From sequence record SRR2962707_578: DNA of 64,000 bases; one strand, written 5' to 3'. The first letter of the stretch is position 1; each line of letters starts with the position of its first letter. Made by a program: the position numbers and the translations under genes. The notes beneath the pieces were generated by a model, which was not told the origin of the DNA, did not search any database, and saw only the letters and a program-made list of their open reading frames with translations. This document shows positions 1 to 64,000 of this stretch, one piece after another.

Positions 1-172
1 TGGTCTTGCCCATGCCGTTGCGCCCCATCAGGCTCAGGGTTTCACCGGGCATCAGATGAAGATCAACGCCATGGAGGACATGGCTCTGACCATAAAAGGC
101 ATGCAGATCCCGGGCATCGATCAGTGGTTGCATCGTTCGCGGGGGAGAAAGAGACGCGTTGAAGGTGTTCAT
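1..172 (-). CDS. ABC transporter ATP-binding protein (LivF-like), 5' part only, runs off the window
   Basis: Read manually on the - strand: ATG at 172 overlaps the upstream stop (ATGA); translates ...DARDLHAFYGQSHVLHGVDLHLMPGETLSLMGRNGMGKT (Walker A). Absent from the ORF track because it is truncated. Confidence 0.85.
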   Translation of the reverse strand, partial: MNTFNASLSPPRTMQPLIDARDLHAFYGQSHVLHGVDLHLMPGETLSLMGRNGMGKT

Positions 173-933
173 GCCTGCTCCTGTTGATGCCTGCCCAGGT
201 AGACATCACGCACTTTTTCACTGCCGCGAATGGCCGCCGTGGTTCCGGTCTCAAGGACACGGCCATCGACCATGACGGTGATCTGCTCCGCCAACGCGAA
301 AACGGAATCCATGTCGTGTTCGATCAGCACCAGGGTGTAGTCGCCGCGCAAGGCGCGCAGCAACCCGGTGACCCGGCTGGTTTCTTCACGACCCATGCCG
401 GCCAGAGGTTCGTCGAGCAGCATCAGGGTGGGCGCGGTGGCCAGTACCATGGCGATTTGCAATTGACGTTGCTCGCCATAGCTCATGGCGCTTGCCGGTG
501 TCGACGCGCGATGCGTGAGCAGGCAGGTTGCCAGAGCCTGTTCCGCGCGCTCATCGACTTGTCGCGCGGCGGCACGTGAGCGCCAGCTGGCGATGACGCC
601 GCCGAGGTGGATGCGTGCGGCGAGGCGACAGTTTTCGAGGCAGCTCAGGCGGGGGAAAATATTGGTTTTCTGATGACTGCGGCCGATACCCAGGCGGGCC
701 ACGCGATGGGCCGGCAGGCCGTGGATCGGGTGTTGTCGATAGTGGATTTCCCCTTCGCTGGGGCGCAGCTCACCGGAGAGCAGATTGATCAAGGTGCTCT
801 TGCCCGCGCCATTGGGGCCGAGGATGGCGTGGACCTGGCCGGGCCTGACATCAAAGTCGACCCGGTCAACCGCGGTCAGACCGCCGAACCGGCAGGTCAA
901 TCCCCGGGTGGACAACAAGGGCGTATTGCTCAT
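169..933 (-). CDS. ABC transporter ATP-binding protein (LivG-like)
   Basis: GPNGAGKST Walker A, MSYGEQR signature variant, LLDEP Walker B, IEHDM; start moved to MSNTPLL (933). Confidence 0.93.
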   Translation of the reverse strand: MSNTPLLSTRGLTCRFGGLTAVDRVDFDVRPGQVHAILGPNGAGKSTLINLLSGELRPSEGEIHYRQHPIHGLPAHRVARLGIGRSHQKTNIFPRLSCLENCRLAARIHLGGVIASWRSRAAARQVDERAEQALATCLLTHRASTPASAMSYGEQRQLQIAMVLATAPTLMLLDEPLAGMGREETSRVTGLLRALRGDYTLVLIEHDMDSVFALAEQITVMVDGRVLETGTTAAIRGSEKVRDVYLGRHQQEQA

Positions 934-937
934 GACA

Positions 938-2014
938 TCAGCCCTCCTCGTGCTTGTGGGGTCCGGCAAGGCCCAGATGCGCTTTGGTCGAAGCGGAGGG
1001 ACGGGTCCGGAATAATCCGCCAACACCAACCCTGAGCAGCCTGAGACGGGGTGGGTCGAGAATGAGACCGGCCAGCCCCTTCGGTAACACCAATACGATC
1101 AGAATAATCGTCAGCCCCATCAGCAGTTGCCAATAGAGGGTCAGATGTTCGAAGGCGTAGTGCAGCAGCTCGTAAGCGAAGGCGCCGAGCACCGGACCGA
1201 ACAGCGTGCCCATGCCGCCTAGAATGACCATCATCAGCACTTCACCGGACAGGTGCCACCCCAACTGCGCCGGGTTGGCGAAGCCATACTGCATGGCCGC
1301 CAGCATGCCGGCGACGCCAGCCAGCACTCCGGAGATGACGAAAGCCGCCAGCTTGTAGCCGTAGGTGGCATAACCCAGCGCCTGCATACGATGTTCGTTG
1401 TCATGGATGCCGTCGAGCACTTGGCCAAAGTAGGAACGTATCAACCAGTGCAGGAACAGGTAGGTAAGCAGGGTCATGCCCATGACGAAATAAAAGAACT
1501 GCAGCGGATTCTCGAGATCGATCAGCGTCTGGTCGCCGATGGTCAGGGTGGGTTTGAACATGATGAAAAGGCCGTCGCTGCCGCCGGTGAAGCTGGCGTC
1601 ACTGACCAGATAGTAGAGCATCTGGCCGAAAGCCAGAGTGGTCATGATGAAGAAAATACCCCGGGTGCGTAGCACCAGTGCGCCAATCACCAGGGCGGAC
1701 ACGGCACTCACCAGCATCACCAGTGGCAGCATCCACCACAGCGAAGCGGCGTTATAGGAGGGGCTGGCCAGCGCCAGGGTGTATCCGGCGAGACCGAAGA
1801 ACAGGGCATGTCCCAGGCTGACCAGGCCAATCACGCCCACCAGAAGATCCAGGCTCATGGCGAACAGGCCGAGAATCAGCATCAAGGTCAACTTTTCCAG
1901 GAAAAAATCGCTGCCGTCACCGATCAGAATGGGACCCCAGAGAGGATAGAACACCAGCAGAATGGTCAGCGCGAGCATGATTATCGGTACGCGCTTGGGG
2001 TAGCTGTGAAGCAT
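938..2014 (-). CDS. Branched-chain amino acid-type ABC permease (LivM-like)
   Basis: Multiple hydrophobic helices, GLVSLGHALFFG, FIMTTLAFGQ, ILGGMGTLFGPVLGA. Confidence 0.92.
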   Translation of the reverse strand: MLHSYPKRVPIIMLALTILLVFYPLWGPILIGDGSDFFLEKLTLMLILGLFAMSLDLLVGVIGLVSLGHALFFGLAGYTLALASPSYNAASLWWMLPLVMLVSAVSALVIGALVLRTRGIFFIMTTLAFGQMLYYLVSDASFTGGSDGLFIMFKPTLTIGDQTLIDLENPLQFFYFVMGMTLLTYLFLHWLIRSYFGQVLDGIHDNEHRMQALGYATYGYKLAAFVISGVLAGVAGMLAAMQYGFANPAQLGWHLSGEVLMMVILGGMGTLFGPVLGAFAYELLHYAFEHLTLYWQLLMGLTIILIVLVLPKGLAGLILDPPRLRLLRVGVGGLFRTRPSASTKAHLGLAGPHKHEEG

Positions 2015-2024
2015 TGTATCCTCC

Positions 2025-2885
2025 TCAGGCGAACAGCCCGCGCGGTTTGATAATGAGCACGGCCGCCATGATCAGATAGATGATGACGCTGGCGAGAGCG
2101 GGGAGCAGCACCGGGCCAAAGGTTGCCGCCTGTCCTATCAGCAGGGAACCGAGGAAGGCGCCCTTGATCGAGCCGATACCTCCGATCACGACAATGACGA
2201 AACAGGTGATAAGAATGTTGTCACCCATGCCCGGGTACAGGGACGTCATCGGCGCGGAGAGCATGCCGGCAAATGCGGCCAACCCCACGCCGACGCTGAA
2301 AATCAGCGTGAACAGAGTGCGAACGTCGATACCGAGCCCTTCCACCATGTCGCGGTTGACCGCGCCAGCACGGATGACGATACCCAGGCGGGTGTGGCGA
2401 ATAGTCCAATAGATGCCCCCCGCCACCAGCAGGCAGATGGCGGCCACGAACAGCCGGTAGACCGGATATTGCAGATTGCCGGTCAGGGCGATGTTGCCGT
2501 TGAGGGAAGCCGGCACCGGCACGCTCAGCACATCGCTGCCCCAGATGATGCGCTGGGCTTCGTTGAGCACCAGGATCAAGCCGAAGGTCAGCAGCACCTG
2601 GTAAAGGTGATCACGCCGATACAGCGTGCCGAGAAACAGCCGCTCGATCAGCAGCCCCAACACCACCGCGACGGGCACGGCCAGCAGCAAGGCGAGCCAG
2701 AAGCTGCCGGTGCGCAAAGTCAGATCATAGGCCAGATAGGCGCCGATCATATACATGGCGCCGTGAGCGAGATTGATAATGCCCATGATGCCAAAAATCA
2801 GCGTCAGCCCGCTGGCGATCAGAAACAGAAGCAGGCCATATTGCAGCCCGTTGAGCAGCTGTATGGCAATGAATACCGGATCCAT
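2025..2885 (-). CDS. Branched-chain amino acid-type ABC permease (LivH-like)
   Basis: ASGLTLIFGIMGIINLAHG motif, GGIGSIKGA, KPRGLF end. Confidence 0.93.
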   Translation of the reverse strand: MDPVFIAIQLLNGLQYGLLLFLIASGLTLIFGIMGIINLAHGAMYMIGAYLAYDLTLRTGSFWLALLLAVPVAVVLGLLIERLFLGTLYRRDHLYQVLLTFGLILVLNEAQRIIWGSDVLSVPVPASLNGNIALTGNLQYPVYRLFVAAICLLVAGGIYWTIRHTRLGIVIRAGAVNRDMVEGLGIDVRTLFTLIFSVGVGLAAFAGMLSAPMTSLYPGMGDNILITCFVIVVIGGIGSIKGAFLGSLLIGQAATFGPVLLPALASVIIYLIMAAVLIIKPRGLFA

Positions 2886-2912
2886 GAACGTTCTCCTCGG
2901 GTCGGTTGCCCG

Positions 2913-2930
2913 GCAGGGGCGTGCCCCTGC
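2913..2930. terminator. GC-rich hairpin between substrate-binding gene and permease (mRNA stabiliser/attenuator)
   Basis: Inverted repeat GCAGGGGC-GT-GCCCCTGC in the 2886-2951 intergenic gap; no clear U-tract. Confidence 0.4.
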
Positions 2931-2951
2931 TTCGCGGGTCGCCTGATCGAT

Positions 2952-4154
2952 CTACATACGGCAGCCACGGGCCGGGTCTTCCAGGGCCCGGCTGGCGACG
3001 TCGATGACCTGGTTGCGACCGCCCTTGACCTGGCGGAGATAAATGTTCTGGATTGGATGGTGGGCCTTGGAGAAGGTGACCGGCCCGCGCGGGCTGTTCA
3101 GCTTGACGCTGGCCAGCGCCGAGATCAGCGCGTCCCTATCGGCGCTGTCGCCGTCGGTCTGATCCAGTGCCTGGACCAGCATCATACCGGCGTCGTAACC
3201 CTGCACCGCATAGGTGTCGAGCTCGCGCTCATAGGCTTTGCCATAGGCTTCTCGAAAGGTGCGATCCACATCCGAATCGAGACCGTCGGCGTAGTGCAGG
3301 GTGGTGAGGATGCCCTCGGCGGCTTCGCCCTGGGCGTCCAAATTGCCGTCGGTGAGGAACCCGGAACCCAGCAGCGGCACACTGTCCTTCAAACCCACCT
3401 TGGCATAGTCGCGTACGAAGCGGACCGCGCCGGCACCGGCAAAGAAAGTGTAGACCGCATCCGGCTTGATACTGGCGATATCCGTCAGATAGGGCTGAAA
3501 CTGGGTTTCCGGGAACGGCACGAGGATTTGTTTGACGATCTCACCGCCGGCTTTGGTGAAGGACTCCTCGAAGCCAGCGATATCCTCCTTGCCGCCGGCG
3601 TAGTTCCAGGTGATGGTCACGACTTTGCGGTGTCCACGATCATAGGCCACCTTGCCCATGGGGTAGCTGTCCTGCCACATGGAAAAAGAAGTACGGAACA
3701 CGTTGGGCATGCACAGTTGCCCGGTGGCCGCGCCCAGGCCGGCATTGGGGATGATCATGATGGCGCCGGTCTGCTTCGCCACTTTCAACATGCCCATGGC
3801 CACGCCGGAGTGCACCGGACCAATGACCACATCAACCTTGTCGCCCTTGACCAGGCGGCTCATGTTCTGCGGCGCCTTGGAGGCGTCAGCCTCACTGTCG
3901 AGGACAACGTATTCCACCGGGCGCCCGCCCAGTTGATCACCGTTTTGTTTGATCGCCAGTTTCAGGCCATTGGTGATGGATTCGCCAAGGGGAGCGTAGG
4001 TGCCTGAATAGGGCAGCATCAGTCCGAGTTTTACCGGCGCTGCCTGTCCTGCCTCGTTTTGTTGCGCCAATAGGGGTTGCAACGAAGCCAGCAAGAAGAG
4101 CCCCAGGCCGGTCAGCAGGTGTCGGGTGTGTTTGCGTATGCGTGTTTGTTTCAT
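2952..4154 (-). CDS. ABC transporter substrate-binding protein (LivJ fold), probably for benzoate/aromatic acids
   Basis: Signal peptide, VKLGLMLPYSGTYA, GPVHSGVA; directly downstream of boxA. Confidence 0.88.
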   Translation of the reverse strand: MKQTRIRKHTRHLLTGLGLFLLASLQPLLAQQNEAGQAAPVKLGLMLPYSGTYAPLGESITNGLKLAIKQNGDQLGGRPVEYVVLDSEADASKAPQNMSRLVKGDKVDVVIGPVHSGVAMGMLKVAKQTGAIMIIPNAGLGAATGQLCMPNVFRTSFSMWQDSYPMGKVAYDRGHRKVVTITWNYAGGKEDIAGFEESFTKAGGEIVKQILVPFPETQFQPYLTDIASIKPDAVYTFFAGAGAVRFVRDYAKVGLKDSVPLLGSGFLTDGNLDAQGEAAEGILTTLHYADGLDSDVDRTFREAYGKAYERELDTYAVQGYDAGMMLVQALDQTDGDSADRDALISALASVKLNSPRGPVTFSKAHHPIQNIYLRQVKGGRNQVIDVASRALEDPARGCRM

Positions 4155-4229
4155 TTTTTCTCTCCTGGCAGGCCAGTCCTGCCCGTTTTTTGTTGTAATG
4201 CTTTGGTTTAATGGGATCCCGAGCAGACC

Positions 4230-5405
4230 CTAGTAGGTCTCCACGTGATAGCGCCCGAGGCGGACCATGTCGTCGCGTAAAACGGGCCAGTCGAGTCCGT
4301 GTTTTTCCGCGATCATATGGAGCGATTCCTCGACGCCTTGCTCCATGCCTTTCAAGCCGCAGATGTAAATGTGGGTGTGGCTGTTGCCAAGCAACTCGCC
4401 AAGCAGGTTGCCGCGCGCCTTCATCCGGTGCTGGACGTATTCCTTGTCCGCATCCGGCAGCCGGGAGAACACCAGTTCCTTGTGGATGAGACTGTCTGGC
4501 AGCTTGCTGAGCGGGCCGAAATAGGGCAGTTCTTTGGGAGTGCGGGCGCCGAAAAATAACACCAGCCGGCCGTTGGCGTCCGGCTGCTTGCGGCGCCGGC
4601 GTTCGGTCATGGCGCGAAAGGGCGCCGATCCGGTACCGGTACAAATCATGATGATGTTGGCGTCCGGGTGCTCGGGCATCAGGAAGCTGTCCCCGAATGG
4701 TCCCACCACTTCCACCTCGTCGCCCTTGTTCAGGTCGCAGATGAAGTTGGAGGCAACGCCGCCGTTCACGCGCTTTACCGTCAGTGACAGATTGTTGTGA
4801 TTGGGGCGCTCCCCGTCGCGGGGGCTGGCGACGGAATACAGTCGCATTTTGTGCGGTTTGCCGGTACCGGTCTGGCCTGGCGGCAGGATACCCACGCTTT
4901 GTCCTTCCAGTACCGGAAAGGCGGTGGCGCCGAAATCCAGCACGATATGACGGATGTCGGATTCGGTGTCTTCGGCGGTTATACGGTAATTGCCCACCAC
5001 CCGGGCGCGGGCGGGCGCCGAACGGGTGAACATGTTCAACAACGGCTTGCCGGCGGAGTCCGGCGCGCGGGCGCGCACGCCGGCGTGGGCCTGGGCCAGC
5101 AGTTCGCGGACTTCGTCGTCATCGTCGGGGGTATCGCTGTCACTCAGTGCTTCGGTGTTTTCTTCCGGCAGCTCATCCCACTCGAACTGCTGCTCGGTGG
5201 TAAAGGGCTCGTTGACCAGCCTCCAGTTGTCAATGGCGCCGGTGGGGCAGGGGGCGATACAGTCCATGCAGTAGTTGCACTTGTCCGCATCCACCACATA
5301 GTTGTCTTCGTTGTGAGTGACCGCATCGATCGGGCAGGTTTCCTCGCAGGTGTTGCAACGGATGCAGATTTCCGGATCGATAAGGTGTTGTCGCAACAAA
5401 CTCAT
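4230..5405 (-). CDS. boxA: Benzoyl-CoA 2,3-epoxidase reductase subunit BoxA
   Basis: QHLIDPEICIRCNTCEETCP plus a second 4Fe-4S motif, FNR domain (RLYSVAS, CTGTGSAPFR, YICGLKGM, C-terminal VETY). Confidence 0.96.
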   Translation of the reverse strand: MSLLRQHLIDPEICIRCNTCEETCPIDAVTHNEDNYVVDADKCNYCMDCIAPCPTGAIDNWRLVNEPFTTEQQFEWDELPEENTEALSDSDTPDDDDEVRELLAQAHAGVRARAPDSAGKPLLNMFTRSAPARARVVGNYRITAEDTESDIRHIVLDFGATAFPVLEGQSVGILPPGQTGTGKPHKMRLYSVASPRDGERPNHNNLSLTVKRVNGGVASNFICDLNKGDEVEVVGPFGDSFLMPEHPDANIIMICTGTGSAPFRAMTERRRRKQPDANGRLVLFFGARTPKELPYFGPLSKLPDSLIHKELVFSRLPDADKEYVQHRMKARGNLLGELLGNSHTHIYICGLKGMEQGVEESLHMIAEKHGLDWPVLRDDMVRLGRYHVETY

Positions 5406-5459
5406 GATGTGTCCTCTCGCTCTTGCCGCGGGCGCCGCGACGCCCGCGCAGCGGCAAAA

Positions 5460-6911
5460 TCAGCCGGCCAGACGCACGTACTCGAAGTCGCCGGGTTTGT
5501 TATCAATGCCGACTTTTGGGGGCGCGATCCAACCGGCGTATTGGCCGGGTTCGGTGACTGGCCTCATCAGTGAGTCCAGGTACGCGAGATCAGAGGCGGT
5601 GGGCAACCAGGTGTCGCGATTGGCTTCGAAGATGGACTGGTCGATAACGGCACCATCAGGGGAAACGAACAGGCCGCTGAACTCGCCGATCTGACGATTG
5701 AAGGCGATGTGAGGCAACGACAGTTCATAATCAAAGCCGGCTTTCTTGATCAATTTGTTCCAGCGCTTCACGCCACCCTCGGCGTCCTTGACGTAGTCAT
5801 CACGCAGCCGGGCATTGATAGCGTTGAGGGCGGTTTCTTCCACCATCTTCAATTCACCGTCGACCACCTTGAGGACCGCGTAGGTGTCGTTGTGCAGTTG
5901 ATGGTCATCGTCGATCCGGGTTTCCTGGTAACGGCCCTTGATACCGGCTTCATAGGCGGAAGCGGCGTTAGTGGAGACCTCGTTGCCAAACAGATCCAGC
6001 GTCACGGCAAGATGGAAATTCATCTTGCGCTGGATCATCGGCAGGTCCATCACGCCCAGCTTGCGCACCGCCTCCACATCAGTGGGGTCGGTGATGCCGG
6101 CCTCATTCATGGCTTCGCAGGTGCGCTGGATGATGCGGGAGATACCAGACTCCCCCACGAACATGTGATGGGCTTCCTCGGTGAGCATGAAGCGGCAGGT
6201 ACGCGATAGCGGATCGAAGCCGGATTGCGCCAGGGACTCCAGTTGCATCTTGCCGTCGCGGTCAGTGAAGAAGGTGAACATGAAGAACGACAACCAATCC
6301 GGAGTCTCTTCATTGAAGGCGCCGAGCATGCGCGGCTTGTCCTTATCGCCGGAAGTGCGCTTGAGCAGATTTTCCGCCTCTTCGCGTCCGTCCTTGCCGA
6401 AGTATTTGTGCAGCAGATAAACCATGGCCCAGAGATGGCGGCCTTCTTCCACGTTGACCTGGAACAGGTTGCGAAGGTCGTACAGAGAAGGCGCGGTCTT
6501 GCCGAGATGGCGCTGCTGTTCCACCGAGGCCGGTTCGGTGTCGCCCTGGATGACAACCAGGCGGCGCAGCATGGCGCGGTATTCGCCGGGCACTTCCTGC
6601 CACACCGGCTCACCCTTGTGTTTGCCGAAGGGAATGGTGCGGCCTTCCTCGGCGGGCGCCAGCAGAATGCCCCAGCGGTACTCCGGCATGTTCACGTAGC
6701 CGAATTCCGCCCAGCCCTTGGGATCCACGCCGACGGCGGTGCGCAGATACACCGGTGTGTCCTGAAAACCGTCCGGGCCCATGTCTTTCCACCAGTCGAT
6801 AAAACCGGGGTGCCAGGCTTCCAGCGCTTTGCGCAGGCGGCGGTCCTCGGACAGATTGACGTTGTTGGGAATCAGATCGTCGTAGTTCACTTCCTGTTTC
6901 AAGGCGGTCAT
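5460..6911 (-). CDS. boxB: Benzoyl-CoA 2,3-epoxidase di-iron subunit BoxB
   Basis: QGDTEPASVEQQ, two ExxH di-iron motifs (EEGRH, EEAHH); lies between boxC and boxA. Confidence 0.96.
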   Translation of the reverse strand: MTALKQEVNYDDLIPNNVNLSEDRRLRKALEAWHPGFIDWWKDMGPDGFQDTPVYLRTAVGVDPKGWAEFGYVNMPEYRWGILLAPAEEGRTIPFGKHKGEPVWQEVPGEYRAMLRRLVVIQGDTEPASVEQQRHLGKTAPSLYDLRNLFQVNVEEGRHLWAMVYLLHKYFGKDGREEAENLLKRTSGDKDKPRMLGAFNEETPDWLSFFMFTFFTDRDGKMQLESLAQSGFDPLSRTCRFMLTEEAHHMFVGESGISRIIQRTCEAMNEAGITDPTDVEAVRKLGVMDLPMIQRKMNFHLAVTLDLFGNEVSTNAASAYEAGIKGRYQETRIDDDHQLHNDTYAVLKVVDGELKMVEETALNAINARLRDDYVKDAEGGVKRWNKLIKKAGFDYELSLPHIAFNRQIGEFSGLFVSPDGAVIDQSIFEANRDTWLPTASDLAYLDSLMRPVTEPGQYAGWIAPPKVGIDNKPGDFEYVRLAG

Positions 6912-6914
6912 GGG

Positions 6915-8558
6915 TTAAATCCTCTCGAAGTTGTAGGTGGGGCGAGAGCCGCTGCCGTACAGCTGCAGGGCGCCTTGCCGGCCGACGGCGTTGGGGCGCT
7001 GGAAAATCCAGTTTTGCCAGGCGGTGAGTCGCCCGAAGATACGGGTTTCCATGGTTTCCGGGCCGGTAAAGCGCAGGTTCGCTTCCATGCCGATCAGAGC
7101 GTCGGGGGAGAAGCTGGATCGTTCCTCGATCAGCAGCCGCAGTTCCTCGTCCCAGTCGATGTCATCGTAGGCTTCGGTGATCAAGCCGCCGCGCAGGGCG
7201 GCCATGGCATCGAGTGGTTGTCCTTGTTGCTCACGGGCCTGCTCTACGCTTTGCGGCTCGCCGTAGAACCGGGTTTCCAGCCGGGTAAGGCCGTTGCTCA
7301 TGGGGAGGGCGCCGAAATTCATCGCACTCAGCTGCAATTCCGCGGCTGGGGTGTCGTCCTGCTCCCACTGGCCGTCAAGCATGAAACTGCGATCGGCGCA
7401 GAACACCAGCTCGGCGAGCAGACCGGAAAAGCAGCTGCCGGGTTCGATCAGAGCGAACAGGGTTCTGGAAGTGACATCGAGACGCTTGAGAGTGCGTTTC
7501 CAGAACAGGCGGATTTCACGCATCAGCCAGTGTTCCTGCTGCAGCAGGCTTTCATAGCCGGCGATACGGGTGCCGTCGCCCTGGCTTTTTATCAGCCAGG
7601 TACCCATCTCCGGCTGATTGAGGCGCAAATGTAGAATGGCGTCGTCCAGGTCGCGGGCCAGCGCCAGCGGCCAGAAACTGTCGCCTTGAGCCTGGGCATC
7701 CGCGACAGAGCCGGGGGCGTCCTGTTGCGGGCCGTGCACAATCAGGGTGGCGGTGCGCCGGCTGCTGTCCAACTCCACGCTGAGATGGCGGTAATGGATG
7801 CTGTGCTCGCCGATTTCACGATTCAGCGGTGAAAAGAGCACGCCATTGGCGTTGTCCGGACGATCGGACCGCCGCGCCAGTTCCTGGGCACGGGCTGTTA
7901 CCGCCTGATCGAATTGCGAGGCCGGCGCCAACTCGTCCACCAGCCGCCAGTCGAGCGCGCGCTGGCCGCGAACGCCGTCTTCCATGCTGCAGAAGATGTC
8001 GGCCCGGTCCCGGCGTACCTTGCGCTTGTCGGTGACACGGGTGAGACCGCCGGTGCCCGGCAACACCGCGAGCAGAGAGACTTCCGGCAGTGACACCGTG
8101 GTGGTGCCGTCGTCGATCAGCAGAATATGGTCGGTGGCCAGGGCCAGTTCATAACCGCCGCCGGCGGCGGTGCCGTTCACCGCGCACATCCAGATCTGTC
8201 CGGATTCGACGCTGGCTTCCTCGATGGCATTGCGGGTTTCGTTGGTGAACTTGCAGAAGTTCACCTTGTGGCCATGGCTGGCGCCGCCGAGCATGCGGAT
8301 ATTGGCGCCGGCGCAGAAGATTTTTTCGTTGGCGGATGCCAGCACCACGGCTTTTACTTCCGGGTGCTCGAAACGCAGGCGCTGGACAATGTCGTTGAGT
8401 TCAATGTCCACGCCCAGGTCATAGGAGTTCATCTTCAATTGATAGCCGTCGAACAGGCCGGCGTTTTCATTCACCGCCATGGTCACATGGGCGACGGGGC
8501 CGTCGGTGGTCAGTCGCCAGTGCCGGTACTGGTCGGGGGAGGTCCGGAAGTCGATCAT
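6915..8558 (-). CDS. boxC: 2,3-epoxybenzoyl-CoA dihydrolase BoxC
   Basis: Crotonase fold: NSYDLGVDIEL, FCAGANI, GGGYELALA, C-terminal LTAWQNWIFQRPNAVG. Confidence 0.96.
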   Translation of the reverse strand: MIDFRTSPDQYRHWRLTTDGPVAHVTMAVNENAGLFDGYQLKMNSYDLGVDIELNDIVQRLRFEHPEVKAVVLASANEKIFCAGANIRMLGGASHGHKVNFCKFTNETRNAIEEASVESGQIWMCAVNGTAAGGGYELALATDHILLIDDGTTTVSLPEVSLLAVLPGTGGLTRVTDKRKVRRDRADIFCSMEDGVRGQRALDWRLVDELAPASQFDQAVTARAQELARRSDRPDNANGVLFSPLNREIGEHSIHYRHLSVELDSSRRTATLIVHGPQQDAPGSVADAQAQGDSFWPLALARDLDDAILHLRLNQPEMGTWLIKSQGDGTRIAGYESLLQQEHWLMREIRLFWKRTLKRLDVTSRTLFALIEPGSCFSGLLAELVFCADRSFMLDGQWEQDDTPAAELQLSAMNFGALPMSNGLTRLETRFYGEPQSVEQAREQQGQPLDAMAALRGGLITEAYDDIDWDEELRLLIEERSSFSPDALIGMEANLRFTGPETMETRIFGRLTAWQNWIFQRPNAVGRQGALQLYGSGSRPTYNFERI

Positions 8559-8639
8559 TTCGCTGCCTCTTCGGTTGTTGTGGGTGGCGCGGTTCCAGAG
8601 AGTCCGATGTATTCGGGAGGGTCATTATCAGACCCGAGG

Positions 8640-8716
8640 AAGAACTATAATGCATTTTATGGGGAAATAATGAATTAAAATACCATTCATGGCAAGGGGT
8701 ATGATTTATAGTTCCT
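8640..8716 (-). promoter_or_regulatory. AT-rich boxC promoter region with BoxR/BzdR-like operator(s)
   Basis: ACTATAATGCAT at 8644-8655 is identical to 11184-11195; degenerate TGCA-N6-TGCA geometry; weaker copy TGATTTATAGTTCC near 8702. Confidence 0.6.
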
Positions 8717-8719
8717 GAT

Positions 8720-9514
8720 TCAGGATGGAGGGGCGCCCTTCAGGGCGAGATCCGCGACAAAATGCCGAATGGTTTCCAAAGTAACTTCAGGCTGTTCGCG
8801 GTGAGGGGAATGGCCGCAGTGATCCAGCCAGACCACCTGGCAGGGCCCGGAACAACCCGCCTCAATGGCGTCCAGCTGTTTGTGGGTTCCGTACTGGTCC
8901 TGGCGCCCCTGGAGCAACAGGGAAGGGCAGTGGATGCCGGGTATGAACCCCCGCAGATTCCAGGCGGCGAAATCCGGATCCAACCAGGCTTCGTTCCAGC
9001 CCCGGAACGCCACATCAACATGGCGGTGATAGCGGGCCAGCCGTTCGCGCAAAGCGCCGCTTTGATAGGCTTCGCGGGCGCCACGGATGCTGTCGAGTCC
9101 CATCGGTTCGGTAAAAACATGGGGCGCTATCAGAACCAGGCCACGTACTCGCGGATCGACCACCGTCGCGGCATTGATCAGGGCGATGGAGGCGCCGTCG
9201 CTGTGGCCGACCAGCACCGCCCGCTGCACGTTGGCGGCGTCGAGTACCCGGGGCAGAATCTCGCGGGCCTCTTCGTGCATGTAGCTCAATGGACGCGGCA
9301 GAGTGACCGGATCGGAAGCGCCATAGCCGGCGCGGCTGTAGGCCAGCACACCACATCCGGTCAGTTCCGCCAGGCGCTGTGGAAACGCTTTCCACAACGC
9401 CACGCAGCCCAGCCCTTCATGGAGCAGCACCAGGGTGGCGGCCTGATCCGGAGGAGGGCCAAACCAGGCGGCTTCCAACCGCACACCCAAGACGGTCAAC
9501 GCTGTCAGCGTCAT
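8720..9514 (-). CDS. Alpha/beta hydrolase (putative lactonase/thioesterase of the box cluster)
   Basis: LHEGLG, GHSDG nucleophile elbow, D..YG and CGHSPH; overlaps the ligase stop (ATGA coupling). Confidence 0.88.
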   Translation of the reverse strand: MTLTALTVLGVRLEAAWFGPPPDQAATLVLLHEGLGCVALWKAFPQRLAELTGCGVLAYSRAGYGASDPVTLPRPLSYMHEEAREILPRVLDAANVQRAVLVGHSDGASIALINAATVVDPRVRGLVLIAPHVFTEPMGLDSIRGAREAYQSGALRERLARYHRHVDVAFRGWNEAWLDPDFAAWNLRGFIPGIHCPSLLLQGRQDQYGTHKQLDAIEAGCSGPCQVVWLDHCGHSPHREQPEVTLETIRHFVADLALKGAPPS

Positions 9515-11106
9515 GCCGGCACCTGTTCCCGGGCCCGCAGCTTGAAGCGCTGGATTTTGCCGGTGGCGGTTTTCGGCAGCTCATCAACGAAATACACCCA
9601 GCGCGGGTATTTCCACAGTTCAATACGTGAGCGCACGAAGTCCTGCAGCTCCCGGCTGAATGCCTCTTTGTCGGCGACGGCGGCTTTCAACACCACATAG
9701 GCCGCCGGCTTGAGGTTTTCGGTGTCGTCGCTGCGTGCCACCACCGCCGCTTCCATGACCCCCTCGTGTTGCATCAGCGTGGACTCCACCTCGAACGGAG
9801 AGACCCAGTTGCCGCCGGACTTGAACATGTCGTCACTGCGTCCACAGTAGTGATAGCGGCCCTGTTCATCGCGATAGTATTTATCGCCGGTACAGGTCCA
9901 TTCGCCAACGAAAGTGCGCAGGCTTTTGTCCCGCTGATTCCAGTAGCCGCTGGCGGCGCTGGGGCCTTTCACTAGCATTTCTCCGATCTCATTGGCCGTT
10001 TCGATGTCGTCGCCATTTTCATCCACCAGCTTCACCTGGTAGCCGGGTACCGGGCGGCCAGAGCAACCGTAGTGAACGTCACCGGGCTGATTGGTGAGAT
10101 AGATGTGCAGCATCTCGGTGGAGCCGACGCCGTCAAGAATCGGGGAGCCGAAGCGCTTTTCCCATCGTTCGCCGGTCTCCTTCGGTAACGCCTCGCCGGC
10201 GGAAATACTGCGGCGCAAGGCCTTTGATCCGGGGTGCCGCGCCAATTCGGGATCGGCCAGCAGGGCCGCGTACAGCGTTGGGACGCCGCAAAAAATAGTC
10301 GGCTGGTGCCGCTCCATGATGTCCAGCGCGGCCGCCGGGGTCGGGCGGCCGTCGTAAAGGATGGCGGTGGCGCCCACCGACAACGGAAATGTCATGCCGT
10401 TACCCAAACCGTAGGCGAAGAACAGTTTGGCGATGGAAAAAATACGGTCATGGGGCTGAATACCCAATACGCCCTTGCCGTACAGCTCGGCGGTCCAATA
10501 CAAACTGGCGTGACGATGGGGAACGCCCTTGGGGTTGCCGGTGGAGCCGGAAGAATAGAGCCAGAAGGCAATATCGTCGCAGGTTGTCGCGGCGGCGCGG
10601 CTTTCCGCGGAGGCGTTATCGAGCAGCCCCGCCAGGGTGTCTTGGTTGGCCTCGCGGCCATTCACCACGATCACTTTTTCGAGATTGGACAGCTCCGGGA
10701 TCAACTCGGCGAATTGGGCATAAAGGGACTGCTCCACGATCAATACCTGGGCACGGCAATCGCCGAGGATGTAACGATATTGGGTCGGGGTGAGCAGGGT
10801 GTTCAGGCAGACCGGCACAACACCGGCTTTCAACGCGCCCCAGAAACAAGCGAGGTAGTCGGCACTGTCGGACATGGCGAGCGCCACCCGGTCTTCCTGG
10901 CGCAGTCCCAGGGCACGGTACATGGAGGCGGCCCGAGCCACCCGTTCGGCAAGGCGCGCGTAGTTCATTTCGCCATCGCGATCGATGATCGCCAGGTGTC
11001 CGGCGCGGCCTTCCCGCAAATGGCGGTCGATGAAGTGGTCGGCGGCGTTGAAATGACGGGGCAGGGTGTCAGCGGCGGGCTCGTGCATAGCCTTGGCTTG
11101 GGTCAT
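9511..11106 (-). CDS. bclA: Benzoate-CoA ligase
   Basis: FWLYSSGSTGNPKG, AKLFFAYGLGN, SAGEALP, DGVGSTEMLHI, LPKTATGKIQRF; upstream of boxCBA. Confidence 0.93.
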   Translation of the reverse strand: MTQAKAMHEPAADTLPRHFNAADHFIDRHLREGRAGHLAIIDRDGEMNYARLAERVARAASMYRALGLRQEDRVALAMSDSADYLACFWGALKAGVVPVCLNTLLTPTQYRYILGDCRAQVLIVEQSLYAQFAELIPELSNLEKVIVVNGREANQDTLAGLLDNASAESRAAATTCDDIAFWLYSSGSTGNPKGVPHRHASLYWTAELYGKGVLGIQPHDRIFSIAKLFFAYGLGNGMTFPLSVGATAILYDGRPTPAAALDIMERHQPTIFCGVPTLYAALLADPELARHPGSKALRRSISAGEALPKETGERWEKRFGSPILDGVGSTEMLHIYLTNQPGDVHYGCSGRPVPGYQVKLVDENGDDIETANEIGEMLVKGPSAASGYWNQRDKSLRTFVGEWTCTGDKYYRDEQGRYHYCGRSDDMFKSGGNWVSPFEVESTLMQHEGVMEAAVVARSDDTENLKPAAYVVLKAAVADKEAFSRELQDFVRSRIELWKYPRWVYFVDELPKTATGKIQRFKLRAREQVPA

Positions 11107-11179
11107 GTCGGCTTCTCTCCCTTGCTGTCGAGATTGTTGTGGTTATCGATTCGGTGCTAGGTACAGCCAGTACACTGAC

Positions 11180-11268
11180 ATGTACTATAATGCATGGTGC
11201 GGCAAGGGCAAGAGGCAGGGAGAGGTAGGGTTATTGATTTATGATATGTATTTTGAAATATAGTGCGC
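11180..11268 (-). promoter_or_regulatory. Benzoate-CoA ligase promoter with BoxR/BzdR-like operators
   Basis: TGTACTATAATGCA (11181-11194) and TGAAATATAGTGCG (11254-11267), near-palindromic TGCA-N6-TGCA boxes in an AT-rich gap. Confidence 0.6.
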
Positions 11269-11336
11269 TTTTTGAGATAAGGCCCCCAGGGAGGGAATGG
11301 CCGCCGTATCGTCGTCCCATCCGGCGGCCAACGGCC

Positions 11337-12332
11337 TTACAGATCGGCGCTTTCCAAGTCGGCGATTTCGACCACGGTTTTACCCAAGCCGGTGCCGCTC
11401 AGCGCGAACTCCAGAGCCTCGGCAAACGCCTCCAGGGGAAAGGCGCGCCCCACCGGCGGTTGCAGCCGGCCATCATCCACCCAGCTCAACAGGTGCGCCA
11501 GATGCGCCTGACCCCGCTGTTCTTCCAATTGCAGAAACTGCCTGACATCCACGCCGATCAGACCCGCGCCTTTCATCAGCGGCAGATTGACCCGCAACGA
11601 GGGAATCGGTCCGCCGGTAAATCCCAGCACCAGATGGCGGCCACGCCAGTGCAGAGAGCGGAAAGCCGGCTCGAATAATGGGCCGCATACCGGATCGAAC
11701 ACCACGTCCGGTGCCACGCCACCGCAGGCGGCCCGCAGCCGGTCCCGCCAGCCGTCCGGTTCGGTATCCAGTACTTCGTCCGCGCCCAGTCCCTGGCAGA
11801 ATGCCCTTTTCTCCTTGGAGGACGCCACGGCAACCACACGGGCGCCGAGTTGTTTGGCCACCTGGACACCGGCAGCGCCAAGACCGCCGGCGGCGCCGAA
11901 CACCACCACGGCTTCCCCCGGCTGCAACGCGGCGCGGTCAACCAGTCCGTGCAGCGCGGTCAGGTAGTTGACGCGGAACCCGGCGGCTTCGGCGAACGTC
12001 ATGGCATCGGGGATCCGCCGCACTTCCGCTTGCGAGGCCAGGGCGTACTCGGCCAGTCCGCCGTTGACGGTGGCCATCACCCGCTCTCCCTCTCGCGATG
12101 GGTCGATACCGCCCCCTACCGCGACGATTCGGCCCGCCACTTCTCGGCCAGGCGTGTGCGGCAGCGTGGGTTTCACCTGATAGCGCCCGAGGGCGACCAG
12201 GGAATCCACATAGCCGAGCCCGCAGGCGGCGATGCGTATTAGTAATTCCCCTTCACCAGGAGTGGGACGCCCGGTTTCGGTCAGTTGATAGTCGGCGATG
12301 GATGCCAGCGACTCGGCGATCACTTTTTTCAT
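11337..12332 (-). CDS. NADPH:quinone oxidoreductase family (MDR, zinc-independent) protein
   Basis: LPHTPGREVAG, GAAGGLG, DVVFDPV, GKTVV; start moved to MKKVIAES (12332). Confidence 0.88.
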   Translation of the reverse strand: MKKVIAESLASIADYQLTETGRPTPGEGELLIRIAACGLGYVDSLVALGRYQVKPTLPHTPGREVAGRIVAVGGGIDPSREGERVMATVNGGLAEYALASQAEVRRIPDAMTFAEAAGFRVNYLTALHGLVDRAALQPGEAVVVFGAAGGLGAAGVQVAKQLGARVVAVASSKEKRAFCQGLGADEVLDTEPDGWRDRLRAACGGVAPDVVFDPVCGPLFEPAFRSLHWRGRHLVLGFTGGPIPSLRVNLPLMKGAGLIGVDVRQFLQLEEQRGQAHLAHLLSWVDDGRLQPPVGRAFPLEAFAEALEFALSGTGLGKTVVEIADLESADL

Positions 12333-12525
12333 GATCCGGGTTCCTGTTGTCCGGCGGCTCCGGTGCCGCGGTGAAGGTCGGGGCTGAGGGTCTGGAAGGT
12401 AGAGATGTAACGCCAGGGAGGGGACTTTGTACACGGCGGAACCGCTCCGATGCCCGGGAAAAACATTACGCTTTTGGCCAAACGGGAAGCGCCGGGCGGC
12501 GGTGCCATGAAGAACGTAAAATGAC

Positions 12526-12574
12526 TTGACGCATTAAACGGAGCGCCCGCATAGTGCTTTGACACTAATGTCAA
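12526..12574 (+). promoter_or_regulatory. Putative sigma70 promoter and TetR-type palindromic operator upstream of the carboxylase operon
   Basis: TTGACG at 12526 with CATAGT 18 nt downstream; perfect inverted repeat TTGACA-CTAA-TGTCAA at 12559-12574. Confidence 0.6.
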
Positions 12575-12590
12575 CAACAAAGAGGTGCTC

Positions 12591-15500
12591 ATGGCCGGGA
12601 CCACAGACCATGGCGTGACCAGCGTGCTGGTGGCCAATCGTGGAGAGATCGCCGTACGTATCATCCGGGCGATTCATGAGATGGGAGGGCGGGCCGTCGC
12701 GGTCTTTCCCGAGGACGACAAAGACGCGCTGCATGTCCATCGCGCCGACCAGGCGGTAGCGCTGCCGGGCACCGGGGTGGCCGCCTACCTGGATGCCGGT
12801 GCCTTGATCGACGCCGCTGTTTCATCCGGTTGTGGCGCGATTCATCCAGGCTACGGGTTTCTCAGTGAGAACGCGGATTTCGCCCACCGTTGCGCCGAGG
12901 CGGGGGTGGTCTTCGTCGGCCCGAGCGCCGACACCCTGACCATGCTTGGTGACAAGGCACGGGCCAGGGCCTTCGCGGTGGAGCAGGGCGTTGCCGTCAT
13001 GCCTGGCACCTCTGGCGCCACCACGCTGGCCGAGGCGGAGGCGTTTGCCGATGAGCACGGAGCGGTGATGATCAAAGCGCTGGCCGGGGGCGGTGGGCGT
13101 GGCATGCGCGCGGTCATCGACCGCGGCGAATTGCCGGCCGCGTTCGAGCGGTGCCGGTCCGAGGCCGGACAGGCTTTCGGCAATGATGCTCTCTACGTGG
13201 AGCGCCTGGCCCGCGATCCCCGTCATATCGAGATCCAGGTGGTGGGTGACGGTGTCAGTGTCCAGCATTTGGGCGAGCGCGACTGCAGTATCCAGCGTCG
13301 CCATCAGAAACTCATCGAAATCGCTCCGAGTCCCGCGCTCGAAGCCGGCCAGCGTGACCGCATCATCGCCGCGGCGCTCCAACTCGCCGGAGCCTTGAGG
13401 TATCGCGGTTTGGGAACCTTTGAATTCCTTGTCGACGGTGACGAGGTGTTCTTCATGGAAGCCAATCCGCGACTGCAAGTGGAACATACCATCACCGAAC
13501 AAGTGACCGGGGTTGACCTGGTGGTGGCTCAACTGCGCATCGCCAGTGGAGCGCAATTGACGGATATGGGCCTGGAGGAGCCGCCGGTGCCGCGAGGGTT
13601 CGCGATCCAGACCCGGGTCAATCTGGAAACCCTGGATGCCGGGGGCGCGCCGCGACCGGGTAGCGGAGTGATCGACACCTTCACCTTGCCCTCCGGACCG
13701 GGACTGCGTGTGGATACCTATGGCTATGAGGGTTACCGTGTCAGTCCCCGCTACGACTCCCTGATCGCCAAGGTCATCGGTCATGCCGAGGATTTTGGCG
13801 GCGCCGTCCGGAGAACCGCCGCGGCGCTGGCGGAGTTCGAAATCACCGGGGTTCCCACCAACCTGGACTTGCTGCATGGCATTCTCACCGAGCCGGATTT
13901 CGCGCGGGGACGGTTCGATACCGGGTATCTGGATACGCACCTTCCGGCACTGCTTGAACATCGGCGACCCGGACACCACCTGCCGACGGCGGTGAAGGCG
14001 GAGCGGGACGGCAAAGCCGGGCCCAGGGCGCCGGAAGGCGCCAGCGTCGCCCGCTCGCCCCTGGGAGGTGTGCTGCTGAGTATCGAGGTGGCCGTCGGTG
14101 ATGTGGTCGCGGCGGGGGCGCCGCTCCTGGTGGTCGAGGCGATGAAGATGGAACATGTGGTCCGTGCCACGGAATCCATGCGTGTGGACGCGGTGGTCGT
14201 GGCGGCGGGCGACTTCGTCGACGAGGGTGATCTGCTTGCTTATGGCAGCGCCGTGGACCATGCCGATGCCTTCACCGCCGAGGCCGTGGAGGAAGACTGG
14301 TCGGCGGAGGTGGCGGAGATCGAACGCCGTCGCCAGCTCGCCGAGGCCATGGGCGGCAAGGCGAAAGTCGAACGGCAACGGGCGGCGGGCAAGTTGACGG
14401 CACGAGAGCGCATCTCCGCTTTGGCCGACCCGGACAGTTTCCGTGAGATCGGTGCCCTGACCGGTTTCGTGGACTACGTGGATGGGCGCGCCGAAAGCAT
14501 CCTGCCAGCAAACTTCGTCGCCGGGACGGCGGCGGTGGCCGGCCGCAAGGTGGTGCTTGGCGTGGACGACTTCACCGTACGCGGCGGTTCCGGTGATGCC
14601 GCGATCCACGATAAGCAGATCTATGCCGAGCGCTACGCGCGCGAGATGCGCCTGCCGGTAGTGCGTTTGCTCGATGGCGCCAGTGGCGGCGGCAGTGTCA
14701 AGACGGCGCGCGAGAACGGCTTCACTTACATTCCGGTCAACCCGGCCTGGGACGCGGTGGTGGACAACCTCTCCCTGGTGCCGGTGGCGGCGGCGTGCCT
14801 GGGGCCGACGGTGGGGCTGGGAGCGGCGCGTCTGGTGATGTCGCATCTGGCGGTGATGGTCGAAGGGCTGGGGCAGCTGTTCACCGCGGGCCCGCCGGTA
14901 GTGCGTGGTGGCACGGGCGAGGACCTTACCAAGGAGGAGCTTGGCGGCGCCGACATACATCGCGGTACCGGCTCGGTGGAACGGATCGTGCCCGATGAGG
15001 CCGCAGCCTTCGCGGTAATCCGCACGTTCCTGGGCTATTTGCCCGCCAGCGCCTTCGAGACTCCGCCTGTGGTGGCATCGGCGGATCCGGTGGATCGTCG
15101 GGAGACGTCGCTGTTGAGTGCGATCCCGCGCAACCCGAGGCACCCGTACGCCATCGGGCCGATTCTGGAAGCTATCTTCGATGCCGGCTCCGTGTTCACG
15201 TATGCCGAGTACGGGGACGGTATCGTCACTGCTCTGGCGCGGCTGGACGGTCACCCGGTCGGCGTGATCGCGTCGGATCCGATGCGGGGCGCGACCATGT
15301 CGGTGGAAGGCGCCCAGGCGGTGGGCCGCCTGGTGGACCTGTGCGAGACTTTCCATTTGCCAATTGTCAGTCTCACCGATCAGGCCGGCATGACCATCGG
15401 TTCGGTGGCGGAGCGCCGCGCCACCATCCGTGCGGGAGCGCGGGCGATTGCCGCCGTCTATCAGGCACGGGTGCCGCAGGCCGAGATCATTCTGCGCCGC

Positions 15501-15839
15501 GTCTACGGTGTCGGCGGCGCCGGCATCATCAATCGTCACCGCGCCAGCCGCAGTTGGTCATGGCCGTCCGGCGACTGGGGATCGCTCCCGGTCCAGGGCG
15601 GCATCGAGGCCGCGTTCCGCGCCCAGATCGAAGCCAGCGACGACCCGGCCGCCACCATCGCCGAAATCGCCGCGGAGCTGAAGGCGATTTCGTCTCCGTT
15701 CCGAACCGCCGAGCACTTTGGCGCCCAGGACCTCATCGATCCCCGTGACAGCCGCGCCTTGCTGTGTGATTGGGTACGCGACGCCTATCGATTGCTGCCA
15801 GAGCAGGTTGGGCCGCCAGCGTTTGGTACGCGGCCCTGA
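12591..15839 (+). CDS. Single-chain biotin-dependent acyl-CoA carboxylase (BC-BCCP-CT fusion, LCC-like)
   Basis: VLVANRGEIA, HPGYGFLSEN, GGGGRGMR, ERDCSIQRRHQK, EANPRLQVEH, biotinylation motif EAMKM, C-terminal carboxyltransferase (DDFTVRGGS, IDPRDSR); AGAGG SD before ATG 12591. Confidence 0.92.
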   Translation: MAGTTDHGVTSVLVANRGEIAVRIIRAIHEMGGRAVAVFPEDDKDALHVHRADQAVALPGTGVAAYLDAGALIDAAVSSGCGAIHPGYGFLSENADFAHRCAEAGVVFVGPSADTLTMLGDKARARAFAVEQGVAVMPGTSGATTLAEAEAFADEHGAVMIKALAGGGGRGMRAVIDRGELPAAFERCRSEAGQAFGNDALYVERLARDPRHIEIQVVGDGVSVQHLGERDCSIQRRHQKLIEIAPSPALEAGQRDRIIAAALQLAGALRYRGLGTFEFLVDGDEVFFMEANPRLQVEHTITEQVTGVDLVVAQLRIASGAQLTDMGLEEPPVPRGFAIQTRVNLETLDAGGAPRPGSGVIDTFTLPSGPGLRVDTYGYEGYRVSPRYDSLIAKVIGHAEDFGGAVRRTAAALAEFEITGVPTNLDLLHGILTEPDFARGRFDTGYLDTHLPALLEHRRPGHHLPTAVKAERDGKAGPRAPEGASVARSPLGGVLLSIEVAVGDVVAAGAPLLVVEAMKMEHVVRATESMRVDAVVVAAGDFVDEGDLLAYGSAVDHADAFTAEAVEEDWSAEVAEIERRRQLAEAMGGKAKVERQRAAGKLTARERISALADPDSFREIGALTGFVDYVDGRAESILPANFVAGTAAVAGRKVVLGVDDFTVRGGSGDAAIHDKQIYAERYAREMRLPVVRLLDGASGGGSVKTARENGFTYIPVNPAWDAVVDNLSLVPVAAACLGPTVGLGAARLVMSHLAVMVEGLGQLFTAGPPVVRGGTGEDLTKEELGGADIHRGTGSVERIVPDEAAAFAVIRTFLGYLPASAFETPPVVASADPVDRRETSLLSAIPRNPRHPYAIGPILEAIFDAGSVFTYAEYGDGIVTALARLDGHPVGVIASDPMRGATMSVEGAQAVGRLVDLCETFHLPIVSLTDQAGMTIGSVAERRATIRAGARAIAAVYQARVPQAEIILRRVYGVGGAGIINRHRASRSWSWPSGDWGSLPVQGGIEAAFRAQIEASDDPAATIAEIAAELKAISSPFRTAEHFGAQDLIDPRDSRALLCDWVRDAYRLLPEQVGPPAFGTRP

Positions 15840-15912
15840 TCACAAAAACAAGGGCACAATAAAAACGGCGCGATAACAACAAATCAGACTTTGATTCGGG
15901 AGAGGAACCACA

Positions 15913-17637
15913 ATGAATGAGACGGAGCTGACCGCCTTGCTGCGGGAAGACGGCGAAATCATTACCGAACGGCTCGATCACTGGGCGAAGGTGGCTGGGG
16001 GAAGAGCGTTCTTCCATTACGGCGAGGACGACGTCACCCTCACGTACGCCGACTTCGGCGTACGTACCGACCACATTGCCGGTAACCTTGCCGCGCTCGG
16101 TATTGGCAAGGGAGACCGGGTCAGCGTCTTCACCCTGAATCCCATGGTGAGCGCGCTGATGATGTTCGCTATCTGGAAGGCCGGTGCCGTGTATTGTCCG
16201 GTGAATTTCAGCTACACCGGGCGCTTGCTTTCGTACCAGCTCAATGACACCGCGCCGAAGCTGTTGCTGACCGATCCGGCCCTGTTGAGCGCGGTCAATC
16301 AGGTCGCCGGTGACCTGGCGGCGCCGCCCGTGGTGATCGTCTACGATCCGCCGGCCGATGCTCACGATCATGTGAATGACCGTGACGAGGTCGATAGCCG
16401 TTTCGCTGAGTCGTCCTGGGCGTCACTCATCGCGCCGGCCACACGGCCGGACATTAGCGTGCGCTTTGATGATCCGGCCAACGTGGTCTATACCTCCGGC
16501 ACCACCGGACCGGCCAAGGGCGTGCTGCAGCCGTATCGCTGGATGGCGCAGTACACCTTCAAACTGCGGCAACCGCTGACTCCGGACGATGTGGTCTACA
16601 ACGATCTGCCCATGTATCACGTCGGTGGCGCCATCGCCAATGTGGCGCGTGCCGCCTGGGTGGGCTGTGAGGTGGCGGTATGGAACCGTTTCAGCCCCGG
16701 TGATTTCTGGAAGCGCGTCGCCTCACGGGGAGCGACCACGGCGATCCTGCTGGATGTGATGATCCCGTGGCTGACCAAGGCGCCGGAACGGCCGGATGAC
16801 AGGCGTAATACCCTGAACAAAGTGCATATGCAGCCGTTACCCGAGCATCACGCTCTGGTGGCACGCCGGTTCGGGCTGGATTTCGTCACCGCCGGTTTCG
16901 GACAAACCGAGTCGGGTTCTCCGCTTGGTCTGCTTTTCGAGGAGACCGCGGAAGGCGAGGGCACGCCCGCGGAGTTGTACCGGGGCCGGCCCCACGAGGA
17001 GGTCAAACAGCGGGCCGCGGCGGCGGGCATGGCGGTCCTGTCCGGCGGCGAGGACCGGCCCAGGAGGTTGATGGGACACCCGGCGCCGTTTATGGACGTG
17101 GCGGTACTGGATGAGCAGGACCAGCGGTGCGGCCCCGGTGAGCCGGGCCAACTGGCGGTGCGTCCGAAGCTGCCGGGGCTGATCATGAGTGAGTATCTGG
17201 GTAAGCCGGAGGCCACCGTCGCGGCCTGGCGCAACCTGTGGTTTCATACCGGCGACGCGGCGATGCAGCTGGAAGACGGCATGTTCGCCTTCCTTGATCG
17301 TCTCGGCGACCGGATCCGGGTGCGCGGCGAAAACCTGTCGTCATTCCAGGTGGAGGATTTGCTCAATCAACATACTGCCGTGGCCCTGGCCGCGGTGTTT
17401 GCCATTGCCAGCAGCGAGGGCGATGAGGACGATGTGGTGGCTTATGTGACGGTGGAGCAGGGCGCGCAGTTGAGCGAGCAGGCATTGCACGACTTCGCCG
17501 CGGAGACCATGCCCAAGTACATGCGGCCGCGTTACATTCGGCTGATCGATGAGATTCCGCGTACCCCCACCAATAAAATCGAGAAGTACAAGTTGCGTGA
17601 GCGGATCCTCAAGGAGCTGGGACGGGAGCCTCAATGA
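15913..17637 (+). CDS. ATP-dependent acyl-CoA ligase (CaiC-like)
   Basis: YTSGTTGPAKG, GFGQTE, WRNLWFHTGD, RVRGENLSS, PRTPTNKIEK. Confidence 0.9.
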   Translation: MNETELTALLREDGEIITERLDHWAKVAGGRAFFHYGEDDVTLTYADFGVRTDHIAGNLAALGIGKGDRVSVFTLNPMVSALMMFAIWKAGAVYCPVNFSYTGRLLSYQLNDTAPKLLLTDPALLSAVNQVAGDLAAPPVVIVYDPPADAHDHVNDRDEVDSRFAESSWASLIAPATRPDISVRFDDPANVVYTSGTTGPAKGVLQPYRWMAQYTFKLRQPLTPDDVVYNDLPMYHVGGAIANVARAAWVGCEVAVWNRFSPGDFWKRVASRGATTAILLDVMIPWLTKAPERPDDRRNTLNKVHMQPLPEHHALVARRFGLDFVTAGFGQTESGSPLGLLFEETAEGEGTPAELYRGRPHEEVKQRAAAAGMAVLSGGEDRPRRLMGHPAPFMDVAVLDEQDQRCGPGEPGQLAVRPKLPGLIMSEYLGKPEATVAAWRNLWFHTGDAAMQLEDGMFAFLDRLGDRIRVRGENLSSFQVEDLLNQHTAVALAAVFAIASSEGDEDDVVAYVTVEQGAQLSEQALHDFAAETMPKYMRPRYIRLIDEIPRTPTNKIEKYKLRERILKELGREPQ

Positions 17638-18281
17638 TGCCGGATCATGGCGTGGAATCGGCTTCAGGCAAAAATCAGCCTGCCTGGGCGGCGGCCCGTC
17701 AGCGGCGGGCCGGCGAGGAGCATCGCATGCGCACGGTGCTGCTGGAGGCGGCGGCACGGGCCTTTGCCCGATCCGGGTACGGCGGCACTTCCATCGGCGC
17801 CATCGCCGCCGAGGCCGAGGTGTCCCGGCCGGCGTTCTATGCCTACTTCGCCTCGAAACGGGAGGTCTTCCTCGAAGTTGTCGCGGCATTGCGCGACGAA
17901 TTTCTTGCCGCCCATGAATTCCCCGGAATTGATGACCCCTATGAACTGGGGCGGGCCGCCACCCGCGCTTTTCTGGCCGCCCATGCCGCCAACGCGGCGC
18001 TGCTCACGGTGGTGGACCATGAAGCGGAAGGGGATGAGGAAGTGCGCGCCATGCGTGACGAGATGCGGCGTCGCCCGGCCCGGCGCATGGCCCATTATGT
18101 CGAACGGCTGGTGGCGGAAGGGCGGGCCGACCCGGTGGCCGATCCGGAGTTGCTGGCGGGGGTGATGAACGCCACCTTCACTCGCTTCGCGCGGGAGTTG
18201 CCCGATGATGCCGGCGCCTTCGAACAGAAGGTGGAGGAGTTCACCGCGATTTATCTGAGACTGATCGGAGTGCGCGGATAG
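17634..18281 (+). CDS. TetR/AcrR family transcriptional regulator
   Basis: LLEAAARAFARSGYGGTSIGAIAAEAEVSRPAFYAYFASK HTH. Confidence 0.92.
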   Translation: MMPDHGVESASGKNQPAWAAARQRRAGEEHRMRTVLLEAAARAFARSGYGGTSIGAIAAEAEVSRPAFYAYFASKREVFLEVVAALRDEFLAAHEFPGIDDPYELGRAATRAFLAAHAANAALLTVVDHEAEGDEEVRAMRDEMRRRPARRMAHYVERLVAEGRADPVADPELLAGVMNATFTRFARELPDDAGAFEQKVEEFTAIYLRLIGVRG

Positions 18282-18333
18282 AGGCGGGTATCAGAATACC
18301 AATCGCGATGACGTAACGACCATGAGTGGACCT

Positions 18334-19341
18334 TTACTCATACGGCTGCTCCCTGAAGCGTCGGGGTGACACACCAAACCAGTTCTTGAAGGCGCGATGA
18401 AAGGCGCTGAGATCGGCGTAGCCCAGTTCCTCGGCGATGGCATCGGTACGCCAGCCCTGAACGATCATGCGTTGCAGGGCGCGGGTCTTCAGCACGGAGA
18501 TCTTCAACTGGCGAAAACTGGTGTCGTGTTCACGCAGGTGACGTTGCAGCACGCGTTTGTGCAACCCCAGAGCCAGGGCCACATCGTCGATAGTACGCAG
18601 CGCCGGCCGGTCGTCGTCGATCAGTTCCTTGATACCGTCGATGAAGGTTTGCCGGCGGCGCTTGGCGCGAATCAGCCCTTCAGCGTAGCTGAGATTGATC
18701 TGGTAAAGATGCTCATCACGCTCACTGACCGGCGCCGCCGTGGCCTGTCCGTCGATTTCCAGGAAGAAGTTGCCGGAATGTGCCCGGCAGGGACAGTTCA
18801 ACGCCTGGCCGATACGTTCCGCCGCCATCCCTTCGGGCACCAGGAAGCGCCGCACCTGCAATCGATGATTGGTGACCGTGCGCAGCAGTCCCAGTGTCTG
18901 CGTGACAATGGACAGCACCTGCTGGTTGGAGACCACCACCGCACCTGGTGCCGGAACATACTCGCAGCGTATCAGCCGGTTAGCGGAAAGGGGATGGATC
19001 CGGTATTGGCCACTGTCACTGAGCAGGGGCTGGTAATCGACCATGTGACGTAACGCCTGCAACGCGGTCGGACTGTGCAGCATGATGGGCAGCAGCACAC
19101 CGCCGGTGCGAGGGCTTTGCCTCCGAGCCACATCAATGCCCAGCAGCGGGTTGTTACTGATGGCACTGGCGCGATGCCACAGGGTGCGGGTGGCTTCGAT
19201 GCCAAGATGGTGACCATCAATAATTTGCCCTTCACGAATCTCTCGGATTCCGGTGCCGAGTTGCCGGGTGTCGAGGCCGACCTTCTCGAACGCCTGTAAC
19301 AGTCCGGAAACCCATAGATGGGCCACATGGAAATGGTTCAT
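18334..19341 (-). CDS. AraC family transcriptional regulator (OruR-like N-terminal domain)
   Basis: C-terminal IAEELGYADLSAFHRAFKNWFGVSPRRFR; start moved to MNHFHVAH. Confidence 0.9.
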   Translation of the reverse strand: MNHFHVAHLWVSGLLQAFEKVGLDTRQLGTGIREIREGQIIDGHHLGIEATRTLWHRASAISNNPLLGIDVARRQSPRTGGVLLPIMLHSPTALQALRHMVDYQPLLSDSGQYRIHPLSANRLIRCEYVPAPGAVVVSNQQVLSIVTQTLGLLRTVTNHRLQVRRFLVPEGMAAERIGQALNCPCRAHSGNFFLEIDGQATAAPVSERDEHLYQINLSYAEGLIRAKRRRQTFIDGIKELIDDDRPALRTIDDVALALGLHKRVLQRHLREHDTSFRQLKISVLKTRALQRMIVQGWRTDAIAEELGYADLSAFHRAFKNWFGVSPRRFREQPYE

Positions 19342-19505
19342 GGTTCGCCTCCTGACCCGGTTAAGCATAACCAGGGCGGGAAGAAGCTGTTAGTGGCGGG
19401 ACGAACAAGTGTCGCGAACTGCAAATAATGCTCGCTTTTCAGCAATGTATTAACCGGAGGTCTCCCGCATAGTCGTTCACCTGATAAACAAAACAGGAGC
19501 GAGCC

Positions 19506-20342
19506 ATGTCCTTCACCGTAAGCCCCACCGGTGCCGCCTGCGGCGCCACGATTAACGGACTGGATCTGTCCCGGCCTTTGGACGCGGCCACGGTGGCGGC
19601 GGTTCGAGAGGTATGGCTGGAACACAAGGTGGTGGTGTTTCCCGACCAGGACCTCTCGGATGACGATCTGGAGCGGTTCAGCCGCTATTTCGGCGAGTTC
19701 GCCGGTGATCCCTATATCGCTTCGATGGAAGACCGGCCCAATATCATCGAGCTGCGCCGTACCGCGGATGAAACTTCGCCGATTTTCGCGGACAGTTGGC
19801 ACACCGACTGGAGCTTCGGTGAAACTCCGCCGGCGGCAACGATTCTGTATGGCATCACCATTCCACCCCGGGGCGGCAATACGGATTTCATTAACCAGGA
19901 GAAGGCATTGCGGGAAATGCCGGAGGACCTGCGGCTGCGGTTGCATGGCAGGGTGGCTCTGCATTCGGCGCAGCGGGCCTACGCACCGGACGGGATCTAC
20001 GGCGATCAGGATTCCAGCAAAGGGCGGGGCTTCAAAATCCTGGCCTCCGATGATGCCTACAAAGTACAGCCGCACCCGATCATCCGTCCGCATCCGGAAA
20101 CCGGCAATGAGTCGATCTTCGGCTGTATTGGTTACATCCTCGGATTCCAGGATATGGAACCGGATGACAGCATGGCGTTGTTGATGGATCTGTACCGCTG
20201 GCAAACCCGGGAGGAATTCCAGTATCAGCATGAATGGCAACCGGGCATGTTGGTGATGTGGGACAACCGGGCGGTATTACACAAGGCCAACGGCGGTTAT
20301 GAAGGCCATGAGCGGGTGCTGCACAGGACCGTGATCAAATAA
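19506..20342 (+). CDS. TauD/TfdA family Fe(II)/2-oxoglutarate dioxygenase
   Basis: WHTD (HxD), HPIIRPHPETG, WDNRAVLH, RVLHR; AGGAG SD. Confidence 0.92.
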   Translation: MSFTVSPTGAACGATINGLDLSRPLDAATVAAVREVWLEHKVVVFPDQDLSDDDLERFSRYFGEFAGDPYIASMEDRPNIIELRRTADETSPIFADSWHTDWSFGETPPAATILYGITIPPRGGNTDFINQEKALREMPEDLRLRLHGRVALHSAQRAYAPDGIYGDQDSSKGRGFKILASDDAYKVQPHPIIRPHPETGNESIFGCIGYILGFQDMEPDDSMALLMDLYRWQTREEFQYQHEWQPGMLVMWDNRAVLHKANGGYEGHERVLHRTVIK

Positions 20343-20388
20343 CCGAAACACGAATCATCCGAGACGAAGCATCGCAAAGGCTGCTGTT

Positions 20389-21123
20389 ATGACCGACCGG
20401 ATTTCATGGATACCGCTGCTCGCGGAGGCCGTTACCCGGCACAAGACATTACCGCCACTGCCGCCCGGCTTGACCGAAACGGAAGGGTATCAACTGGCAC
20501 GCCGGCTGGCGGAAGCGGTGGCCGGGGATCAGGCCCATTGTGGATTGAAAGCGGGGCTCACCGATCCGCGCATACAGAGTCATCTGGGATTGAAAGAGGC
20601 CATGTTGGGCCATCTTTACTCCAATAGACGCCTGGAGCCGGGAGCCCGTTTGTGCTCCCGTGGCAAGGCCATGATCGAGTGCGAGCTGGCGGTTTTCGTG
20701 GACGCCGGGGGGCGACCGCTGTCGGTGGCACCGGCGCTGGAGTTCGTCAATGTGGATTTCGCCCGCCCCGAGGACCTGACACCGCCCAATCTGGCGGCGA
20801 TCAACCTGGGCGCCGACGCCTTTATGGTGGGTGAGACACGGCCGTGGGATGAGCTCGCCCTGGCCAGTCTGGATAGCGCCCGGATTCAGCTGTATCGGGA
20901 GAACGAGCTGTTGTTGGACGTGCCGGCCAACACTTCTCTTGGCGGTGTCGCGGAAGCGTCACGGTGGATGCTCGACAAGGCCCGCCGGCTGGGCTGGCCA
21001 TTGGGCGATGAAACCCTGCTGATGACCGGCACCGTGGGCAAGCCATTGGCGTTCGTGCCAGGGCTTTATCGCGCCGACTACGGGTCGTTCGGTTCGGTGT
21101 CGTTCACCATCGATGACCAGTAA
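20389..21123 (+). CDS. Divergent 2-keto-4-pentenoate hydratase / FAH superfamily protein
   Basis: GYQLA, GLKAGLT, IECELAV, PALE, LMTGT, ADYGSFGSVSF match the MhpD-like scaffold. Confidence 0.7.
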   Translation: MTDRISWIPLLAEAVTRHKTLPPLPPGLTETEGYQLARRLAEAVAGDQAHCGLKAGLTDPRIQSHLGLKEAMLGHLYSNRRLEPGARLCSRGKAMIECELAVFVDAGGRPLSVAPALEFVNVDFARPEDLTPPNLAAINLGADAFMVGETRPWDELALASLDSARIQLYRENELLLDVPANTSLGGVAEASRWMLDKARRLGWPLGDETLLMTGTVGKPLAFVPGLYRADYGSFGSVSFTIDDQ

Positions 21124-21135
21124 AACAGGCATGAC

Positions 21136-22692
21136 TCAACTGACTTGCCGTTCGCGTCCACCCCAATGCTCTTCACGCAGCTTGTACTTCAACAGCTTGC
21201 CAGCGGGAGACAACGGCAACTCGGAGCGTACTTCCAGGCTGCGTGGGATCTTGTAGTTGGCGATCAGTGTTTTGCAGTGCGCCATCAGTTCATCCAGTTC
21301 CAGTGTGCCGCCGTCCTGCAATACCACCGCGGCGTGGACGCGTTCGCCCCAGTCGTCGTCGGGAATGCCGATCACCGCGCACTGGGCCACCTGCGGCAGT
21401 TGCAGTACGGCTTCTTCCACTTCGGCGGAATAGACGTTCTCGCCGCCGGTGACGATCATGTCCTTGATCCGGTCGACCACATAAACAAAACCGTCTTCAT
21501 CCATGTAGCCGGCGTCGCCAGTGTGCATCCAACCGCCGCGCAGAGCGTCCTCGGTTTGCTCCGGTTTGTTCCAGTAGCCCTGCATCACCACCGGACCACG
21601 TACCACGATTTCACCGCGAGTATGGGCGGGCACCGGGTTGTCATTGTCGTCGACGACGCGCATTTCCACCATTGGCAGAGGACGGCCGGCGGACATCATC
21701 TTGCCACTGCGGAAGCCTTCCTCGGTGTGCCAGTCCGGGGTGAGGATGGAGACCGTGGGGGACAATTCCGTCATGCCGTAGGCTTGCAGGAAGCGAGCCT
21801 GGGGCAGGGCTTCGCGGGCACGGTTCAACAGCGTGCTGTCAATCGGCGAGGCACCATAAAGCAGATGTTTGAGGCTGCTCAGGTCGTATTGCGCGAAGTC
21901 CGGATGGCTCAACACCATGCGTATCATGGTCGGCACCAGAAAAGCTTCCAGGATCCGCTCCTGCTGGATCGCCCGCAGTACCGCCAGCGGCTCGAACATG
22001 GGAATGATGACACTGGTGTTCAGGCGCGCGGTGGCCTGCAGGATCAACCCCGTGCCGGCCACATGGAAGGTCGGGGCCGCGTGCAGGGTCACCGAGCGGT
22101 AAGGCATGCCGGACACCGCCTGGGAGCCCAGACCGTCGATGTACAGATTGGTGTGGCTGAGCATGACGCCCTTGGGTTTGCCGGTGGTGCCGCCGGTGTA
22201 CATCACCGCCGCCAGATCGTCGCCGTGACGATGGGCGTCCGCCACTGGCGCGCTGTCGGCGATCAGGGTTTCAAAATCCTGGGTGCCGGCGGGGGCGGCT
22301 TCATCGCCGGCATAAATGACGGTTTTCAACGAGCGGGATCCTTGCCGCAGTTCCTCAAGCAAAGGCAAAAAGGTATCGTCCACCATCAGAATGGTGCTGT
22401 CGCAGTCGTCCAGAGAGTAAATGATTTCCTTCGGACTCCAGCGAATGTTGACTGGATTGATCACGCCGCCGGCCCAGAAGGTGGCGTAGATGGCTTCCAT
22501 GTAACGGTCGGAATTGAGACTCAGAATGGCGACGCGATCACCGGCGTCGAGCCCCAGTGTTCGCAGCCCGCCCGCCAGCCGCGAGACTCTCGAGACCAGA
22601 TCACGATAGCTGCGCCGCCGTTCACAGTGGACCGTGGCGGTGCGTTCGGGCACTTCCAAAAGGGCTTTGTGCAATGGCTGAGTGAGATACAT
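21136..22692 (-). CDS. Long-chain fatty acid-CoA ligase (FadD-like)
   Basis: YTGGTTGKPKG, YGMTE, GWMHTGD, GGENVYSAEVE, LPLSPAGK. Confidence 0.92.
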   Translation of the reverse strand: MYLTQPLHKALLEVPERTATVHCERRRSYRDLVSRVSRLAGGLRTLGLDAGDRVAILSLNSDRYMEAIYATFWAGGVINPVNIRWSPKEIIYSLDDCDSTILMVDDTFLPLLEELRQGSRSLKTVIYAGDEAAPAGTQDFETLIADSAPVADAHRHGDDLAAVMYTGGTTGKPKGVMLSHTNLYIDGLGSQAVSGMPYRSVTLHAAPTFHVAGTGLILQATARLNTSVIIPMFEPLAVLRAIQQERILEAFLVPTMIRMVLSHPDFAQYDLSSLKHLLYGASPIDSTLLNRAREALPQARFLQAYGMTELSPTVSILTPDWHTEEGFRSGKMMSAGRPLPMVEMRVVDDNDNPVPAHTRGEIVVRGPVVMQGYWNKPEQTEDALRGGWMHTGDAGYMDEDGFVYVVDRIKDMIVTGGENVYSAEVEEAVLQLPQVAQCAVIGIPDDDWGERVHAAVVLQDGGTLELDELMAHCKTLIANYKIPRSLEVRSELPLSPAGKLLKYKLREEHWGGRERQVS

Positions 22693-22902
22693 GGGGCCTC
22701 CTGGCGTTATTGTTAGCGGGTCCCGCGGTCCGGGTTGCGCGATTTGGCGGCGGCCCGGCCAGCGTTTCTGAAACTAGAAGAGCGCCATGGGCCGAACCAT
22801 CGTCGGAAGCGACGATTTGCCCCGGCAGGCCGATCGGTCGCCTGGCTTCAGACGGAGTACCATGTCCGCCTATCAGAACCGAAATTTAATCAGGAGAATG
22901 CC

Positions 22903-23193
22903 ATGACCGCGTACATCGTGTTGATGAAGGAAACCACCCATGACCCGGCGGAACTGGAGATTTATGCGCAGGGCGCCAAGGCCGCCCGCGGCGACCATCC
23001 GATTACGCCGCTGGCGTTTTATGGTGATCTGGAAGTGCTGGAAGGACCGGCGATGGAGGGGGCGGTGATTCTGCAGTTTCCGGATGTGGAGTCGGCCCGT
23101 GCCTGGTATTACAGCCCCGCCTACCAGGAAGCCATGCAGCATCGGGTCAAGGGCGCGGATTGGCGCGCGTTCATCGTAAAAGGGGTGGCCTGA
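22903..23193 (+). CDS. DUF1330 family protein
   Basis: LEVLEG...VILQFPDVESARAWYYSPAYQEA pattern; AGGAG SD before ATG 22903. Confidence 0.88.
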   Translation: MTAYIVLMKETTHDPAELEIYAQGAKAARGDHPITPLAFYGDLEVLEGPAMEGAVILQFPDVESARAWYYSPAYQEAMQHRVKGADWRAFIVKGVA

Positions 23194-23299
23194 AAGCTTG
23201 CCATCGGCGTCGACGCGGCGCAGCTTAACAGGTCGCGGGCCAACTCCGGGGGAGCACCGGGATACGCCTGCCGAACCCCGAGCCGCCTGGAGCCCGCCC

Positions 23300-24247
23300 A
23301 TGCATGTGGAATACGCCACCGATCATCTTGAGCGTCCCCGCCGCTTCGAGTACTGGCACGATGTGGTATGCCGGCACTGTATTCCCGCCGACAGCCGCTT
23401 GTTGAGTCAAAGCCCATTCAATGGCCGTCTGTCGGTGCGGGATCTCGGCTCCACCGCCATCAGCACCATGGTGGCGCCGTTACACCGCTGGAGCCGGGAG
23501 GCCAATCATCTGCGCACCCATCCGGATGAGGATTTGTGGATTGGTTTCGCCGAATCCGGGCATGGCGTGCTGGAGCAGAACGGCCATCAGACGCCGCTGG
23601 CGGATGGTACTCTGGTGCTTTATGACGCCGCCCGGCCGTTTCAGTGCACACTGGAAGCCGGCCGGGTTTATCTGGTTCGGCTTCCGCGCAGAGCGCTGCT
23701 AAGACGCTTCCCCCAGGCCGAACGAGGCATCGGACAAGCCTTGGCGCCACACCGGCCGGGAGTGGCGCCCCTGCGTACCATGATCCAGCAGGCCGCGGCT
23801 CTGGAGCTGAGCGACGACCGGATCGGCGCCACGGAACAGTTTGGCCGGGCATTGCTGGACTTGGCGGCGGTGGCGCTGGAATGGCAGGGCGAGTTTCTCG
23901 ACGGCGCCATTGAACACGATCTCCATGGACGTCTCTGCCGGTTCATCGAGGCGCATTTCGAAGACCCGTCGTTATCACTGGTGGCGCTGGCCCGTGCCCA
24001 CCATGTGTCGCCCCGCACCGTGACCCGCGCTTTCGCCCGCCATGATCAGACGGCCATGGGCATGGTCTGGCGCGTGCGTCTGGAAGCAAGCCGACGGGCG
24101 CTGGAGGAGGGGCGTGTGGCCAGCGTCACCGAAGCGGCGTTCAACCACGGTTTTGCCGACGTCTCCCATTTCAGCCGCGCCTTCCGCCGGACATTCGGCA
24201 GGGCACCACACACCCTGTTGCGACAGGGCCCGGAAGAGCGCCACTGA
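23300..24247 (+). CDS. AraC family regulator (FeaR/NitR-like)
   Basis: RRFEYWHDVVC N-terminus, LYDAARPF, GFADVSHFSRAFRRTFG. Confidence 0.9.
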   Translation: MHVEYATDHLERPRRFEYWHDVVCRHCIPADSRLLSQSPFNGRLSVRDLGSTAISTMVAPLHRWSREANHLRTHPDEDLWIGFAESGHGVLEQNGHQTPLADGTLVLYDAARPFQCTLEAGRVYLVRLPRRALLRRFPQAERGIGQALAPHRPGVAPLRTMIQQAAALELSDDRIGATEQFGRALLDLAAVALEWQGEFLDGAIEHDLHGRLCRFIEAHFEDPSLSLVALARAHHVSPRTVTRAFARHDQTAMGMVWRVRLEASRRALEEGRVASVTEAAFNHGFADVSHFSRAFRRTFGRAPHTLLRQGPEERH

Positions 24248-24250
24248 TTC

Positions 24251-24288
24251 TGTCCTTCCGGGCACAACGCCTTGTCCTTCTCAGTCCA
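24251..24288 (+). promoter_or_regulatory. Tandem direct-repeat AraC-type activator site upstream of the amidase
   Basis: TGTCCTTC at 24251 and 24273 (22-bp spacing). Confidence 0.5.
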
Positions 24289-24350
24289 GCGTCGGGTGGG
24301 CGGTCTTGCTAGCGTTGGCGCTGGTAATCCGGGCTCGAGGAGCAATGAGA

Positions 24351-25751
24351 ATGACAAACAACGAACTGCACTATATGGATTTGATGGAAGTGGGCCGGCA
24401 GATTCAGAGCCGGCAGAGGTCCTCCGAGGAAGTCACCCGCCACATGCTGGAACGGGTCGATGCGGTGGATACACGCTTGCACAGTTACGTCACCGTGATG
24501 GCGGATCAGGCATTGCGGGATGCCCGCGCCGCCGACAAGGAGATTGCCGCGGGGCAGGCCCGAGGCCCGTTGCACGGCGTGCCGCTGGCGGTGAAGGACC
24601 TGTTGTGGACCGCTGGCACCGCCACTTCCCATGGCATGCCTATCCTGCGTGATCATGTACCCACGGAGGATGCCACCACGGTACGGCGTTTGCGTGCCGC
24701 CGGTGCCATTCTGCTGGGTAAGTTGCAGCAAACCGAAGGCGCCTTCGCCGACCACCACCCGGACGTCACCGCGCCGGTCAATCCCTGGGGAGAAACCTTG
24801 TGGTCCGGTGTCTCTTCCAGCGGTTCCGGCGTGGCCACGGCCGCCGGTTTGTGCTTCGGCTCCCTGGGCACCGACACTGGCGGCTCGATTCGCTTCCCGT
24901 CCTCCGCCAACGGGGTCACCGGGCTCAAGCCCACCTGGGGCAGAGTCAGCCGTTATGGAGCGTTCGAACTGGCGGCATCGCTGGATCATATCGGCCCGAT
25001 CGCCCGTAATACCGCGGACGCCGCCGCCATCCTGGGGGCCATCGCTGGTGCCGATCCACTGGATCCCACCGCCGCGCGGCAGCCGGTGCCGGATTATCTG
25101 GCATTGATGACGCATGGCGTGACCGGTCTGCGTCTCGGCTTTGATCCCGACTGGGGAATGCAGCCGGCGGACCAGGCCACCCAGGCGGTGGTCCGCGAAG
25201 CTCTCAAGGTGTTGGAGAGCGCCGGCGCGGAACCCCGTGAAGTGTGTTTTCCCGACACCGACCAGGCCGTGGCGGACTGGAGCCCACTGTGTGGCCTGGA
25301 AACGGCGGTTGCCCATGAGGAGACTTATCCGGCTCGCCGCTCCGAGTATGGACCAGTGCTGTCGGCGTTGATCGAAGTGGGGCGCTCACTGGACGCCATG
25401 GATTACCAGAAGCTGCAATTGCGACGGGCGGACTTCCGCGGGCGGGTGGATGCGCTGTTCGATAAAGTCGACTTATTGCTGATTCCCGCCGTCGCTTACG
25501 CCGGTGTGACGGTGGAGACCATGGCTTCTTTCGCTGACGATGAGGCCCTATTGGGAGGGATGATGCGTTACACCTGCCCCTTCGACCTCAGCGGCCATCC
25601 GACCCTGACACTGCCTGGCGGGGTCACCGCGGAGGGCGCCCCGGTGGCATGGCAACTGGTGGCGCCCCATTTTCGGGAGGATCTGCTGATTCGCGGCGGC
25701 TGGGCTTTCCAGCGCATCACCGACTGGCACCGGCGTCATCCACGAATCTGA
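24351..25751 (+). CDS. Amidase signature family amidase
   Basis: GPLHGVPLAVKD (catalytic Lys), GVSSSGSGVA, GTDTGGSIRFP; start at 24345 or 24351 after GAGGAG. Confidence 0.93.
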   Translation: MTNNELHYMDLMEVGRQIQSRQRSSEEVTRHMLERVDAVDTRLHSYVTVMADQALRDARAADKEIAAGQARGPLHGVPLAVKDLLWTAGTATSHGMPILRDHVPTEDATTVRRLRAAGAILLGKLQQTEGAFADHHPDVTAPVNPWGETLWSGVSSSGSGVATAAGLCFGSLGTDTGGSIRFPSSANGVTGLKPTWGRVSRYGAFELAASLDHIGPIARNTADAAAILGAIAGADPLDPTAARQPVPDYLALMTHGVTGLRLGFDPDWGMQPADQATQAVVREALKVLESAGAEPREVCFPDTDQAVADWSPLCGLETAVAHEETYPARRSEYGPVLSALIEVGRSLDAMDYQKLQLRRADFRGRVDALFDKVDLLLIPAVAYAGVTVETMASFADDEALLGGMMRYTCPFDLSGHPTLTLPGGVTAEGAPVAWQLVAPHFREDLLIRGGWAFQRITDWHRRHPRI

Positions 25752-25761
25752 TCACTGGAAG

Positions 25762-25789
25762 GGGTAGGCGGGGCCAGGCCCCGCCAACC
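25762..25789. terminator. Hairpin between the convergent amidase and MFS genes
   Basis: GGCGGGGCC-A-GGCCCCGCC inverted repeat (25767-25785) with flanking pairing. Confidence 0.55.
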
Positions 25790-27049
25790 TCATGCGCGGC
25801 TTGGCTGGGCCTGCGGGAAGAAGCGGGCGTCGGGCAGGCGCAAGGAGACCACCCCGGCCACCATCAGAATGGCCGCGGCACTGCCGAAGGCCACCCAGTG
25901 GGTGCCAAAGGTCTCGTAACCCCAGCCCCCCAGCCAGGAACTGATCATCGCGCCGACCTGATGCCCCAGGTAGGCCCAGCCGTACAGCACGCCCACCGAA
26001 CGGATGCCGTAGACGTCGGCCAGGATCGCCGAGGACAGGGCGATACTGCCGGCCCAGACGATGCCGCCCACCGCCGCCACGGCGTACAGATACCACACCG
26101 ATGGCACCATCATCAGGCCGATGAAGCCGAGACCGCGAATCAGATAGATGGCCGCCAGCAGGTTGCGGCGCGGTACCTGGTCGGCGAGATGGCCGAGCAC
26201 CAGGGTGCTGGGAATCGCAACCAGGCCGATCAGACCGATGCCGAGAGCGGCGGTGATGGGATCGAAGCCGTGGTCGGTGAGCATGGGTACGCCATGGCTG
26301 CCGAGCAGGTTCATGCTGAAGCCGCAGGCAAACAGGCCCAGGGCGATTTTGCAGAATGGCAGGGTACGCATCGCCGCCAGGCTGGTGAGCTGAGCCAAGG
26401 GCGCCAGCGGCGGCGCGGATTTGCCGCCAGCGCTGTCGCCCGGCAACAGGTCGGTATGCTCGGGGGCTTCGTCTCGGATGATCATCAGGGCGGCGGGGAT
26501 CACCAGCAGCACGAACAGCACGGTGAAACCGGTCAGCGTGTGCTGCCAGCCGTAGCGCTCAATGGTAAAGGTCAGCAGCGGTGTCATCACGGCGATGCCC
26601 GCCATGGAGCCGGTGGACAGATAGAACAGTGCCTTGCCGCGCTGGCGCGTGAACCACCGGCTGATCACCGGCGTCAATGCCACTGGACTGGTGAAGGAGA
26701 ACCCCAGTGACAGCAGGATGCCGAAGGCCAGAAAGAAGCTGAACGGGTCGGTAGCGTTGACCGACCAGATGCTGGAGATCACGACGATGGCGGTGCCCAG
26801 TAACAATACCGCGCGGCTGCCGTATTTTTGTGCCAGAAAGCCCGCCACCGGCATGCCGATTCCGTAGGCGAGCATGCCCAGGGCGACGATGGTGGAGAGA
26901 GTCGTGCGGCTGAGCCCCAGGTCCTCGGCGATGGGCTTGAAGAACGGGCCGATCCCCATGCGCATGCCCACGGTGAGCAGTGTAATGGTGGTGGCGGCGG
27001 CGACAATGTACCAGCCGAAATAAAGGGGGCCGGTCTGCTGACGAGTCAT
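25790..27049 (-). CDS. MFS transporter
   Basis: About 12 hydrophobic segments, GFLAQKYGSR motif A, RWFTRQRGKA, GHLADQVPRR. Confidence 0.92.
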   Translation of the reverse strand: MTRQQTGPLYFGWYIVAAATTITLLTVGMRMGIGPFFKPIAEDLGLSRTTLSTIVALGMLAYGIGMPVAGFLAQKYGSRAVLLLGTAIVVISSIWSVNATDPFSFFLAFGILLSLGFSFTSPVALTPVISRWFTRQRGKALFYLSTGSMAGIAVMTPLLTFTIERYGWQHTLTGFTVLFVLLVIPAALMIIRDEAPEHTDLLPGDSAGGKSAPPLAPLAQLTSLAAMRTLPFCKIALGLFACGFSMNLLGSHGVPMLTDHGFDPITAALGIGLIGLVAIPSTLVLGHLADQVPRRNLLAAIYLIRGLGFIGLMMVPSVWYLYAVAAVGGIVWAGSIALSSAILADVYGIRSVGVLYGWAYLGHQVGAMISSWLGGWGYETFGTHWVAFGSAAAILMVAGVVSLRLPDARFFPQAQPSRA

Positions 27050-27226
27050 GGCGTGGATTCCTTCTTTCGAAGCCGGCGCCGGGCCGGCTCCGGTGATCGG
27101 GCGGGCTATGATTTACATCTTAAGGAACCAAAGTGCAAGCATAACATTCCACGCGGTAGGTCATTTTTATCGCACGGTACAGGACGGCGGGAAAGGGCGG
27201 TCAATACCGCCCACGGTCAGGACGGT

Positions 27227-28174
27227 TCACTTCAGTTTGATATTCGGATCCAGGGTCGGGGCCGTCAGCGGCGGGCCGTCATAGGCGTCCACCGCGCCAA
27301 AGCGGTCGTTGGGGTAGGATTGCCAATCGCTGATCGCCGCTTCGATACGCGCCTGATCACGACCGACAAAATTCCACCACAGCAACACTGGCTGTCCCAG
27401 TGGTTCGCCGCCAAGCAGCATGATGTCGGCGCCGTCGTCCAGCTCCAGCGTCACCTGGTCGCGGCCTTGGCCGAGATAATAGAGGCTGCCGCTATCCATG
27501 GCGGTGCCTTCCAGGCGCGCATGCCCCTGATTGACACAGACCCCCAACTCGAAGACGGCCGGCACGGGCAGACTCAGGGTGGTATCCCCGTCGGCGCGGA
27601 TATGAGCGCCAACCAGAGGAGAAAACACCCGTGCCGGAGAACGGCGTCCATCCAGCTCACCCACCACCAGGGTGACGGTGGCGTCACCGAGGCGCCATTG
27701 CGGTAAATCGGTGTGGTGCGAAAACGCCGGATCGGTGTCTTCATCCGATTCCGGCAGGGCGATCCAGAACTGCAGACCGTGGATTGGGCCGGAGAAGCCG
27801 GGCGGACTTTCCTCGGAGTGGCAGATGCCCCGGCCGGCGGTCATCAGATTGAGCTGGCCGGGACGGATGACCTGCTCATAGCCAAGACTGTCTTTGTGCA
27901 AAAGCGCGCCCTCGAACAACCAGGTGACGGTCTGCAATCCGATATGCGGATGGGTGCCGACATCGACGCCATTATCCGCCTCCAGGTTGGTGGGGCCGAT
28001 GTGGTCCAGAAAGCACCAGGGGCCGATGCGGCGTTGTTCACGTACCGGCAGGTGGCGGACAATCGGCAGACCGCTTCCGAGGATCTTGCTTTGCGAGGGC
28101 AGGGCGCGAACGGTGGGACGCTCGCAGTTCTGCGGACAGTCGATCAGCTCTCCGCCAGTGGTGACGTTGCTCAT
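27227..28174 (-). CDS. Pirin family protein
   Basis: GPWCFLDH, HPHIGLQTVTWL, MTAGRGICHSE, WWNFV. Confidence 0.94.
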   Translation of the reverse strand: MSNVTTGGELIDCPQNCERPTVRALPSQSKILGSGLPIVRHLPVREQRRIGPWCFLDHIGPTNLEADNGVDVGTHPHIGLQTVTWLFEGALLHKDSLGYEQVIRPGQLNLMTAGRGICHSEESPPGFSGPIHGLQFWIALPESDEDTDPAFSHHTDLPQWRLGDATVTLVVGELDGRRSPARVFSPLVGAHIRADGDTTLSLPVPAVFELGVCVNQGHARLEGTAMDSGSLYYLGQGRDQVTLELDDGADIMLLGGEPLGQPVLLWWNFVGRDQARIEAAISDWQSYPNDRFGAVDAYDGPPLTAPTLDPNIKLK

Positions 28175-28243
28175 GGCTGGCTCCCGAATGGGGACGGTAT
28201 GGGAACCCCAGTATCGGTGCCGGAGAAGATCCGGTAAAGCGGC

Positions 28244-29179
28244 TCAGCGCGCTCTGGCACGCGGGGTGGGGCAGGCGGCGTCCTGGCCGGCGTAGTGGCT
28301 GCAGACCTCATTGCGGCAGCGAATGCCGTTGAGGGTGTTGGCCGGAGGGCAAGCACGCAGCTGTTGTTGCACCTCCAGCGATGTGGGCAGTTGCGGGGCT
28401 CCGGACACCGTTGGCACCGTCGGCTCCGACAGGGAGGCCAGCGTCTGCTGGGTCTCGCCATAAATGCGCAGCATGAGAGCATCAATGGCTTCATTGCGGC
28501 CGCTTTCCACCTCACGGTGATGTTCGCTGAGATGGCCGTCACGTACCAGATCCCGCAATACCGGACCCAGTGTGCCATCGTTGTTCACTTCCACCGGGTC
28601 CAGGCGGTTTACCCGTGAGGTCGTGCTTGACGCTGTGGACGATGCCGCTGGATGGTTGGCGGCGCGGCGCGGCGCCGATGTGTGCGATTGCCTGGCGGAG
28701 GCTGGCGGGGATGTCGATGCCACCCGGGATGATGCGGTGTTGTCGCTCGTGGTGGCGGAGGTGCCGCCACCGGCCTCTCCGCCAACCTCATCCGGACGGT
28801 CATCAATGATCATCGCGCCGCCGATCCGCGCCAGCGGGTCCGAGTGCGAGGAGACGTCGGTTACCGGGTCAGGCGTGCTGGTTGGCGGAGCTGGTGTCAC
28901 TTTCGTCAGAGAGGAGGGCGCCAAGGAGGCGGAGGGCCGAGCCGGGGGGATCGGTGTGGACCACCATTGGGCAAATAGCCAGGGCAGCATCAGCAACAAC
29001 GTGGCGGTAATCAGCGTGATCGGAGAGAAGACGCGGCGCAGGCGTGACAGCACGTCGGGAACGCCCCTTTTGGCCGGGCGTTCTTCCATGTCCGCTAGAA
29101 TTCTGCCTCCCTGGGCAGTGTCGGGCGCGTCCTTGCCGGAAGTCACAAGACTCGGCGCCGCTGAGTGACCGGTATTCAA
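28244..29179 (-). CDS. Single-pass Pro/Ser/Thr-rich membrane protein with C-terminal four-Cys motif (TagY-like T6SS accessory)
   Basis: TM segment ITLITATLLLMLPWLF, low-complexity linker, C-terminal CPPANTLNGIRCRNEVCSHYAGQDAAC; divergent from tagX. Start uncertain. Confidence 0.55.
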   Translation of the reverse strand: MNTGHSAAPSLVTSGKDAPDTAQGGRILADMEERPAKRGVPDVLSRLRRVFSPITLITATLLLMLPWLFAQWWSTPIPPARPSASLAPSSLTKVTPAPPTSTPDPVTDVSSHSDPLARIGGAMIIDDRPDEVGGEAGGGTSATTSDNTASSRVASTSPPASARQSHTSAPRRAANHPAASSTASSTTSRVNRLDPVEVNNDGTLGPVLRDLVRDGHLSEHHREVESGRNEAIDALMLRIYGETQQTLASLSEPTVPTVSGAPQLPTSLEVQQQLRACPPANTLNGIRCRNEVCSHYAGQDAACPTPRARAR

Positions 29180-29266
29180 AAGCTGTCCTTGCCGTTAAAT
29201 TACCCTCCCGCATTCTAACTACTGGGTGAGTGCCGTCAACGACGGTATCGACATGGAAGACATACC

Positions 29267-30058
29267 GTGTTTCTGATTGTTGCGCTGATCACACTGTTTT
29301 TGCTGCTGTGCCTGGGGCTGGGCTGGTGGATGTTGCCCGAGCGGAGACGGGTGACGGTTTCCACGCCACGGCGTCGTTGGCGTCTGCCGCGCTGCGTGCG
29401 GCGCCACGGTGTGCTGGCGGTGGTGGCGGCCGTGGTATTGGTGGTGCCGCCTTTACTGGTGGTATCACTGCGCCAGAATGTGGAGTTGAAGCCTTTTCGC
29501 AGCACCGATCTGGCGGAATCCCACTCGATGATCGCCGAACTGCTACGGGGCGAAAGGCTGGTGCCGCCACCGCCGCCGCCACCGGAGGTGTTCACCAATG
29601 CTGAAATGCGGCGGTTCCATCCGGAGGTGATCAGCGCCGACCGCCGCTGGGACAAGGTTGATGGTGCTCTGCGCCAGCGGGTATTGGCGATCTATCGGGT
29701 GATGAAGCAGCAATATGGCGTCGAGATGGTGCTGGTGGAAGGGTTTCGTGACGCCGAGCGGCAGAAAAAGCTGATGGGTAAGGGGGCCAGTCTCGCCGGG
29801 GCCTGGCGCAGCTGTCACCAGTACGGACTGGCGGTGGACAGTGCTCCGCTCAAGGACGGCATGCTGCAGTGGGATATGGAGGACCCGTGGACCCGGCGAG
29901 CGTATTTCCTTTACGGGGAGCTGGCCAAGGAGGCGGGTTTAGCCTGGGGCGGCGACTGGACCAATCTCAAGGATTACGTTCACGTGGAATCGCGTGACCG
30001 GTGTCTGGCAGCCCGGCGGGCGCGCCAGGCGCGACTTGATGCGCAAGGAGGTTCCTAG
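29267..30058 (+). CDS. tagX: Membrane-anchored M15 family peptidoglycan endopeptidase (TagX-like)
   Basis: Two N-terminal TM segments, PPPPPPPEVF, EGFR, SCHQYGLAVD and DYVHVE zinc motifs; T6SS context. Confidence 0.82.
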   Translation: MFLIVALITLFLLLCLGLGWWMLPERRRVTVSTPRRRWRLPRCVRRHGVLAVVAAVVLVVPPLLVVSLRQNVELKPFRSTDLAESHSMIAELLRGERLVPPPPPPPEVFTNAEMRRFHPEVISADRRWDKVDGALRQRVLAIYRVMKQQYGVEMVLVEGFRDAERQKKLMGKGASLAGAWRSCHQYGLAVDSAPLKDGMLQWDMEDPWTRRAYFLYGELAKEAGLAWGGDWTNLKDYVHVESRDRCLAARRARQARLDAQGGS

Positions 30059-30214
30059 CGCGTGCATCGCTCAATATCGGCTCGATTCCCGGCGTACTTC
30101 TCAACCATGTCACAACAATGCCGACGCGATTGGTTCCCCATGGTGGAACCCTGATATACTCCGACGGCTTACTGGTCCGCACCCATCCGGTGCCGACGCA
30201 AGGAAAGATTCCGT

Positions 30215-30230
30215 TCACAGGATGTGAGGA
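30215..30230 (+). promoter_or_regulatory. Putative CsrA/RsmA-binding hairpin abutting the PAAR gene ribosome-binding site
   Basis: TCACA-GGA-TGTGA perfect stem-loop running into GAGGA SD, 8 nt before ATG 30239. Confidence 0.5.
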
Positions 30231-30238
30231 TTGGCGAT

Positions 30239-31531
30239 ATGTCACGGCCGATCATAGTACTGGGTGACAAGACCGACCATGGCGGCACCGTCATCGGCGC
30301 TTCCACCACCACCGATATCGACGGCAAGGGCGTGGCCCGGGTCGGCGACAAGGTCATCTGCCCCAAGCACGGCCCTTCCCCCATCATCACCACCATCGCC
30401 ACCGGCGACCCCACCAATCTGGTCGATGGCCAGCCCGTTGCCCGTCATGGCGATAAAACCGCTTGCGGCGCGACCCTGATCTCCAGCCAGGCCGCGTCCG
30501 TGGTGGATGCCGGCGGTGGCAAAAAAGGCAGCGACCTCGGCGCGGTGGCCGCCGGCCTCGCCACAATCGTGGGCGTTTCCGCCGCGGTCATTGGGGCGCG
30601 GACCTCCCGATACGATGAGCAAATACGCTTCGTCAACGCCAAAGGCGCCCCCCTGGCCGGGGTGAACTATCGCCTGGAAATGGACGATGGCAGCGTGGTC
30701 GAAGGGGAAACCGATGACGACGGACGCAGCCGTCGTATCGAAACCGACCAGCCGAGAAAGGTGCTCAAGGCGACGCTTTCTTCCTCGCGACCCGAATGCT
30801 GCGGTGATCAACGGCACGGGCATGAGGCGTCCAGTCTGGAGGTCGAGGTGGGCAACGTCACCACCAGCGACCAGCAGGTGGGAAGCTCAGTGGTCACCGT
30901 GGCCACGCCGGAAGGTGAGTCACGAGGGCTGACCTCCGGGGAAATCGCCATGGCCTGGCAAATATTTGGTGATTCCGTTGATTATGGTCAGGTGCGTGTC
31001 CACAACGGCGAGTATCTGTGGTTCGGCTTGCAGCCGAACAATACCGCGATGACACCCAATGGGGAGATGTATTTTAATCCAGACCGGTTCCTGGAAGATT
31101 TTTCCGATCCGGCTATCGCGGAGCCGGTGGAGCAGGCCTGGTTTATCCATGAAATGACCCATGTCTGGCAGTATCAATTGGGCTATCCGGTTAAATGGAA
31201 ACGCGGGAATCCGCTGGGATGGTTCATGTCGTACGAATACAAAGCGGACCCGAATAAGAGATTGTGTGACTACAACATGGAAGAACAGGGGGACATTATA
31301 CGCGATTATTTTGCGTTGAAGTTCCTCGGAAATCGATACGTTGTTGTGCAACCAAAATATCGAATCTGGGATCATTTGCCAGTGTTGGAGAGCATGCTGG
31401 AGGATTTTCTCAAGCAACCTGGCGATGTCGGCAACTTGCCCGGGGGTGGAAAGTCTCGGCGGGACGAGAGGCGGACGCAGCGCGGTTTACAGAGAACCGA
31501 AGTCTTTGCTGATCAAGGAGACAAGGAATGA
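30239..31531 (+). CDS. PAAR-domain T6SS effector with transthyretin-like linker and C-terminal HEXXH zinc metallopeptidase
   Basis: LGDKTDHGG...VARVGD..CPKHG...PVARHGDKTACGA PAAR; YDEQIRF...GETDDDGRS TTR-like segment; RGLTSGEIA...AMTPNG...WFIHEMTHVWQ. Confidence 0.88.
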   Translation: MSRPIIVLGDKTDHGGTVIGASTTTDIDGKGVARVGDKVICPKHGPSPIITTIATGDPTNLVDGQPVARHGDKTACGATLISSQAASVVDAGGGKKGSDLGAVAAGLATIVGVSAAVIGARTSRYDEQIRFVNAKGAPLAGVNYRLEMDDGSVVEGETDDDGRSRRIETDQPRKVLKATLSSSRPECCGDQRHGHEASSLEVEVGNVTTSDQQVGSSVVTVATPEGESRGLTSGEIAMAWQIFGDSVDYGQVRVHNGEYLWFGLQPNNTAMTPNGEMYFNPDRFLEDFSDPAIAEPVEQAWFIHEMTHVWQYQLGYPVKWKRGNPLGWFMSYEYKADPNKRLCDYNMEEQGDIIRDYFALKFLGNRYVVVQPKYRIWDHLPVLESMLEDFLKQPGDVGNLPGGGKSRRDERRTQRGLQRTEVFADQGDKE

Positions 31532-32007
31532 AACAGGTCGTTATCGTGATCATTGCCTTGATCGTTTCCAGTTGTTATAGCATTTTCGGGCACCCCTCCA
31601 TGGGGAGGGCGTATACGATTGAGAAGGATGGCGTTCCCTGTTTTGCTCTCGCGGATCCCGATTGGAAGGATTGGGAGGCCGGATATATTCGTTTAACTGA
31701 AAAAGGGGAAAGCCCTAAGGTCATTTGGGAGGTGGGTATAGACCCCCCTCGTCCGGTCATCAACAAAAAAGACTGTGTCGCTTTGGGGCAAACCTTTGAG
31801 AACAGTGAAGTCCTCGTACCCTTGTCTTCCGAGGGCATGCTGAAAGCCGGTCGCGTCTACGGCATCAGCATGAATACTTCTCCTGTTGGTGACGACAGGG
31901 CCGGTCGGGCGTACTCCGGCCACTTTTGCTTGTCCGAATCCCCCTCCGGAGGCTGGGTGGTTCACGATTTGGGGGTGAAGCCCGATGCCTGCCCCGTTGC
32001 ACAGTAA
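31528..32007 (+). CDS. Lipoprotein, putative cognate immunity protein of the PAAR metallopeptidase
   Basis: MKQ + hydrophobic stretch + lipobox-like VSSC; ATGA-coupled to the effector; visibly lower GC. Confidence 0.72.
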   Translation: MKQVVIVIIALIVSSCYSIFGHPSMGRAYTIEKDGVPCFALADPDWKDWEAGYIRLTEKGESPKVIWEVGIDPPRPVINKKDCVALGQTFENSEVLVPLSSEGMLKAGRVYGISMNTSPVGDDRAGRAYSGHFCLSESPSGGWVVHDLGVKPDACPVAQ

Positions 32008-32040
32008 ATATGAACAGCGAAAACATTTCAGGAAGAAAGG

Positions 32041-33459
32041 GTGACTTTGGGTAAGACACTGAAGGGAATCTTGCTGGTCATTGTTGTCTTCGCCCTGTTC
32101 TGGGCCGGGACGATTCTTTTCTGGCGCCTCGGAAACACCGACCCCGGCTTGGGAGAATCCGTGGGTTGGCTTGTGCTTGCTCCGCTCGTGGTGCTGGTGT
32201 CGGTATGGAGTCTGATGCGATGGCGGCGTAACCGCCAGGCCGCCGCCAATGACCTGCCGAATACGTCGGCGCAGGCCCCGGAAATGACGGATGTTGAACC
32301 GGCACGGCTTAATTTGCTCGCCGCGGCGCTGCGCTTGCCAGCGGGAGAGACACCGGGGGAAGCGCTGCAAGGCCTGATGAAGCCTCAGACGCCAAAGCTT
32401 CACGACACCTTGTGTGATGCCCGGGGATTACCGTTATTCGCCGCTCCAGTACCACCGTTGACCGCCACGGCGCTGGACGCCGTGACATTGGAATTGAATC
32501 GACTGGCGGGCATGACCATGCCGGTGGAGGAGTCCATCCGTCGCGGACTGGCCTTACTGCTGCCCGTATTTGATGAATTACTGATGGAATTGGCCGCCGC
32601 CCTTCCCGACGAGGGGCCCACGGATGAACGGGTCATTGCCGGCCTGCTGCACCGCTCGTCGCCAACGCGGCCCGCACCGGTAATGGTGCGGGTAATGTTG
32701 CCCGCATCCGCTTCTCCCTCGCTGTTCCCGCTGTGCGAGAAGATGATGCGAGGCCGGGTGGAGGACCTGGGTTTGGCGACCGGCCTGAGCTGGCACTTTC
32801 AGTTTGACGACGCCAATGGCGGCACCGCCTTCTGGTCGCGGTTGGCCCGGTCGGATGAAGGGGAACAGTGGCAATTGTGGCTGGCGGCGGCCTCGTTGAT
32901 CAGCCCGGAGCGTCTGCAGTCGCTGCAGAGGCAGGGCATCCTGATGAGCAGCCGTACTCCGGAGGGAGTGATCCCGGGAGAAGGCGCCGCCGGTGTGTTG
33001 CTGGGGCCGACGGAAAAAGATGCCGAAGCGGTATCTTGCCGAGGCCCCTACGAAGTGACTACCAGGGAAATGGACAATCCGCAGGCCCGGGCACGGAAGA
33101 TGGCGAAAACATTGCGCCCGGGGCAAGCGACGGACCAGCCGCTCCCGGATCTGTTGATCAGCAATGCGGATTATCGTTCCGGCTCTTTCGAAGAGGCCGC
33201 GTTGTTGGCGCTGAGCTTGAATCCGGACCTGGACGCCAGCCGCCAGGTGCTGGCGCTGGGGCGTGCCGGAGCGCTGGATAACGCCACGCCGATGGCCATG
33301 GTGGCTTTGGCGTGGCAGGCGTTACGCGACGGTCATGAAACCGTCGCAATATTGTTCGTGGATGAACAACAAGGTCGGCGGGTGGCTGAATTCACCGCCT
33401 CGCCTTTGCAACAGAATCAAACCCAGCCGTCTCCGACGGCTGCCGCGGAATCGGAGTAA
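32041..33459 (+). CDS. Two-TM membrane protein with degenerate ketoacyl-synthase/thiolase-like domain (TsmK/AsaB-like)
   Basis: Two N-terminal TM helices, GVIPGEGAAGVLL motif, located immediately upstream of tssM. Confidence 0.6.
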   Translation: MTLGKTLKGILLVIVVFALFWAGTILFWRLGNTDPGLGESVGWLVLAPLVVLVSVWSLMRWRRNRQAAANDLPNTSAQAPEMTDVEPARLNLLAAALRLPAGETPGEALQGLMKPQTPKLHDTLCDARGLPLFAAPVPPLTATALDAVTLELNRLAGMTMPVEESIRRGLALLLPVFDELLMELAAALPDEGPTDERVIAGLLHRSSPTRPAPVMVRVMLPASASPSLFPLCEKMMRGRVEDLGLATGLSWHFQFDDANGGTAFWSRLARSDEGEQWQLWLAAASLISPERLQSLQRQGILMSSRTPEGVIPGEGAAGVLLGPTEKDAEAVSCRGPYEVTTREMDNPQARARKMAKTLRPGQATDQPLPDLLISNADYRSGSFEEAALLALSLNPDLDASRQVLALGRAGALDNATPMAMVALAWQALRDGHETVAILFVDEQQGRRVAEFTASPLQQNQTQPSPTAAAESE

Positions 33460-33467
33460 GGACACTT

Positions 33468-36400
33468 ATGTCGGGCATGAGAAAGGGGCTTGCCAGCCTG
33501 GGCGCCTGGTTGATCAATTACCGATTGTGGGCGGTCGTGGCACTGGTGACCGGGATCTTCCTGTTATGGCGAGGCGGAGATCCGGGCAGCCAGATCGGCT
33601 TCGCGTTGCTGATTCTGGCGTTGGCGCTCGGACTGTTCGCCCTGATCAGTTGGGGAATACGGCGTTGGCGTGAGCGGCGGGCCACCCGGGATATCGACGG
33701 TTTGATGAACGAGCAGGCCGAGCGGGCAACACGCAATGCCAAGGCCGAGGATCGCGGCGATATCGAGGAGGTACGCGGCCGCATGCAGGAAGCGGTCAAG
33801 GCGATCAAATCGTCGCGCCTGGGTGTTCTCAAAGGCAAGGCGGCGCTTTATGAGCTGCCGTGGCATGTGATCATCGGCAATCCGGCGGCGGGGAAAAGCT
33901 CCGCCATTCTTAATTCCGGACTCAAGTTTCCCTTTGAGGACAACCGCAACAGTGTGGTGCAGGGGATTGGCGGCACCCGCAATTGCGACTGGTACTTCAC
34001 CGCCGAAGGCATCGTACTGGATACCGCCGGACGTTACTCCGTCGGCGGCGAGGACCGTGGTGAGTGGCTCTCCTTTCTCGACTTGCTGAAAAAACACCGC
34101 CCGCGCGCGCCGATCAACGGCATTATCATCGCCGCCAGTATCGCCGAATTGTCCGGTAACCGTCCGGAGTTCGCCATCGAGCTGGCCCGTAATCTGCGCC
34201 AGCGGGTGCAGGAGGTGACCGAACGACTGGAAGTGTTCGCGCCGGTATACGTGGTCTTCACCAAGGCTGATTTGATCGCCGGTTTCATGTCGTTCTTCAG
34301 CGGCCTGGATCCGTCCGAACGGGAGAAAGTATGGGGCGCCACCTTGCCCTATGACCCCCAGGCCCAGGTGGACGAACTGTCGATCTTCGACCAGCATTTC
34401 GACGAGCTGGCGGAAGGCCTCAAGGAAATGGGGCTATCTCACATGGCGATGCAACGGGGCAGGGAGGTGGCGCCGGGTTTGCTGACCTTGCCGTTGGAAT
34501 TCGTCAGCCTTAAGCCGGTATTGCGTACCTTTATCGCCAGTCTGTTCGAGGACAATCCGTACCAGTTCAAACCGGTGTTCCGTGGCTTCTACTTCACCAG
34601 TGCGCTGCACGAAGGGGAAACGGTACTGCATGCCTCCGAGCGGATCGCCGACGAATTTTCCCTGGCTCCGCGGCAGGACAAGGACGAACCGGTGAACGGC
34701 AATCCGGATCAGGCTCATTTTCTCAAGGACCTGTTCCGCAAAGTGATTTTCGCCGACAAGGAACTGGTGCGCCAATACTCCAGCCCCTACCGGACCCGCA
34801 TGCGCTATGGCGCTTTTCTGGCCGGTGCCTTGGTGGTAGCGGCTCTGCTGGGCACCTGGGCGTGGTCCTACACCACCAACCGGCAATTGGTGGCAAACGC
34901 CTCCCGAGACTTGCAGCAGGCGGTTCAGATCCAGGAAGGGCGGCTCGATCTGCAATCCCGTATTGATGCCTTGCTACTGCTTCAGGACCGTTTGGAACAG
35001 TTGCGCCAGTACCGCCGTGACGGCGGCATCACCACTACCATGGGGCTTTATCAGGGCGACAATATCGAAGCCGCGTTGTGGCGGGAGTACTTCGCCGGCA
35101 TGGATCAGGTGATGGTACGGCCGACCCGTGCCCGGCTGGAGGAATACCTGGGCAAGGTGGTGGCGAACGCGGACCAGTTGTCCATGGAAGAAAGCAGAGA
35201 GGAGCCGCGCACGGCCTTGTACGTGCCGCCCTCGCCCAAAGATCCGGCCGAGGCCTATAACGCGCTCAAAGCCTATCTTATGCTCGGCGATCACGGGCGG
35301 GTGGAACAAACCCACCTGGCCAACCAACTGACCCGTTATTGGCGCGGTTGGCTCGATGCCAACCGCGGCCAGATGAGTCATGAGGAGGTGGCGCGGGCAG
35401 CGGAAAAGCTGATGACGTTTTATGTCGCCAGTGCCGGCAAGCCGGGGTGGCCGGAAATCGACACCCGGGTTTCTCTGGTCAACGATACCCGTCAGGCATT
35501 GCGTGGCGTGATGCAAGGGCAGCCGGCGATGGAGCGCGTGTTTGCCCAGATCAAAGCCCGCGCCGCGGCGCGTTTCGCCACCATCACGGTAAATTCGCTG
35601 CTGGCCGGTGCCAGCGGGCAGAACCTGCTGAACGGAAGTTATGCCATTTCCGGGGCGTTCTCCCGGGAGGCCTGGCAGGATTACATCAAGGATGCCATCC
35701 ACGAAGCCGCCAATACCCAGTTGAACACCACGGATTGGGTGCTCGATACCACCGAGCAGAGCGACCTGTCGCTGGCCGGCAGCCCGGAACACATCGCCCG
35801 CCAGCTCACCGCGCTCTATAAGCAGGAGTATGCCGCTGAATGGCAGCGCTTCCTGCGTGGTGTCAGCGTGGCCGGCTTCTCGTCCGGTTTTGATGACGCC
35901 ACCAGCGCCATGAACCGGCTTGGCAACAGCGAAAATTCTCCGCTGAGGGCTCTGCTGCGGGCCGTTCATGAGCAAACCGTCTGGGATAACCCAAGGGCGC
36001 TGTACGCCAGGGTCAGCGAGCGGTCGGAGCAGAACAGCGGTATCGTCAACTGGTTCAAGCGCGTGATCCTGCGCCGGGCTCCGGCGGGTATGTCCGGAAT
36101 GTCCTTCGAAATCGATGAGAAAACCGGCAAAGCCATGCTGCCGCCGCTGGGGCCGGTGGGCAAGGCTTTCGAAGGGTTCGCTCAGTTGATGGAGAAACAG
36201 AGCGGGCAGCCGCCGGCCATCGATGCTTACTTCGAGGCTCTGGCGGCAACGCGGTCCCGTCTGAACGACATCAAAATGGCGGAGGTGCCGGGCCCCGGCG
36301 CCCGTGCTCTGATGCAGGAAACGTTGAGTAATCAAGGCTCGGAACTGAGCTCAGCCTTGCGGCTGGTTGACGAGCAGTTGCTCACCGGGCTTGGCGCGGA

Positions 36401-37220
36401 AGAGAAGCAGGCGCTCAGGCCATTGTTGTTGCAACCGCTGACGCAGACCTTCGCCGCGCTGGTGCCGGCGGCCGAGAACGAAATCAACCGGACCTGGCAG
36501 GCTCAGGTATACCAACCGTTTGACCAAGGCATCGGCCAGCAATTTCCGTTTGACTTGAGTGCTGACGAAGATGCGCCGAAAACCGAGGTGGCGGCGATCT
36601 TCGGGCCATCCGGTGCCATCGCCGCCTTCAATAAGGATGCGTTGGGAAGCTTGGTGATCCAGCGCGGCAACGTTTTGACACCGCGTCGCTGGGCCGGAAT
36701 GGGAATCCGCTTGTCCCCCGAACTGGTCAGTGGCTATGGCGATTGGGTGAGTGGCCAGAGCGGTGGTGCCGGTGAAGCCGATGTCACCATCTTCCAGATC
36801 CTGCCTGCGCCGGCCATCGGCGCGGTGGAGTACGTTCTTGAAATCGATGGCCAGTCATTGCGTTATCGCAATACGCCGCCGCAATGGGAAACCATGCAAT
36901 GGCCCAATCGCGGCGCTACTCCGGGCGCCAGGCTGGTGGCCACCACCAGTGATGGGCGCCAGGTGCAACTGGCCGACTTCCCCGGAGAAAACGGCTTCGC
37001 GCAGCTGATGGACGCCGCCAGTCTGGAAAGCCGGCCCGACAGCAGCACGGTGACCTGGAGCAAGGGCACGGTATCCATTTCCATGGAAATGCGCACCGTG
37101 CGCCGGGCTGGCTCCGGCAGCGACAGTGACAGCTGGCAGCGAGGTTTGAAACTGCCTCGCATCGTTGCCGGAGAAGGAGCAGGCGAGCAGCTTGTCAGCC
37201 AGGGAGGCGAGAATGAGTGA
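33468..37220 (+). CDS. tssM: T6SS membrane complex protein TssM (IcmF)
   Basis: LYELPWHVIIGNPAAGKSS, GTRNCDWYF, LDTAGRY, PINGII, PVYVVFTKADL, RGFYFTSA. Confidence 0.96.
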   Translation: MSGMRKGLASLGAWLINYRLWAVVALVTGIFLLWRGGDPGSQIGFALLILALALGLFALISWGIRRWRERRATRDIDGLMNEQAERATRNAKAEDRGDIEEVRGRMQEAVKAIKSSRLGVLKGKAALYELPWHVIIGNPAAGKSSAILNSGLKFPFEDNRNSVVQGIGGTRNCDWYFTAEGIVLDTAGRYSVGGEDRGEWLSFLDLLKKHRPRAPINGIIIAASIAELSGNRPEFAIELARNLRQRVQEVTERLEVFAPVYVVFTKADLIAGFMSFFSGLDPSEREKVWGATLPYDPQAQVDELSIFDQHFDELAEGLKEMGLSHMAMQRGREVAPGLLTLPLEFVSLKPVLRTFIASLFEDNPYQFKPVFRGFYFTSALHEGETVLHASERIADEFSLAPRQDKDEPVNGNPDQAHFLKDLFRKVIFADKELVRQYSSPYRTRMRYGAFLAGALVVAALLGTWAWSYTTNRQLVANASRDLQQAVQIQEGRLDLQSRIDALLLLQDRLEQLRQYRRDGGITTTMGLYQGDNIEAALWREYFAGMDQVMVRPTRARLEEYLGKVVANADQLSMEESREEPRTALYVPPSPKDPAEAYNALKAYLMLGDHGRVEQTHLANQLTRYWRGWLDANRGQMSHEEVARAAEKLMTFYVASAGKPGWPEIDTRVSLVNDTRQALRGVMQGQPAMERVFAQIKARAAARFATITVNSLLAGASGQNLLNGSYAISGAFSREAWQDYIKDAIHEAANTQLNTTDWVLDTTEQSDLSLAGSPEHIARQLTALYKQEYAAEWQRFLRGVSVAGFSSGFDDATSAMNRLGNSENSPLRALLRAVHEQTVWDNPRALYARVSERSEQNSGIVNWFKRVILRRAPAGMSGMSFEIDEKTGKAMLPPLGPVGKAFEGFAQLMEKQSGQPPAIDAYFEALAATRSRLNDIKMAEVPGPGARALMQETLSNQGSELSSALRLVDEQLLTGLGAEEKQALRPLLLQPLTQTFAALVPAAENEINRTWQAQVYQPFDQGIGQQFPFDLSADEDAPKTEVAAIFGPSGAIAAFNKDALGSLVIQRGNVLTPRRWAGMGIRLSPELVSGYGDWVSGQSGGAGEADVTIFQILPAPAIGAVEYVLEIDGQSLRYRNTPPQWETMQWPNRGATPGARLVATTSDGRQVQLADFPGENGFAQLMDAASLESRPDSSTVTWSKGTVSISMEMRTVRRAGSGSDSDSWQRGLKLPRIVAGEGAGEQLVSQGGENE

Positions 37221-38211
37221 TACGGCGGAAACGCAAACCGTACAGGCGGGATACTTCGGCAAGCTGCCTTCCCGGGGGGATTTTGTGCGCAGCAGCGATC
37301 AACATCGTCTGATGTCGCTATTGGACCGCTGGGCCGCCGGCAGCCTGGACCAGTTCAGCCACAACCCGGACTGGAAAACGTTATACGACCAGGCACCATG
37401 GCTGCACTTCGCCTTTCTCGGATCACGCAGCCAACTGGCGATCGCCGGCCACATGCTGCCAAGCAGTGACGCTTCCCAGAGACGCTACCCCTTCCTTTCC
37501 GCGCTGCGCTTGCAGGTGGCGGATACCGCCGGCTTCATTGCCCGCAGCCCGCTGGCACTGTTCCCTGTCTGGAGGGAACTGGCGAAGGAGTCGAGCCGCG
37601 CGGTGCATAGCATGGACGCGGCCGCGGAGCTGGCCGAATTGGGGCAGCGGGATTTCGCGGTGGAGATTCAGCCACAGGTGTTTGAGGGCCGTTTTCAACA
37701 GTTATTGGAGCAGGAAACACTGGCTGGACTGGAGCAGAGCATGCGCCGGGCCGGGCACCCGGCGGTGGCGCTTAAACGGAGTCTGCCGGCTCTGGGGCTG
37801 TTGTTGCAGCCGTTGATGAGCCAGCAACAGGTGAGCATAGACAAAGGTCTGATCCTGCCGCTGCCCGCGGAGGCGGAAGCGCAGGCGCTGACCGCCACCT
37901 GGTGGCTGGACATGCTCACCGGCTTTGTGCGCCGTGGCGATTTCGAGCTGGCGGTGTTGATTCGCGGTGGTGAGGTGCCGGCGCTGATCGTCGGCTTTAA
38001 TGGGGCTGATCATCAGATACTGCGTTCGGTATGGGATCCGAGCGTGGCGGAATCCCATTTGATCGCCGTGCAGGATGCCGATTGGGTAGAGGATTATATG
38101 GCTATGAATGTCAGCTTGAACCGGCTCGCCAGCTACATTGACCGTGGCGATCTGTCCCTGGCCAGCGCCCGGCGCTTTTTCATGGAAACCTTTCTCGGGG
38201 GTGGTGTATGA
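37213..38211 (+). CDS. tagF: T6SS-associated protein TagF
   Basis: GYFGKLPSRGDFVR, SSDASQRRYPF; follows tssM. Confidence 0.92.
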   Translation: MSDTAETQTVQAGYFGKLPSRGDFVRSSDQHRLMSLLDRWAAGSLDQFSHNPDWKTLYDQAPWLHFAFLGSRSQLAIAGHMLPSSDASQRRYPFLSALRLQVADTAGFIARSPLALFPVWRELAKESSRAVHSMDAAAELAELGQRDFAVEIQPQVFEGRFQQLLEQETLAGLEQSMRRAGHPAVALKRSLPALGLLLQPLMSQQQVSIDKGLILPLPAEAEAQALTATWWLDMLTGFVRRGDFELAVLIRGGEVPALIVGFNGADHQILRSVWDPSVAESHLIAVQDADWVEDYMAMNVSLNRLASYIDRGDLSLASARRFFMETFLGGGV

Positions 38212-38993
38212 CCTGGCGCAAAGGCGTATTGATGCTACTGTGCGGCGGCTTGATGCAAGCGTCGTTCGCGCAGGAAACGGAAGCGGCCGCGGAGAAGCCC
38301 CCGTTGCCACCAGTGGTGGCCAAGGGCGTGGTGCCGGATCAGGCCACCCGGGCGGCGGTATTGGAACGTCTGCACGAGATTTACGGCGCCGAAAGGGTGG
38401 TGGACCGAATCCAGGTGGAAGCGGTGCCCGCCCCGCCCAACTGGGGCCAGTACGTGGCCAATATGTTGTCGCCGGAACTTAAATCAATCCGTGGCGGCGA
38501 GATCAGCATCGAAGGCCAGAGCGTCCGCATCACCGGTGAAGTGGATAACGAAGCTCAGCGCCAGAGCGTGGCCAGTGCCTTGAGTATGGCAAGCAGCCGG
38601 GATTACACGGTGACCAACAGTTTGCGTCTCGGAGAGTCACGTCAACAGCGCCTGGACGATACTCTGGCGGATCGTTTGATTCGGTTTCAGAGCGGTAGTG
38701 ACCAACTGACCGTGGACGGGCAGCGCATCCTTGATGAGATGGCCGAGGTGATGCGCGACATGGGCGATGCCCACGTCCAGATCATTGGCCATACGGATAA
38801 TGTGGGGCGCCGTCAGAACAATGTGGCGTTGAGTTACGCCAGGGCCGATGCGGTGCGCCGCTACCTGATTGAGCAGGGCGTGCGGGAAGATAGTCTGGGG
38901 GTGGTCGGCAAGGGGCCGGATGAGCCGGTGGCGGACAACGCCACCCCCGAAGGACGGGCACGCAACCGGCGCATCGAGTTCCGTATTCTCTGA
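38208..38993 (+). CDS. tagN: OmpA-domain peptidoglycan-binding T6SS accessory (TagN-like)
   Basis: Signal peptide, GHTDNVG...N.ALSYARA, GRARNRRIEF. Confidence 0.82.
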   Translation: MTWRKGVLMLLCGGLMQASFAQETEAAAEKPPLPPVVAKGVVPDQATRAAVLERLHEIYGAERVVDRIQVEAVPAPPNWGQYVANMLSPELKSIRGGEISIEGQSVRITGEVDNEAQRQSVASALSMASSRDYTVTNSLRLGESRQQRLDDTLADRLIRFQSGSDQLTVDGQRILDEMAEVMRDMGDAHVQIIGHTDNVGRRQNNVALSYARADAVRRYLIEQGVREDSLGVVGKGPDEPVADNATPEGRARNRRIEFRIL

Positions 38994-39012
38994 CGGCGCC
39001 CGGAGAGCGGGC

Positions 39013-40062
39013 TCAGGTCATGTCCTGATCCCGCTCCCTCTCCACATCCAGTAATTCCTCCACCTGCGACAGTATGCCGTCGTCCTTGATCACTGTTTTC
39101 AGCCATTGATGCAGAGGCATCTCGCCCCAACGGGCGGCGCGTTCGGCCAGGTAAGCTACCGGGCTGTGCGGCTCGGTGCGGCGAAAGAACGCCGCCACGT
39201 CCCGCAACTGTTCCAGTGCCTGTTGCCGTGATTGGATGGGACCGCCCTGGCTGGCCGCCGCCGTGGCGGAAATAATCGGAGGATTGGGATCGCCAGCAAC
39301 GGCTTCGGTATCGTCGCCGGGAACGTCCACATTGGCATCCCGGGCAAAGCGACGGACAGTCTGATTCAACAGCGTCAGCAGATCCTCGGCCGCGCTGAAG
39401 CTGGGGCCATCCACGCCCAAATGCCGGTCCACCGCATCCCGCAATTCGCGTAACGCGGCGCCACAGTCAGGGATTTCCTCGAGCAGGCGCCGGTAGTAAT
39501 CCGGTGAAGTATCGCGCCGGGCCGCCTGCAACTGATCCTGATCCGGATGATCGCCGGGATCCTGCTCTGTATTTTCCGCTCGGGAAAACACAGTCTCGAA
39601 ATCGTTGAGCCCGAAGCGTCCCTGGGGCGCATTCACCAGGGGCAGCGTGCGTAGCCATTGCTGCGACTGGGTCAGCAGCCAGACCAGATTACCGACCCTC
39701 TCTTCCGCGTCTCCCTGGTCCATCATGGGGTACACGGTGTCCCAATAATGATCACAGAAGTAGGCGATCAGGCGATAGCCGCCGGCCAGACCAGCAAAAC
39801 CATGCAGCTGGGTATTGGCTTCGGCCAGCCAGGATGCCACTCGTAAATCCTTGGTACGATTCCGCAGCAACTCGCGACACTGTTTGGCCGCACCGGGCCA
39901 GTCCGCGTACTTGATATCGGTGACCCATTCCCCTTGATCCAGGGTGGGGTCGTCGGCACGCCTGGCCTCCTGAATGGCATCGAATTCCATGGAAAAAGAA
40001 AGATCGTCACCGGCGGGGGCGTCATCTCGAATTGGGCTGATCAGGTCTTGCCAATGGTCCAT
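39013..40062 (-). CDS. tssA: T6SS protein TssA (ImpA_N)
   Basis: DPTLDQGEW, KDLRVASWL, FFRRTEPHSPVAYL...WGEMPLHQWL. Confidence 0.93.
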   Translation of the reverse strand: MDHWQDLISPIRDDAPAGDDLSFSMEFDAIQEARRADDPTLDQGEWVTDIKYADWPGAAKQCRELLRNRTKDLRVASWLAEANTQLHGFAGLAGGYRLIAYFCDHYWDTVYPMMDQGDAEERVGNLVWLLTQSQQWLRTLPLVNAPQGRFGLNDFETVFSRAENTEQDPGDHPDQDQLQAARRDTSPDYYRRLLEEIPDCGAALRELRDAVDRHLGVDGPSFSAAEDLLTLLNQTVRRFARDANVDVPGDDTEAVAGDPNPPIISATAAASQGGPIQSRQQALEQLRDVAAFFRRTEPHSPVAYLAERAARWGEMPLHQWLKTVIKDDGILSQVEELLDVERERDQDMT

Positions 40063-40093
40063 AACGGGGCATGACTCCGTGGCGTTCGCCGCA

Positions 40094-40885
40094 TCAGGGC
40101 AGCGTGATGGTGATGTGCGCGGTGCGCTCTGGCATTTGCACGATGTCCTGGTAAGCCGCCAGACTGGTTTCGGTCTGTTGATTCAAGGTCAGACGCAGAC
40201 CGAAAAACGCCAGCACCGCGAAGCCGGCGAGGAATATCAGCGGCAACCAAAACGGTACCACCCGGCGGAGGGTATGGCGGACATTATCCGGCGGCGCCCA
40301 GTGCGGAGCGAAGCCGCTGCGCTGTCCTTTCAGATAGGCAATCTCATCGCCGAGACGGGCAATCAGATAACCCAGCTTTTCGCTACCATCAAGCCGGTAT
40401 TTGCCTTCGAATCCCAACAGCAAGCAATAGTGATAAACCTCCAGCGAGGCCAGTCTGGGCGCACCCTGGGCTCGCAAATCTTCCAGATAATCAAAGAAGT
40501 GTTGACCCGCCAGGTGATCGCCAAATAGGCGCAGCTGCAACGGATGGCGCTCCCATTCATCGCGAAGGGGGGTGGGTTGCGACAGGATGACTTCGTCCAC
40601 AGCCGCGCAAAAAGCGTATTTGGCGGCATAGATGTCTTCGGAGGCTATGCCGCTCTTCATCGCGCTGCGTTCCACGCCTTCCAGGAAGTTCTGAATCTCA
40701 CTGGCGAAAGTATCCGCCTGATTCGGTAGCTGGCCCCGTTTCAGCAGCACCAGTAAATAGAAGCCATCGAACATGAGGTCCAGCAGGCGTCCACCAGCGG
40801 CGGTATCCCGTGGCGCGGTGCCGGTATCCACCGGCGCGGCGCCGGTAAGGGACGGACGTGCGGAGAGGGAGGGGCCTTCGGTCAT
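40094..40885 (-). CDS. tssL: T6SS protein TssL (DotU), without OmpA extension
   Basis: KYAFCAAVDE, PLQLRLFGDHLAG, CLLLGFEGKY, C-terminal TM helix. Confidence 0.94.
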   Translation of the reverse strand: MTEGPSLSARPSLTGAAPVDTGTAPRDTAAGGRLLDLMFDGFYLLVLLKRGQLPNQADTFASEIQNFLEGVERSAMKSGIASEDIYAAKYAFCAAVDEVILSQPTPLRDEWERHPLQLRLFGDHLAGQHFFDYLEDLRAQGAPRLASLEVYHYCLLLGFEGKYRLDGSEKLGYLIARLGDEIAYLKGQRSGFAPHWAPPDNVRHTLRRVVPFWLPLIFLAGFAVLAFFGLRLTLNQQTETSLAAYQDIVQMPERTAHITITLP

Positions 40886-42228
40886 GATGTCACCGCGATC
40901 AATTCAAGTTTCAGATCCTGGACGCCGGTGGGGACATAGACCATTACCGATTGCCCCTTGAGCATCCGTTCGTAGAGCGGGCCACGAGGTTCCAGGGAAA
41001 AATAGTAACTGCCGGGACGAACCGGAATGGCGGCGGGAATCTGATTGGCATGGATCAGCTTGACCCCGGGCATGGCGGCCAGAACACATTTTTCCACATC
41101 GTCCGGTGCGCCCACCTTGAACCGGACCGGTACCGTTTCCACCAGCTCCTGGCCGGGCATGTCCGCGGCGACGCCAAGATAAAGCGCGGTTTGAGCGTCA
41201 ATCCGCTGAGAGTCCAGCATGCCACGATGATAAGACGGTTTGATTTCGGCCAGCGGGATGGCGAAGTGACGGGTGGAGATTACGGTGTCGAGCAGATCGC
41301 GCACCAGATGGAATAGTGCCGCGAAGGCCTCATCCGGAGCGTCGTGACGGTACTGAGGGAGATCCGCCAGGCCGTGCTGTGTCGAGTAGGTCAACAGATT
41401 CCCGGCCAGACGCAGTAACTCTTGATAGAGACGCTCCGGATGAAATCTGGGTTGAGCGAAGAAATGCGACAGTGTGGCATAGGCGGTGTTGGCGGTATGC
41501 AACAGCCAGAACGATGCTACATCCGATGAGCGAAACTCGATCAGCCCTTGAGACGCCTGACGTTGCTGATTGCCGAGAGCCTCGGATTTGGCCTGCAAGG
41601 CATCCAGCAATCCACGCAACTGACGGGTCAGATATTCCGAGGCGTCCAGATGGAGACACGGTGGCATGAAGGTGTCGTCCAGTTCAAACCCGCCAGTGGA
41701 AGTGCGTTTGACCCGCAACAAGGGCACGGTCAGATAGCGGTCGCGCGGAGTGTCATCGGTGAGCAGCCGCACGGACTTTTTCAGATAGGTCAGTTCCGCC
41801 TGAGCGGAATCGGTGTACAGATCGCTGGTCCCCATCAGCGTCTGCGTGAACCGGGCGTTGCCGCCGTCGTCATCGCAGTTGCCGCCATGCTCCTTGAGCA
41901 GCGGTAATGCCAGATGAATCACGGTGCTGGACACTCCGGCGGGGAGTTCTTCCAGGCGTAAAGGATCGGGCAGGGTGTCCGCATCGGGGGCCTGGTAAAT
42001 TTCGCCGTCCGGGAATACCAGTGACAGTTCCAGAATACGAACGGCGCCACTTTCAAGAGCGCGCGGGTCCAGGCGGATTTGGCGAATACCCCAGGGGTAG
42101 GGGTGCAGGCTTTGCGCGACATGATGAAGGCGCGCTTCGTGGTAAGTGTCCTGGCGTTGAAAGTGCTGTGGGCGAAGGAACAGACCTTCCCCCCAAAGTA
42201 CCTTCGACATGCGGCTGACATGCGACAC
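40882..42228 (-). CDS. tssK: T6SS baseplate protein TssK
   Basis: KVLWGEGLFLRPQHFQRQD, HPERLY, AMPGV; start GTG 42228 (SD AAGGGA) or ATG 42210. Confidence 0.95.
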   Translation of the reverse strand: MSHVSRMSKVLWGEGLFLRPQHFQRQDTYHEARLHHVAQSLHPYPWGIRQIRLDPRALESGAVRILELSLVFPDGEIYQAPDADTLPDPLRLEELPAGVSSTVIHLALPLLKEHGGNCDDDGGNARFTQTLMGTSDLYTDSAQAELTYLKKSVRLLTDDTPRDRYLTVPLLRVKRTSTGGFELDDTFMPPCLHLDASEYLTRQLRGLLDALQAKSEALGNQQRQASQGLIEFRSSDVASFWLLHTANTAYATLSHFFAQPRFHPERLYQELLRLAGNLLTYSTQHGLADLPQYRHDAPDEAFAALFHLVRDLLDTVISTRHFAIPLAEIKPSYHRGMLDSQRIDAQTALYLGVAADMPGQELVETVPVRFKVGAPDDVEKCVLAAMPGVKLIHANQIPAAIPVRPGSYYFSLEPRGPLYERMLKGQSVMVYVPTGVQDLKLELIAVTS

Positions 42229-42360
42229 AGTATCTTCCCTTGATATCAATCCGGCTCCACGCGGTTAGCGTCGGGCTTCGTCCTTAATTGACTGTCCGCG
42301 CAAGACTACCGGCCCCCTTCGGGGGATGCAACGGATAATGGATTCACGTCGGCGAAGGCT

Positions 42361-42954
42361 TCAGCGCGGCAACGCAGGGCATCTCACGGCCACCAGACTG
42401 GCGGGATCACCGGTCGGTGTCCGGATCAGGCCGGTGCCGTCGCTGGTCACCGCGCAGGCATGAAAACCCAGAGTAAGCCCGGACTTGATGACGGGCTTTG
42501 CTGTGACATCGAAAGCGAAGCGCCAACGCTCCCTCGCTGGAGAGCGGAACAGCCCCACAACACCGATTGCCTTCGCTTGTTCCGGAACGCGGGCTTCAAT
42601 CAGATGATGAGCACCGGGCGTCAAGACGACTTCGCTGACGCTGATCAAATCATTGCGCAAGGCCCGAGCTTCGGCGTCATCATCGAGAAAATCCTGCAGC
42701 GATGCCTCGTAAAAACGTTGAGTGTCGCGCAAATGATAAATTCGTACCACCAGGGAGTAGGCCTGATAACCGGAGCCGGCATTCAGATTGTCGCCGCCAT
42801 AGAGGCGAACCGGAATGACGGTTTCCTTTGGGCCACCGGAGCCAAGTAACGCGCAGCCTTGCAGAGATATCAACAGCGCGGCCAGAAGAATATTTTTTGT
42901 GAACTGGTTCAAAAAAAAGAAAGAGCGAGGGACTTGGTGGCGCATCGTATCCAT
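42361..42954 (-). CDS. tssJ: T6SS outer-membrane lipoprotein TssJ
   Basis: Lipobox LQGC, NLN...SLVVRIYHL, EVVLTPG, IGVVGLFRSP...RWR; upstream of tssK-tssL; start 42954 or 42945. Confidence 0.88.
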   Translation of the reverse strand: MDTMRHQVPRSFFFLNQFTKNILLAALLISLQGCALLGSGGPKETVIPVRLYGGDNLNAGSGYQAYSLVVRIYHLRDTQRFYEASLQDFLDDDAEARALRNDLISVSEVVLTPGAHHLIEARVPEQAKAIGVVGLFRSPARERWRFAFDVTAKPVIKSGLTLGFHACAVTSDGTGLIRTPTGDPASLVAVRCPALPR

Positions 42955-43456
42955 ACGTAGAAAGTCCTGGTTATATCCTGAAAAAGACCGTGTTTTGGTG
43001 GTGTTCACTTTAGCAGTTTAGTGTCGGCCGGCCCAGTGCATCCATGACTATGGTACGGCGACAAACGACGGTGAAATCCGGCCTCGCTTGACAGGTCGGA
43101 CATGCCCACTATACTCGGCCCAATTGGCCATGCCGTTGTTTTTCGTCACAAAGCTGACATTCATGCGCGTTAGCATGAATATGCATGAGTGGCTTCGAAC
43201 GGCGGTAACCACCGATCGAGCGGGGATGCGTATCACGTTTGTGAAGATCGGAAGGCCTTTTGATGAGAGCAGGGATGACACGGAGTACGATGTCCAGGGA
43301 CTGGATTAATACCTCATTTTTCTTTTCCCCTGAACCCACATCACTCAAGCGCTCCGGCGCTGACTCGCCGTTTTCCTGTCGCTCTTTGATTATGGTTCGT
43401 CCGTTTGCCGGTAAAGCAGGCGCGGACGGAAAACATAACCTTAGAAGACATAAGAG
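42955..43456. promoter_or_regulatory. Divergent T6SS control region
   Basis: About 500-nt gap between divergent tssJ and TPR-lipoprotein/tssB operons, with clustered GGA motifs at 43224-43305. Confidence 0.55.
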
Positions 43457-44068
43457 ATGGTATTGAACAGGGAACGCCTAATACGTCTTGTCACGGTGGC
43501 GATCATGCTTGCCACGCTGAGCGCTTGCAGCATGATGTCCGGTCGCAAGTCCGCGGAATATGGTGAGCAGATGGGGCGCGCCGAAGGCGCGTTGAGCAAT
43601 GACAAGGTGGACGTCGCGCTGGTGTCGTTCGCCAACGCCGCCAAAGCAGACCCCACCCGCAAGGAACCCTGGGTTCGTATCGCCCAGATCCAGTTCGATC
43701 GTAATAACTACGCCCATGCCATTGTCGCCGCTGAAGAAGCGCTGCAGCGGGATGCCCGTGATCTGATCGCGGAAGGCATTCTGACTTTGAGCGGTTTGCG
43801 CATCGCCAGCCAGTCCTTGCAGCGCCTTGGTGAGCGGGATGCTCTGGGTTCCGAAACCGCGCGCCGCGAAGCGAGGGCGCTGGCGGATACGCTGAAAACC
43901 GCCATTGGTGAAGAGCCGGTGGTTGATGACGAGGAGGATAATCGCAGCGCCCGCGCCAGCCGCCCGGCGCCGCGCCCGAAACCCCGTGTCAGCGCGCCCC
44001 CCAAACCCAAGACAACGGTCAGCAAACGCAGCGCCAACGATCCGTTCAGTGGTATTGGCGGTGATTGA
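43457..44068 (+). CDS. TPR lipoprotein upstream of tssB (TagM / TslA-like)
   Basis: Lipobox LSAC, TPR-like AAKADPTRKEPWVRIAQIQFD..NYAHAIVAAEEAL, Pro/Arg tail ending DPF. Confidence 0.75.
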   Translation: MVLNRERLIRLVTVAIMLATLSACSMMSGRKSAEYGEQMGRAEGALSNDKVDVALVSFANAAKADPTRKEPWVRIAQIQFDRNNYAHAIVAAEEALQRDARDLIAEGILTLSGLRIASQSLQRLGERDALGSETARREARALADTLKTAIGEEPVVDDEEDNRSARASRPAPRPKPRVSAPPKPKTTVSKRSANDPFSGIGGD

Positions 44069-44103
44069 GTCCCGCCCCGTCGATTCAGCCAGGAGATAGC
44101 TCC

Positions 44104-44619
44104 ATGTCCAAGAAGGATAGCACTCAAAAACGTCTTCAGAAGGTACGTCCGCCGCGAGTACAGCTCACCTATGACGTGGAGAAGGGCGATGCCATAGAAC
44201 AGAAGGAATTGCCCTTTGTCGTTGGTGTACTGGGTGATTTCAGCGGCAATCCGGAAGAGCCGCAGCCTAAGGTCAAGGATCGCAAGTTCGTCAACGTGGA
44301 TATGGATAATTTCGACGAAGTGATGGAAGGCATGGCACCGCGGGCGGTCTACCGGGTACCGAACAAGCTGACGGAAGAGGGCGGTGAGTTCGGGGTCGAG
44401 TTGAAGTTCAAGTCCATGGAAGATTTCCGTCCGGAAGCGGTGGTTGAACAGGTGGAACCACTGCGCCGTCTACTGGAGTCCCGCACCAAGTTGGCGGACC
44501 TGCGCAATAAACTGATCGGCAACGAAAAGCTGGAGGACCTGCTTTCCGACGTGCTGAAAAACACCGAGCAACTGAAGGCGCTGCGAGAAGACAGCGGCAC
44601 CGACGACGATCAGGAGTGA
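44104..44619 (+). CDS. tssB: T6SS contractile sheath small subunit TssB
   Basis: RPPRVQLTYDVE, ELPFVVGVLGDFSG, F.SMEDFRPE; AGGAG SD. Confidence 0.96.
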   Translation: MSKKDSTQKRLQKVRPPRVQLTYDVEKGDAIEQKELPFVVGVLGDFSGNPEEPQPKVKDRKFVNVDMDNFDEVMEGMAPRAVYRVPNKLTEEGGEFGVELKFKSMEDFRPEAVVEQVEPLRRLLESRTKLADLRNKLIGNEKLEDLLSDVLKNTEQLKALREDSGTDDDQE

Positions 44620-44624
44620 TGACC

Positions 44625-46115
44625 ATGGGAAAAGAGGTGGCAAGCACTAACGAGGCGGGAGCGGTAACCGAAACCGAAGGTCTTCTCGACCAGATCGTCG
44701 AAGAGAGCCGGGTGGCGAAGTCCGATGAGGAGCATCGCCGGGCCAAGGATATCATCTCCGAACTGGCGAAAGAGGTTATGGAAGGCACCGTGGTGGTGTC
44801 CGACAACCTCAACATGACGCTGGATGCCCGTATCGCCGAACTGGATCGTCTGATCTCCGAGCAATTGAGCGCGGTAATGCACGCACCGGAATTTCAGGAT
44901 CTCGAGAGTACCTGGCGCGGTCTGCACTATCTTTGCGAACATACCTCCACCGGCTCGATGATGAAGATCAAGGCGTTCAACGCCAAGAAACAGGATCTGA
45001 TTCGCGACTTCAATTCCGCCATTGACTTTGATCAGAGTGCTCTGTTCAAGAAAGTCTATGAAGAGGAATTCGGCACCTTTGGTGGTGCCCCGTTCGGGAC
45101 CCTGATCGGCGACTACGCCATTGGCCGACAGCCTCAGGATATGTACTTCGTGGAGCAGATGTCCCATGTGGCCGCGGCAGCCCATGCGCCGTTTATTACC
45201 GCGGCTTCGGAGGACATGCTGGGATTGGAAAGTTTCACCGATCTGGGCAAACCGCGGGATCTCGCCAAAGTATTCGACACGGTGGAATACGCCAAATGGC
45301 GCTCTTTCCGTGACGGAGAAGACAGCCGCTATGTGGGGCTGACGCTGCCGCGCTTTCTTGGCCGTTTGCCCTACAATCCGAAAGACGGCACCACCGTGGA
45401 AGGCTTCAATTTCGTGGAAGATGTGGATGGCGCGGATCACAGTAAATACCTGTGGTGTAACACCGCCTATGCCATGGCCACCCGACTGACCGCGGCATTC
45501 GAGGACTTTGGTTGGTGTGCGGCCATTCGTGGCGTCGAAGGCGGCGGTCTGGTGGAAGATCTGCCGACCCATACCTTCCGCACCGACGATGGTGAGGTGG
45601 CTCTCAAGTGCCCCACCGAAGTGGCGATTACCGATCGCCGTGAGAAGGAATTGAGCGATCTTGGTTTTATTCCTTTGGTGCATTGCAAGAACACGGACTA
45701 TGCCGCCTTCTTCGGCGCTCAGTCAGCGCAGAAGCCGAAGAAGTACAACACCGACGCCGCCAATGCCAACGCCATTCTTTCCGCGCAGCTCCAATATATG
45801 TTCGCGGTATCCCGCATCGCCCACTATCTCAAGGCGATGATGAGAGAGAAGATCGGCAGCTTCGCCTCCGCCGGCAACGTGGAAGAATTTCTTAACCGCT
45901 GGATTTCCCAGTACGTGCTCCTTGACGACAACGCCACTCAGGAAGCCAAAGCCCAGTACCCGCTGCGCGAAGCATCCATCCAGGTCTCGGAAGTGCCCGG
46001 CAAGCCGGGCTCCTACAGGGCAGTCGCGTTCATCAGGCCGCATTTCCAGCTTGATGAACTGTCTGTATCGCTGCGGCTGGTGGCGGAGCTCCCGGCTTCC
46101 GCCAAAAAGTCATAG
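44625..46115 (+). CDS. tssC: T6SS contractile sheath large subunit TssC
   Basis: FQDLESTWRGL, AAAAHAPF, RGVEGGGLVEDLP, KCPTEVAITDRRE, RPHFQLDEL. Confidence 0.97.
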   Translation: MGKEVASTNEAGAVTETEGLLDQIVEESRVAKSDEEHRRAKDIISELAKEVMEGTVVVSDNLNMTLDARIAELDRLISEQLSAVMHAPEFQDLESTWRGLHYLCEHTSTGSMMKIKAFNAKKQDLIRDFNSAIDFDQSALFKKVYEEEFGTFGGAPFGTLIGDYAIGRQPQDMYFVEQMSHVAAAAHAPFITAASEDMLGLESFTDLGKPRDLAKVFDTVEYAKWRSFRDGEDSRYVGLTLPRFLGRLPYNPKDGTTVEGFNFVEDVDGADHSKYLWCNTAYAMATRLTAAFEDFGWCAAIRGVEGGGLVEDLPTHTFRTDDGEVALKCPTEVAITDRREKELSDLGFIPLVHCKNTDYAAFFGAQSAQKPKKYNTDAANANAILSAQLQYMFAVSRIAHYLKAMMREKIGSFASAGNVEEFLNRWISQYVLLDDNATQEAKAQYPLREASIQVSEVPGKPGSYRAVAFIRPHFQLDELSVSLRLVAELPASAKKS

Positions 46116-46238
46116 CGATTTCACGGGGTCCGGCGTGGCGGGGTGCCGTTGCCGGACCGATTAATGAGTTGCCAAAGAAGGGGCAACGGAAATGGGCGGC
46201 ATGGCGTCGTCTAGACCGCATGAAGGAAGGAACTTGAC

Positions 46239-46730
46239 ATGCAACATGCATTTTTAAACATCGATTCCATTAAAGGCGAATCCAATGATGATAAGCATCC
46301 AGGATGGATCGAGATTCAATCGTTTTCGCAGGACATCCTGCAACCGCGTGCTCCCACCGCGTCCAGCTCTGGTGGCCAAACCGCGGAGCGGGTGAGCTTC
46401 GGCCCGATCGAAGTGGTCAAATCCATCGACCTGTCCAGCACCGTGCTGTGCCAGGCTTGTGCCAACGGGACCACTTTTGCCAAGGCCGAGATCGATTTCA
46501 TGCGTGCCGACAAGGACGGCAACGCCATCAACTACTACAAGGTCGAGCTCAAGAATGTCCTTGTACACCGGGTGACCACCACCATCGGTGAAGATGGCTT
46601 GCCCCAGGAAGTGGTACTGCTCAGCTTTGCCGCCATCCGCTGGACCTATAACCAGCAGAAACCGGAAGGCGGAATTGGTGGTAAGACCATGGGCCAGTGG
46701 AACCTCAACAAAAACGCTCCTCAATTCTGA
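46239..46730 (+). CDS. hcp: Hcp (TssD) tube protein
   Basis: IKGESNDDKHPGWIEIQSF, KSIDLSS, IRWTY, QWNL. Confidence 0.96.
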   Translation: MQHAFLNIDSIKGESNDDKHPGWIEIQSFSQDILQPRAPTASSSGGQTAERVSFGPIEVVKSIDLSSTVLCQACANGTTFAKAEIDFMRADKDGNAINYYKVELKNVLVHRVTTTIGEDGLPQEVVLLSFAAIRWTYNQQKPEGGIGGKTMGQWNLNKNAPQF

Positions 46731-46733
46731 TGG

Positions 46734-46770
46734 GCGGTGGTGGCGTCCGGCCGGGCGCCACCGCACTTTT
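46734..46770 (+). terminator. Rho-independent terminator-like hairpin after hcp
   Basis: GTGGCG(T)CC-GGCC-GG(G)CGCCAC stem followed by ACTTTT. Confidence 0.55.
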
Positions 46771-46847
46771 GGCCGCACCGAACCAGGGAGTGGGCGGTGA
46801 GACTGGCGCAATCCCGATAATGTCATGCAGTCAGGGCGAATAAGGGG

Positions 46848-47357
46848 ATGAGCGTGAAACGATGGGATAAGGGACTGGAACCCAGCCTGCTCGACAAATT
46901 GTTTGATGACGCGCCGAAACAGCCGGGCGACCAGAATATCTTTAAAGCGTCTTCGTTGGGACAGTACAAGGAAACCGTGGCGAGAGACCTGGAAGGTCTG
47001 CTCAATAGCCGCATGGCGTTATCGGAAACCCTGTTCGATGCCTTTCCGCAATGCCGGAAATCCCTGATGGTTTATGGGTTGCGAGACTTTTCCGCCATGA
47101 GTTTGGTCAACGCCTATGACCGCGCGCTGATCTGCCGCTCTCTGGAGGATGCGATTTCCCGTCACGAGCCCCGGTTGCACGATGTCACCGTTACCCTGGA
47201 TGAAGGCAATGCACCTGGTGGCGGGCTCCACTTTACCATTCACGCCTTGCTGGATATCCGTCCCGCGCGGGAGCCTGTCAGCTTCGATGCGATGTTGCAG
47301 CCCTCGACGCTGCAGTACTCGGTGAGCGGATTCCGTCGTAACGCCAGAGTGTCCTGA
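46848..47357 (+). CDS. tssE: T6SS baseplate protein TssE
   Basis: PSLLDKL, VARDLEGLLNSR, YGL.DF, HEPRL. Confidence 0.94.
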   Translation: MSVKRWDKGLEPSLLDKLFDDAPKQPGDQNIFKASSLGQYKETVARDLEGLLNSRMALSETLFDAFPQCRKSLMVYGLRDFSAMSLVNAYDRALICRSLEDAISRHEPRLHDVTVTLDEGNAPGGGLHFTIHALLDIRPAREPVSFDAMLQPSTLQYSVSGFRRNARVS

Positions 47358-47359
47358 AC

Positions 47360-49195
47360 ATGCGTGATCTGCTTCCTTATTACGAACGGGAACTCGGCTT
47401 TCTGCGCCGGTATGGCAAGGAGTTCGCCGAGCGTTATCCCAAGATTGCCAGCCGTCTGCTGCTGTCGGCGGACGTCAGTGAAGACCCCCATGTGGAACGG
47501 CTGATCGAGTCGTTCGCATTATTGAGCGCGCGTATTTCAAAAAAGCTGGATGACGACTTCCCGGAATTCACCGATGCGCTGCTTGAAGTGCTGTACCCCC
47601 ATTACCTGCGTCCATTCCCATCGTGCTCGATTGCCCGGTTTGATGTGGGGAATGCTCTGTCGACACTCAGCGAGCCACTACGCATTCCGCGCGGCACGGC
47701 GTTGCGTTCGCGGCCGGTACGAGGGGTAAATTGCCGCTTTCGCACCGCTTATGATGTCACGCTGGTGCCGATTGTTCTCACCGAGGCCACCTACCGCCCG
47801 GTAATGCGGGCCCCCATGGCGATGGGTGGCGTTGGCGCGGGGCAGGGGCAACTTTCTCTACGATTCGAGCTGGCCTCCACGCAATTGTCGTTCGCCACTC
47901 TTGGCGTTGATACCCTGAGACTGTTCACCGACGGCGAGCCTTCCTTCTGTGCCGCCCTTCGCGACGCGCTTGCCTATGGCATAGGCGCCACTTACGTGGA
48001 AGCGGATGACAGCGGGCGGTGGCTCGCGGTGGATCAGACACCGATACGGCAGGTTGGATTCGACGACGAGGAATCATTGATTGATTATCCGAGCCGCTCC
48101 CACCCGGCGTATCGTCTGCTGACTGAACTGTTTGCCTTTCCGGAAAAATTCGGTTTCTTCGACCTTGATATAAAAACATTGTCGTCCACGGCATCCGGTA
48201 GCTTCACCGTCCATTTCGCGTTGAATGCGCCACACACCGACGGTGAGCAGCAGCAGTTACTTGAAGGCCTCGGCAAGGACAATGTGCTTTTGGGATGTTC
48301 ACCCGTGGTGAATCTTTTCCGGCAACGGGGTGAGCCGATCCACGTGCATGAACGCCAGGCCAGCTATCCGGTGGTGGCCGACGCCCGTAATGCCTTTGCT
48401 CACGAGATTTACTCCATCGACACGGTAAAGCGGGTGCGGCAGACGCCGTTGGGCGAGGATATCCAGACATTCCGCCCGTTCTATTCCCTGCACCATGGCG
48501 AGGATGCCGGTGGTGAGGGGCTTTACTGGACCGCCAGACGGGATGAGGAACTGGCCGAGCAGAGTCCCGGCTACGAAACCGAAATCACCTTCGTCGATCT
48601 GCGTTTCAACCCGACCGTGCCCAAGACGGATGTGGTGGGGCTGGACCTGACCTGCACCAACCGGGATCTGCCCAGCCACCTGGCCTACGGCGTCAGCGGT
48701 GGTGATCTGACCATGGAAACCGACACTTCGGTGAAAAGCATCACCATGTTGCGCAAGCCCTCGCGCCCGCGCCGTTTCATCGGCGGCAGAAACGCGCATT
48801 GGCGGTTGATCTCCCATTTATCCCTCAATCATCTTTCGATCGCTGGCAGCGGTCTGCCAGCGTTGAAAGAGATGCTGTCACTTTACGATCTGTCCTCGGC
48901 GGCGGTGGCTCGGCGCCAGATTGAAGGGTTGGTCGAAGTGCAGCACCGCCCGGTTACCAGCTGGTTACCGGGCCGGCCTTTCGCGGCGGTGGCAAGAGGC
49001 GTGGAAATCAATCTCACCATCGACGAGAGCAGTTTCGTCGGCACCGGGCTGTCGGCTTTCGTGGCTGCCCTGGACCGTTTCTTTGGCCTTTATGTCCATG
49101 CCAACAGCTTCACCCAGTTGAATATCCTTTCCCGCCAAAGCAATGAGGTACTGATTCAATGCCCTCCCCGAAGCGGCGAATCGACGCTGGTATAG
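47360..49195 (+). CDS. tssF: T6SS baseplate protein TssF
   Basis: YYERELGFLR, DPHVERLIESFA, YPHYLRPFPS, FPEKF, WRLISHLSLNHLS. Confidence 0.96.
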   Translation: MRDLLPYYERELGFLRRYGKEFAERYPKIASRLLLSADVSEDPHVERLIESFALLSARISKKLDDDFPEFTDALLEVLYPHYLRPFPSCSIARFDVGNALSTLSEPLRIPRGTALRSRPVRGVNCRFRTAYDVTLVPIVLTEATYRPVMRAPMAMGGVGAGQGQLSLRFELASTQLSFATLGVDTLRLFTDGEPSFCAALRDALAYGIGATYVEADDSGRWLAVDQTPIRQVGFDDEESLIDYPSRSHPAYRLLTELFAFPEKFGFFDLDIKTLSSTASGSFTVHFALNAPHTDGEQQQLLEGLGKDNVLLGCSPVVNLFRQRGEPIHVHERQASYPVVADARNAFAHEIYSIDTVKRVRQTPLGEDIQTFRPFYSLHHGEDAGGEGLYWTARRDEELAEQSPGYETEITFVDLRFNPTVPKTDVVGLDLTCTNRDLPSHLAYGVSGGDLTMETDTSVKSITMLRKPSRPRRFIGGRNAHWRLISHLSLNHLSIAGSGLPALKEMLSLYDLSSAAVARRQIEGLVEVQHRPVTSWLPGRPFAAVARGVEINLTIDESSFVGTGLSAFVAALDRFFGLYVHANSFTQLNILSRQSNEVLIQCPPRSGESTLV

Positions 49196-50253
49196 CCCAG
49201 CAGTTGCTCAGTGAGCCTCACCGTTTTGGGTTTTTCCAGTCGGTGCGGATCATCGAGCAGCTGTTCAAGCGCCAAACGCGCAGTGCCGATGACGACGCGG
49301 TGGCCCGGCATATGCGCTTTGGCAGCAGCCTGTCTCTGGGCTTTCCGGCCAGTGAACTGGAGAAGCTGGAGGCCTGGTCGGAGGAGGGGGAGCGACTGGA
49401 TCGGCCCGGGGCGGTGGATTACACCCTGACCATGGAAAAACTGGGCAAAGTCCAGATGACGCCAAGTTTCATGGGCCTGCTTGGCGTCAAGGGCGCCTTG
49501 CCCTGGCATTATGGTGAATGGCTGCATGAGCGGGAGATCTTTCAGCGAGACCGGGCCGCCCGCGCCTTTCTTAATATTTTTACCAACCGGGCGGTGGCGC
49601 TGCATTACGGGGCCTGGAAGAAGTACCGGCTGGCGATTCAGTATGAGCTGGATCAGCGAGAGCGCTTCTTGCCATTACTATTGTCGCTGGCCGGCGTGGG
49701 CGTACCCGGGCTGCGAGACCGGTTGAATGAGGCTCCGGGCGCGATTCCGGATCAGGCGGTGGCCTTCCATGCCGCCACGGTGGGGCAACGGCCGGTGGCA
49801 GCGGTGCAGATGCAGCGTTTGCTGACCGATTACTTCCAGGTGCCGGTCAAAGTAGAGCAGTTCGTTGGCGCCTGGTATGAGATTCCCGAGCAACAGCGTA
49901 CCTGTCTGGGCGCAAGTAACGCCCGGCTGGGTGTCAGCGCCGTGGCCGGCGAGCGGGTCTGGCAACGGGATCTCAGGATGCGTTTGGTGGTAGGGCCGCT
50001 GGAGAAGGGAAGCTTTGATGCTTTCCTGCCCGGAGGCGAAGCCGCCCAGGCCTTGGAAAAATGGTTGACCATGCTGACCGGTGCCAGCCTCGAGTATGAA
50101 GTTCGCCTGGTGCTTAAAGCGGAAGAAATTAACGGATGCCTGCTGGGGGATCCGGAGCGGGGCGGGCGTCTTGGCTGGGACGGGTTCCTGTCCACACGCC
50201 AGGATGCCGGCATCCGCACGGATACGACTTACGGTATCCATACACTTCAATGA
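49159..50253 (+). CDS. tssG: T6SS baseplate protein TssG
   Basis: FFQSVR, SLGFPASE, FMGLLG..GALP, RLGW; overlaps the tssF end. Confidence 0.95.
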   Translation: MPSPKRRIDAGIAQQLLSEPHRFGFFQSVRIIEQLFKRQTRSADDDAVARHMRFGSSLSLGFPASELEKLEAWSEEGERLDRPGAVDYTLTMEKLGKVQMTPSFMGLLGVKGALPWHYGEWLHEREIFQRDRAARAFLNIFTNRAVALHYGAWKKYRLAIQYELDQRERFLPLLLSLAGVGVPGLRDRLNEAPGAIPDQAVAFHAATVGQRPVAAVQMQRLLTDYFQVPVKVEQFVGAWYEIPEQQRTCLGASNARLGVSAVAGERVWQRDLRMRLVVGPLEKGSFDAFLPGGEAAQALEKWLTMLTGASLEYEVRLVLKAEEINGCLLGDPERGGRLGWDGFLSTRQDAGIRTDTTYGIHTLQ

Positions 50254-50292
50254 AGGACGCAACGATGACCGGCAAGGAGCGTAAGCCGCGCC

Positions 50293-52995
50293 ATGAGCAT
50301 TAACCTGAAAACACTGATCAGCAAACTCAACGACCGCTGCCGGCAGGCGGCGGAGAGAGCCGCCAGCCTGTGCATGGCCGCAGGGCACTATGAAGTCGAC
50401 CTGGAACACCTGTTCGTGGCGTTGCTGGAGCAGCCTCGGAGCGATCTGGTTCTGGTGGCACGCCGTAGCGGCATAGCGCCGGATGCACTGGAACGAGACC
50501 TTCGCGTTGAAATGGAAAGACTCAAAACCGGTAATCAGCGCACCCCGGTGTTCTCTCCGCATCTGCCGACACTGTTCGAACATGCCTGGCTGCTGGCCTC
50601 GCTGGATTCCGGCACCACCCGTATCCGCAGCGGGCATCTATTGCTGGCGTTGTTGACGGAACCGGATCTGTCCCGCTTGGCGCAGCGCAGCTCCGCGTTA
50701 TTTACCCGATTTGATCTTGAGCAGCTGAAGCACGACTTCGACAAAATGACGGAAGGGTCGGAGGAAGGGCATCGTGATGCACCTCTGACGGAAGACGCGC
50801 CCAGTGAGGAAGGAGAGGACAAAGCGCTTGGCAAGACGCCGGCTCTGGATCAGTTCACCCAGAATCTCACCGACCGGGCTCGGGAAGGCGCTATTGATCC
50901 GGTTATCGGCCGTGATGGTGAGATCCGCCAGTTGGTGGACATTCTAATGCGCCGGCGTCAGAACAACCCGATCCTCACCGGTGAGGCCGGGGTGGGTAAG
51001 ACGGCGGTGGTGGAAGGGCTGGCACTGCGCATCGCCGCCGACGATGTGCCGGAACCCTTGAAAGGCGTGGCGCTGCATGTGCTTGATATGGGCTTGTTGC
51101 AAGCCGGCGCCAGCGTCAAAGGCGAGTTCGAGAACCGGCTCAAGACGGTGATTGACGAGGTCAAGAAAAGCGCCCACCCGATCATCCTGTTCATCGATGA
51201 AGCCCATACCCTGATCGGTGCCGGCGGTCAGGCTGGCCAGAACGACGCCGCCAATCTGCTGAAGCCGGCACTGGCCCGCGGCGAGCTGCGTACCATCGCC
51301 GCCACCACCTGGAGCGAGTACAAGCGTTACTTCGAAAAAGACGCGGCGCTGGCCCGGCGCTTCCAGGTCGTGAAGGTAGACGAGCCCAGCGAGGCTCTGG
51401 CCGCGGCCATGCTGCGTGCCATGGTGCCGCTGATGGAGCAGCATTTTGGCGTGCGCATCCTCGACGAAGCCGTTACCGAGGCGGTGAGATTGTCGCACCG
51501 CTACATCAGCGGGCGGCAACTGCCGGACAAGGCGGTATCGGTGTTGGATACCGCCTGCGCCAAGGTGGCGCTGGGGCAGGGCGCCACCCCCGCCGCTATC
51601 GAGGACGCCGACAAGCATTTACAGCGCCTGGAGCAGGAAGTCGCGGCTCTGTCCCGGGACGAACAGGCCGGGGCCTCCCATGGAGACCGCCTGGCGGATC
51701 TGCAAAGCGAGCGGGCGGAGACGCAGGACCGTATCGCTACCCTGAGGGAGCGCCTCGACCAGGAAGTGGCATTGGTACAGAGCATCCAGCGGCTACGGGA
51801 CGGCCGGGGAGAAACGGCGGTCCCCGGCCAGGCCGATTCTGGCCACAGCATCCCGGAGCTGTTGTCCCGGCTGCGAGAAGTACAAGGTGACGCGCCCATG
51901 GTACCTCTGCAAGCCGACGGCTCGGTGGTGGCGGAGATCGTTTCCAACTGGACGGGTATCCCGCTGGGCCGCATGGTCAAGGATGAGATTGCGACGATTT
52001 CCAATCTGTCCGCCCTGTTGGCGGAGCGCGTTACCGGGCAACAACATGCGCTGGACGCCATCGCACAGCGAGTGCGTACCGCCACCGCCCGTTTGGAGGA
52101 TCCGAACAAGCCCAGAGGTGTGTTTCTGTTCGTGGGCCCCTCCGGCGTGGGTAAAACCGAAACCGCGCTGGCATTGGCCGACATCCTCTACGGCGGCGAG
52201 CGCAAGCTGATCACCATCAATATGAGCGAGTACCAGGAAGCGCATACGGTTTCCGGCCTGAAAGGCTCGCCGCCCGGGTATGTAGGGTATGGCGAAGGCG
52301 GGGTGCTCACAGAAGCAGTGCGCCGCAATCCCTATAGTGTGGTGTTGCTGGACGAAGTGGAAAAAGCGCATCCGGATGTGCTGGAAATGTTCTTCCAGGT
52401 TTTCGACAAAGGGGTGATGGATGATGCCGAAGGGCGCGAAATCGATTTTCGCAACACCCTGATCATCCTCACTTCCAACGTGGGCTCCTCGCAAATCATG
52501 CAATCCTGTCTGAACCAGGAAGCTGACTCACTACCGGACCCGGACGCGCTCCATGATTTGCTGCGTCCAGTGCTCTACAAGGCTTTTAAACCCGCCTTTC
52601 TGGGGCGGCTCAAAGTAGTGCCGTACTATCCGATCAGCGATGACGTTCTGGCGCGTATCATCAAGATGAAACTGAACCGCATCGCACGGCGGGTAGCGGA
52701 GAACCATGGCGCCTTGTTCGAATGGGACGACGCCTTGGTTGAATCGGTGCTGGCCCGGTGCACCGAGGTGGACAGCGGTGCCCGCAATGTGGATCACATT
52801 CTCAACGGCACGCTTTTGCCGGAAATTGCCGAGTCCGTCCTCGCCGCCATGGCCGAGGGCGCTAAAATAGCCGGTATCCGGGTGACCGCGGATGATAACG
52901 GTGATTTTCAATACACGGTAACGCCGGAAGGGGTGCCGTCAACCGGAGCCGAGTCTCCACAAATCTTGTCCTTTCATCACAGGAGTGAATCATGA
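50293..52995 (+). CDS. tssH: T6SS AAA+ ATPase ClpV (TssH)
   Basis: RRRQNNPILTGEAGVGKT, LKPALARGEL, GPSGVGKTE, GSPPGYVGYGEGG. Confidence 0.97.
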   Translation: MSINLKTLISKLNDRCRQAAERAASLCMAAGHYEVDLEHLFVALLEQPRSDLVLVARRSGIAPDALERDLRVEMERLKTGNQRTPVFSPHLPTLFEHAWLLASLDSGTTRIRSGHLLLALLTEPDLSRLAQRSSALFTRFDLEQLKHDFDKMTEGSEEGHRDAPLTEDAPSEEGEDKALGKTPALDQFTQNLTDRAREGAIDPVIGRDGEIRQLVDILMRRRQNNPILTGEAGVGKTAVVEGLALRIAADDVPEPLKGVALHVLDMGLLQAGASVKGEFENRLKTVIDEVKKSAHPIILFIDEAHTLIGAGGQAGQNDAANLLKPALARGELRTIAATTWSEYKRYFEKDAALARRFQVVKVDEPSEALAAAMLRAMVPLMEQHFGVRILDEAVTEAVRLSHRYISGRQLPDKAVSVLDTACAKVALGQGATPAAIEDADKHLQRLEQEVAALSRDEQAGASHGDRLADLQSERAETQDRIATLRERLDQEVALVQSIQRLRDGRGETAVPGQADSGHSIPELLSRLREVQGDAPMVPLQADGSVVAEIVSNWTGIPLGRMVKDEIATISNLSALLAERVTGQQHALDAIAQRVRTATARLEDPNKPRGVFLFVGPSGVGKTETALALADILYGGERKLITINMSEYQEAHTVSGLKGSPPGYVGYGEGGVLTEAVRRNPYSVVLLDEVEKAHPDVLEMFFQVFDKGVMDDAEGREIDFRNTLIILTSNVGSSQIMQSCLNQEADSLPDPDALHDLLRPVLYKAFKPAFLGRLKVVPYYPISDDVLARIIKMKLNRIARRVAENHGALFEWDDALVESVLARCTEVDSGARNVDHILNGTLLPEIAESVLAAMAEGAKIAGIRVTADDNGDFQYTVTPEGVPSTGAESPQILSFHHRSES

Positions 52996-53342
52996 GCGTC
53001 TACGGAGTGGATCAGGAAAAAGCCATCACCAACTGCGACGCGGGCCCGAGCATCGGCCGGAAGAGACCGTTGGATGAGGTGCGCCGCTGGCATCGCGTGG
53101 CCCCGGGGCATGTGGTCGAGTTACTGGTGGAATCCCCCATCGAACAGCGCCATCAGGCGCGTCAGCTGCTCGGCATGATGGAGCATATGCCGTGGCGGAT
53201 TCAGGCGCCGGCACAGGCTCAGGATCGGGCCGGGCGTCTGGTCAGCAACGTAAGACTGATCGTGTTGACGATCGCCGGCCGCAATCACCAGCTCCATTGT
53301 TCCGAGTCGCCTTCGCTTCAGTTGGAGCGGATCTCCGCGTAG
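52992..53342 (+). CDS. Hypothetical protein (116 aa)
   Basis: AGGAG SD, ATGA overlap with the clpV stop, fills the clpV-vgrG gap; no recognised family. Confidence 0.6.
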   Translation: MSVYGVDQEKAITNCDAGPSIGRKRPLDEVRRWHRVAPGHVVELLVESPIEQRHQARQLLGMMEHMPWRIQAPAQAQDRAGRLVSNVRLIVLTIAGRNHQLHCSESPSLQLERISA

Positions 53343-53408
53343 CCGGGCGCTGATAGCGCTGCCTTACGCGGAGTGAAGCAACGGGAAAATCGATCAGGGA
53401 CCGCTGAC

Positions 53409-56400
53409 ATGGATGTGATTGCCAGTCTGATGAGTGCGTTGTCCGCGCCGGGGCAGGGAGCCCGTTTATTGCAGCTCCACACTCCGCTGGGGCCGGACGT
53501 TCTGGTACCGGAGAATTGCCACGGCATCGAGGCGGTTTCCGGCGCCGGTGTCGACTCCGGCGCCGGCTTTCGTTTTGATATTACGGCACTGTCGGTGGAT
53601 GCCCGCCTGCAAGCGGACGACTTGCTCGGGCAGCCGGTTCTGCTCACCTTGCTTACCGCGGACTCACGGACGGATCGCCGCCCTTTCCATGGCCATGTCA
53701 CCCATTTCGAGTATCTGGAGAGCAACGGCGGACTGGCCCGATATGCGTTGGTGATCGAGCCGTGGACAGTGTTCCTGCAACAGTGGGTGGACAGTCATGT
53801 CTATCAGGACATGACTGTCATGGAAGCCCTCGACACCTTGTTCGGGCGACTGGCGGCCCGTGGCGGCGTGGTCGCGCCTCGCTGGCGATGGGACTTGGCG
53901 GACAACGCGCTTTACCTCCGGCACAGCCTCGCCGCGCAACTGGAGGAAGATGGTCTGGCGTTCATGACCCGGATCCTGTCGGAGCAGGGGCTGTTTTTCT
54001 GGTTCGAGCATCAGGGGAATATGCAGGGTGAGGAAGAAGGTCAGAGCACGCCCAAGGAGGCCGGCGAATTCCAGGTGCCGGGCAGCCATACACTGGTGAT
54101 CGCCGATTATAACAGCGCTTTCTCGGATCTAGGCGGGATCCGTTATCACCGCAGTGATGTCACCGAGCAGGAAGACGCCATCCAGCAATGGCGGCCGGGA
54201 CGCCGCGCCCATGCCGCTGGCGTCCGCCGGGCCACCTGGGATTACCGATCGCTGAAAACCCTATCCTCGCAACAAAGCAGCGCGGATATGGCCTGGTCAC
54301 GGGCGGAGGATGACGACAGCCCCACGGCCTATGCCTGGCACAATCAGGCGGAAACTGAATGGCGCGGCCGTCGGCACATTGAAGTTCTGGAAGCGGCTGG
54401 GAAACGGGTGGAAGGAAATGGAACCTGGCGGCGGTTGCGTCCCGGCGGGCAATTCCAGCTTCACCAGCACCCCGGATACGCAGAGGATGCCACCTTTCTC
54501 TGCCTGGCGGCGACACACCATGCCCGCAACAATTTAAGCTCGGATCTGATGGCGCAAGCCGATCAGCGTTTCGAGATGCCACGGCCTGGCTTTCCTGATG
54601 CGCCAGAGCCTCTCGGTGACGACGCCTTACCGTCTCTGGATAGCGCTCCAGAGTCTGATTTTTATCGCAACGGTTTCGTTGCTCTACAAGTGGATACGCC
54701 GTTTCGTCCCATGGATACCACGTCACGCCATGGGCAGTCCCGGATCCGTGGCCGGGGCCTGCACAGTGCGGTGGTAACCGCGGACAATACACCGGTGCAC
54801 ACCGACCGTGATCATCGCATCAAGATGCAATACCCCTGGCAACGGGGCGAAGGCGCCAGTAGTGGGGAATCCCATCCTGAAAGCGGCATCGACAACGCTC
54901 CGGCCAGCGCGGGCGCCTGGACCTGGGTGCGCACGCTGACGCCATGGGCTGGCGAGGATTGGGGCGGTGTCGCCGTGCCCCGAACCGGGCAGGAAAGTCT
55001 CACCCTGTTTTTGGAAGGCCAGCCGGAAAGGCCCGTTGCCATCGGTACCGTTTTCAACGGTCAGGGCAACGACGAAGCCCAGCATAATCAGGTGGGTGGC
55101 GGTCACGCCCGGGCCACCGGTAATGCCGCCCCCTGGTTCAATGGCAACGATCATAAAGCGGTCTACACCGGCCTGAAGAGCCAGGCACTCTCCGCCAGCC
55201 AGCAAGGTAACAGCGGCCACCAATGGATACTGATGGACAGTAGCGAGGGGCAGTCCCGTGCCGAAGCCGGCAGCACCCAACATCAGAGCCGTTTGAGCCT
55301 GGGCCACCTGAAAGGCGGGAAAGACAACCTGCGGCAAGGAGAAAGAGGTTTTGGCGCCGACTTGAGCACCGTATCCAGCGGCGCCCTTCGGGCTGGACAA
55401 GGTGTCCTGCTCAGCACGGAGGCGGGGCAATGGCAAATGAGCACCGATGGCGCCCAGGCGCGGCTGCAGGGTAATGCGGACCTGCTGAAAACCCTCAATG
55501 ACGCCGCACGCAACCAGAACGCCGGGCAGACAGGCGAAGCCGACGAATTGCCTTCCCAGCAATCATTGCGCCACGTATTAACCACGCTGAAAGACACCCG
55601 TTCCGGCTCTGGAGGGGAGCAGGGCGGTGCCGGCTCACCGCCCGGCTGGTCCCGTCCGCTGATCGTCGCCACCAGCCCGGATGGGCTGGCCAGCATTACC
55701 CAGCAGGCACAGACCTGGGTAGCGGGTACCACCACCACGCTGGTCAGCGGCGCGGACATCAACTGGATGAGCAAGAGCCGCACGGTAATGACCGTGAGCG
55801 GCGGACTAAGCCTCTACAACAACGGCGCCTCGCCAGCCAGCGGCAAACCCAACCAGGAAAGTGGGATTCAACTGCACGCCGCCCAAGGCAAAGTCAGCGC
55901 CCGCGCCCCAAAACAACCCTTGACCCTCGCCGCCGCCCAGGACGTCGCCCTGGCCAGCACCAACAGCCAGGCCATCCTGGCCGCCCCCAACCAGCCCCTC
56001 CTGCTCGCCTCAGGCGGCGCCTATCTTAAACTCGATGGCGGCAACATCGAGCTGGGTGCTCCGGGAGGGGTGCATCTGCAAGCAGCGATGAAGCAGTTTG
56101 TTGGGCCGGCAAGCGCTTCGGCGCAGGCCGCGCCCTTGAGTGCGGGCAATTTAAAAGCTTGCCCGGAAGGCGATGCGCAGGCGGCGGCCGGCGGTGCGGC
56201 GTTTCTCATGGAATCTTCTTCCGCCGGGATTACAGAGTTCGATGAAGCCTTCGTTCTACGCTCCAAAAAGACGGGACAGCCCCTGGCGAACCGAGCCTAT
56301 CGTGTTATCCGCGCGGATGGTTCGGTAGAGGAGGGGATAACCGATGAGAACGGTTCAACCCATATCGTGGTCACCGGTGACTCTGAAGATCTGCAGATTG

Positions 56401-56423
56401 AAGTTGGGGGAAGGCAGGCATGA
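53409..56423 (+). CDS. vgrG: VgrG spike protein with DUF2345 and C-terminal transthyretin-like extension
   Basis: HTDRDHRIKMQYPWQRG, WVR..PWAG..WG...PRTGQE..FLEGQPERP, IQLHAAQGKV, GAYLKLDGGNIELGAPG, FDEAFVL...GITDENG. Confidence 0.93.
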   Translation: MDVIASLMSALSAPGQGARLLQLHTPLGPDVLVPENCHGIEAVSGAGVDSGAGFRFDITALSVDARLQADDLLGQPVLLTLLTADSRTDRRPFHGHVTHFEYLESNGGLARYALVIEPWTVFLQQWVDSHVYQDMTVMEALDTLFGRLAARGGVVAPRWRWDLADNALYLRHSLAAQLEEDGLAFMTRILSEQGLFFWFEHQGNMQGEEEGQSTPKEAGEFQVPGSHTLVIADYNSAFSDLGGIRYHRSDVTEQEDAIQQWRPGRRAHAAGVRRATWDYRSLKTLSSQQSSADMAWSRAEDDDSPTAYAWHNQAETEWRGRRHIEVLEAAGKRVEGNGTWRRLRPGGQFQLHQHPGYAEDATFLCLAATHHARNNLSSDLMAQADQRFEMPRPGFPDAPEPLGDDALPSLDSAPESDFYRNGFVALQVDTPFRPMDTTSRHGQSRIRGRGLHSAVVTADNTPVHTDRDHRIKMQYPWQRGEGASSGESHPESGIDNAPASAGAWTWVRTLTPWAGEDWGGVAVPRTGQESLTLFLEGQPERPVAIGTVFNGQGNDEAQHNQVGGGHARATGNAAPWFNGNDHKAVYTGLKSQALSASQQGNSGHQWILMDSSEGQSRAEAGSTQHQSRLSLGHLKGGKDNLRQGERGFGADLSTVSSGALRAGQGVLLSTEAGQWQMSTDGAQARLQGNADLLKTLNDAARNQNAGQTGEADELPSQQSLRHVLTTLKDTRSGSGGEQGGAGSPPGWSRPLIVATSPDGLASITQQAQTWVAGTTTTLVSGADINWMSKSRTVMTVSGGLSLYNNGASPASGKPNQESGIQLHAAQGKVSARAPKQPLTLAAAQDVALASTNSQAILAAPNQPLLLASGGAYLKLDGGNIELGAPGGVHLQAAMKQFVGPASASAQAAPLSAGNLKACPEGDAQAAAGGAAFLMESSSAGITEFDEAFVLRSKKTGQPLANRAYRVIRADGSVEEGITDENGSTHIVVTGDSEDLQIEVGGRQA

Positions 56424-58063
56424 CAACCTTTTCGCTCTTGGGAGGTTCCCAAACTTCGCCTATCGAAAACCGGGAACGCAAGATCATCGAAGTGGATGAT
56501 CCCGAGCTGAATGTTTGCCTCTACGTAATGGACGCCGGCACCAAGCAGGACGCGTTACCCTACGTGGCTTATTCCCCGGTTGATCCCTCCTCCTCGCCCG
56601 GGGAAAACGCCGCACTGTGCTTGCGGGCATTGGCGCCGGAAGAGAGTGCGACCATCGAATTCGACCTACTGGGAGAGGACCGATCACCTGAACTGGACGA
56701 GTCCATGGACCGTGCGGAAATCCATTGGCGGGTCGTGGATACGGACGATGACGGCATCATCGGTGAGGGCGACTTCGCCGCAGGTTTGGCGTCATTGGAT
56801 CTGTCCTTGAAACAAGGAGGCGAAGTGTCTCCGGAACGAATATTTGAGGTGCAGATCGGCCCCGCGGGCGCGGAACCCTTTGAAGTTGTACAGAGTGCGC
56901 AAGTGCACTTGTTGCGGGACCGGTTATCCTGGTGGTTCGAACCGTGCTCAATTGATTTCGGGTGGCGTCCGTCACAACCGGAGATGCGCAAGGATACAGG
57001 AGAGTACCGGCACCCTCAGAGAACTGCCTATACCCGCGAAGCATTGCAGTCCATCTATGCGTTCCTTGCCATGGAAGACAAAGGAATATTCCCGAAAGGC
57101 TCCTGGTTGAAACCTTCAGTGACCTGCTTCGGGGAATTCAATGAGAAGCTCAAAGAAGCACACGGTGCTGATCTCATGGACCTCAACACTGTCGAGCGCC
57201 TTGATTTGACCAGTGTCGTTTCTTTGAATTCTCAGAATGAGAGAATTAATGCTCTCGGATACACGCTGACGAAACAAAGCGCTTACCACAACCTGGACCC
57301 CAATCCCGCATTTAAAGTGAGGGCTAAGAGAGAAAGGGTGAACTGGGTCATGGAGGCGGTGGAGAACATCGGTGATACGAGACTGCCTCTGGCGGTGCTG
57401 TTGGCCAAATGGCAGACGGAAGGGTCACTGAAGGTCAATGGGAGTGACAGTATTGTCGAGCAATACAGCAGCGAATGGCTTCGCGACCCTGAAAGCGGCT
57501 TCGATCCCAAAGGCGGTTGGAGTTCGTCGACGGGAGCAAAGCTGTATTACGCCTACGCAACAGCGTGGTCGGGGCTGGGTGCGGATTTTTTGACTACGCA
57601 TATAAAAGGGGAAAACGACAATCGTTTGATTCTCAACGATTTCGATAACTCCTATCAGCACTTTATTTCCCAGGCCGACCGGTTTGGGGGGCGTGGGTTT
57701 GGTGCATCGATACTGGGTGATCTCGATGTCACCTTAGCGGAGAAGTCCTGGGGTAGCTATTATATGGTGACCGGGAACGCCGCTTTTTTCACCAAAATGC
57801 TGGAGATGGCGGGCAGATTCTTTCTGTCTGAGTGGAAAGAGTATGGTGCCGATATCACCTATATGGCTTACAACGTCGGCGGATCGACATACGGCAAGGT
57901 GCTCAATGCTTACAACTCGGGAAAATACCTTGAGCGAACCCGGCTGAGCTTCGTTGACTGGGTGATGCACTATGAAATTCGAGACAATGAATGGAAGAAG
58001 CCTAGGCGAAACGCTCTGCGATTTCATTTCTACCGCAAGGTATTTGAAGGGGAGAACATCTGA
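56420..58063 (+). CDS. Putative T6SS cargo effector, candidate lysozyme/transglycosylase-like peptidoglycan hydrolase
   Basis: ATGA-coupled to vgrG, no signal peptide, lower GC; LLAKWQTEGS and YMAYNVG motifs. Confidence 0.62.
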   Translation: MTTFSLLGGSQTSPIENRERKIIEVDDPELNVCLYVMDAGTKQDALPYVAYSPVDPSSSPGENAALCLRALAPEESATIEFDLLGEDRSPELDESMDRAEIHWRVVDTDDDGIIGEGDFAAGLASLDLSLKQGGEVSPERIFEVQIGPAGAEPFEVVQSAQVHLLRDRLSWWFEPCSIDFGWRPSQPEMRKDTGEYRHPQRTAYTREALQSIYAFLAMEDKGIFPKGSWLKPSVTCFGEFNEKLKEAHGADLMDLNTVERLDLTSVVSLNSQNERINALGYTLTKQSAYHNLDPNPAFKVRAKRERVNWVMEAVENIGDTRLPLAVLLAKWQTEGSLKVNGSDSIVEQYSSEWLRDPESGFDPKGGWSSSTGAKLYYAYATAWSGLGADFLTTHIKGENDNRLILNDFDNSYQHFISQADRFGGRGFGASILGDLDVTLAEKSWGSYYMVTGNAAFFTKMLEMAGRFFLSEWKEYGADITYMAYNVGGSTYGKVLNAYNSGKYLERTRLSFVDWVMHYEIRDNEWKKPRRNALRFHFYRKVFEGENI

Positions 58064-58818
58064 TGGCTTCGCTGATAAGGTCGAATCCGTTCGTCGCCAC
58101 CGCAGGCCTGTTGATATTCTCGCTTTCCAGCCCGGCACATAGCCAATGTCCTCTCCTTGGAGAGGCCCGCCAGTTTGAGCCGACCCTCTCAGCGCCCCCG
58201 TGGGAAGAGCCGGTAGCAAAAGCGGATTTACCTTGGTTCAAAGCGCATGCCTCTGAAACCCGAATTATCAGCGGCACCTCCGAAACCGGCGGCAAGGAAG
58301 TCACCATTGAGTATCAAGGCGGGCACTTGCTGCTTGATGAAGGCCCTCCCTCCTATCAGGTCCAGGTTCAATCCATTGCGGGGCCTTTGCTATTCAGCCG
58401 GGACTCTGATGGTCGCAGCCGGGTCCGAATTCGCAATGTGGAGCGGCTGGTCAGTCACGACGATGGCTCCTTGTCACTGGATCGCCTGGCCGAAGTGAGC
58501 ACACCGGAATGGTCGGAGTGTGGATTTGTCCTTGATGGCAACGAGAACCCGACGGAACGAGTTGGCATCATACTGCCGGACCTCCACCTTCTGACGGATG
58601 GGGATCGCTCTCAATACAGCCTGCTTATCCGGGAGAAGGAGGCAGCAACTCGTCTGCCCGTTCCTTTTGAGCAATGGAGAAACGTGCCGGTGCAGCAGTT
58701 GGAAGAGCACGCCATTGTGTTCATGGCTCCGGAGAACCTGGATAGAAGCAGGGTGCGGGTGGTTTGGCTCCACCTGGACAGCAAGGGAACAATTGAGTCG
58801 CGGGCAAGCGGACAATGA
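58063..58818 (+). CDS. Exported protein, putative immunity protein for the upstream effector
   Basis: Sec-type signal peptide (…AGLLIFSLSSPAHS), TGATG overlap with the effector stop. Confidence 0.6.
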   Translation: MASLIRSNPFVATAGLLIFSLSSPAHSQCPLLGEARQFEPTLSAPPWEEPVAKADLPWFKAHASETRIISGTSETGGKEVTIEYQGGHLLLDEGPPSYQVQVQSIAGPLLFSRDSDGRSRVRIRNVERLVSHDDGSLSLDRLAEVSTPEWSECGFVLDGNENPTERVGIILPDLHLLTDGDRSQYSLLIREKEAATRLPVPFEQWRNVPVQQLEEHAIVFMAPENLDRSRVRVVWLHLDSKGTIESRASGQ

Positions 58819-59810
58819 GAAGGGCAGGGAGCCCGGCCCAGCCGGGAAGACGAAATCATGACGGAGTAGCTTCGTTATTGACGCGGGCGGCCCAATCGAG
58901 TGCCGGCGCCTATCTACTGGTTGACCCCTTTCTGGCCACGTGGCGCCAGGCCCGGGATCGCTTGCAGGTGCCGGCTTCTACCGACGTAACCATGGTGAAA
59001 GTCGGCTATGCCGGGATCACCGACGAACAATGCCCCCGTCTGATTCGCTGGAAAAGCACCGATAAAACCTGGTTGCGGCACACGGTGATGCTCGCCGATG
59101 AAGAGCAAGCCGATGGCGGCCAGGAATCCGTAAAGGGTTTGATGATATCCGGCTGGCTTTTTTCCGATGAGGCACCCGCCACCATCGCCCACCATCTTGC
59201 CCGGATTTCCACGCTGCGCCATCCGAAAGCGGGCCGGTGTTATCTGCGATGGGCGGATCGACGGGTATTGGAGTGGATGTGGCCCAGTTTTTCCTCCTGT
59301 CAGCGTCGCCGATTGCTGGGCCCGATCAAGGCCTGGTACACCCTGAACCGCCGGGGAGGCCTGATTGAGTATCAGACGCCCAAAAAGGAACGAGAACCTG
59401 AAGAACACTTTTTGCCCCCTTTGATGACGATGGAACAATGGAGGAGGGCGGAGCAGGGGCAGTTGGTGCAGACGTTGTTGAGGGGCTGGGCTGTCGGTAA
59501 CACCGAAGCCTTGCCTGAGGACTATTTGCTCCAAGCCGGCAATGCTATCCAAGGTGCCCTGACATTGGGCCTGAGCCGCCAACGGGACGTTCTGTTGCTC
59601 GCGGGATACACTCTGCAAGTACACCCTCGGCTGGCGGAACATCCCAGTGTCATCGAAGTGGTACAGCGGTCCCGCAAAACGGGCGTCCCTCTGCAGGCAG
59701 CCCTGCAGGAAATTGAGGACCCTTCCGGTTGGGAACGTATCCGCAAGGAACTTAGTGAACACGCTCCCAGGCAGGGAGCAGCGATTGACAGAAGGGAATC
59801 TGCAACATGA
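58815..59810 (+). CDS. DUF4123 T6SS effector chaperone (Tap/Tec-like)
   Basis: YLLVDP, PRL, GWLFS...IAHHL, YLRWADRRVL...LLGP...W; lies between the vgrG module and the effector; start may be further downstream. Confidence 0.82.
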   Translation: MRRAGSPAQPGRRNHDGVASLLTRAAQSSAGAYLLVDPFLATWRQARDRLQVPASTDVTMVKVGYAGITDEQCPRLIRWKSTDKTWLRHTVMLADEEQADGGQESVKGLMISGWLFSDEAPATIAHHLARISTLRHPKAGRCYLRWADRRVLEWMWPSFSSCQRRRLLGPIKAWYTLNRRGGLIEYQTPKKEREPEEHFLPPLMTMEQWRRAEQGQLVQTLLRGWAVGNTEALPEDYLLQAGNAIQGALTLGLSRQRDVLLLAGYTLQVHPRLAEHPSVIEVVQRSRKTGVPLQAALQEIEDPSGWERIRKELSEHAPRQGAAIDRRESAT

Positions 59811-62800
59811 CCACATCCCCCTCCGTTTTAGGCACGTACACTCAAAAAGCCATTGCCATAGCCGCGGGAAGCGGTGAAAGCGAGGCTCAGGGCTGCCCTT
59901 CCTGCGTCAAGGCGGGGCTTCCCGTGTTGCTGACAAGGCCCGGCCTGGCCGACAAGCAATATGCTCTGCAAAAGCGCCGAGCGGTGGCGCCTCTTCTACC
60001 TGGGGTGGCGGACCCTGCCTTGCGTCATGCTGGCTATGTGATGCGTACATTGCGCAAGGGCTACCTGTTTGCCTACTACGAGGAACCCCATACTCCGCAG
60101 ATCACGCAGCAGCAAGGCTGGCAGGCCTTTCGGGTGGATGATGGTGGTTCCATGTCGCCCCATGCCATTGACGATTTGCCGTTGGACGGCCAGGAACAGG
60201 ACACGACGTTCAGTTGCGAGCGGGTGGCCGGTTACGCATCGGCCATGCTGTTCGTCATCCCGGATGCCAAGAACACCGGCAAGGTCTGGGTCGGTTTCAG
60301 TGATCACCCATGGAGTGAGAAGGTTCTCGAAAGCTATGCCGGGAGCGAGTCCCTGCGTCAGGAAAGAATGGTATGCATTAACGCCCGGGAGGCCAGCTGC
60401 GAGCGAGCTGTGCCGCTTACCACCACCAATCTTGAATCCACGGTGGCGGATTATGACCCGGAGCGTCCCTTCGAAGCGTTGCGCGGCTCCCCCTTTCCTC
60501 CCTTGGTGCCGTCGGGCGGCTTCCTCGGTATCGGAAGAACACTGCCGTTCCTGGAGTCCATCCAGTTACCCGTGCGGGAAGAACGGGCGTCTGACGTCCT
60601 CGAACAAGCCAGAGTGATCCTTGGCCGGGATGGCAATCAGTTCAGCCCCGCCGACGTAAAAATTGTCAGTCTGCCGGATCCGGTGGGCGTCACGTTCGAG
60701 GCGGCCCAGCGCCGGATCACACTGTGCAACACCGCGGCGGAATGGGTAAATCAGCAGGCCAACGGCGATACCGGAAAAGCGCACTGGATGCTGACCTCGG
60801 CAATGAGCGTCGAGGGGCTTCTCATTGAGCTGGACCGCTCTGCGGAGAGTCGGAAGGCGGGCTTCAATACCCAATATCCGGAATTCAATGCGCAGAGGGA
60901 AGGCCGCGGCCCTGGCATAAGAATGACCCATGAGGAATTCCGGCGGAAGCAAGAATCCGGCGAGCTTCCTCCAGAAGCCACGTTCGACCTGGTGGTGCCT
61001 TACACGGGCATGTCCAGCCAGGAACTGGAGGATTACCGGAACAACATCAGCACGGTACGCCTCCCCACCAACAGCAGCATCGACCGTGAAACGGAAAGGC
61101 TCAAAAAGAATGTGCTCGACAAGCTGGAACCCGGGAATGGGGGGCAGCTCAAGTACAAGGAATTTCTCACCGCTTTCAACGACAAGGTGAAGGAGGACCA
61201 GCTCAGATTGGCGGAGCTGGAAGCCGACTATTTCGCCTGGCTGGATTGCACCGCCCGGAAGCAGGTGACTGCGAATGACTTCGACGAGGAATGCATCGTC
61301 GATGGCGTCTTTTATTGCGATTGCGTCAGCAAACTGACCTTTGCCGGGCACCTTACTGATAATGGCCTGGAATGGTACAAGAACTTTCTTACCGACGATC
61401 CGGAGGACAAGGAAAATCTGTTATTGAGGGCGTTGCTGGGCAACCAGAAAAGCGCCTTTGAGGAGTGGGTGGCGAAGAAAAAAGGCCCCTACGGACAGCT
61501 CAAGTCCATCATTGGCGAAGTGGAAAAGGCGCTAAAAGATGACCCGGAGGCGCTCGGCCCGCAAAGCCGGACCATTGCCCGATGGTTGCCGCACTTGAAA
61601 ATTGGACTCACCGCCATGGTCAGCCCGGTGTTGACCGTCACCGGTGCCGTGGCCACGGGCTTAGCCAAACGGGATGAAATCACCGCCGCCTTCCGCGAGC
61701 AGTTGCGTAACCTGTCCGGAGTAATAGCCGCACGCAGCAGCGGCAACCAACTGCCAGCGCTGCTGAAAGTACAGATGTCATTGAGCGATGCCACGCGGTT
61801 CTGGAATCGGCAAATGGGTACTCTGCAAGGCGCCATGCGCACCTTTGCGGGCCAGGTGCGGGGCGACAAGGTACAAAGCCTGGTGCTGGGTGGCGCCATT
61901 GCCCTGGAGGCCCGTGGTGCCAGCGCAATGAGCGATGCTCTGGTGGATGTGTATCTGTGGGCCAGTGACGTGCCGGATGCGGTGGGTGATGCCCTGGACG
62001 GTGCCATGGACCTGCCATCCCGGGCGGCTTCCGGCGCCAGCGCCGGCGCGGCTGCCATGGCCCGAGCCGGCAACTATATCCTGAGACCGGCGGCGGCCAA
62101 CTTGAACCAGGCCTGGCAGGGTGCCGCCCGCCTGGTGACCCGAACCCAACTTGATCGTCTGGCCCGCAATAGCGTGACTCTGGCCAGCAATGGCAGTGCC
62201 CTGCTGGCAGTGGGCTCCGGTGTGTTCTCCTCTCTGGCCCTGCTCGATGCCTGGGACAAATTCAAACATGGCAGTGCTGAGGAACGGCAGCAGGCTGGCA
62301 CCAGCTTGCTGACTTCGGGATTGGGGCTTTCCGGTGCCTTTCTGGCTCTTGGCGCGGAGATGGCGGAGCAGGCCGCTAAGGAGGCTCTGAAGGCAAGCCT
62401 TAAAAAGGCAGCGGGGATAGTGGGGGCTGCTGCAGCACTTATAGATGGGGCTGCTTCTGTCGTGGGTGCTTTTGAGTCATCTGATCAAGGAGACTCGGAT
62501 GTAGCTGCGGCGAAGTTTATTCAAGGAGTGTTCTTGATTGGTGCGGGTGTGGCGGGTATGGCCGCTGCTTTTGGACTAGGTAAAGTGGCTCTTCTTGGGC
62601 TATCTGTAACAGGATGGGGCTTAGTTCTCGTCGCCCTTGGTATTATCGCAGGATTTTTTGTTGCTGCTTTGCAGGATACCCCTACCGAAGAGTGGGCAGC
62701 CCGAAGTTTATGGGGAAAAGCCAAGGACAAGTGGGGAAGCTTTGAGCGCGAACAGGGACAATTAAATACTTTGATGTTGGGTATCCAGGTGGATTTTGAT

Positions 62801-63280
62801 TTTCGCAGCCGCTTCACCAACATGAGTAACTACGGCCGCTCCCTGGCTCATCAGGTCAACCCACTCAATATGGTTCGCGATGCGGGCAAACTGATTCGAG
62901 GTGAACGGCCCGGCCCACAGATGATGCGCGAGGCCTGGGCCCGCATCGTCACCCCGCAAGCGCTGGAGAACCATCTATGCTGGCTGGTGCGGGTTATTGC
63001 CCGGCGCAAGGACGGTAAGGATGCGCTGGTGGCAAACTACAGCCATCGTCCCGGTGATGTCGTCTTGGTGGCGGCCCGGCGGGACACCTACGAGAACGAC
63101 ATGGAGAGCGTAAACCCAGATCAGGATGACAGTAAGCGGGAAGACGATTTCTGGACTGTGGAGCTTTCCGCCCAGTTGGATATTGAGGTCTACGAGGAGG
63201 CATGGGCCGAGGTATTGATCTACGGGGACCCAACGGCTTCAGAAGCTCCATTGGTCAACCACACACTGAGAGAGGAATAG
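59807..63280 (+). CDS. MIX-domain T6SS effector (BTH_I2691/VasX-like), probable membrane-disrupting toxin
   Basis: N-terminal CxxC..GLPVLLTR, YVMRTLRKGYLFAY (MIX-like), DPVGV, Gly/Ala-rich TM helices near the C-terminus (GWGLVLVALG...DTPTEEWA). Confidence 0.85.
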   Translation: MTTSPSVLGTYTQKAIAIAAGSGESEAQGCPSCVKAGLPVLLTRPGLADKQYALQKRRAVAPLLPGVADPALRHAGYVMRTLRKGYLFAYYEEPHTPQITQQQGWQAFRVDDGGSMSPHAIDDLPLDGQEQDTTFSCERVAGYASAMLFVIPDAKNTGKVWVGFSDHPWSEKVLESYAGSESLRQERMVCINAREASCERAVPLTTTNLESTVADYDPERPFEALRGSPFPPLVPSGGFLGIGRTLPFLESIQLPVREERASDVLEQARVILGRDGNQFSPADVKIVSLPDPVGVTFEAAQRRITLCNTAAEWVNQQANGDTGKAHWMLTSAMSVEGLLIELDRSAESRKAGFNTQYPEFNAQREGRGPGIRMTHEEFRRKQESGELPPEATFDLVVPYTGMSSQELEDYRNNISTVRLPTNSSIDRETERLKKNVLDKLEPGNGGQLKYKEFLTAFNDKVKEDQLRLAELEADYFAWLDCTARKQVTANDFDEECIVDGVFYCDCVSKLTFAGHLTDNGLEWYKNFLTDDPEDKENLLLRALLGNQKSAFEEWVAKKKGPYGQLKSIIGEVEKALKDDPEALGPQSRTIARWLPHLKIGLTAMVSPVLTVTGAVATGLAKRDEITAAFREQLRNLSGVIAARSSGNQLPALLKVQMSLSDATRFWNRQMGTLQGAMRTFAGQVRGDKVQSLVLGGAIALEARGASAMSDALVDVYLWASDVPDAVGDALDGAMDLPSRAASGASAGAAAMARAGNYILRPAAANLNQAWQGAARLVTRTQLDRLARNSVTLASNGSALLAVGSGVFSSLALLDAWDKFKHGSAEERQQAGTSLLTSGLGLSGAFLALGAEMAEQAAKEALKASLKKAAGIVGAAAALIDGAASVVGAFESSDQGDSDVAAAKFIQGVFLIGAGVAGMAAAFGLGKVALLGLSVTGWGLVLVALGIIAGFFVAALQDTPTEEWAARSLWGKAKDKWGSFEREQGQLNTLMLGIQVDFDFRSRFTNMSNYGRSLAHQVNPLNMVRDAGKLIRGERPGPQMMREAWARIVTPQALENHLCWLVRVIARRKDGKDALVANYSHRPGDVVLVAARRDTYENDMESVNPDQDDSKREDDFWTVELSAQLDIEVYEEAWAEVLIYGDPTASEAPLVNHTLREE

Positions 63281-63288
63281 CTGATTCC

Positions 63289-64000
63289 ATGCCGGTAGAC
63301 GATAAAGAACGTGGCATTCTGATTCCGGAATGGCGGAAAAAAGAGCCGGAGCTGACGTTTACGGAATCTCAACGTAAGCGGAATATCTATGCACGCAAGG
63401 CCCCGCTGAGGGTAATGCCCAATGATAAGAAACAATCCGTCCACTTGAAACCGGTCAGCTATAGAACGGTATTGCGGGTCCTGCCTGAGGCGATTGAAGT
63501 GGGAACCTCCATGGGGGAAGGCGTAGCCAAGTACCTAGGAGTCGGCGGCTTTCTGGTAATACTAGTGGCATTATTTATGGTTATCTATCCATGGTTCCGC
63601 AATGAGGAAGGTTTTCTATTGTATGGTTCTCTTTTTTTTGGAGTTATATTTCTTCTGATTGGGATAACGTTTGTCCGCCGAGCGTTTTTCAGTCCCTCCG
63701 ATCATCCGACCTTATTCAATCGCAAGACCCGGCAGGTACATGTTATCCCGCTGAAGCCACTTAACTTCTTGAAATTTTGGGAAAAAGGCAAGCCTGGTAA
63801 GATGAAAACCTACTCCTGGGACAACGTTACCGCCCGCACCTACCGGCGTCTGGATGTGCCGGGTGGCACGGTGGCGCGCACGGAGACGGCCATGGAATTA
63901 CTTTGCATGACCGAAGAAAACCCGAAAGTGGTGGATGAGATGGTTAGTCTGGGCATGACTGGGACCTGGAGTGACAATAATCAGGTGGCACTGTGGGAGC
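63289..64000 (+). CDS. DUF6708-like two-TM protein, putative immunity protein, truncated at the window end
   Basis: Read manually: MPVDDKERG... open to 64000; two TM helices followed by HPTLFNRKTRQVHVIP; absent from the ORF track because no stop is in view. Confidence 0.75.
   Translation, partial: MPVDDKERGILIPEWRKKEPELTFTESQRKRNIYARKAPLRVMPNDKKQSVHLKPVSYRTVLRVLPEAIEVGTSMGEGVAKYLGVGGFLVILVALFMVIYPWFRNEEGFLLYGSLFFGVIFLLIGITFVRRAFFSPSDHPTLFNRKTRQVHVIPLKPLNFLKFWEKGKPGKMKTYSWDNVTARTYRRLDVPGGTVARTETAMELLCMTEENPKVVDEMVSLGMTGTWSDNNQVALWE

Follow-up and report, generated by a model that had tools for sequence, protein, structure and literature searches.

Upstream of the two genes considered here, the window (the whole 64,000-nt stretch of sequence record SRR2962707_578 that was analysed) carries a complete T6SS cluster, comprising TssM, TagF, TssA/L/K/J, TssB/C, Hcp, TssE/F/G, and ClpV. 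The spike gene vgrG was identified by matches to Phage_GPD, Phage_base_V, T6SS_Vgr, and DUF2345 (Pfam) and to TIGR03361 (NCBIfam), and overlaps of 1 or 4 nt join it to the next four genes (Table 1). The first ATG of the 547-aa open reading frame (P0001) lies inside the vgrG stop (ATGA, 56420-56423), the start of the 251-aa frame (P0002) overlaps the P0001 stop (TGATG, 58061-58065), and a further ATGA overlap, at 58815, opens the DUF4123 gene. An earlier note on this DNA, made from the letters alone, had described P0001 as translationally coupled on both sides and less GC-rich than the core T6SS; both overlaps were recovered, and its GC content is 53.0% versus 62.5% for vgrG and 60.8% for the window, with 57.7% for the P0002 gene. 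At the far end of the run, the nearest genome (G001) has two DUF6708 genes in a matching VasX-like/DUF6708 arrangement.

Table 1. Genes and predicted domains from vgrG to the end of the window
Position	Strand	Feature	Basis
53373..56423	+	vgrG, encoding the T6SS spike protein (1016 aa); C-terminal ~95 aa form a variable extension	
56238..56408	+	VgrG C-terminal transthyretin-like (TTR) domain; proposed cargo docking site	phmmer vs PDB
56420..58063	+	Candidate effector P0001, 547 aa; new family; leaderless	
56420..56500	+	P0001 residues 1-27, disordered N-terminus	pLDDT <50
56513..56917	+	P0001 residues 32-166, Ig-like beta-sandwich domain	
57293..58060	+	P0001 residues 292-547, enlarged lysozyme-like (GH23-like) predicted catalytic domain	
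58063..58818	+	Candidate immunity protein P0002, 251 aa; Sec-type leader ~1-27, all-beta domain 50-248	
58815..59810	+	DUF4123 adaptor gene of the next effector module	PF13503, E 3.2e-8
59807..63280	+	VasX_N / BTH_I2691-family effector, 1157 aa; a further cargo encoded at this spike locus	PF20249, E 8.5e-28; NF041559, E 1e-108
63202..63999	+	DUF6708 protein, continues past the window end; probably confers immunity to the VasX-like effector	PF20455, E 2.1e-10

We compared the VgrG with that of G001 and found 93% identity overall, with near-identity up to about residue 919 and divergence over the last ~95 residues; at the DNA level, identity between the window and G001 ends at about 56128. Residues 47-103 of the translation of window positions 56100-56420 matched residues 777-832 of 6sjl_A (phmmer against PDB, E = 4.5e-4). 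The entry 6SJL is a model of EAEC VgrG-Tle1, in which, according to the available part of the source, the TTR domain beyond residue 778 binds the N-terminal strand of Tle1 (PMC10715212). The tail co-varies with the gene pair, being the same in both Alloalcanivorax carriers (2/2) and different in one non-carrier. The G001 VgrG also ends in a TTR-like tail, though this genome lacks the pair, so that the VasX module may be what the tail serves.

The locus resembles EAEC VgrG1-Tle1 in that the VgrG ends in a TTR-like domain matching 6sjl_A, the cargo gene follows vgrG directly without an adaptor gene between them, and a strand could putatively be donated by the N-terminus of the 547-aa cargo, which is free and disordered. 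These 27 residues have no counterpart in the relatives, which align from about residue 30 on, and are a possible strand donor to the TTR domain. The two systems differ in that the cargo here is a predicted wall enzyme rather than a phospholipase, in that binding here is putative, and in that this locus also codes for an adaptor (DUF4123) and for a VasX-like effector, which may share the spike.

P0001 begins with MTTFSLLGGSQTSPIENRERK and by eye has no hydrophobic stretch at its N-terminus. A longer, exported form is impossible because just six codons separate the upstream in-frame stop from the ATG (at the identical locus L040, the stop-to-stop frame spans 3983-5641 and the match begins at 4001), which bears out the earlier reading that a signal peptide is absent. 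The AF2 model (pLDDT 85.4, pTM 0.83) is predicted to combine the Ig-like domain, a conserved helical middle region, and a C-terminal domain. The latter is predicted to be alpha-rich and folded like lysozyme around a substrate groove, and 8 of its 10 structural matches were peptidoglycan enzymes; a Foldseek search against PDB and BFVD, including a second look at its list, returned only Ig-like matches to the N-terminal domain. In the model, helix 324-335 has E334 (codon 57419-57421) at its end; G335 and S336 follow, WSGLG occupies residues 383-387, and AYNVG residues 483-487 (57866-57880). The positions of E334-G-S and AYNVG agree with the earlier note, as does the distance of 150 residues from E334 to AYN. 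A predicted beta-hairpin (435-452) lies in this interval, and the domain also holds G387/D389, D400-N401, and Y481-x-x-Y484-N485-x-G487 (57860-57880).

Relatives of the large protein are few. Scanned exhaustively with phmmer, 1.84 billion representatives yielded 28, whereas a word-indexed search of 5.8 billion proteins recovered only two (and, for the small protein, only itself); a profile search of the same 5.8-billion set added none. Neither protein matched a family in Pfam or NCBIfam (Pfam to E ≤ 1 for P0001), and among 20 relatives scanned against Pfam, 16 had no family at all and the other four matched unrelated domains only. PDB sequence searches with each protein alone and with the profile of the large family gave chance matches only (E ≤ 10). 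Comparison of all 28 members with PHROGs yielded nothing for the family and a few endolysin matches, each to a single member, which we assume to be the PG_binding_1-bearing P0032; a scan of viral contigs turned up no relatives.

Among these relatives, the motifs are conserved beyond what chance would give. E334 and G335 are kept in all 18 covering sequences and S336 in 17; G387 and D389 are kept in 20 and 21 of 21, respectively, and Y481 and N485 in 24 of 25 each, with G487 in 22 of 25. The suggestion that E334-G-S and the YNxG motif mark a catalytic centre is consistent with these counts, but WSGLG, proposed alongside them, stands only in part, as W383 and S384 vary. Further invariant residues are D400/N401, H517, and R529. 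E207, Q210, and S211, which lie outside the lysozyme-like domain, form a second invariant acidic group. Distant members keep the same motifs, including one fused to Peptidase_C70 and PG_binding_1.

We further compared the family with lytic transglycosylases. P0001 matched neither SLT (PF01464) nor any other lysozyme model in Pfam at E ≤ 1. When the C-terminal domain of the family was aligned by hhalign with 28 SLT domains from related genomes, the result was not significant (E = 0.09, probability 0.6%, 18 columns), and the only stretch aligned placed the family YNxG on the SLT AYNAG motif. A second, greedy alignment (mact 0.05) was longer, yet did not place E334 on the SLT glutamate. Range offsets of the structural alignment put E334 on MltF E316, a correspondence read from alignment ranges rather than from residue-level superposition. 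Among the 30 nearest named clusters in language-model space, 24 carry SLT-type families (scores 0.91-0.93), which we take as a lead. The AYNxG motif is present (Y484-N485-x-G487), while GLMQ is absent from the family and L-G-[AS]-D-F-L stands at 386-391 instead, with only G387 and D389 conserved. Relative to family-1 lytic transglycosylases and GH23 enzymes (MltF, MltC, MltE, and Slt70; g-type lysozyme), this family has E-G-S in place of E-S and no detectable sequence homology, and the spacing from Glu to AYN is about twice that of SLT (~75 extra residues). It also adds the Ig-like N-terminal domain, the helical middle region, D389, D400/N401, H517, and R529.

The N-terminus of P0002 has a basic n-region, a hydrophobic core (FVATAGLLIFSLSS), and then AHS-Q, assigned by eye rather than by a predictor, in agreement with the Sec-type leader proposed earlier. 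Its AF2 model (pLDDT 74.7) is disordered over residues 1-47, with a flexible linker reaching to about residue 47 before the predicted all-beta domain. No sequence match was found in Pfam, NCBIfam, or PDB, and a fold search with the model gave no clear match, nor was there a clear assignment to known lysozyme or lytic transglycosylase inhibitors or T6SS immunity folds (PliG, MliC/PliC, Ivy, Tsi1, and Tsi3). A complex prediction of P0001 with P0002 residues 28-251, run without controls or family alignments, scored 0.00 and is neutral on binding.

The two genes are inherited together. A homologue of the small gene lies directly downstream of the large gene at 19 of 21 loci from several phyla (HMM), and at the remaining two the contig ends within 140 nt of the large gene; partner homologues in other phyla were also detected by BLASTP (4e-12 and 4e-9). 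The idea of a real exported partner is upheld. The pair was present in 1 of 41 related genomes searched, and no orphan copy of the small gene occurred among 70 genomes of the family (sole carrier, 1/70). G001 has vgrG-DUF4123-VasX without the pair in a T6SS locus that is otherwise near-identical. Leaders were seen by eye in P0010, P0013, P0015, P0023, P0025, and the homologues at L047 and L009, with signal peptides in several of these relatives and a lipobox-like leader in one; leader and N-terminal extension are missing precisely in the copy adjoining vgrG.

Together, these results suggest that the pair encodes a VgrG-loaded effector that cleaves peptidoglycan glycan strands and a periplasmic immunity protein, from a new family, a reading to which we assign a probability of about 0.6. 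The initial proposal of a divergent peptidoglycan glycoside hydrolase effector with a periplasmic inhibitor is supported in so far as the model is lysozyme-like, E334 and YNxG are conserved, and no described family was matched. The following steps, from secretion and loading on the TTR tail to catalysis and the inhibitory role of the small protein, are ones that we infer. Synthesised in the cytoplasm and lacking a signal peptide, P0001 would be mounted on the product of the upstream vgrG, probably via the variable TTR-like tail of that spike, and be fired by the T6SS into the periplasm of a neighbour. There, the enlarged GH23-like domain may cut the glycan strands of the prey, with the invariant E334 at the helix end as putative catalytic acid, acting as either a lytic transglycosylase or a hydrolytic muramidase. 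P0002 would be exported by Sec to the producer's periplasm and block the enzyme there. The cassette appears to be self-contained, being found also in other phyla where the large protein has its own signal peptide, and in some genomes of Alloalcanivorax, a hydrocarbon degrader of the environment, a leaderless form may have been captured between vgrG and the DUF4123-VasX module. In a wider formulation, which we hold at slightly less than even odds, this is a new cross-phylum muralytic toxin-inhibitor cassette in which an Ig-like domain accompanies the enlarged GH23-like enzyme and the partner is all-beta, of new fold. It would switch export route: in Verrucomicrobiota, Planctomycetota, and Gemmatimonadota, it would carry TSP3 repeats and leave by Sec, and in Alloalcanivorax it would be leaderless, direct VgrG-TTR cargo. 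It would constitute a fourth Tge-like family.

Other explanations need to be weighed against this. The predicted fold might act on a substrate other than peptidoglycan (chitin, chitosan, or another glycan, in an antifungal or nutritional role), or bind glycans without catalysis; we consider this unlikely, given the predominance of peptidoglycan enzymes among the structural matches and the fusion of a distant relative to PG_binding_1 and a peptidase. Moreover, a partner sent to the producer's periplasm would be best explained by a target in the producer's own envelope. Peptidoglycan-cutting enzymes such as MltE and TagX aid insertion of the producer's own T6SS through the wall, and a predicted lysozyme-like fold within a T6SS cluster would suit such an accessory role. 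That role is very improbable here, because no signal peptide is possible and the 547-aa protein therefore cannot enter the producer's periplasm by Sec; the near-identical T6SS locus of G001 also lacks the gene, 40 of 41 related genomes have no match, and the gene is paired with an exported partner. The pair could also be a horizontally acquired passenger, exported by another route or inactive rather than delivered by the T6SS. Its lower GC content fits this, as do relatives located outside T6SS loci beside an IS200-type transposase or integrase and the fact that TssC was not found in three of four other-phylum MAGs with relatives, whose completeness is not known. Nevertheless, the start/stop overlaps link the pair with vgrG on one side and the DUF4123 gene on the other, the leader and extension are lost exactly where the gene adjoins vgrG, and the pair travels with a particular VgrG tail, which makes this a rather improbable account.

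The small protein could instead be an obligate helper (anchor, activator, chaperone, or receptor) of a two-part wall-remodelling or secreted lytic system. Consistent with this are the strict co-occurrence without orphans, the N-terminally anchored look and long Pro/Ser/Thr linker of the small protein in other phyla, and the comparison of the window with A. balearicus, in which the small protein (93% identity) is more conserved than the enzyme (81%), a pattern that at the sequence level is unlike a classic immunity arms race. Proteins controlling housekeeping lytic transglycosylases are also known, as the accessible part of one source describes for IltA/LiiA (PMC10746161). Across phyla, however, divergence is much quicker in the partner (for example, 35% identity versus 73% for the enzyme). 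In the window, the partner has a leader and the enzyme has none, and therefore the two would meet only in a periplasm entered from outside, which is the situation of an immunity protein; a helper role thus seems rather doubtful. An effector with its immunity protein remains our preferred reading.

T6SS peptidoglycan glycoside hydrolase effector-immunity pairs include Tge1/Tse3-Tsi3, Tge2-Tgi2, and Tge3, and structures of Tse3 and Tge2 are present in PDB. The present pair resembles them in that, at or near a T6SS/vgrG locus, a proposed leaderless muralytic effector has the gene for an exported immunity candidate as its neighbour. Among PDB chains, none rose above chance with the single sequence or the family profile. 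P0001 differs in being much larger and in having an Ig-like domain, the fold of the immunity candidate has no clear match, and in other phyla the cassette is found with a Sec leader. As far as the available descriptions go, Acinetobacter baumannii Tse4 and Aeromonas TseP are likewise VgrG-associated cargo with lytic transglycosylase or lysozyme activity (predicted here) against the prey wall, but pair an endopeptidase or amidase domain with a glycosidase domain, in contrast to the one recognisable enzyme-like domain here; no search revealed a sequence relationship to P0001. The muramidase PseM of Pseudomonas aeruginosa, a T6SS effector described in the accessible part of its source as a homodimer of different fold (PMC12494544), was rejected as a relative because no P. 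aeruginosa protein was among the matches. A confident match to a described effector family, which the earlier note had listed as grounds for refutation, was sought in Pfam, NCBIfam, and PDB sequences and was not found.

The mode of action would not surprise specialists, because T6SS wall-degrading effectors with periplasmic immunity are well known. What is new is a family without a relative in Pfam, NCBIfam, or PDB and with just 28 representatives in 1.84 billion, a predicted lysozyme-like domain of unusual, enlarged architecture, and an enzyme and partner that form a fixed pair across distant phyla, with Sec export in some and a leaderless form behind vgrG in Alloalcanivorax. If the reading is true, the pair would represent a new glycoside-hydrolase-type effector family with a new inhibitor fold, and such enzymes and inhibitors are of practical interest as antibacterial lysins. 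It would also be a clean case of a secreted lytic enzyme converted to spike cargo, and a natural example of T6SS arsenals recruiting ready-made secreted weapons along with their immunity genes.

The window holds a complete type VI secretion (T6SS) cluster, with five genes following vgrG (table below). Direct reading of the sequence gave the junctions vgrG/547-aa, 547-aa/251-aa and 251-aa/DUF4123 as ATGA, TGATG and ATGA, respectively; judged from ORF coordinates, the DUF4123 and VasX-type genes overlap by 4 nt, and the VasX-type/DUF6708 overlap is longer. A 116-aa ORF without a Pfam family (52992-53342) lies between clpV and vgrG and overlaps the clpV stop. Further upstream, a 435-aa PAAR-domain protein (PAAR limited to residues 13-87) and the ORFs of 159 and 472 aa that come after it (30224-33459) probably form another effector-immunity set; Pfam returned no family for the two ORFs, nor for the PAAR protein outside residues 13-87. 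The T6SS island may encode a further wall-acting protein just upstream of the PAAR gene, namely a Peptidase_M15_4 (D-Ala-D-Ala carboxypeptidase-like) protein (29267-30058).

Genes of the type VI secretion cluster and of the region downstream of vgrG
Feature	Coordinates	Strand	Position
TssM, TagF, OmpA-type protein		+	
TssA, TssL, TssK, TssJ		-	
TssB, TssC, Hcp, TssE, TssF, TssG, ClpV			after TssA/L/K/J block, before vgrG
vgrG	53373-56423		after ClpV
547-aa ORF (large protein, candidate effector)	56420-58063		first after vgrG
251-aa ORF (partner, candidate immunity protein)	58063-58818		second after vgrG
DUF4123 adaptor gene	58815-59810		third after vgrG
1157-aa VasX_N/BTH_I2691-family effector gene	59807-63280		fourth after vgrG
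DUF6708 gene	63202 onward		fifth after vgrG

Neither protein of the pair matched Pfam or NCBIfam at E <= 1, and PDB sequences gave nothing above chance for either. With the large protein as query, an exhaustive phmmer search of 1.84 billion cluster representatives recovered 28 relatives (E <= 1e-3), of which 12 reached E <= 1e-30; 16 of the 20 scanned against Pfam carried no family, and real domains were seen in two distant ones. One of these two, P0032 (936 aa), combines Peptidase_C70 and PG_binding_1 with a following region that resembles query residues 368-542; its Peptidase_C70 is an AvrRpt2-like cysteine protease, and it keeps the W-x-x-E-G-S motif. By these searches, the large protein is best described as a member of a rare, unnamed family.

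The earlier note had placed the E334 codon at 57419 and AYNVG at 57866-57880, and had described a low-GC gene without a signal peptide; all of this was borne out. GC content is 53.0% in the gene vs 60.8% in the window, and the ATG lies just six codons past an upstream in-frame stop, so a longer, leader-bearing form is impossible. Each column of the 28-sequence alignment was scored over the sequences covering it: E334 and G335 are kept in 18/18 and S336 in 17/18, D389 in 21/21, D400 and N401 in 20/21 each, Y481 and N485 in 24/25 each, G487 in 22/25, W514 in 24/24 and R529 in 26/26. Even the most distant members retain LLALWxxEG(S/T), LGxD, DN, Yxx(Y/W)NxG and PRxxAxxF. The Glu and AYNxG motifs, previously read as lysozyme/SLT-like (SLT, soluble lytic transglycosylase), are therefore family signatures; from the WSGLG motif proposed with them, G387 is conserved (as is D389, two residues further) and the remaining residues are not. 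Outside the lysozyme-like domain, the middle helical region (residues 200-215) contains an invariant Y204/E207/L209/Q210/S211/Y213 block (R-E-S-L-Q-S-[IV]-Y).

AlphaFold2, with the 28-sequence alignment as input, produced a confident model of the large protein (mean pLDDT 85.4, pTM 0.83), comprising disordered residues 1-27, a nine-strand sandwich at residues 32-166 and an alpha-rich body (residues ~200-547) with a beta-hairpin at 435-452. Helix 324-335 ends at E334. The structural alignment with MltF begins at model residue 292 and chain residue 274; going by these ranges, E334 would fall on MltF E316 if the alignment is ungapped, and a passage of PMC10746161 gives E316 as the catalytic glutamate. 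For MltE-E64Q (the name in the entry title), the same range arithmetic puts E334 within four residues. In a language-model atlas, SLT-type families accounted for 24 of the 30 named clusters nearest to residues 300-547, which serves as a lead only. Comparison by hhalign of the family C-domain with 28 SLT domains from related genomes aligned only YNxG, to AYNAG (E 0.09), and a greedy run against the SLT alignment left the Glu unaligned; a link to SLT is not demonstrable at the sequence level. At the fold level, the model assigns the large protein to the lysozyme-like superfamily.

The Sec-type signal claimed for the 251-aa protein is recognizable by eye as an N-terminal basic region, the hydrophobic core behind it and AHS followed by Q, and the first 47 residues of its model are disordered. 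We scanned 21 loci for the partner, 20 from family-alignment scans of genomes and metagenomes (5 + 15) plus L001, including MAGs labelled Phycisphaerales, Gemmatimonas, Verrucomicrobia and Akkermansiaceae. The small-protein HMM matched the ORF immediately 3' of the large gene at 19 loci, and at the other two the contig stops <140 nt past the large gene; among the 21, L001 and L005 are one Alloalcanivorax balearicus MACL04 locus and some metagenome loci are mutually identical. Pairwise BLASTP of the window partner against those of Gemmatimonas and Akkermansiaceae gave 4e-12 and 4e-9, and all partners share an N-terminal short basic stretch and hydrophobic segment, with a Pro/Ser/Thr-rich linker behind them. 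The partner is co-inherited with the large gene. It diverges faster across phyla (for example, 35% identity vs 73% for the enzyme, and 36% vs 61%), whereas the trend is reversed between the window and A. balearicus (partner 90-93%, enzyme 81-84%). The enzyme differences in this last comparison lie mostly beyond about residue 100.

The large gene occurred in one of 41 related genomes and the small gene in one of 70 genomes of the bacterial family, A. balearicus both times, with the order vgrG, pair, DUF4123 as in the window. In the nearest genome, G001 (71% of window k-mers in common), the pair is missing from a locus of vgrG, DUF4123, another VasX-like effector (945 aa vs 1157 aa) and two DUF6708 genes. 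DNA identity with G001 ends inside vgrG at about 56128; at the protein level, the two VgrGs hardly differ up to about residue 919 but are divergent in the final ~95 residues. These comparisons suggest that the pair behaves like exchangeable cargo. The breakpoint (56128-56423) looks recombination-like, with the TTR-like (transthyretin-like) tail and everything downstream differing. By sequence, the window VgrG tail corresponds to 6sjl_A residues 777-832 (E 4.5e-4), a region that a portion of PMC10715212 describes as the EAEC VgrG1 TTR domain; this domain binds the N-terminal strand of the cargo Tle1 by fold complementation. By analogy, a Tle1-type strand could be supplied by the 547-aa protein from its disordered N-terminus. 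The VgrG of pair-less G001 likewise has a TTR-like tail, and the tail might therefore serve the VasX module instead.

Among the relatives, seven carry obvious signal peptides by eye (one lipobox-like), with TSP3 repeats downstream of the leader in some; others have long N-terminal extensions without a recognizable leader, so Sec dependence is not claimed for all. Few full-length forms are as short as the Alloalcanivorax protein, which starts about 30 residues ahead of the conserved sandwich, and the export route apparently differs between lineages. No T6SS gene was found near relatives in the contexts inspected, where the neighbouring genes were of housekeeping type or encoded an IS200-type transposase or an integrase. 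In two other-phylum loci, an IS200-type transposase or phage-integrase-family gene lies just 3' of the pair (L007, 4606-4953; L041, 2797-3438), hinting that the cassette is mobile. Searches for TssC were positive for A. balearicus, where the gene shares a contig with the pair, and for the Gemmatimonas MAG, where it lies on a different contig; the remaining three carrier MAGs, which are possibly incomplete, gave no hit.

We favour, with a probability of about 0.6, a mechanism in which the 547-aa effector, made without a leader, would dock on the VgrG tail, be fired into a neighbour's periplasm and cut the glycan strands of peptidoglycan there with E334 as acid catalyst, while the Sec-exported 251-aa protein would protect sister cells. 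In view of the invariant D389 and D400/N401, catalysis may be hydrolytic and g-type-lysozyme-like rather than that of a lytic transglycosylase. It is unlikely that the lysozyme-like body acts on a glycan other than peptidoglycan. Slightly less probable still, and about equal to each other, are a co-inherited partner that is a helper rather than an inhibitor, and a passenger cassette without T6SS delivery, for which the T6SS-free surroundings of relatives speak and against which the coupling to vgrG speaks. An accessory wall-cutting enzyme for the assembling T6SS is very improbable.

The proposed working mode of the pair resembles that of T6SS glycoside hydrolase effector-immunity pairs already known, and its proposed loading that of VgrG-TTR cargo, but at the sequence level the large protein cannot be shown to belong to SLT (PF01464) or to an effector family described so far. 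The family was absent from the results of keyword searches in open-access text on Alcanivorax T6SS effectors, T6SS lytic transglycosylase effectors and Tge/Tgi, which leave aside supplementary tables (e.g., effector catalogues such as PMC11148199). Effectors of this class are well known; what is new, and makes the pair worth bench work, is the protein family with its architecture, together with what may be a new partner fold and an apparent switch of export route.
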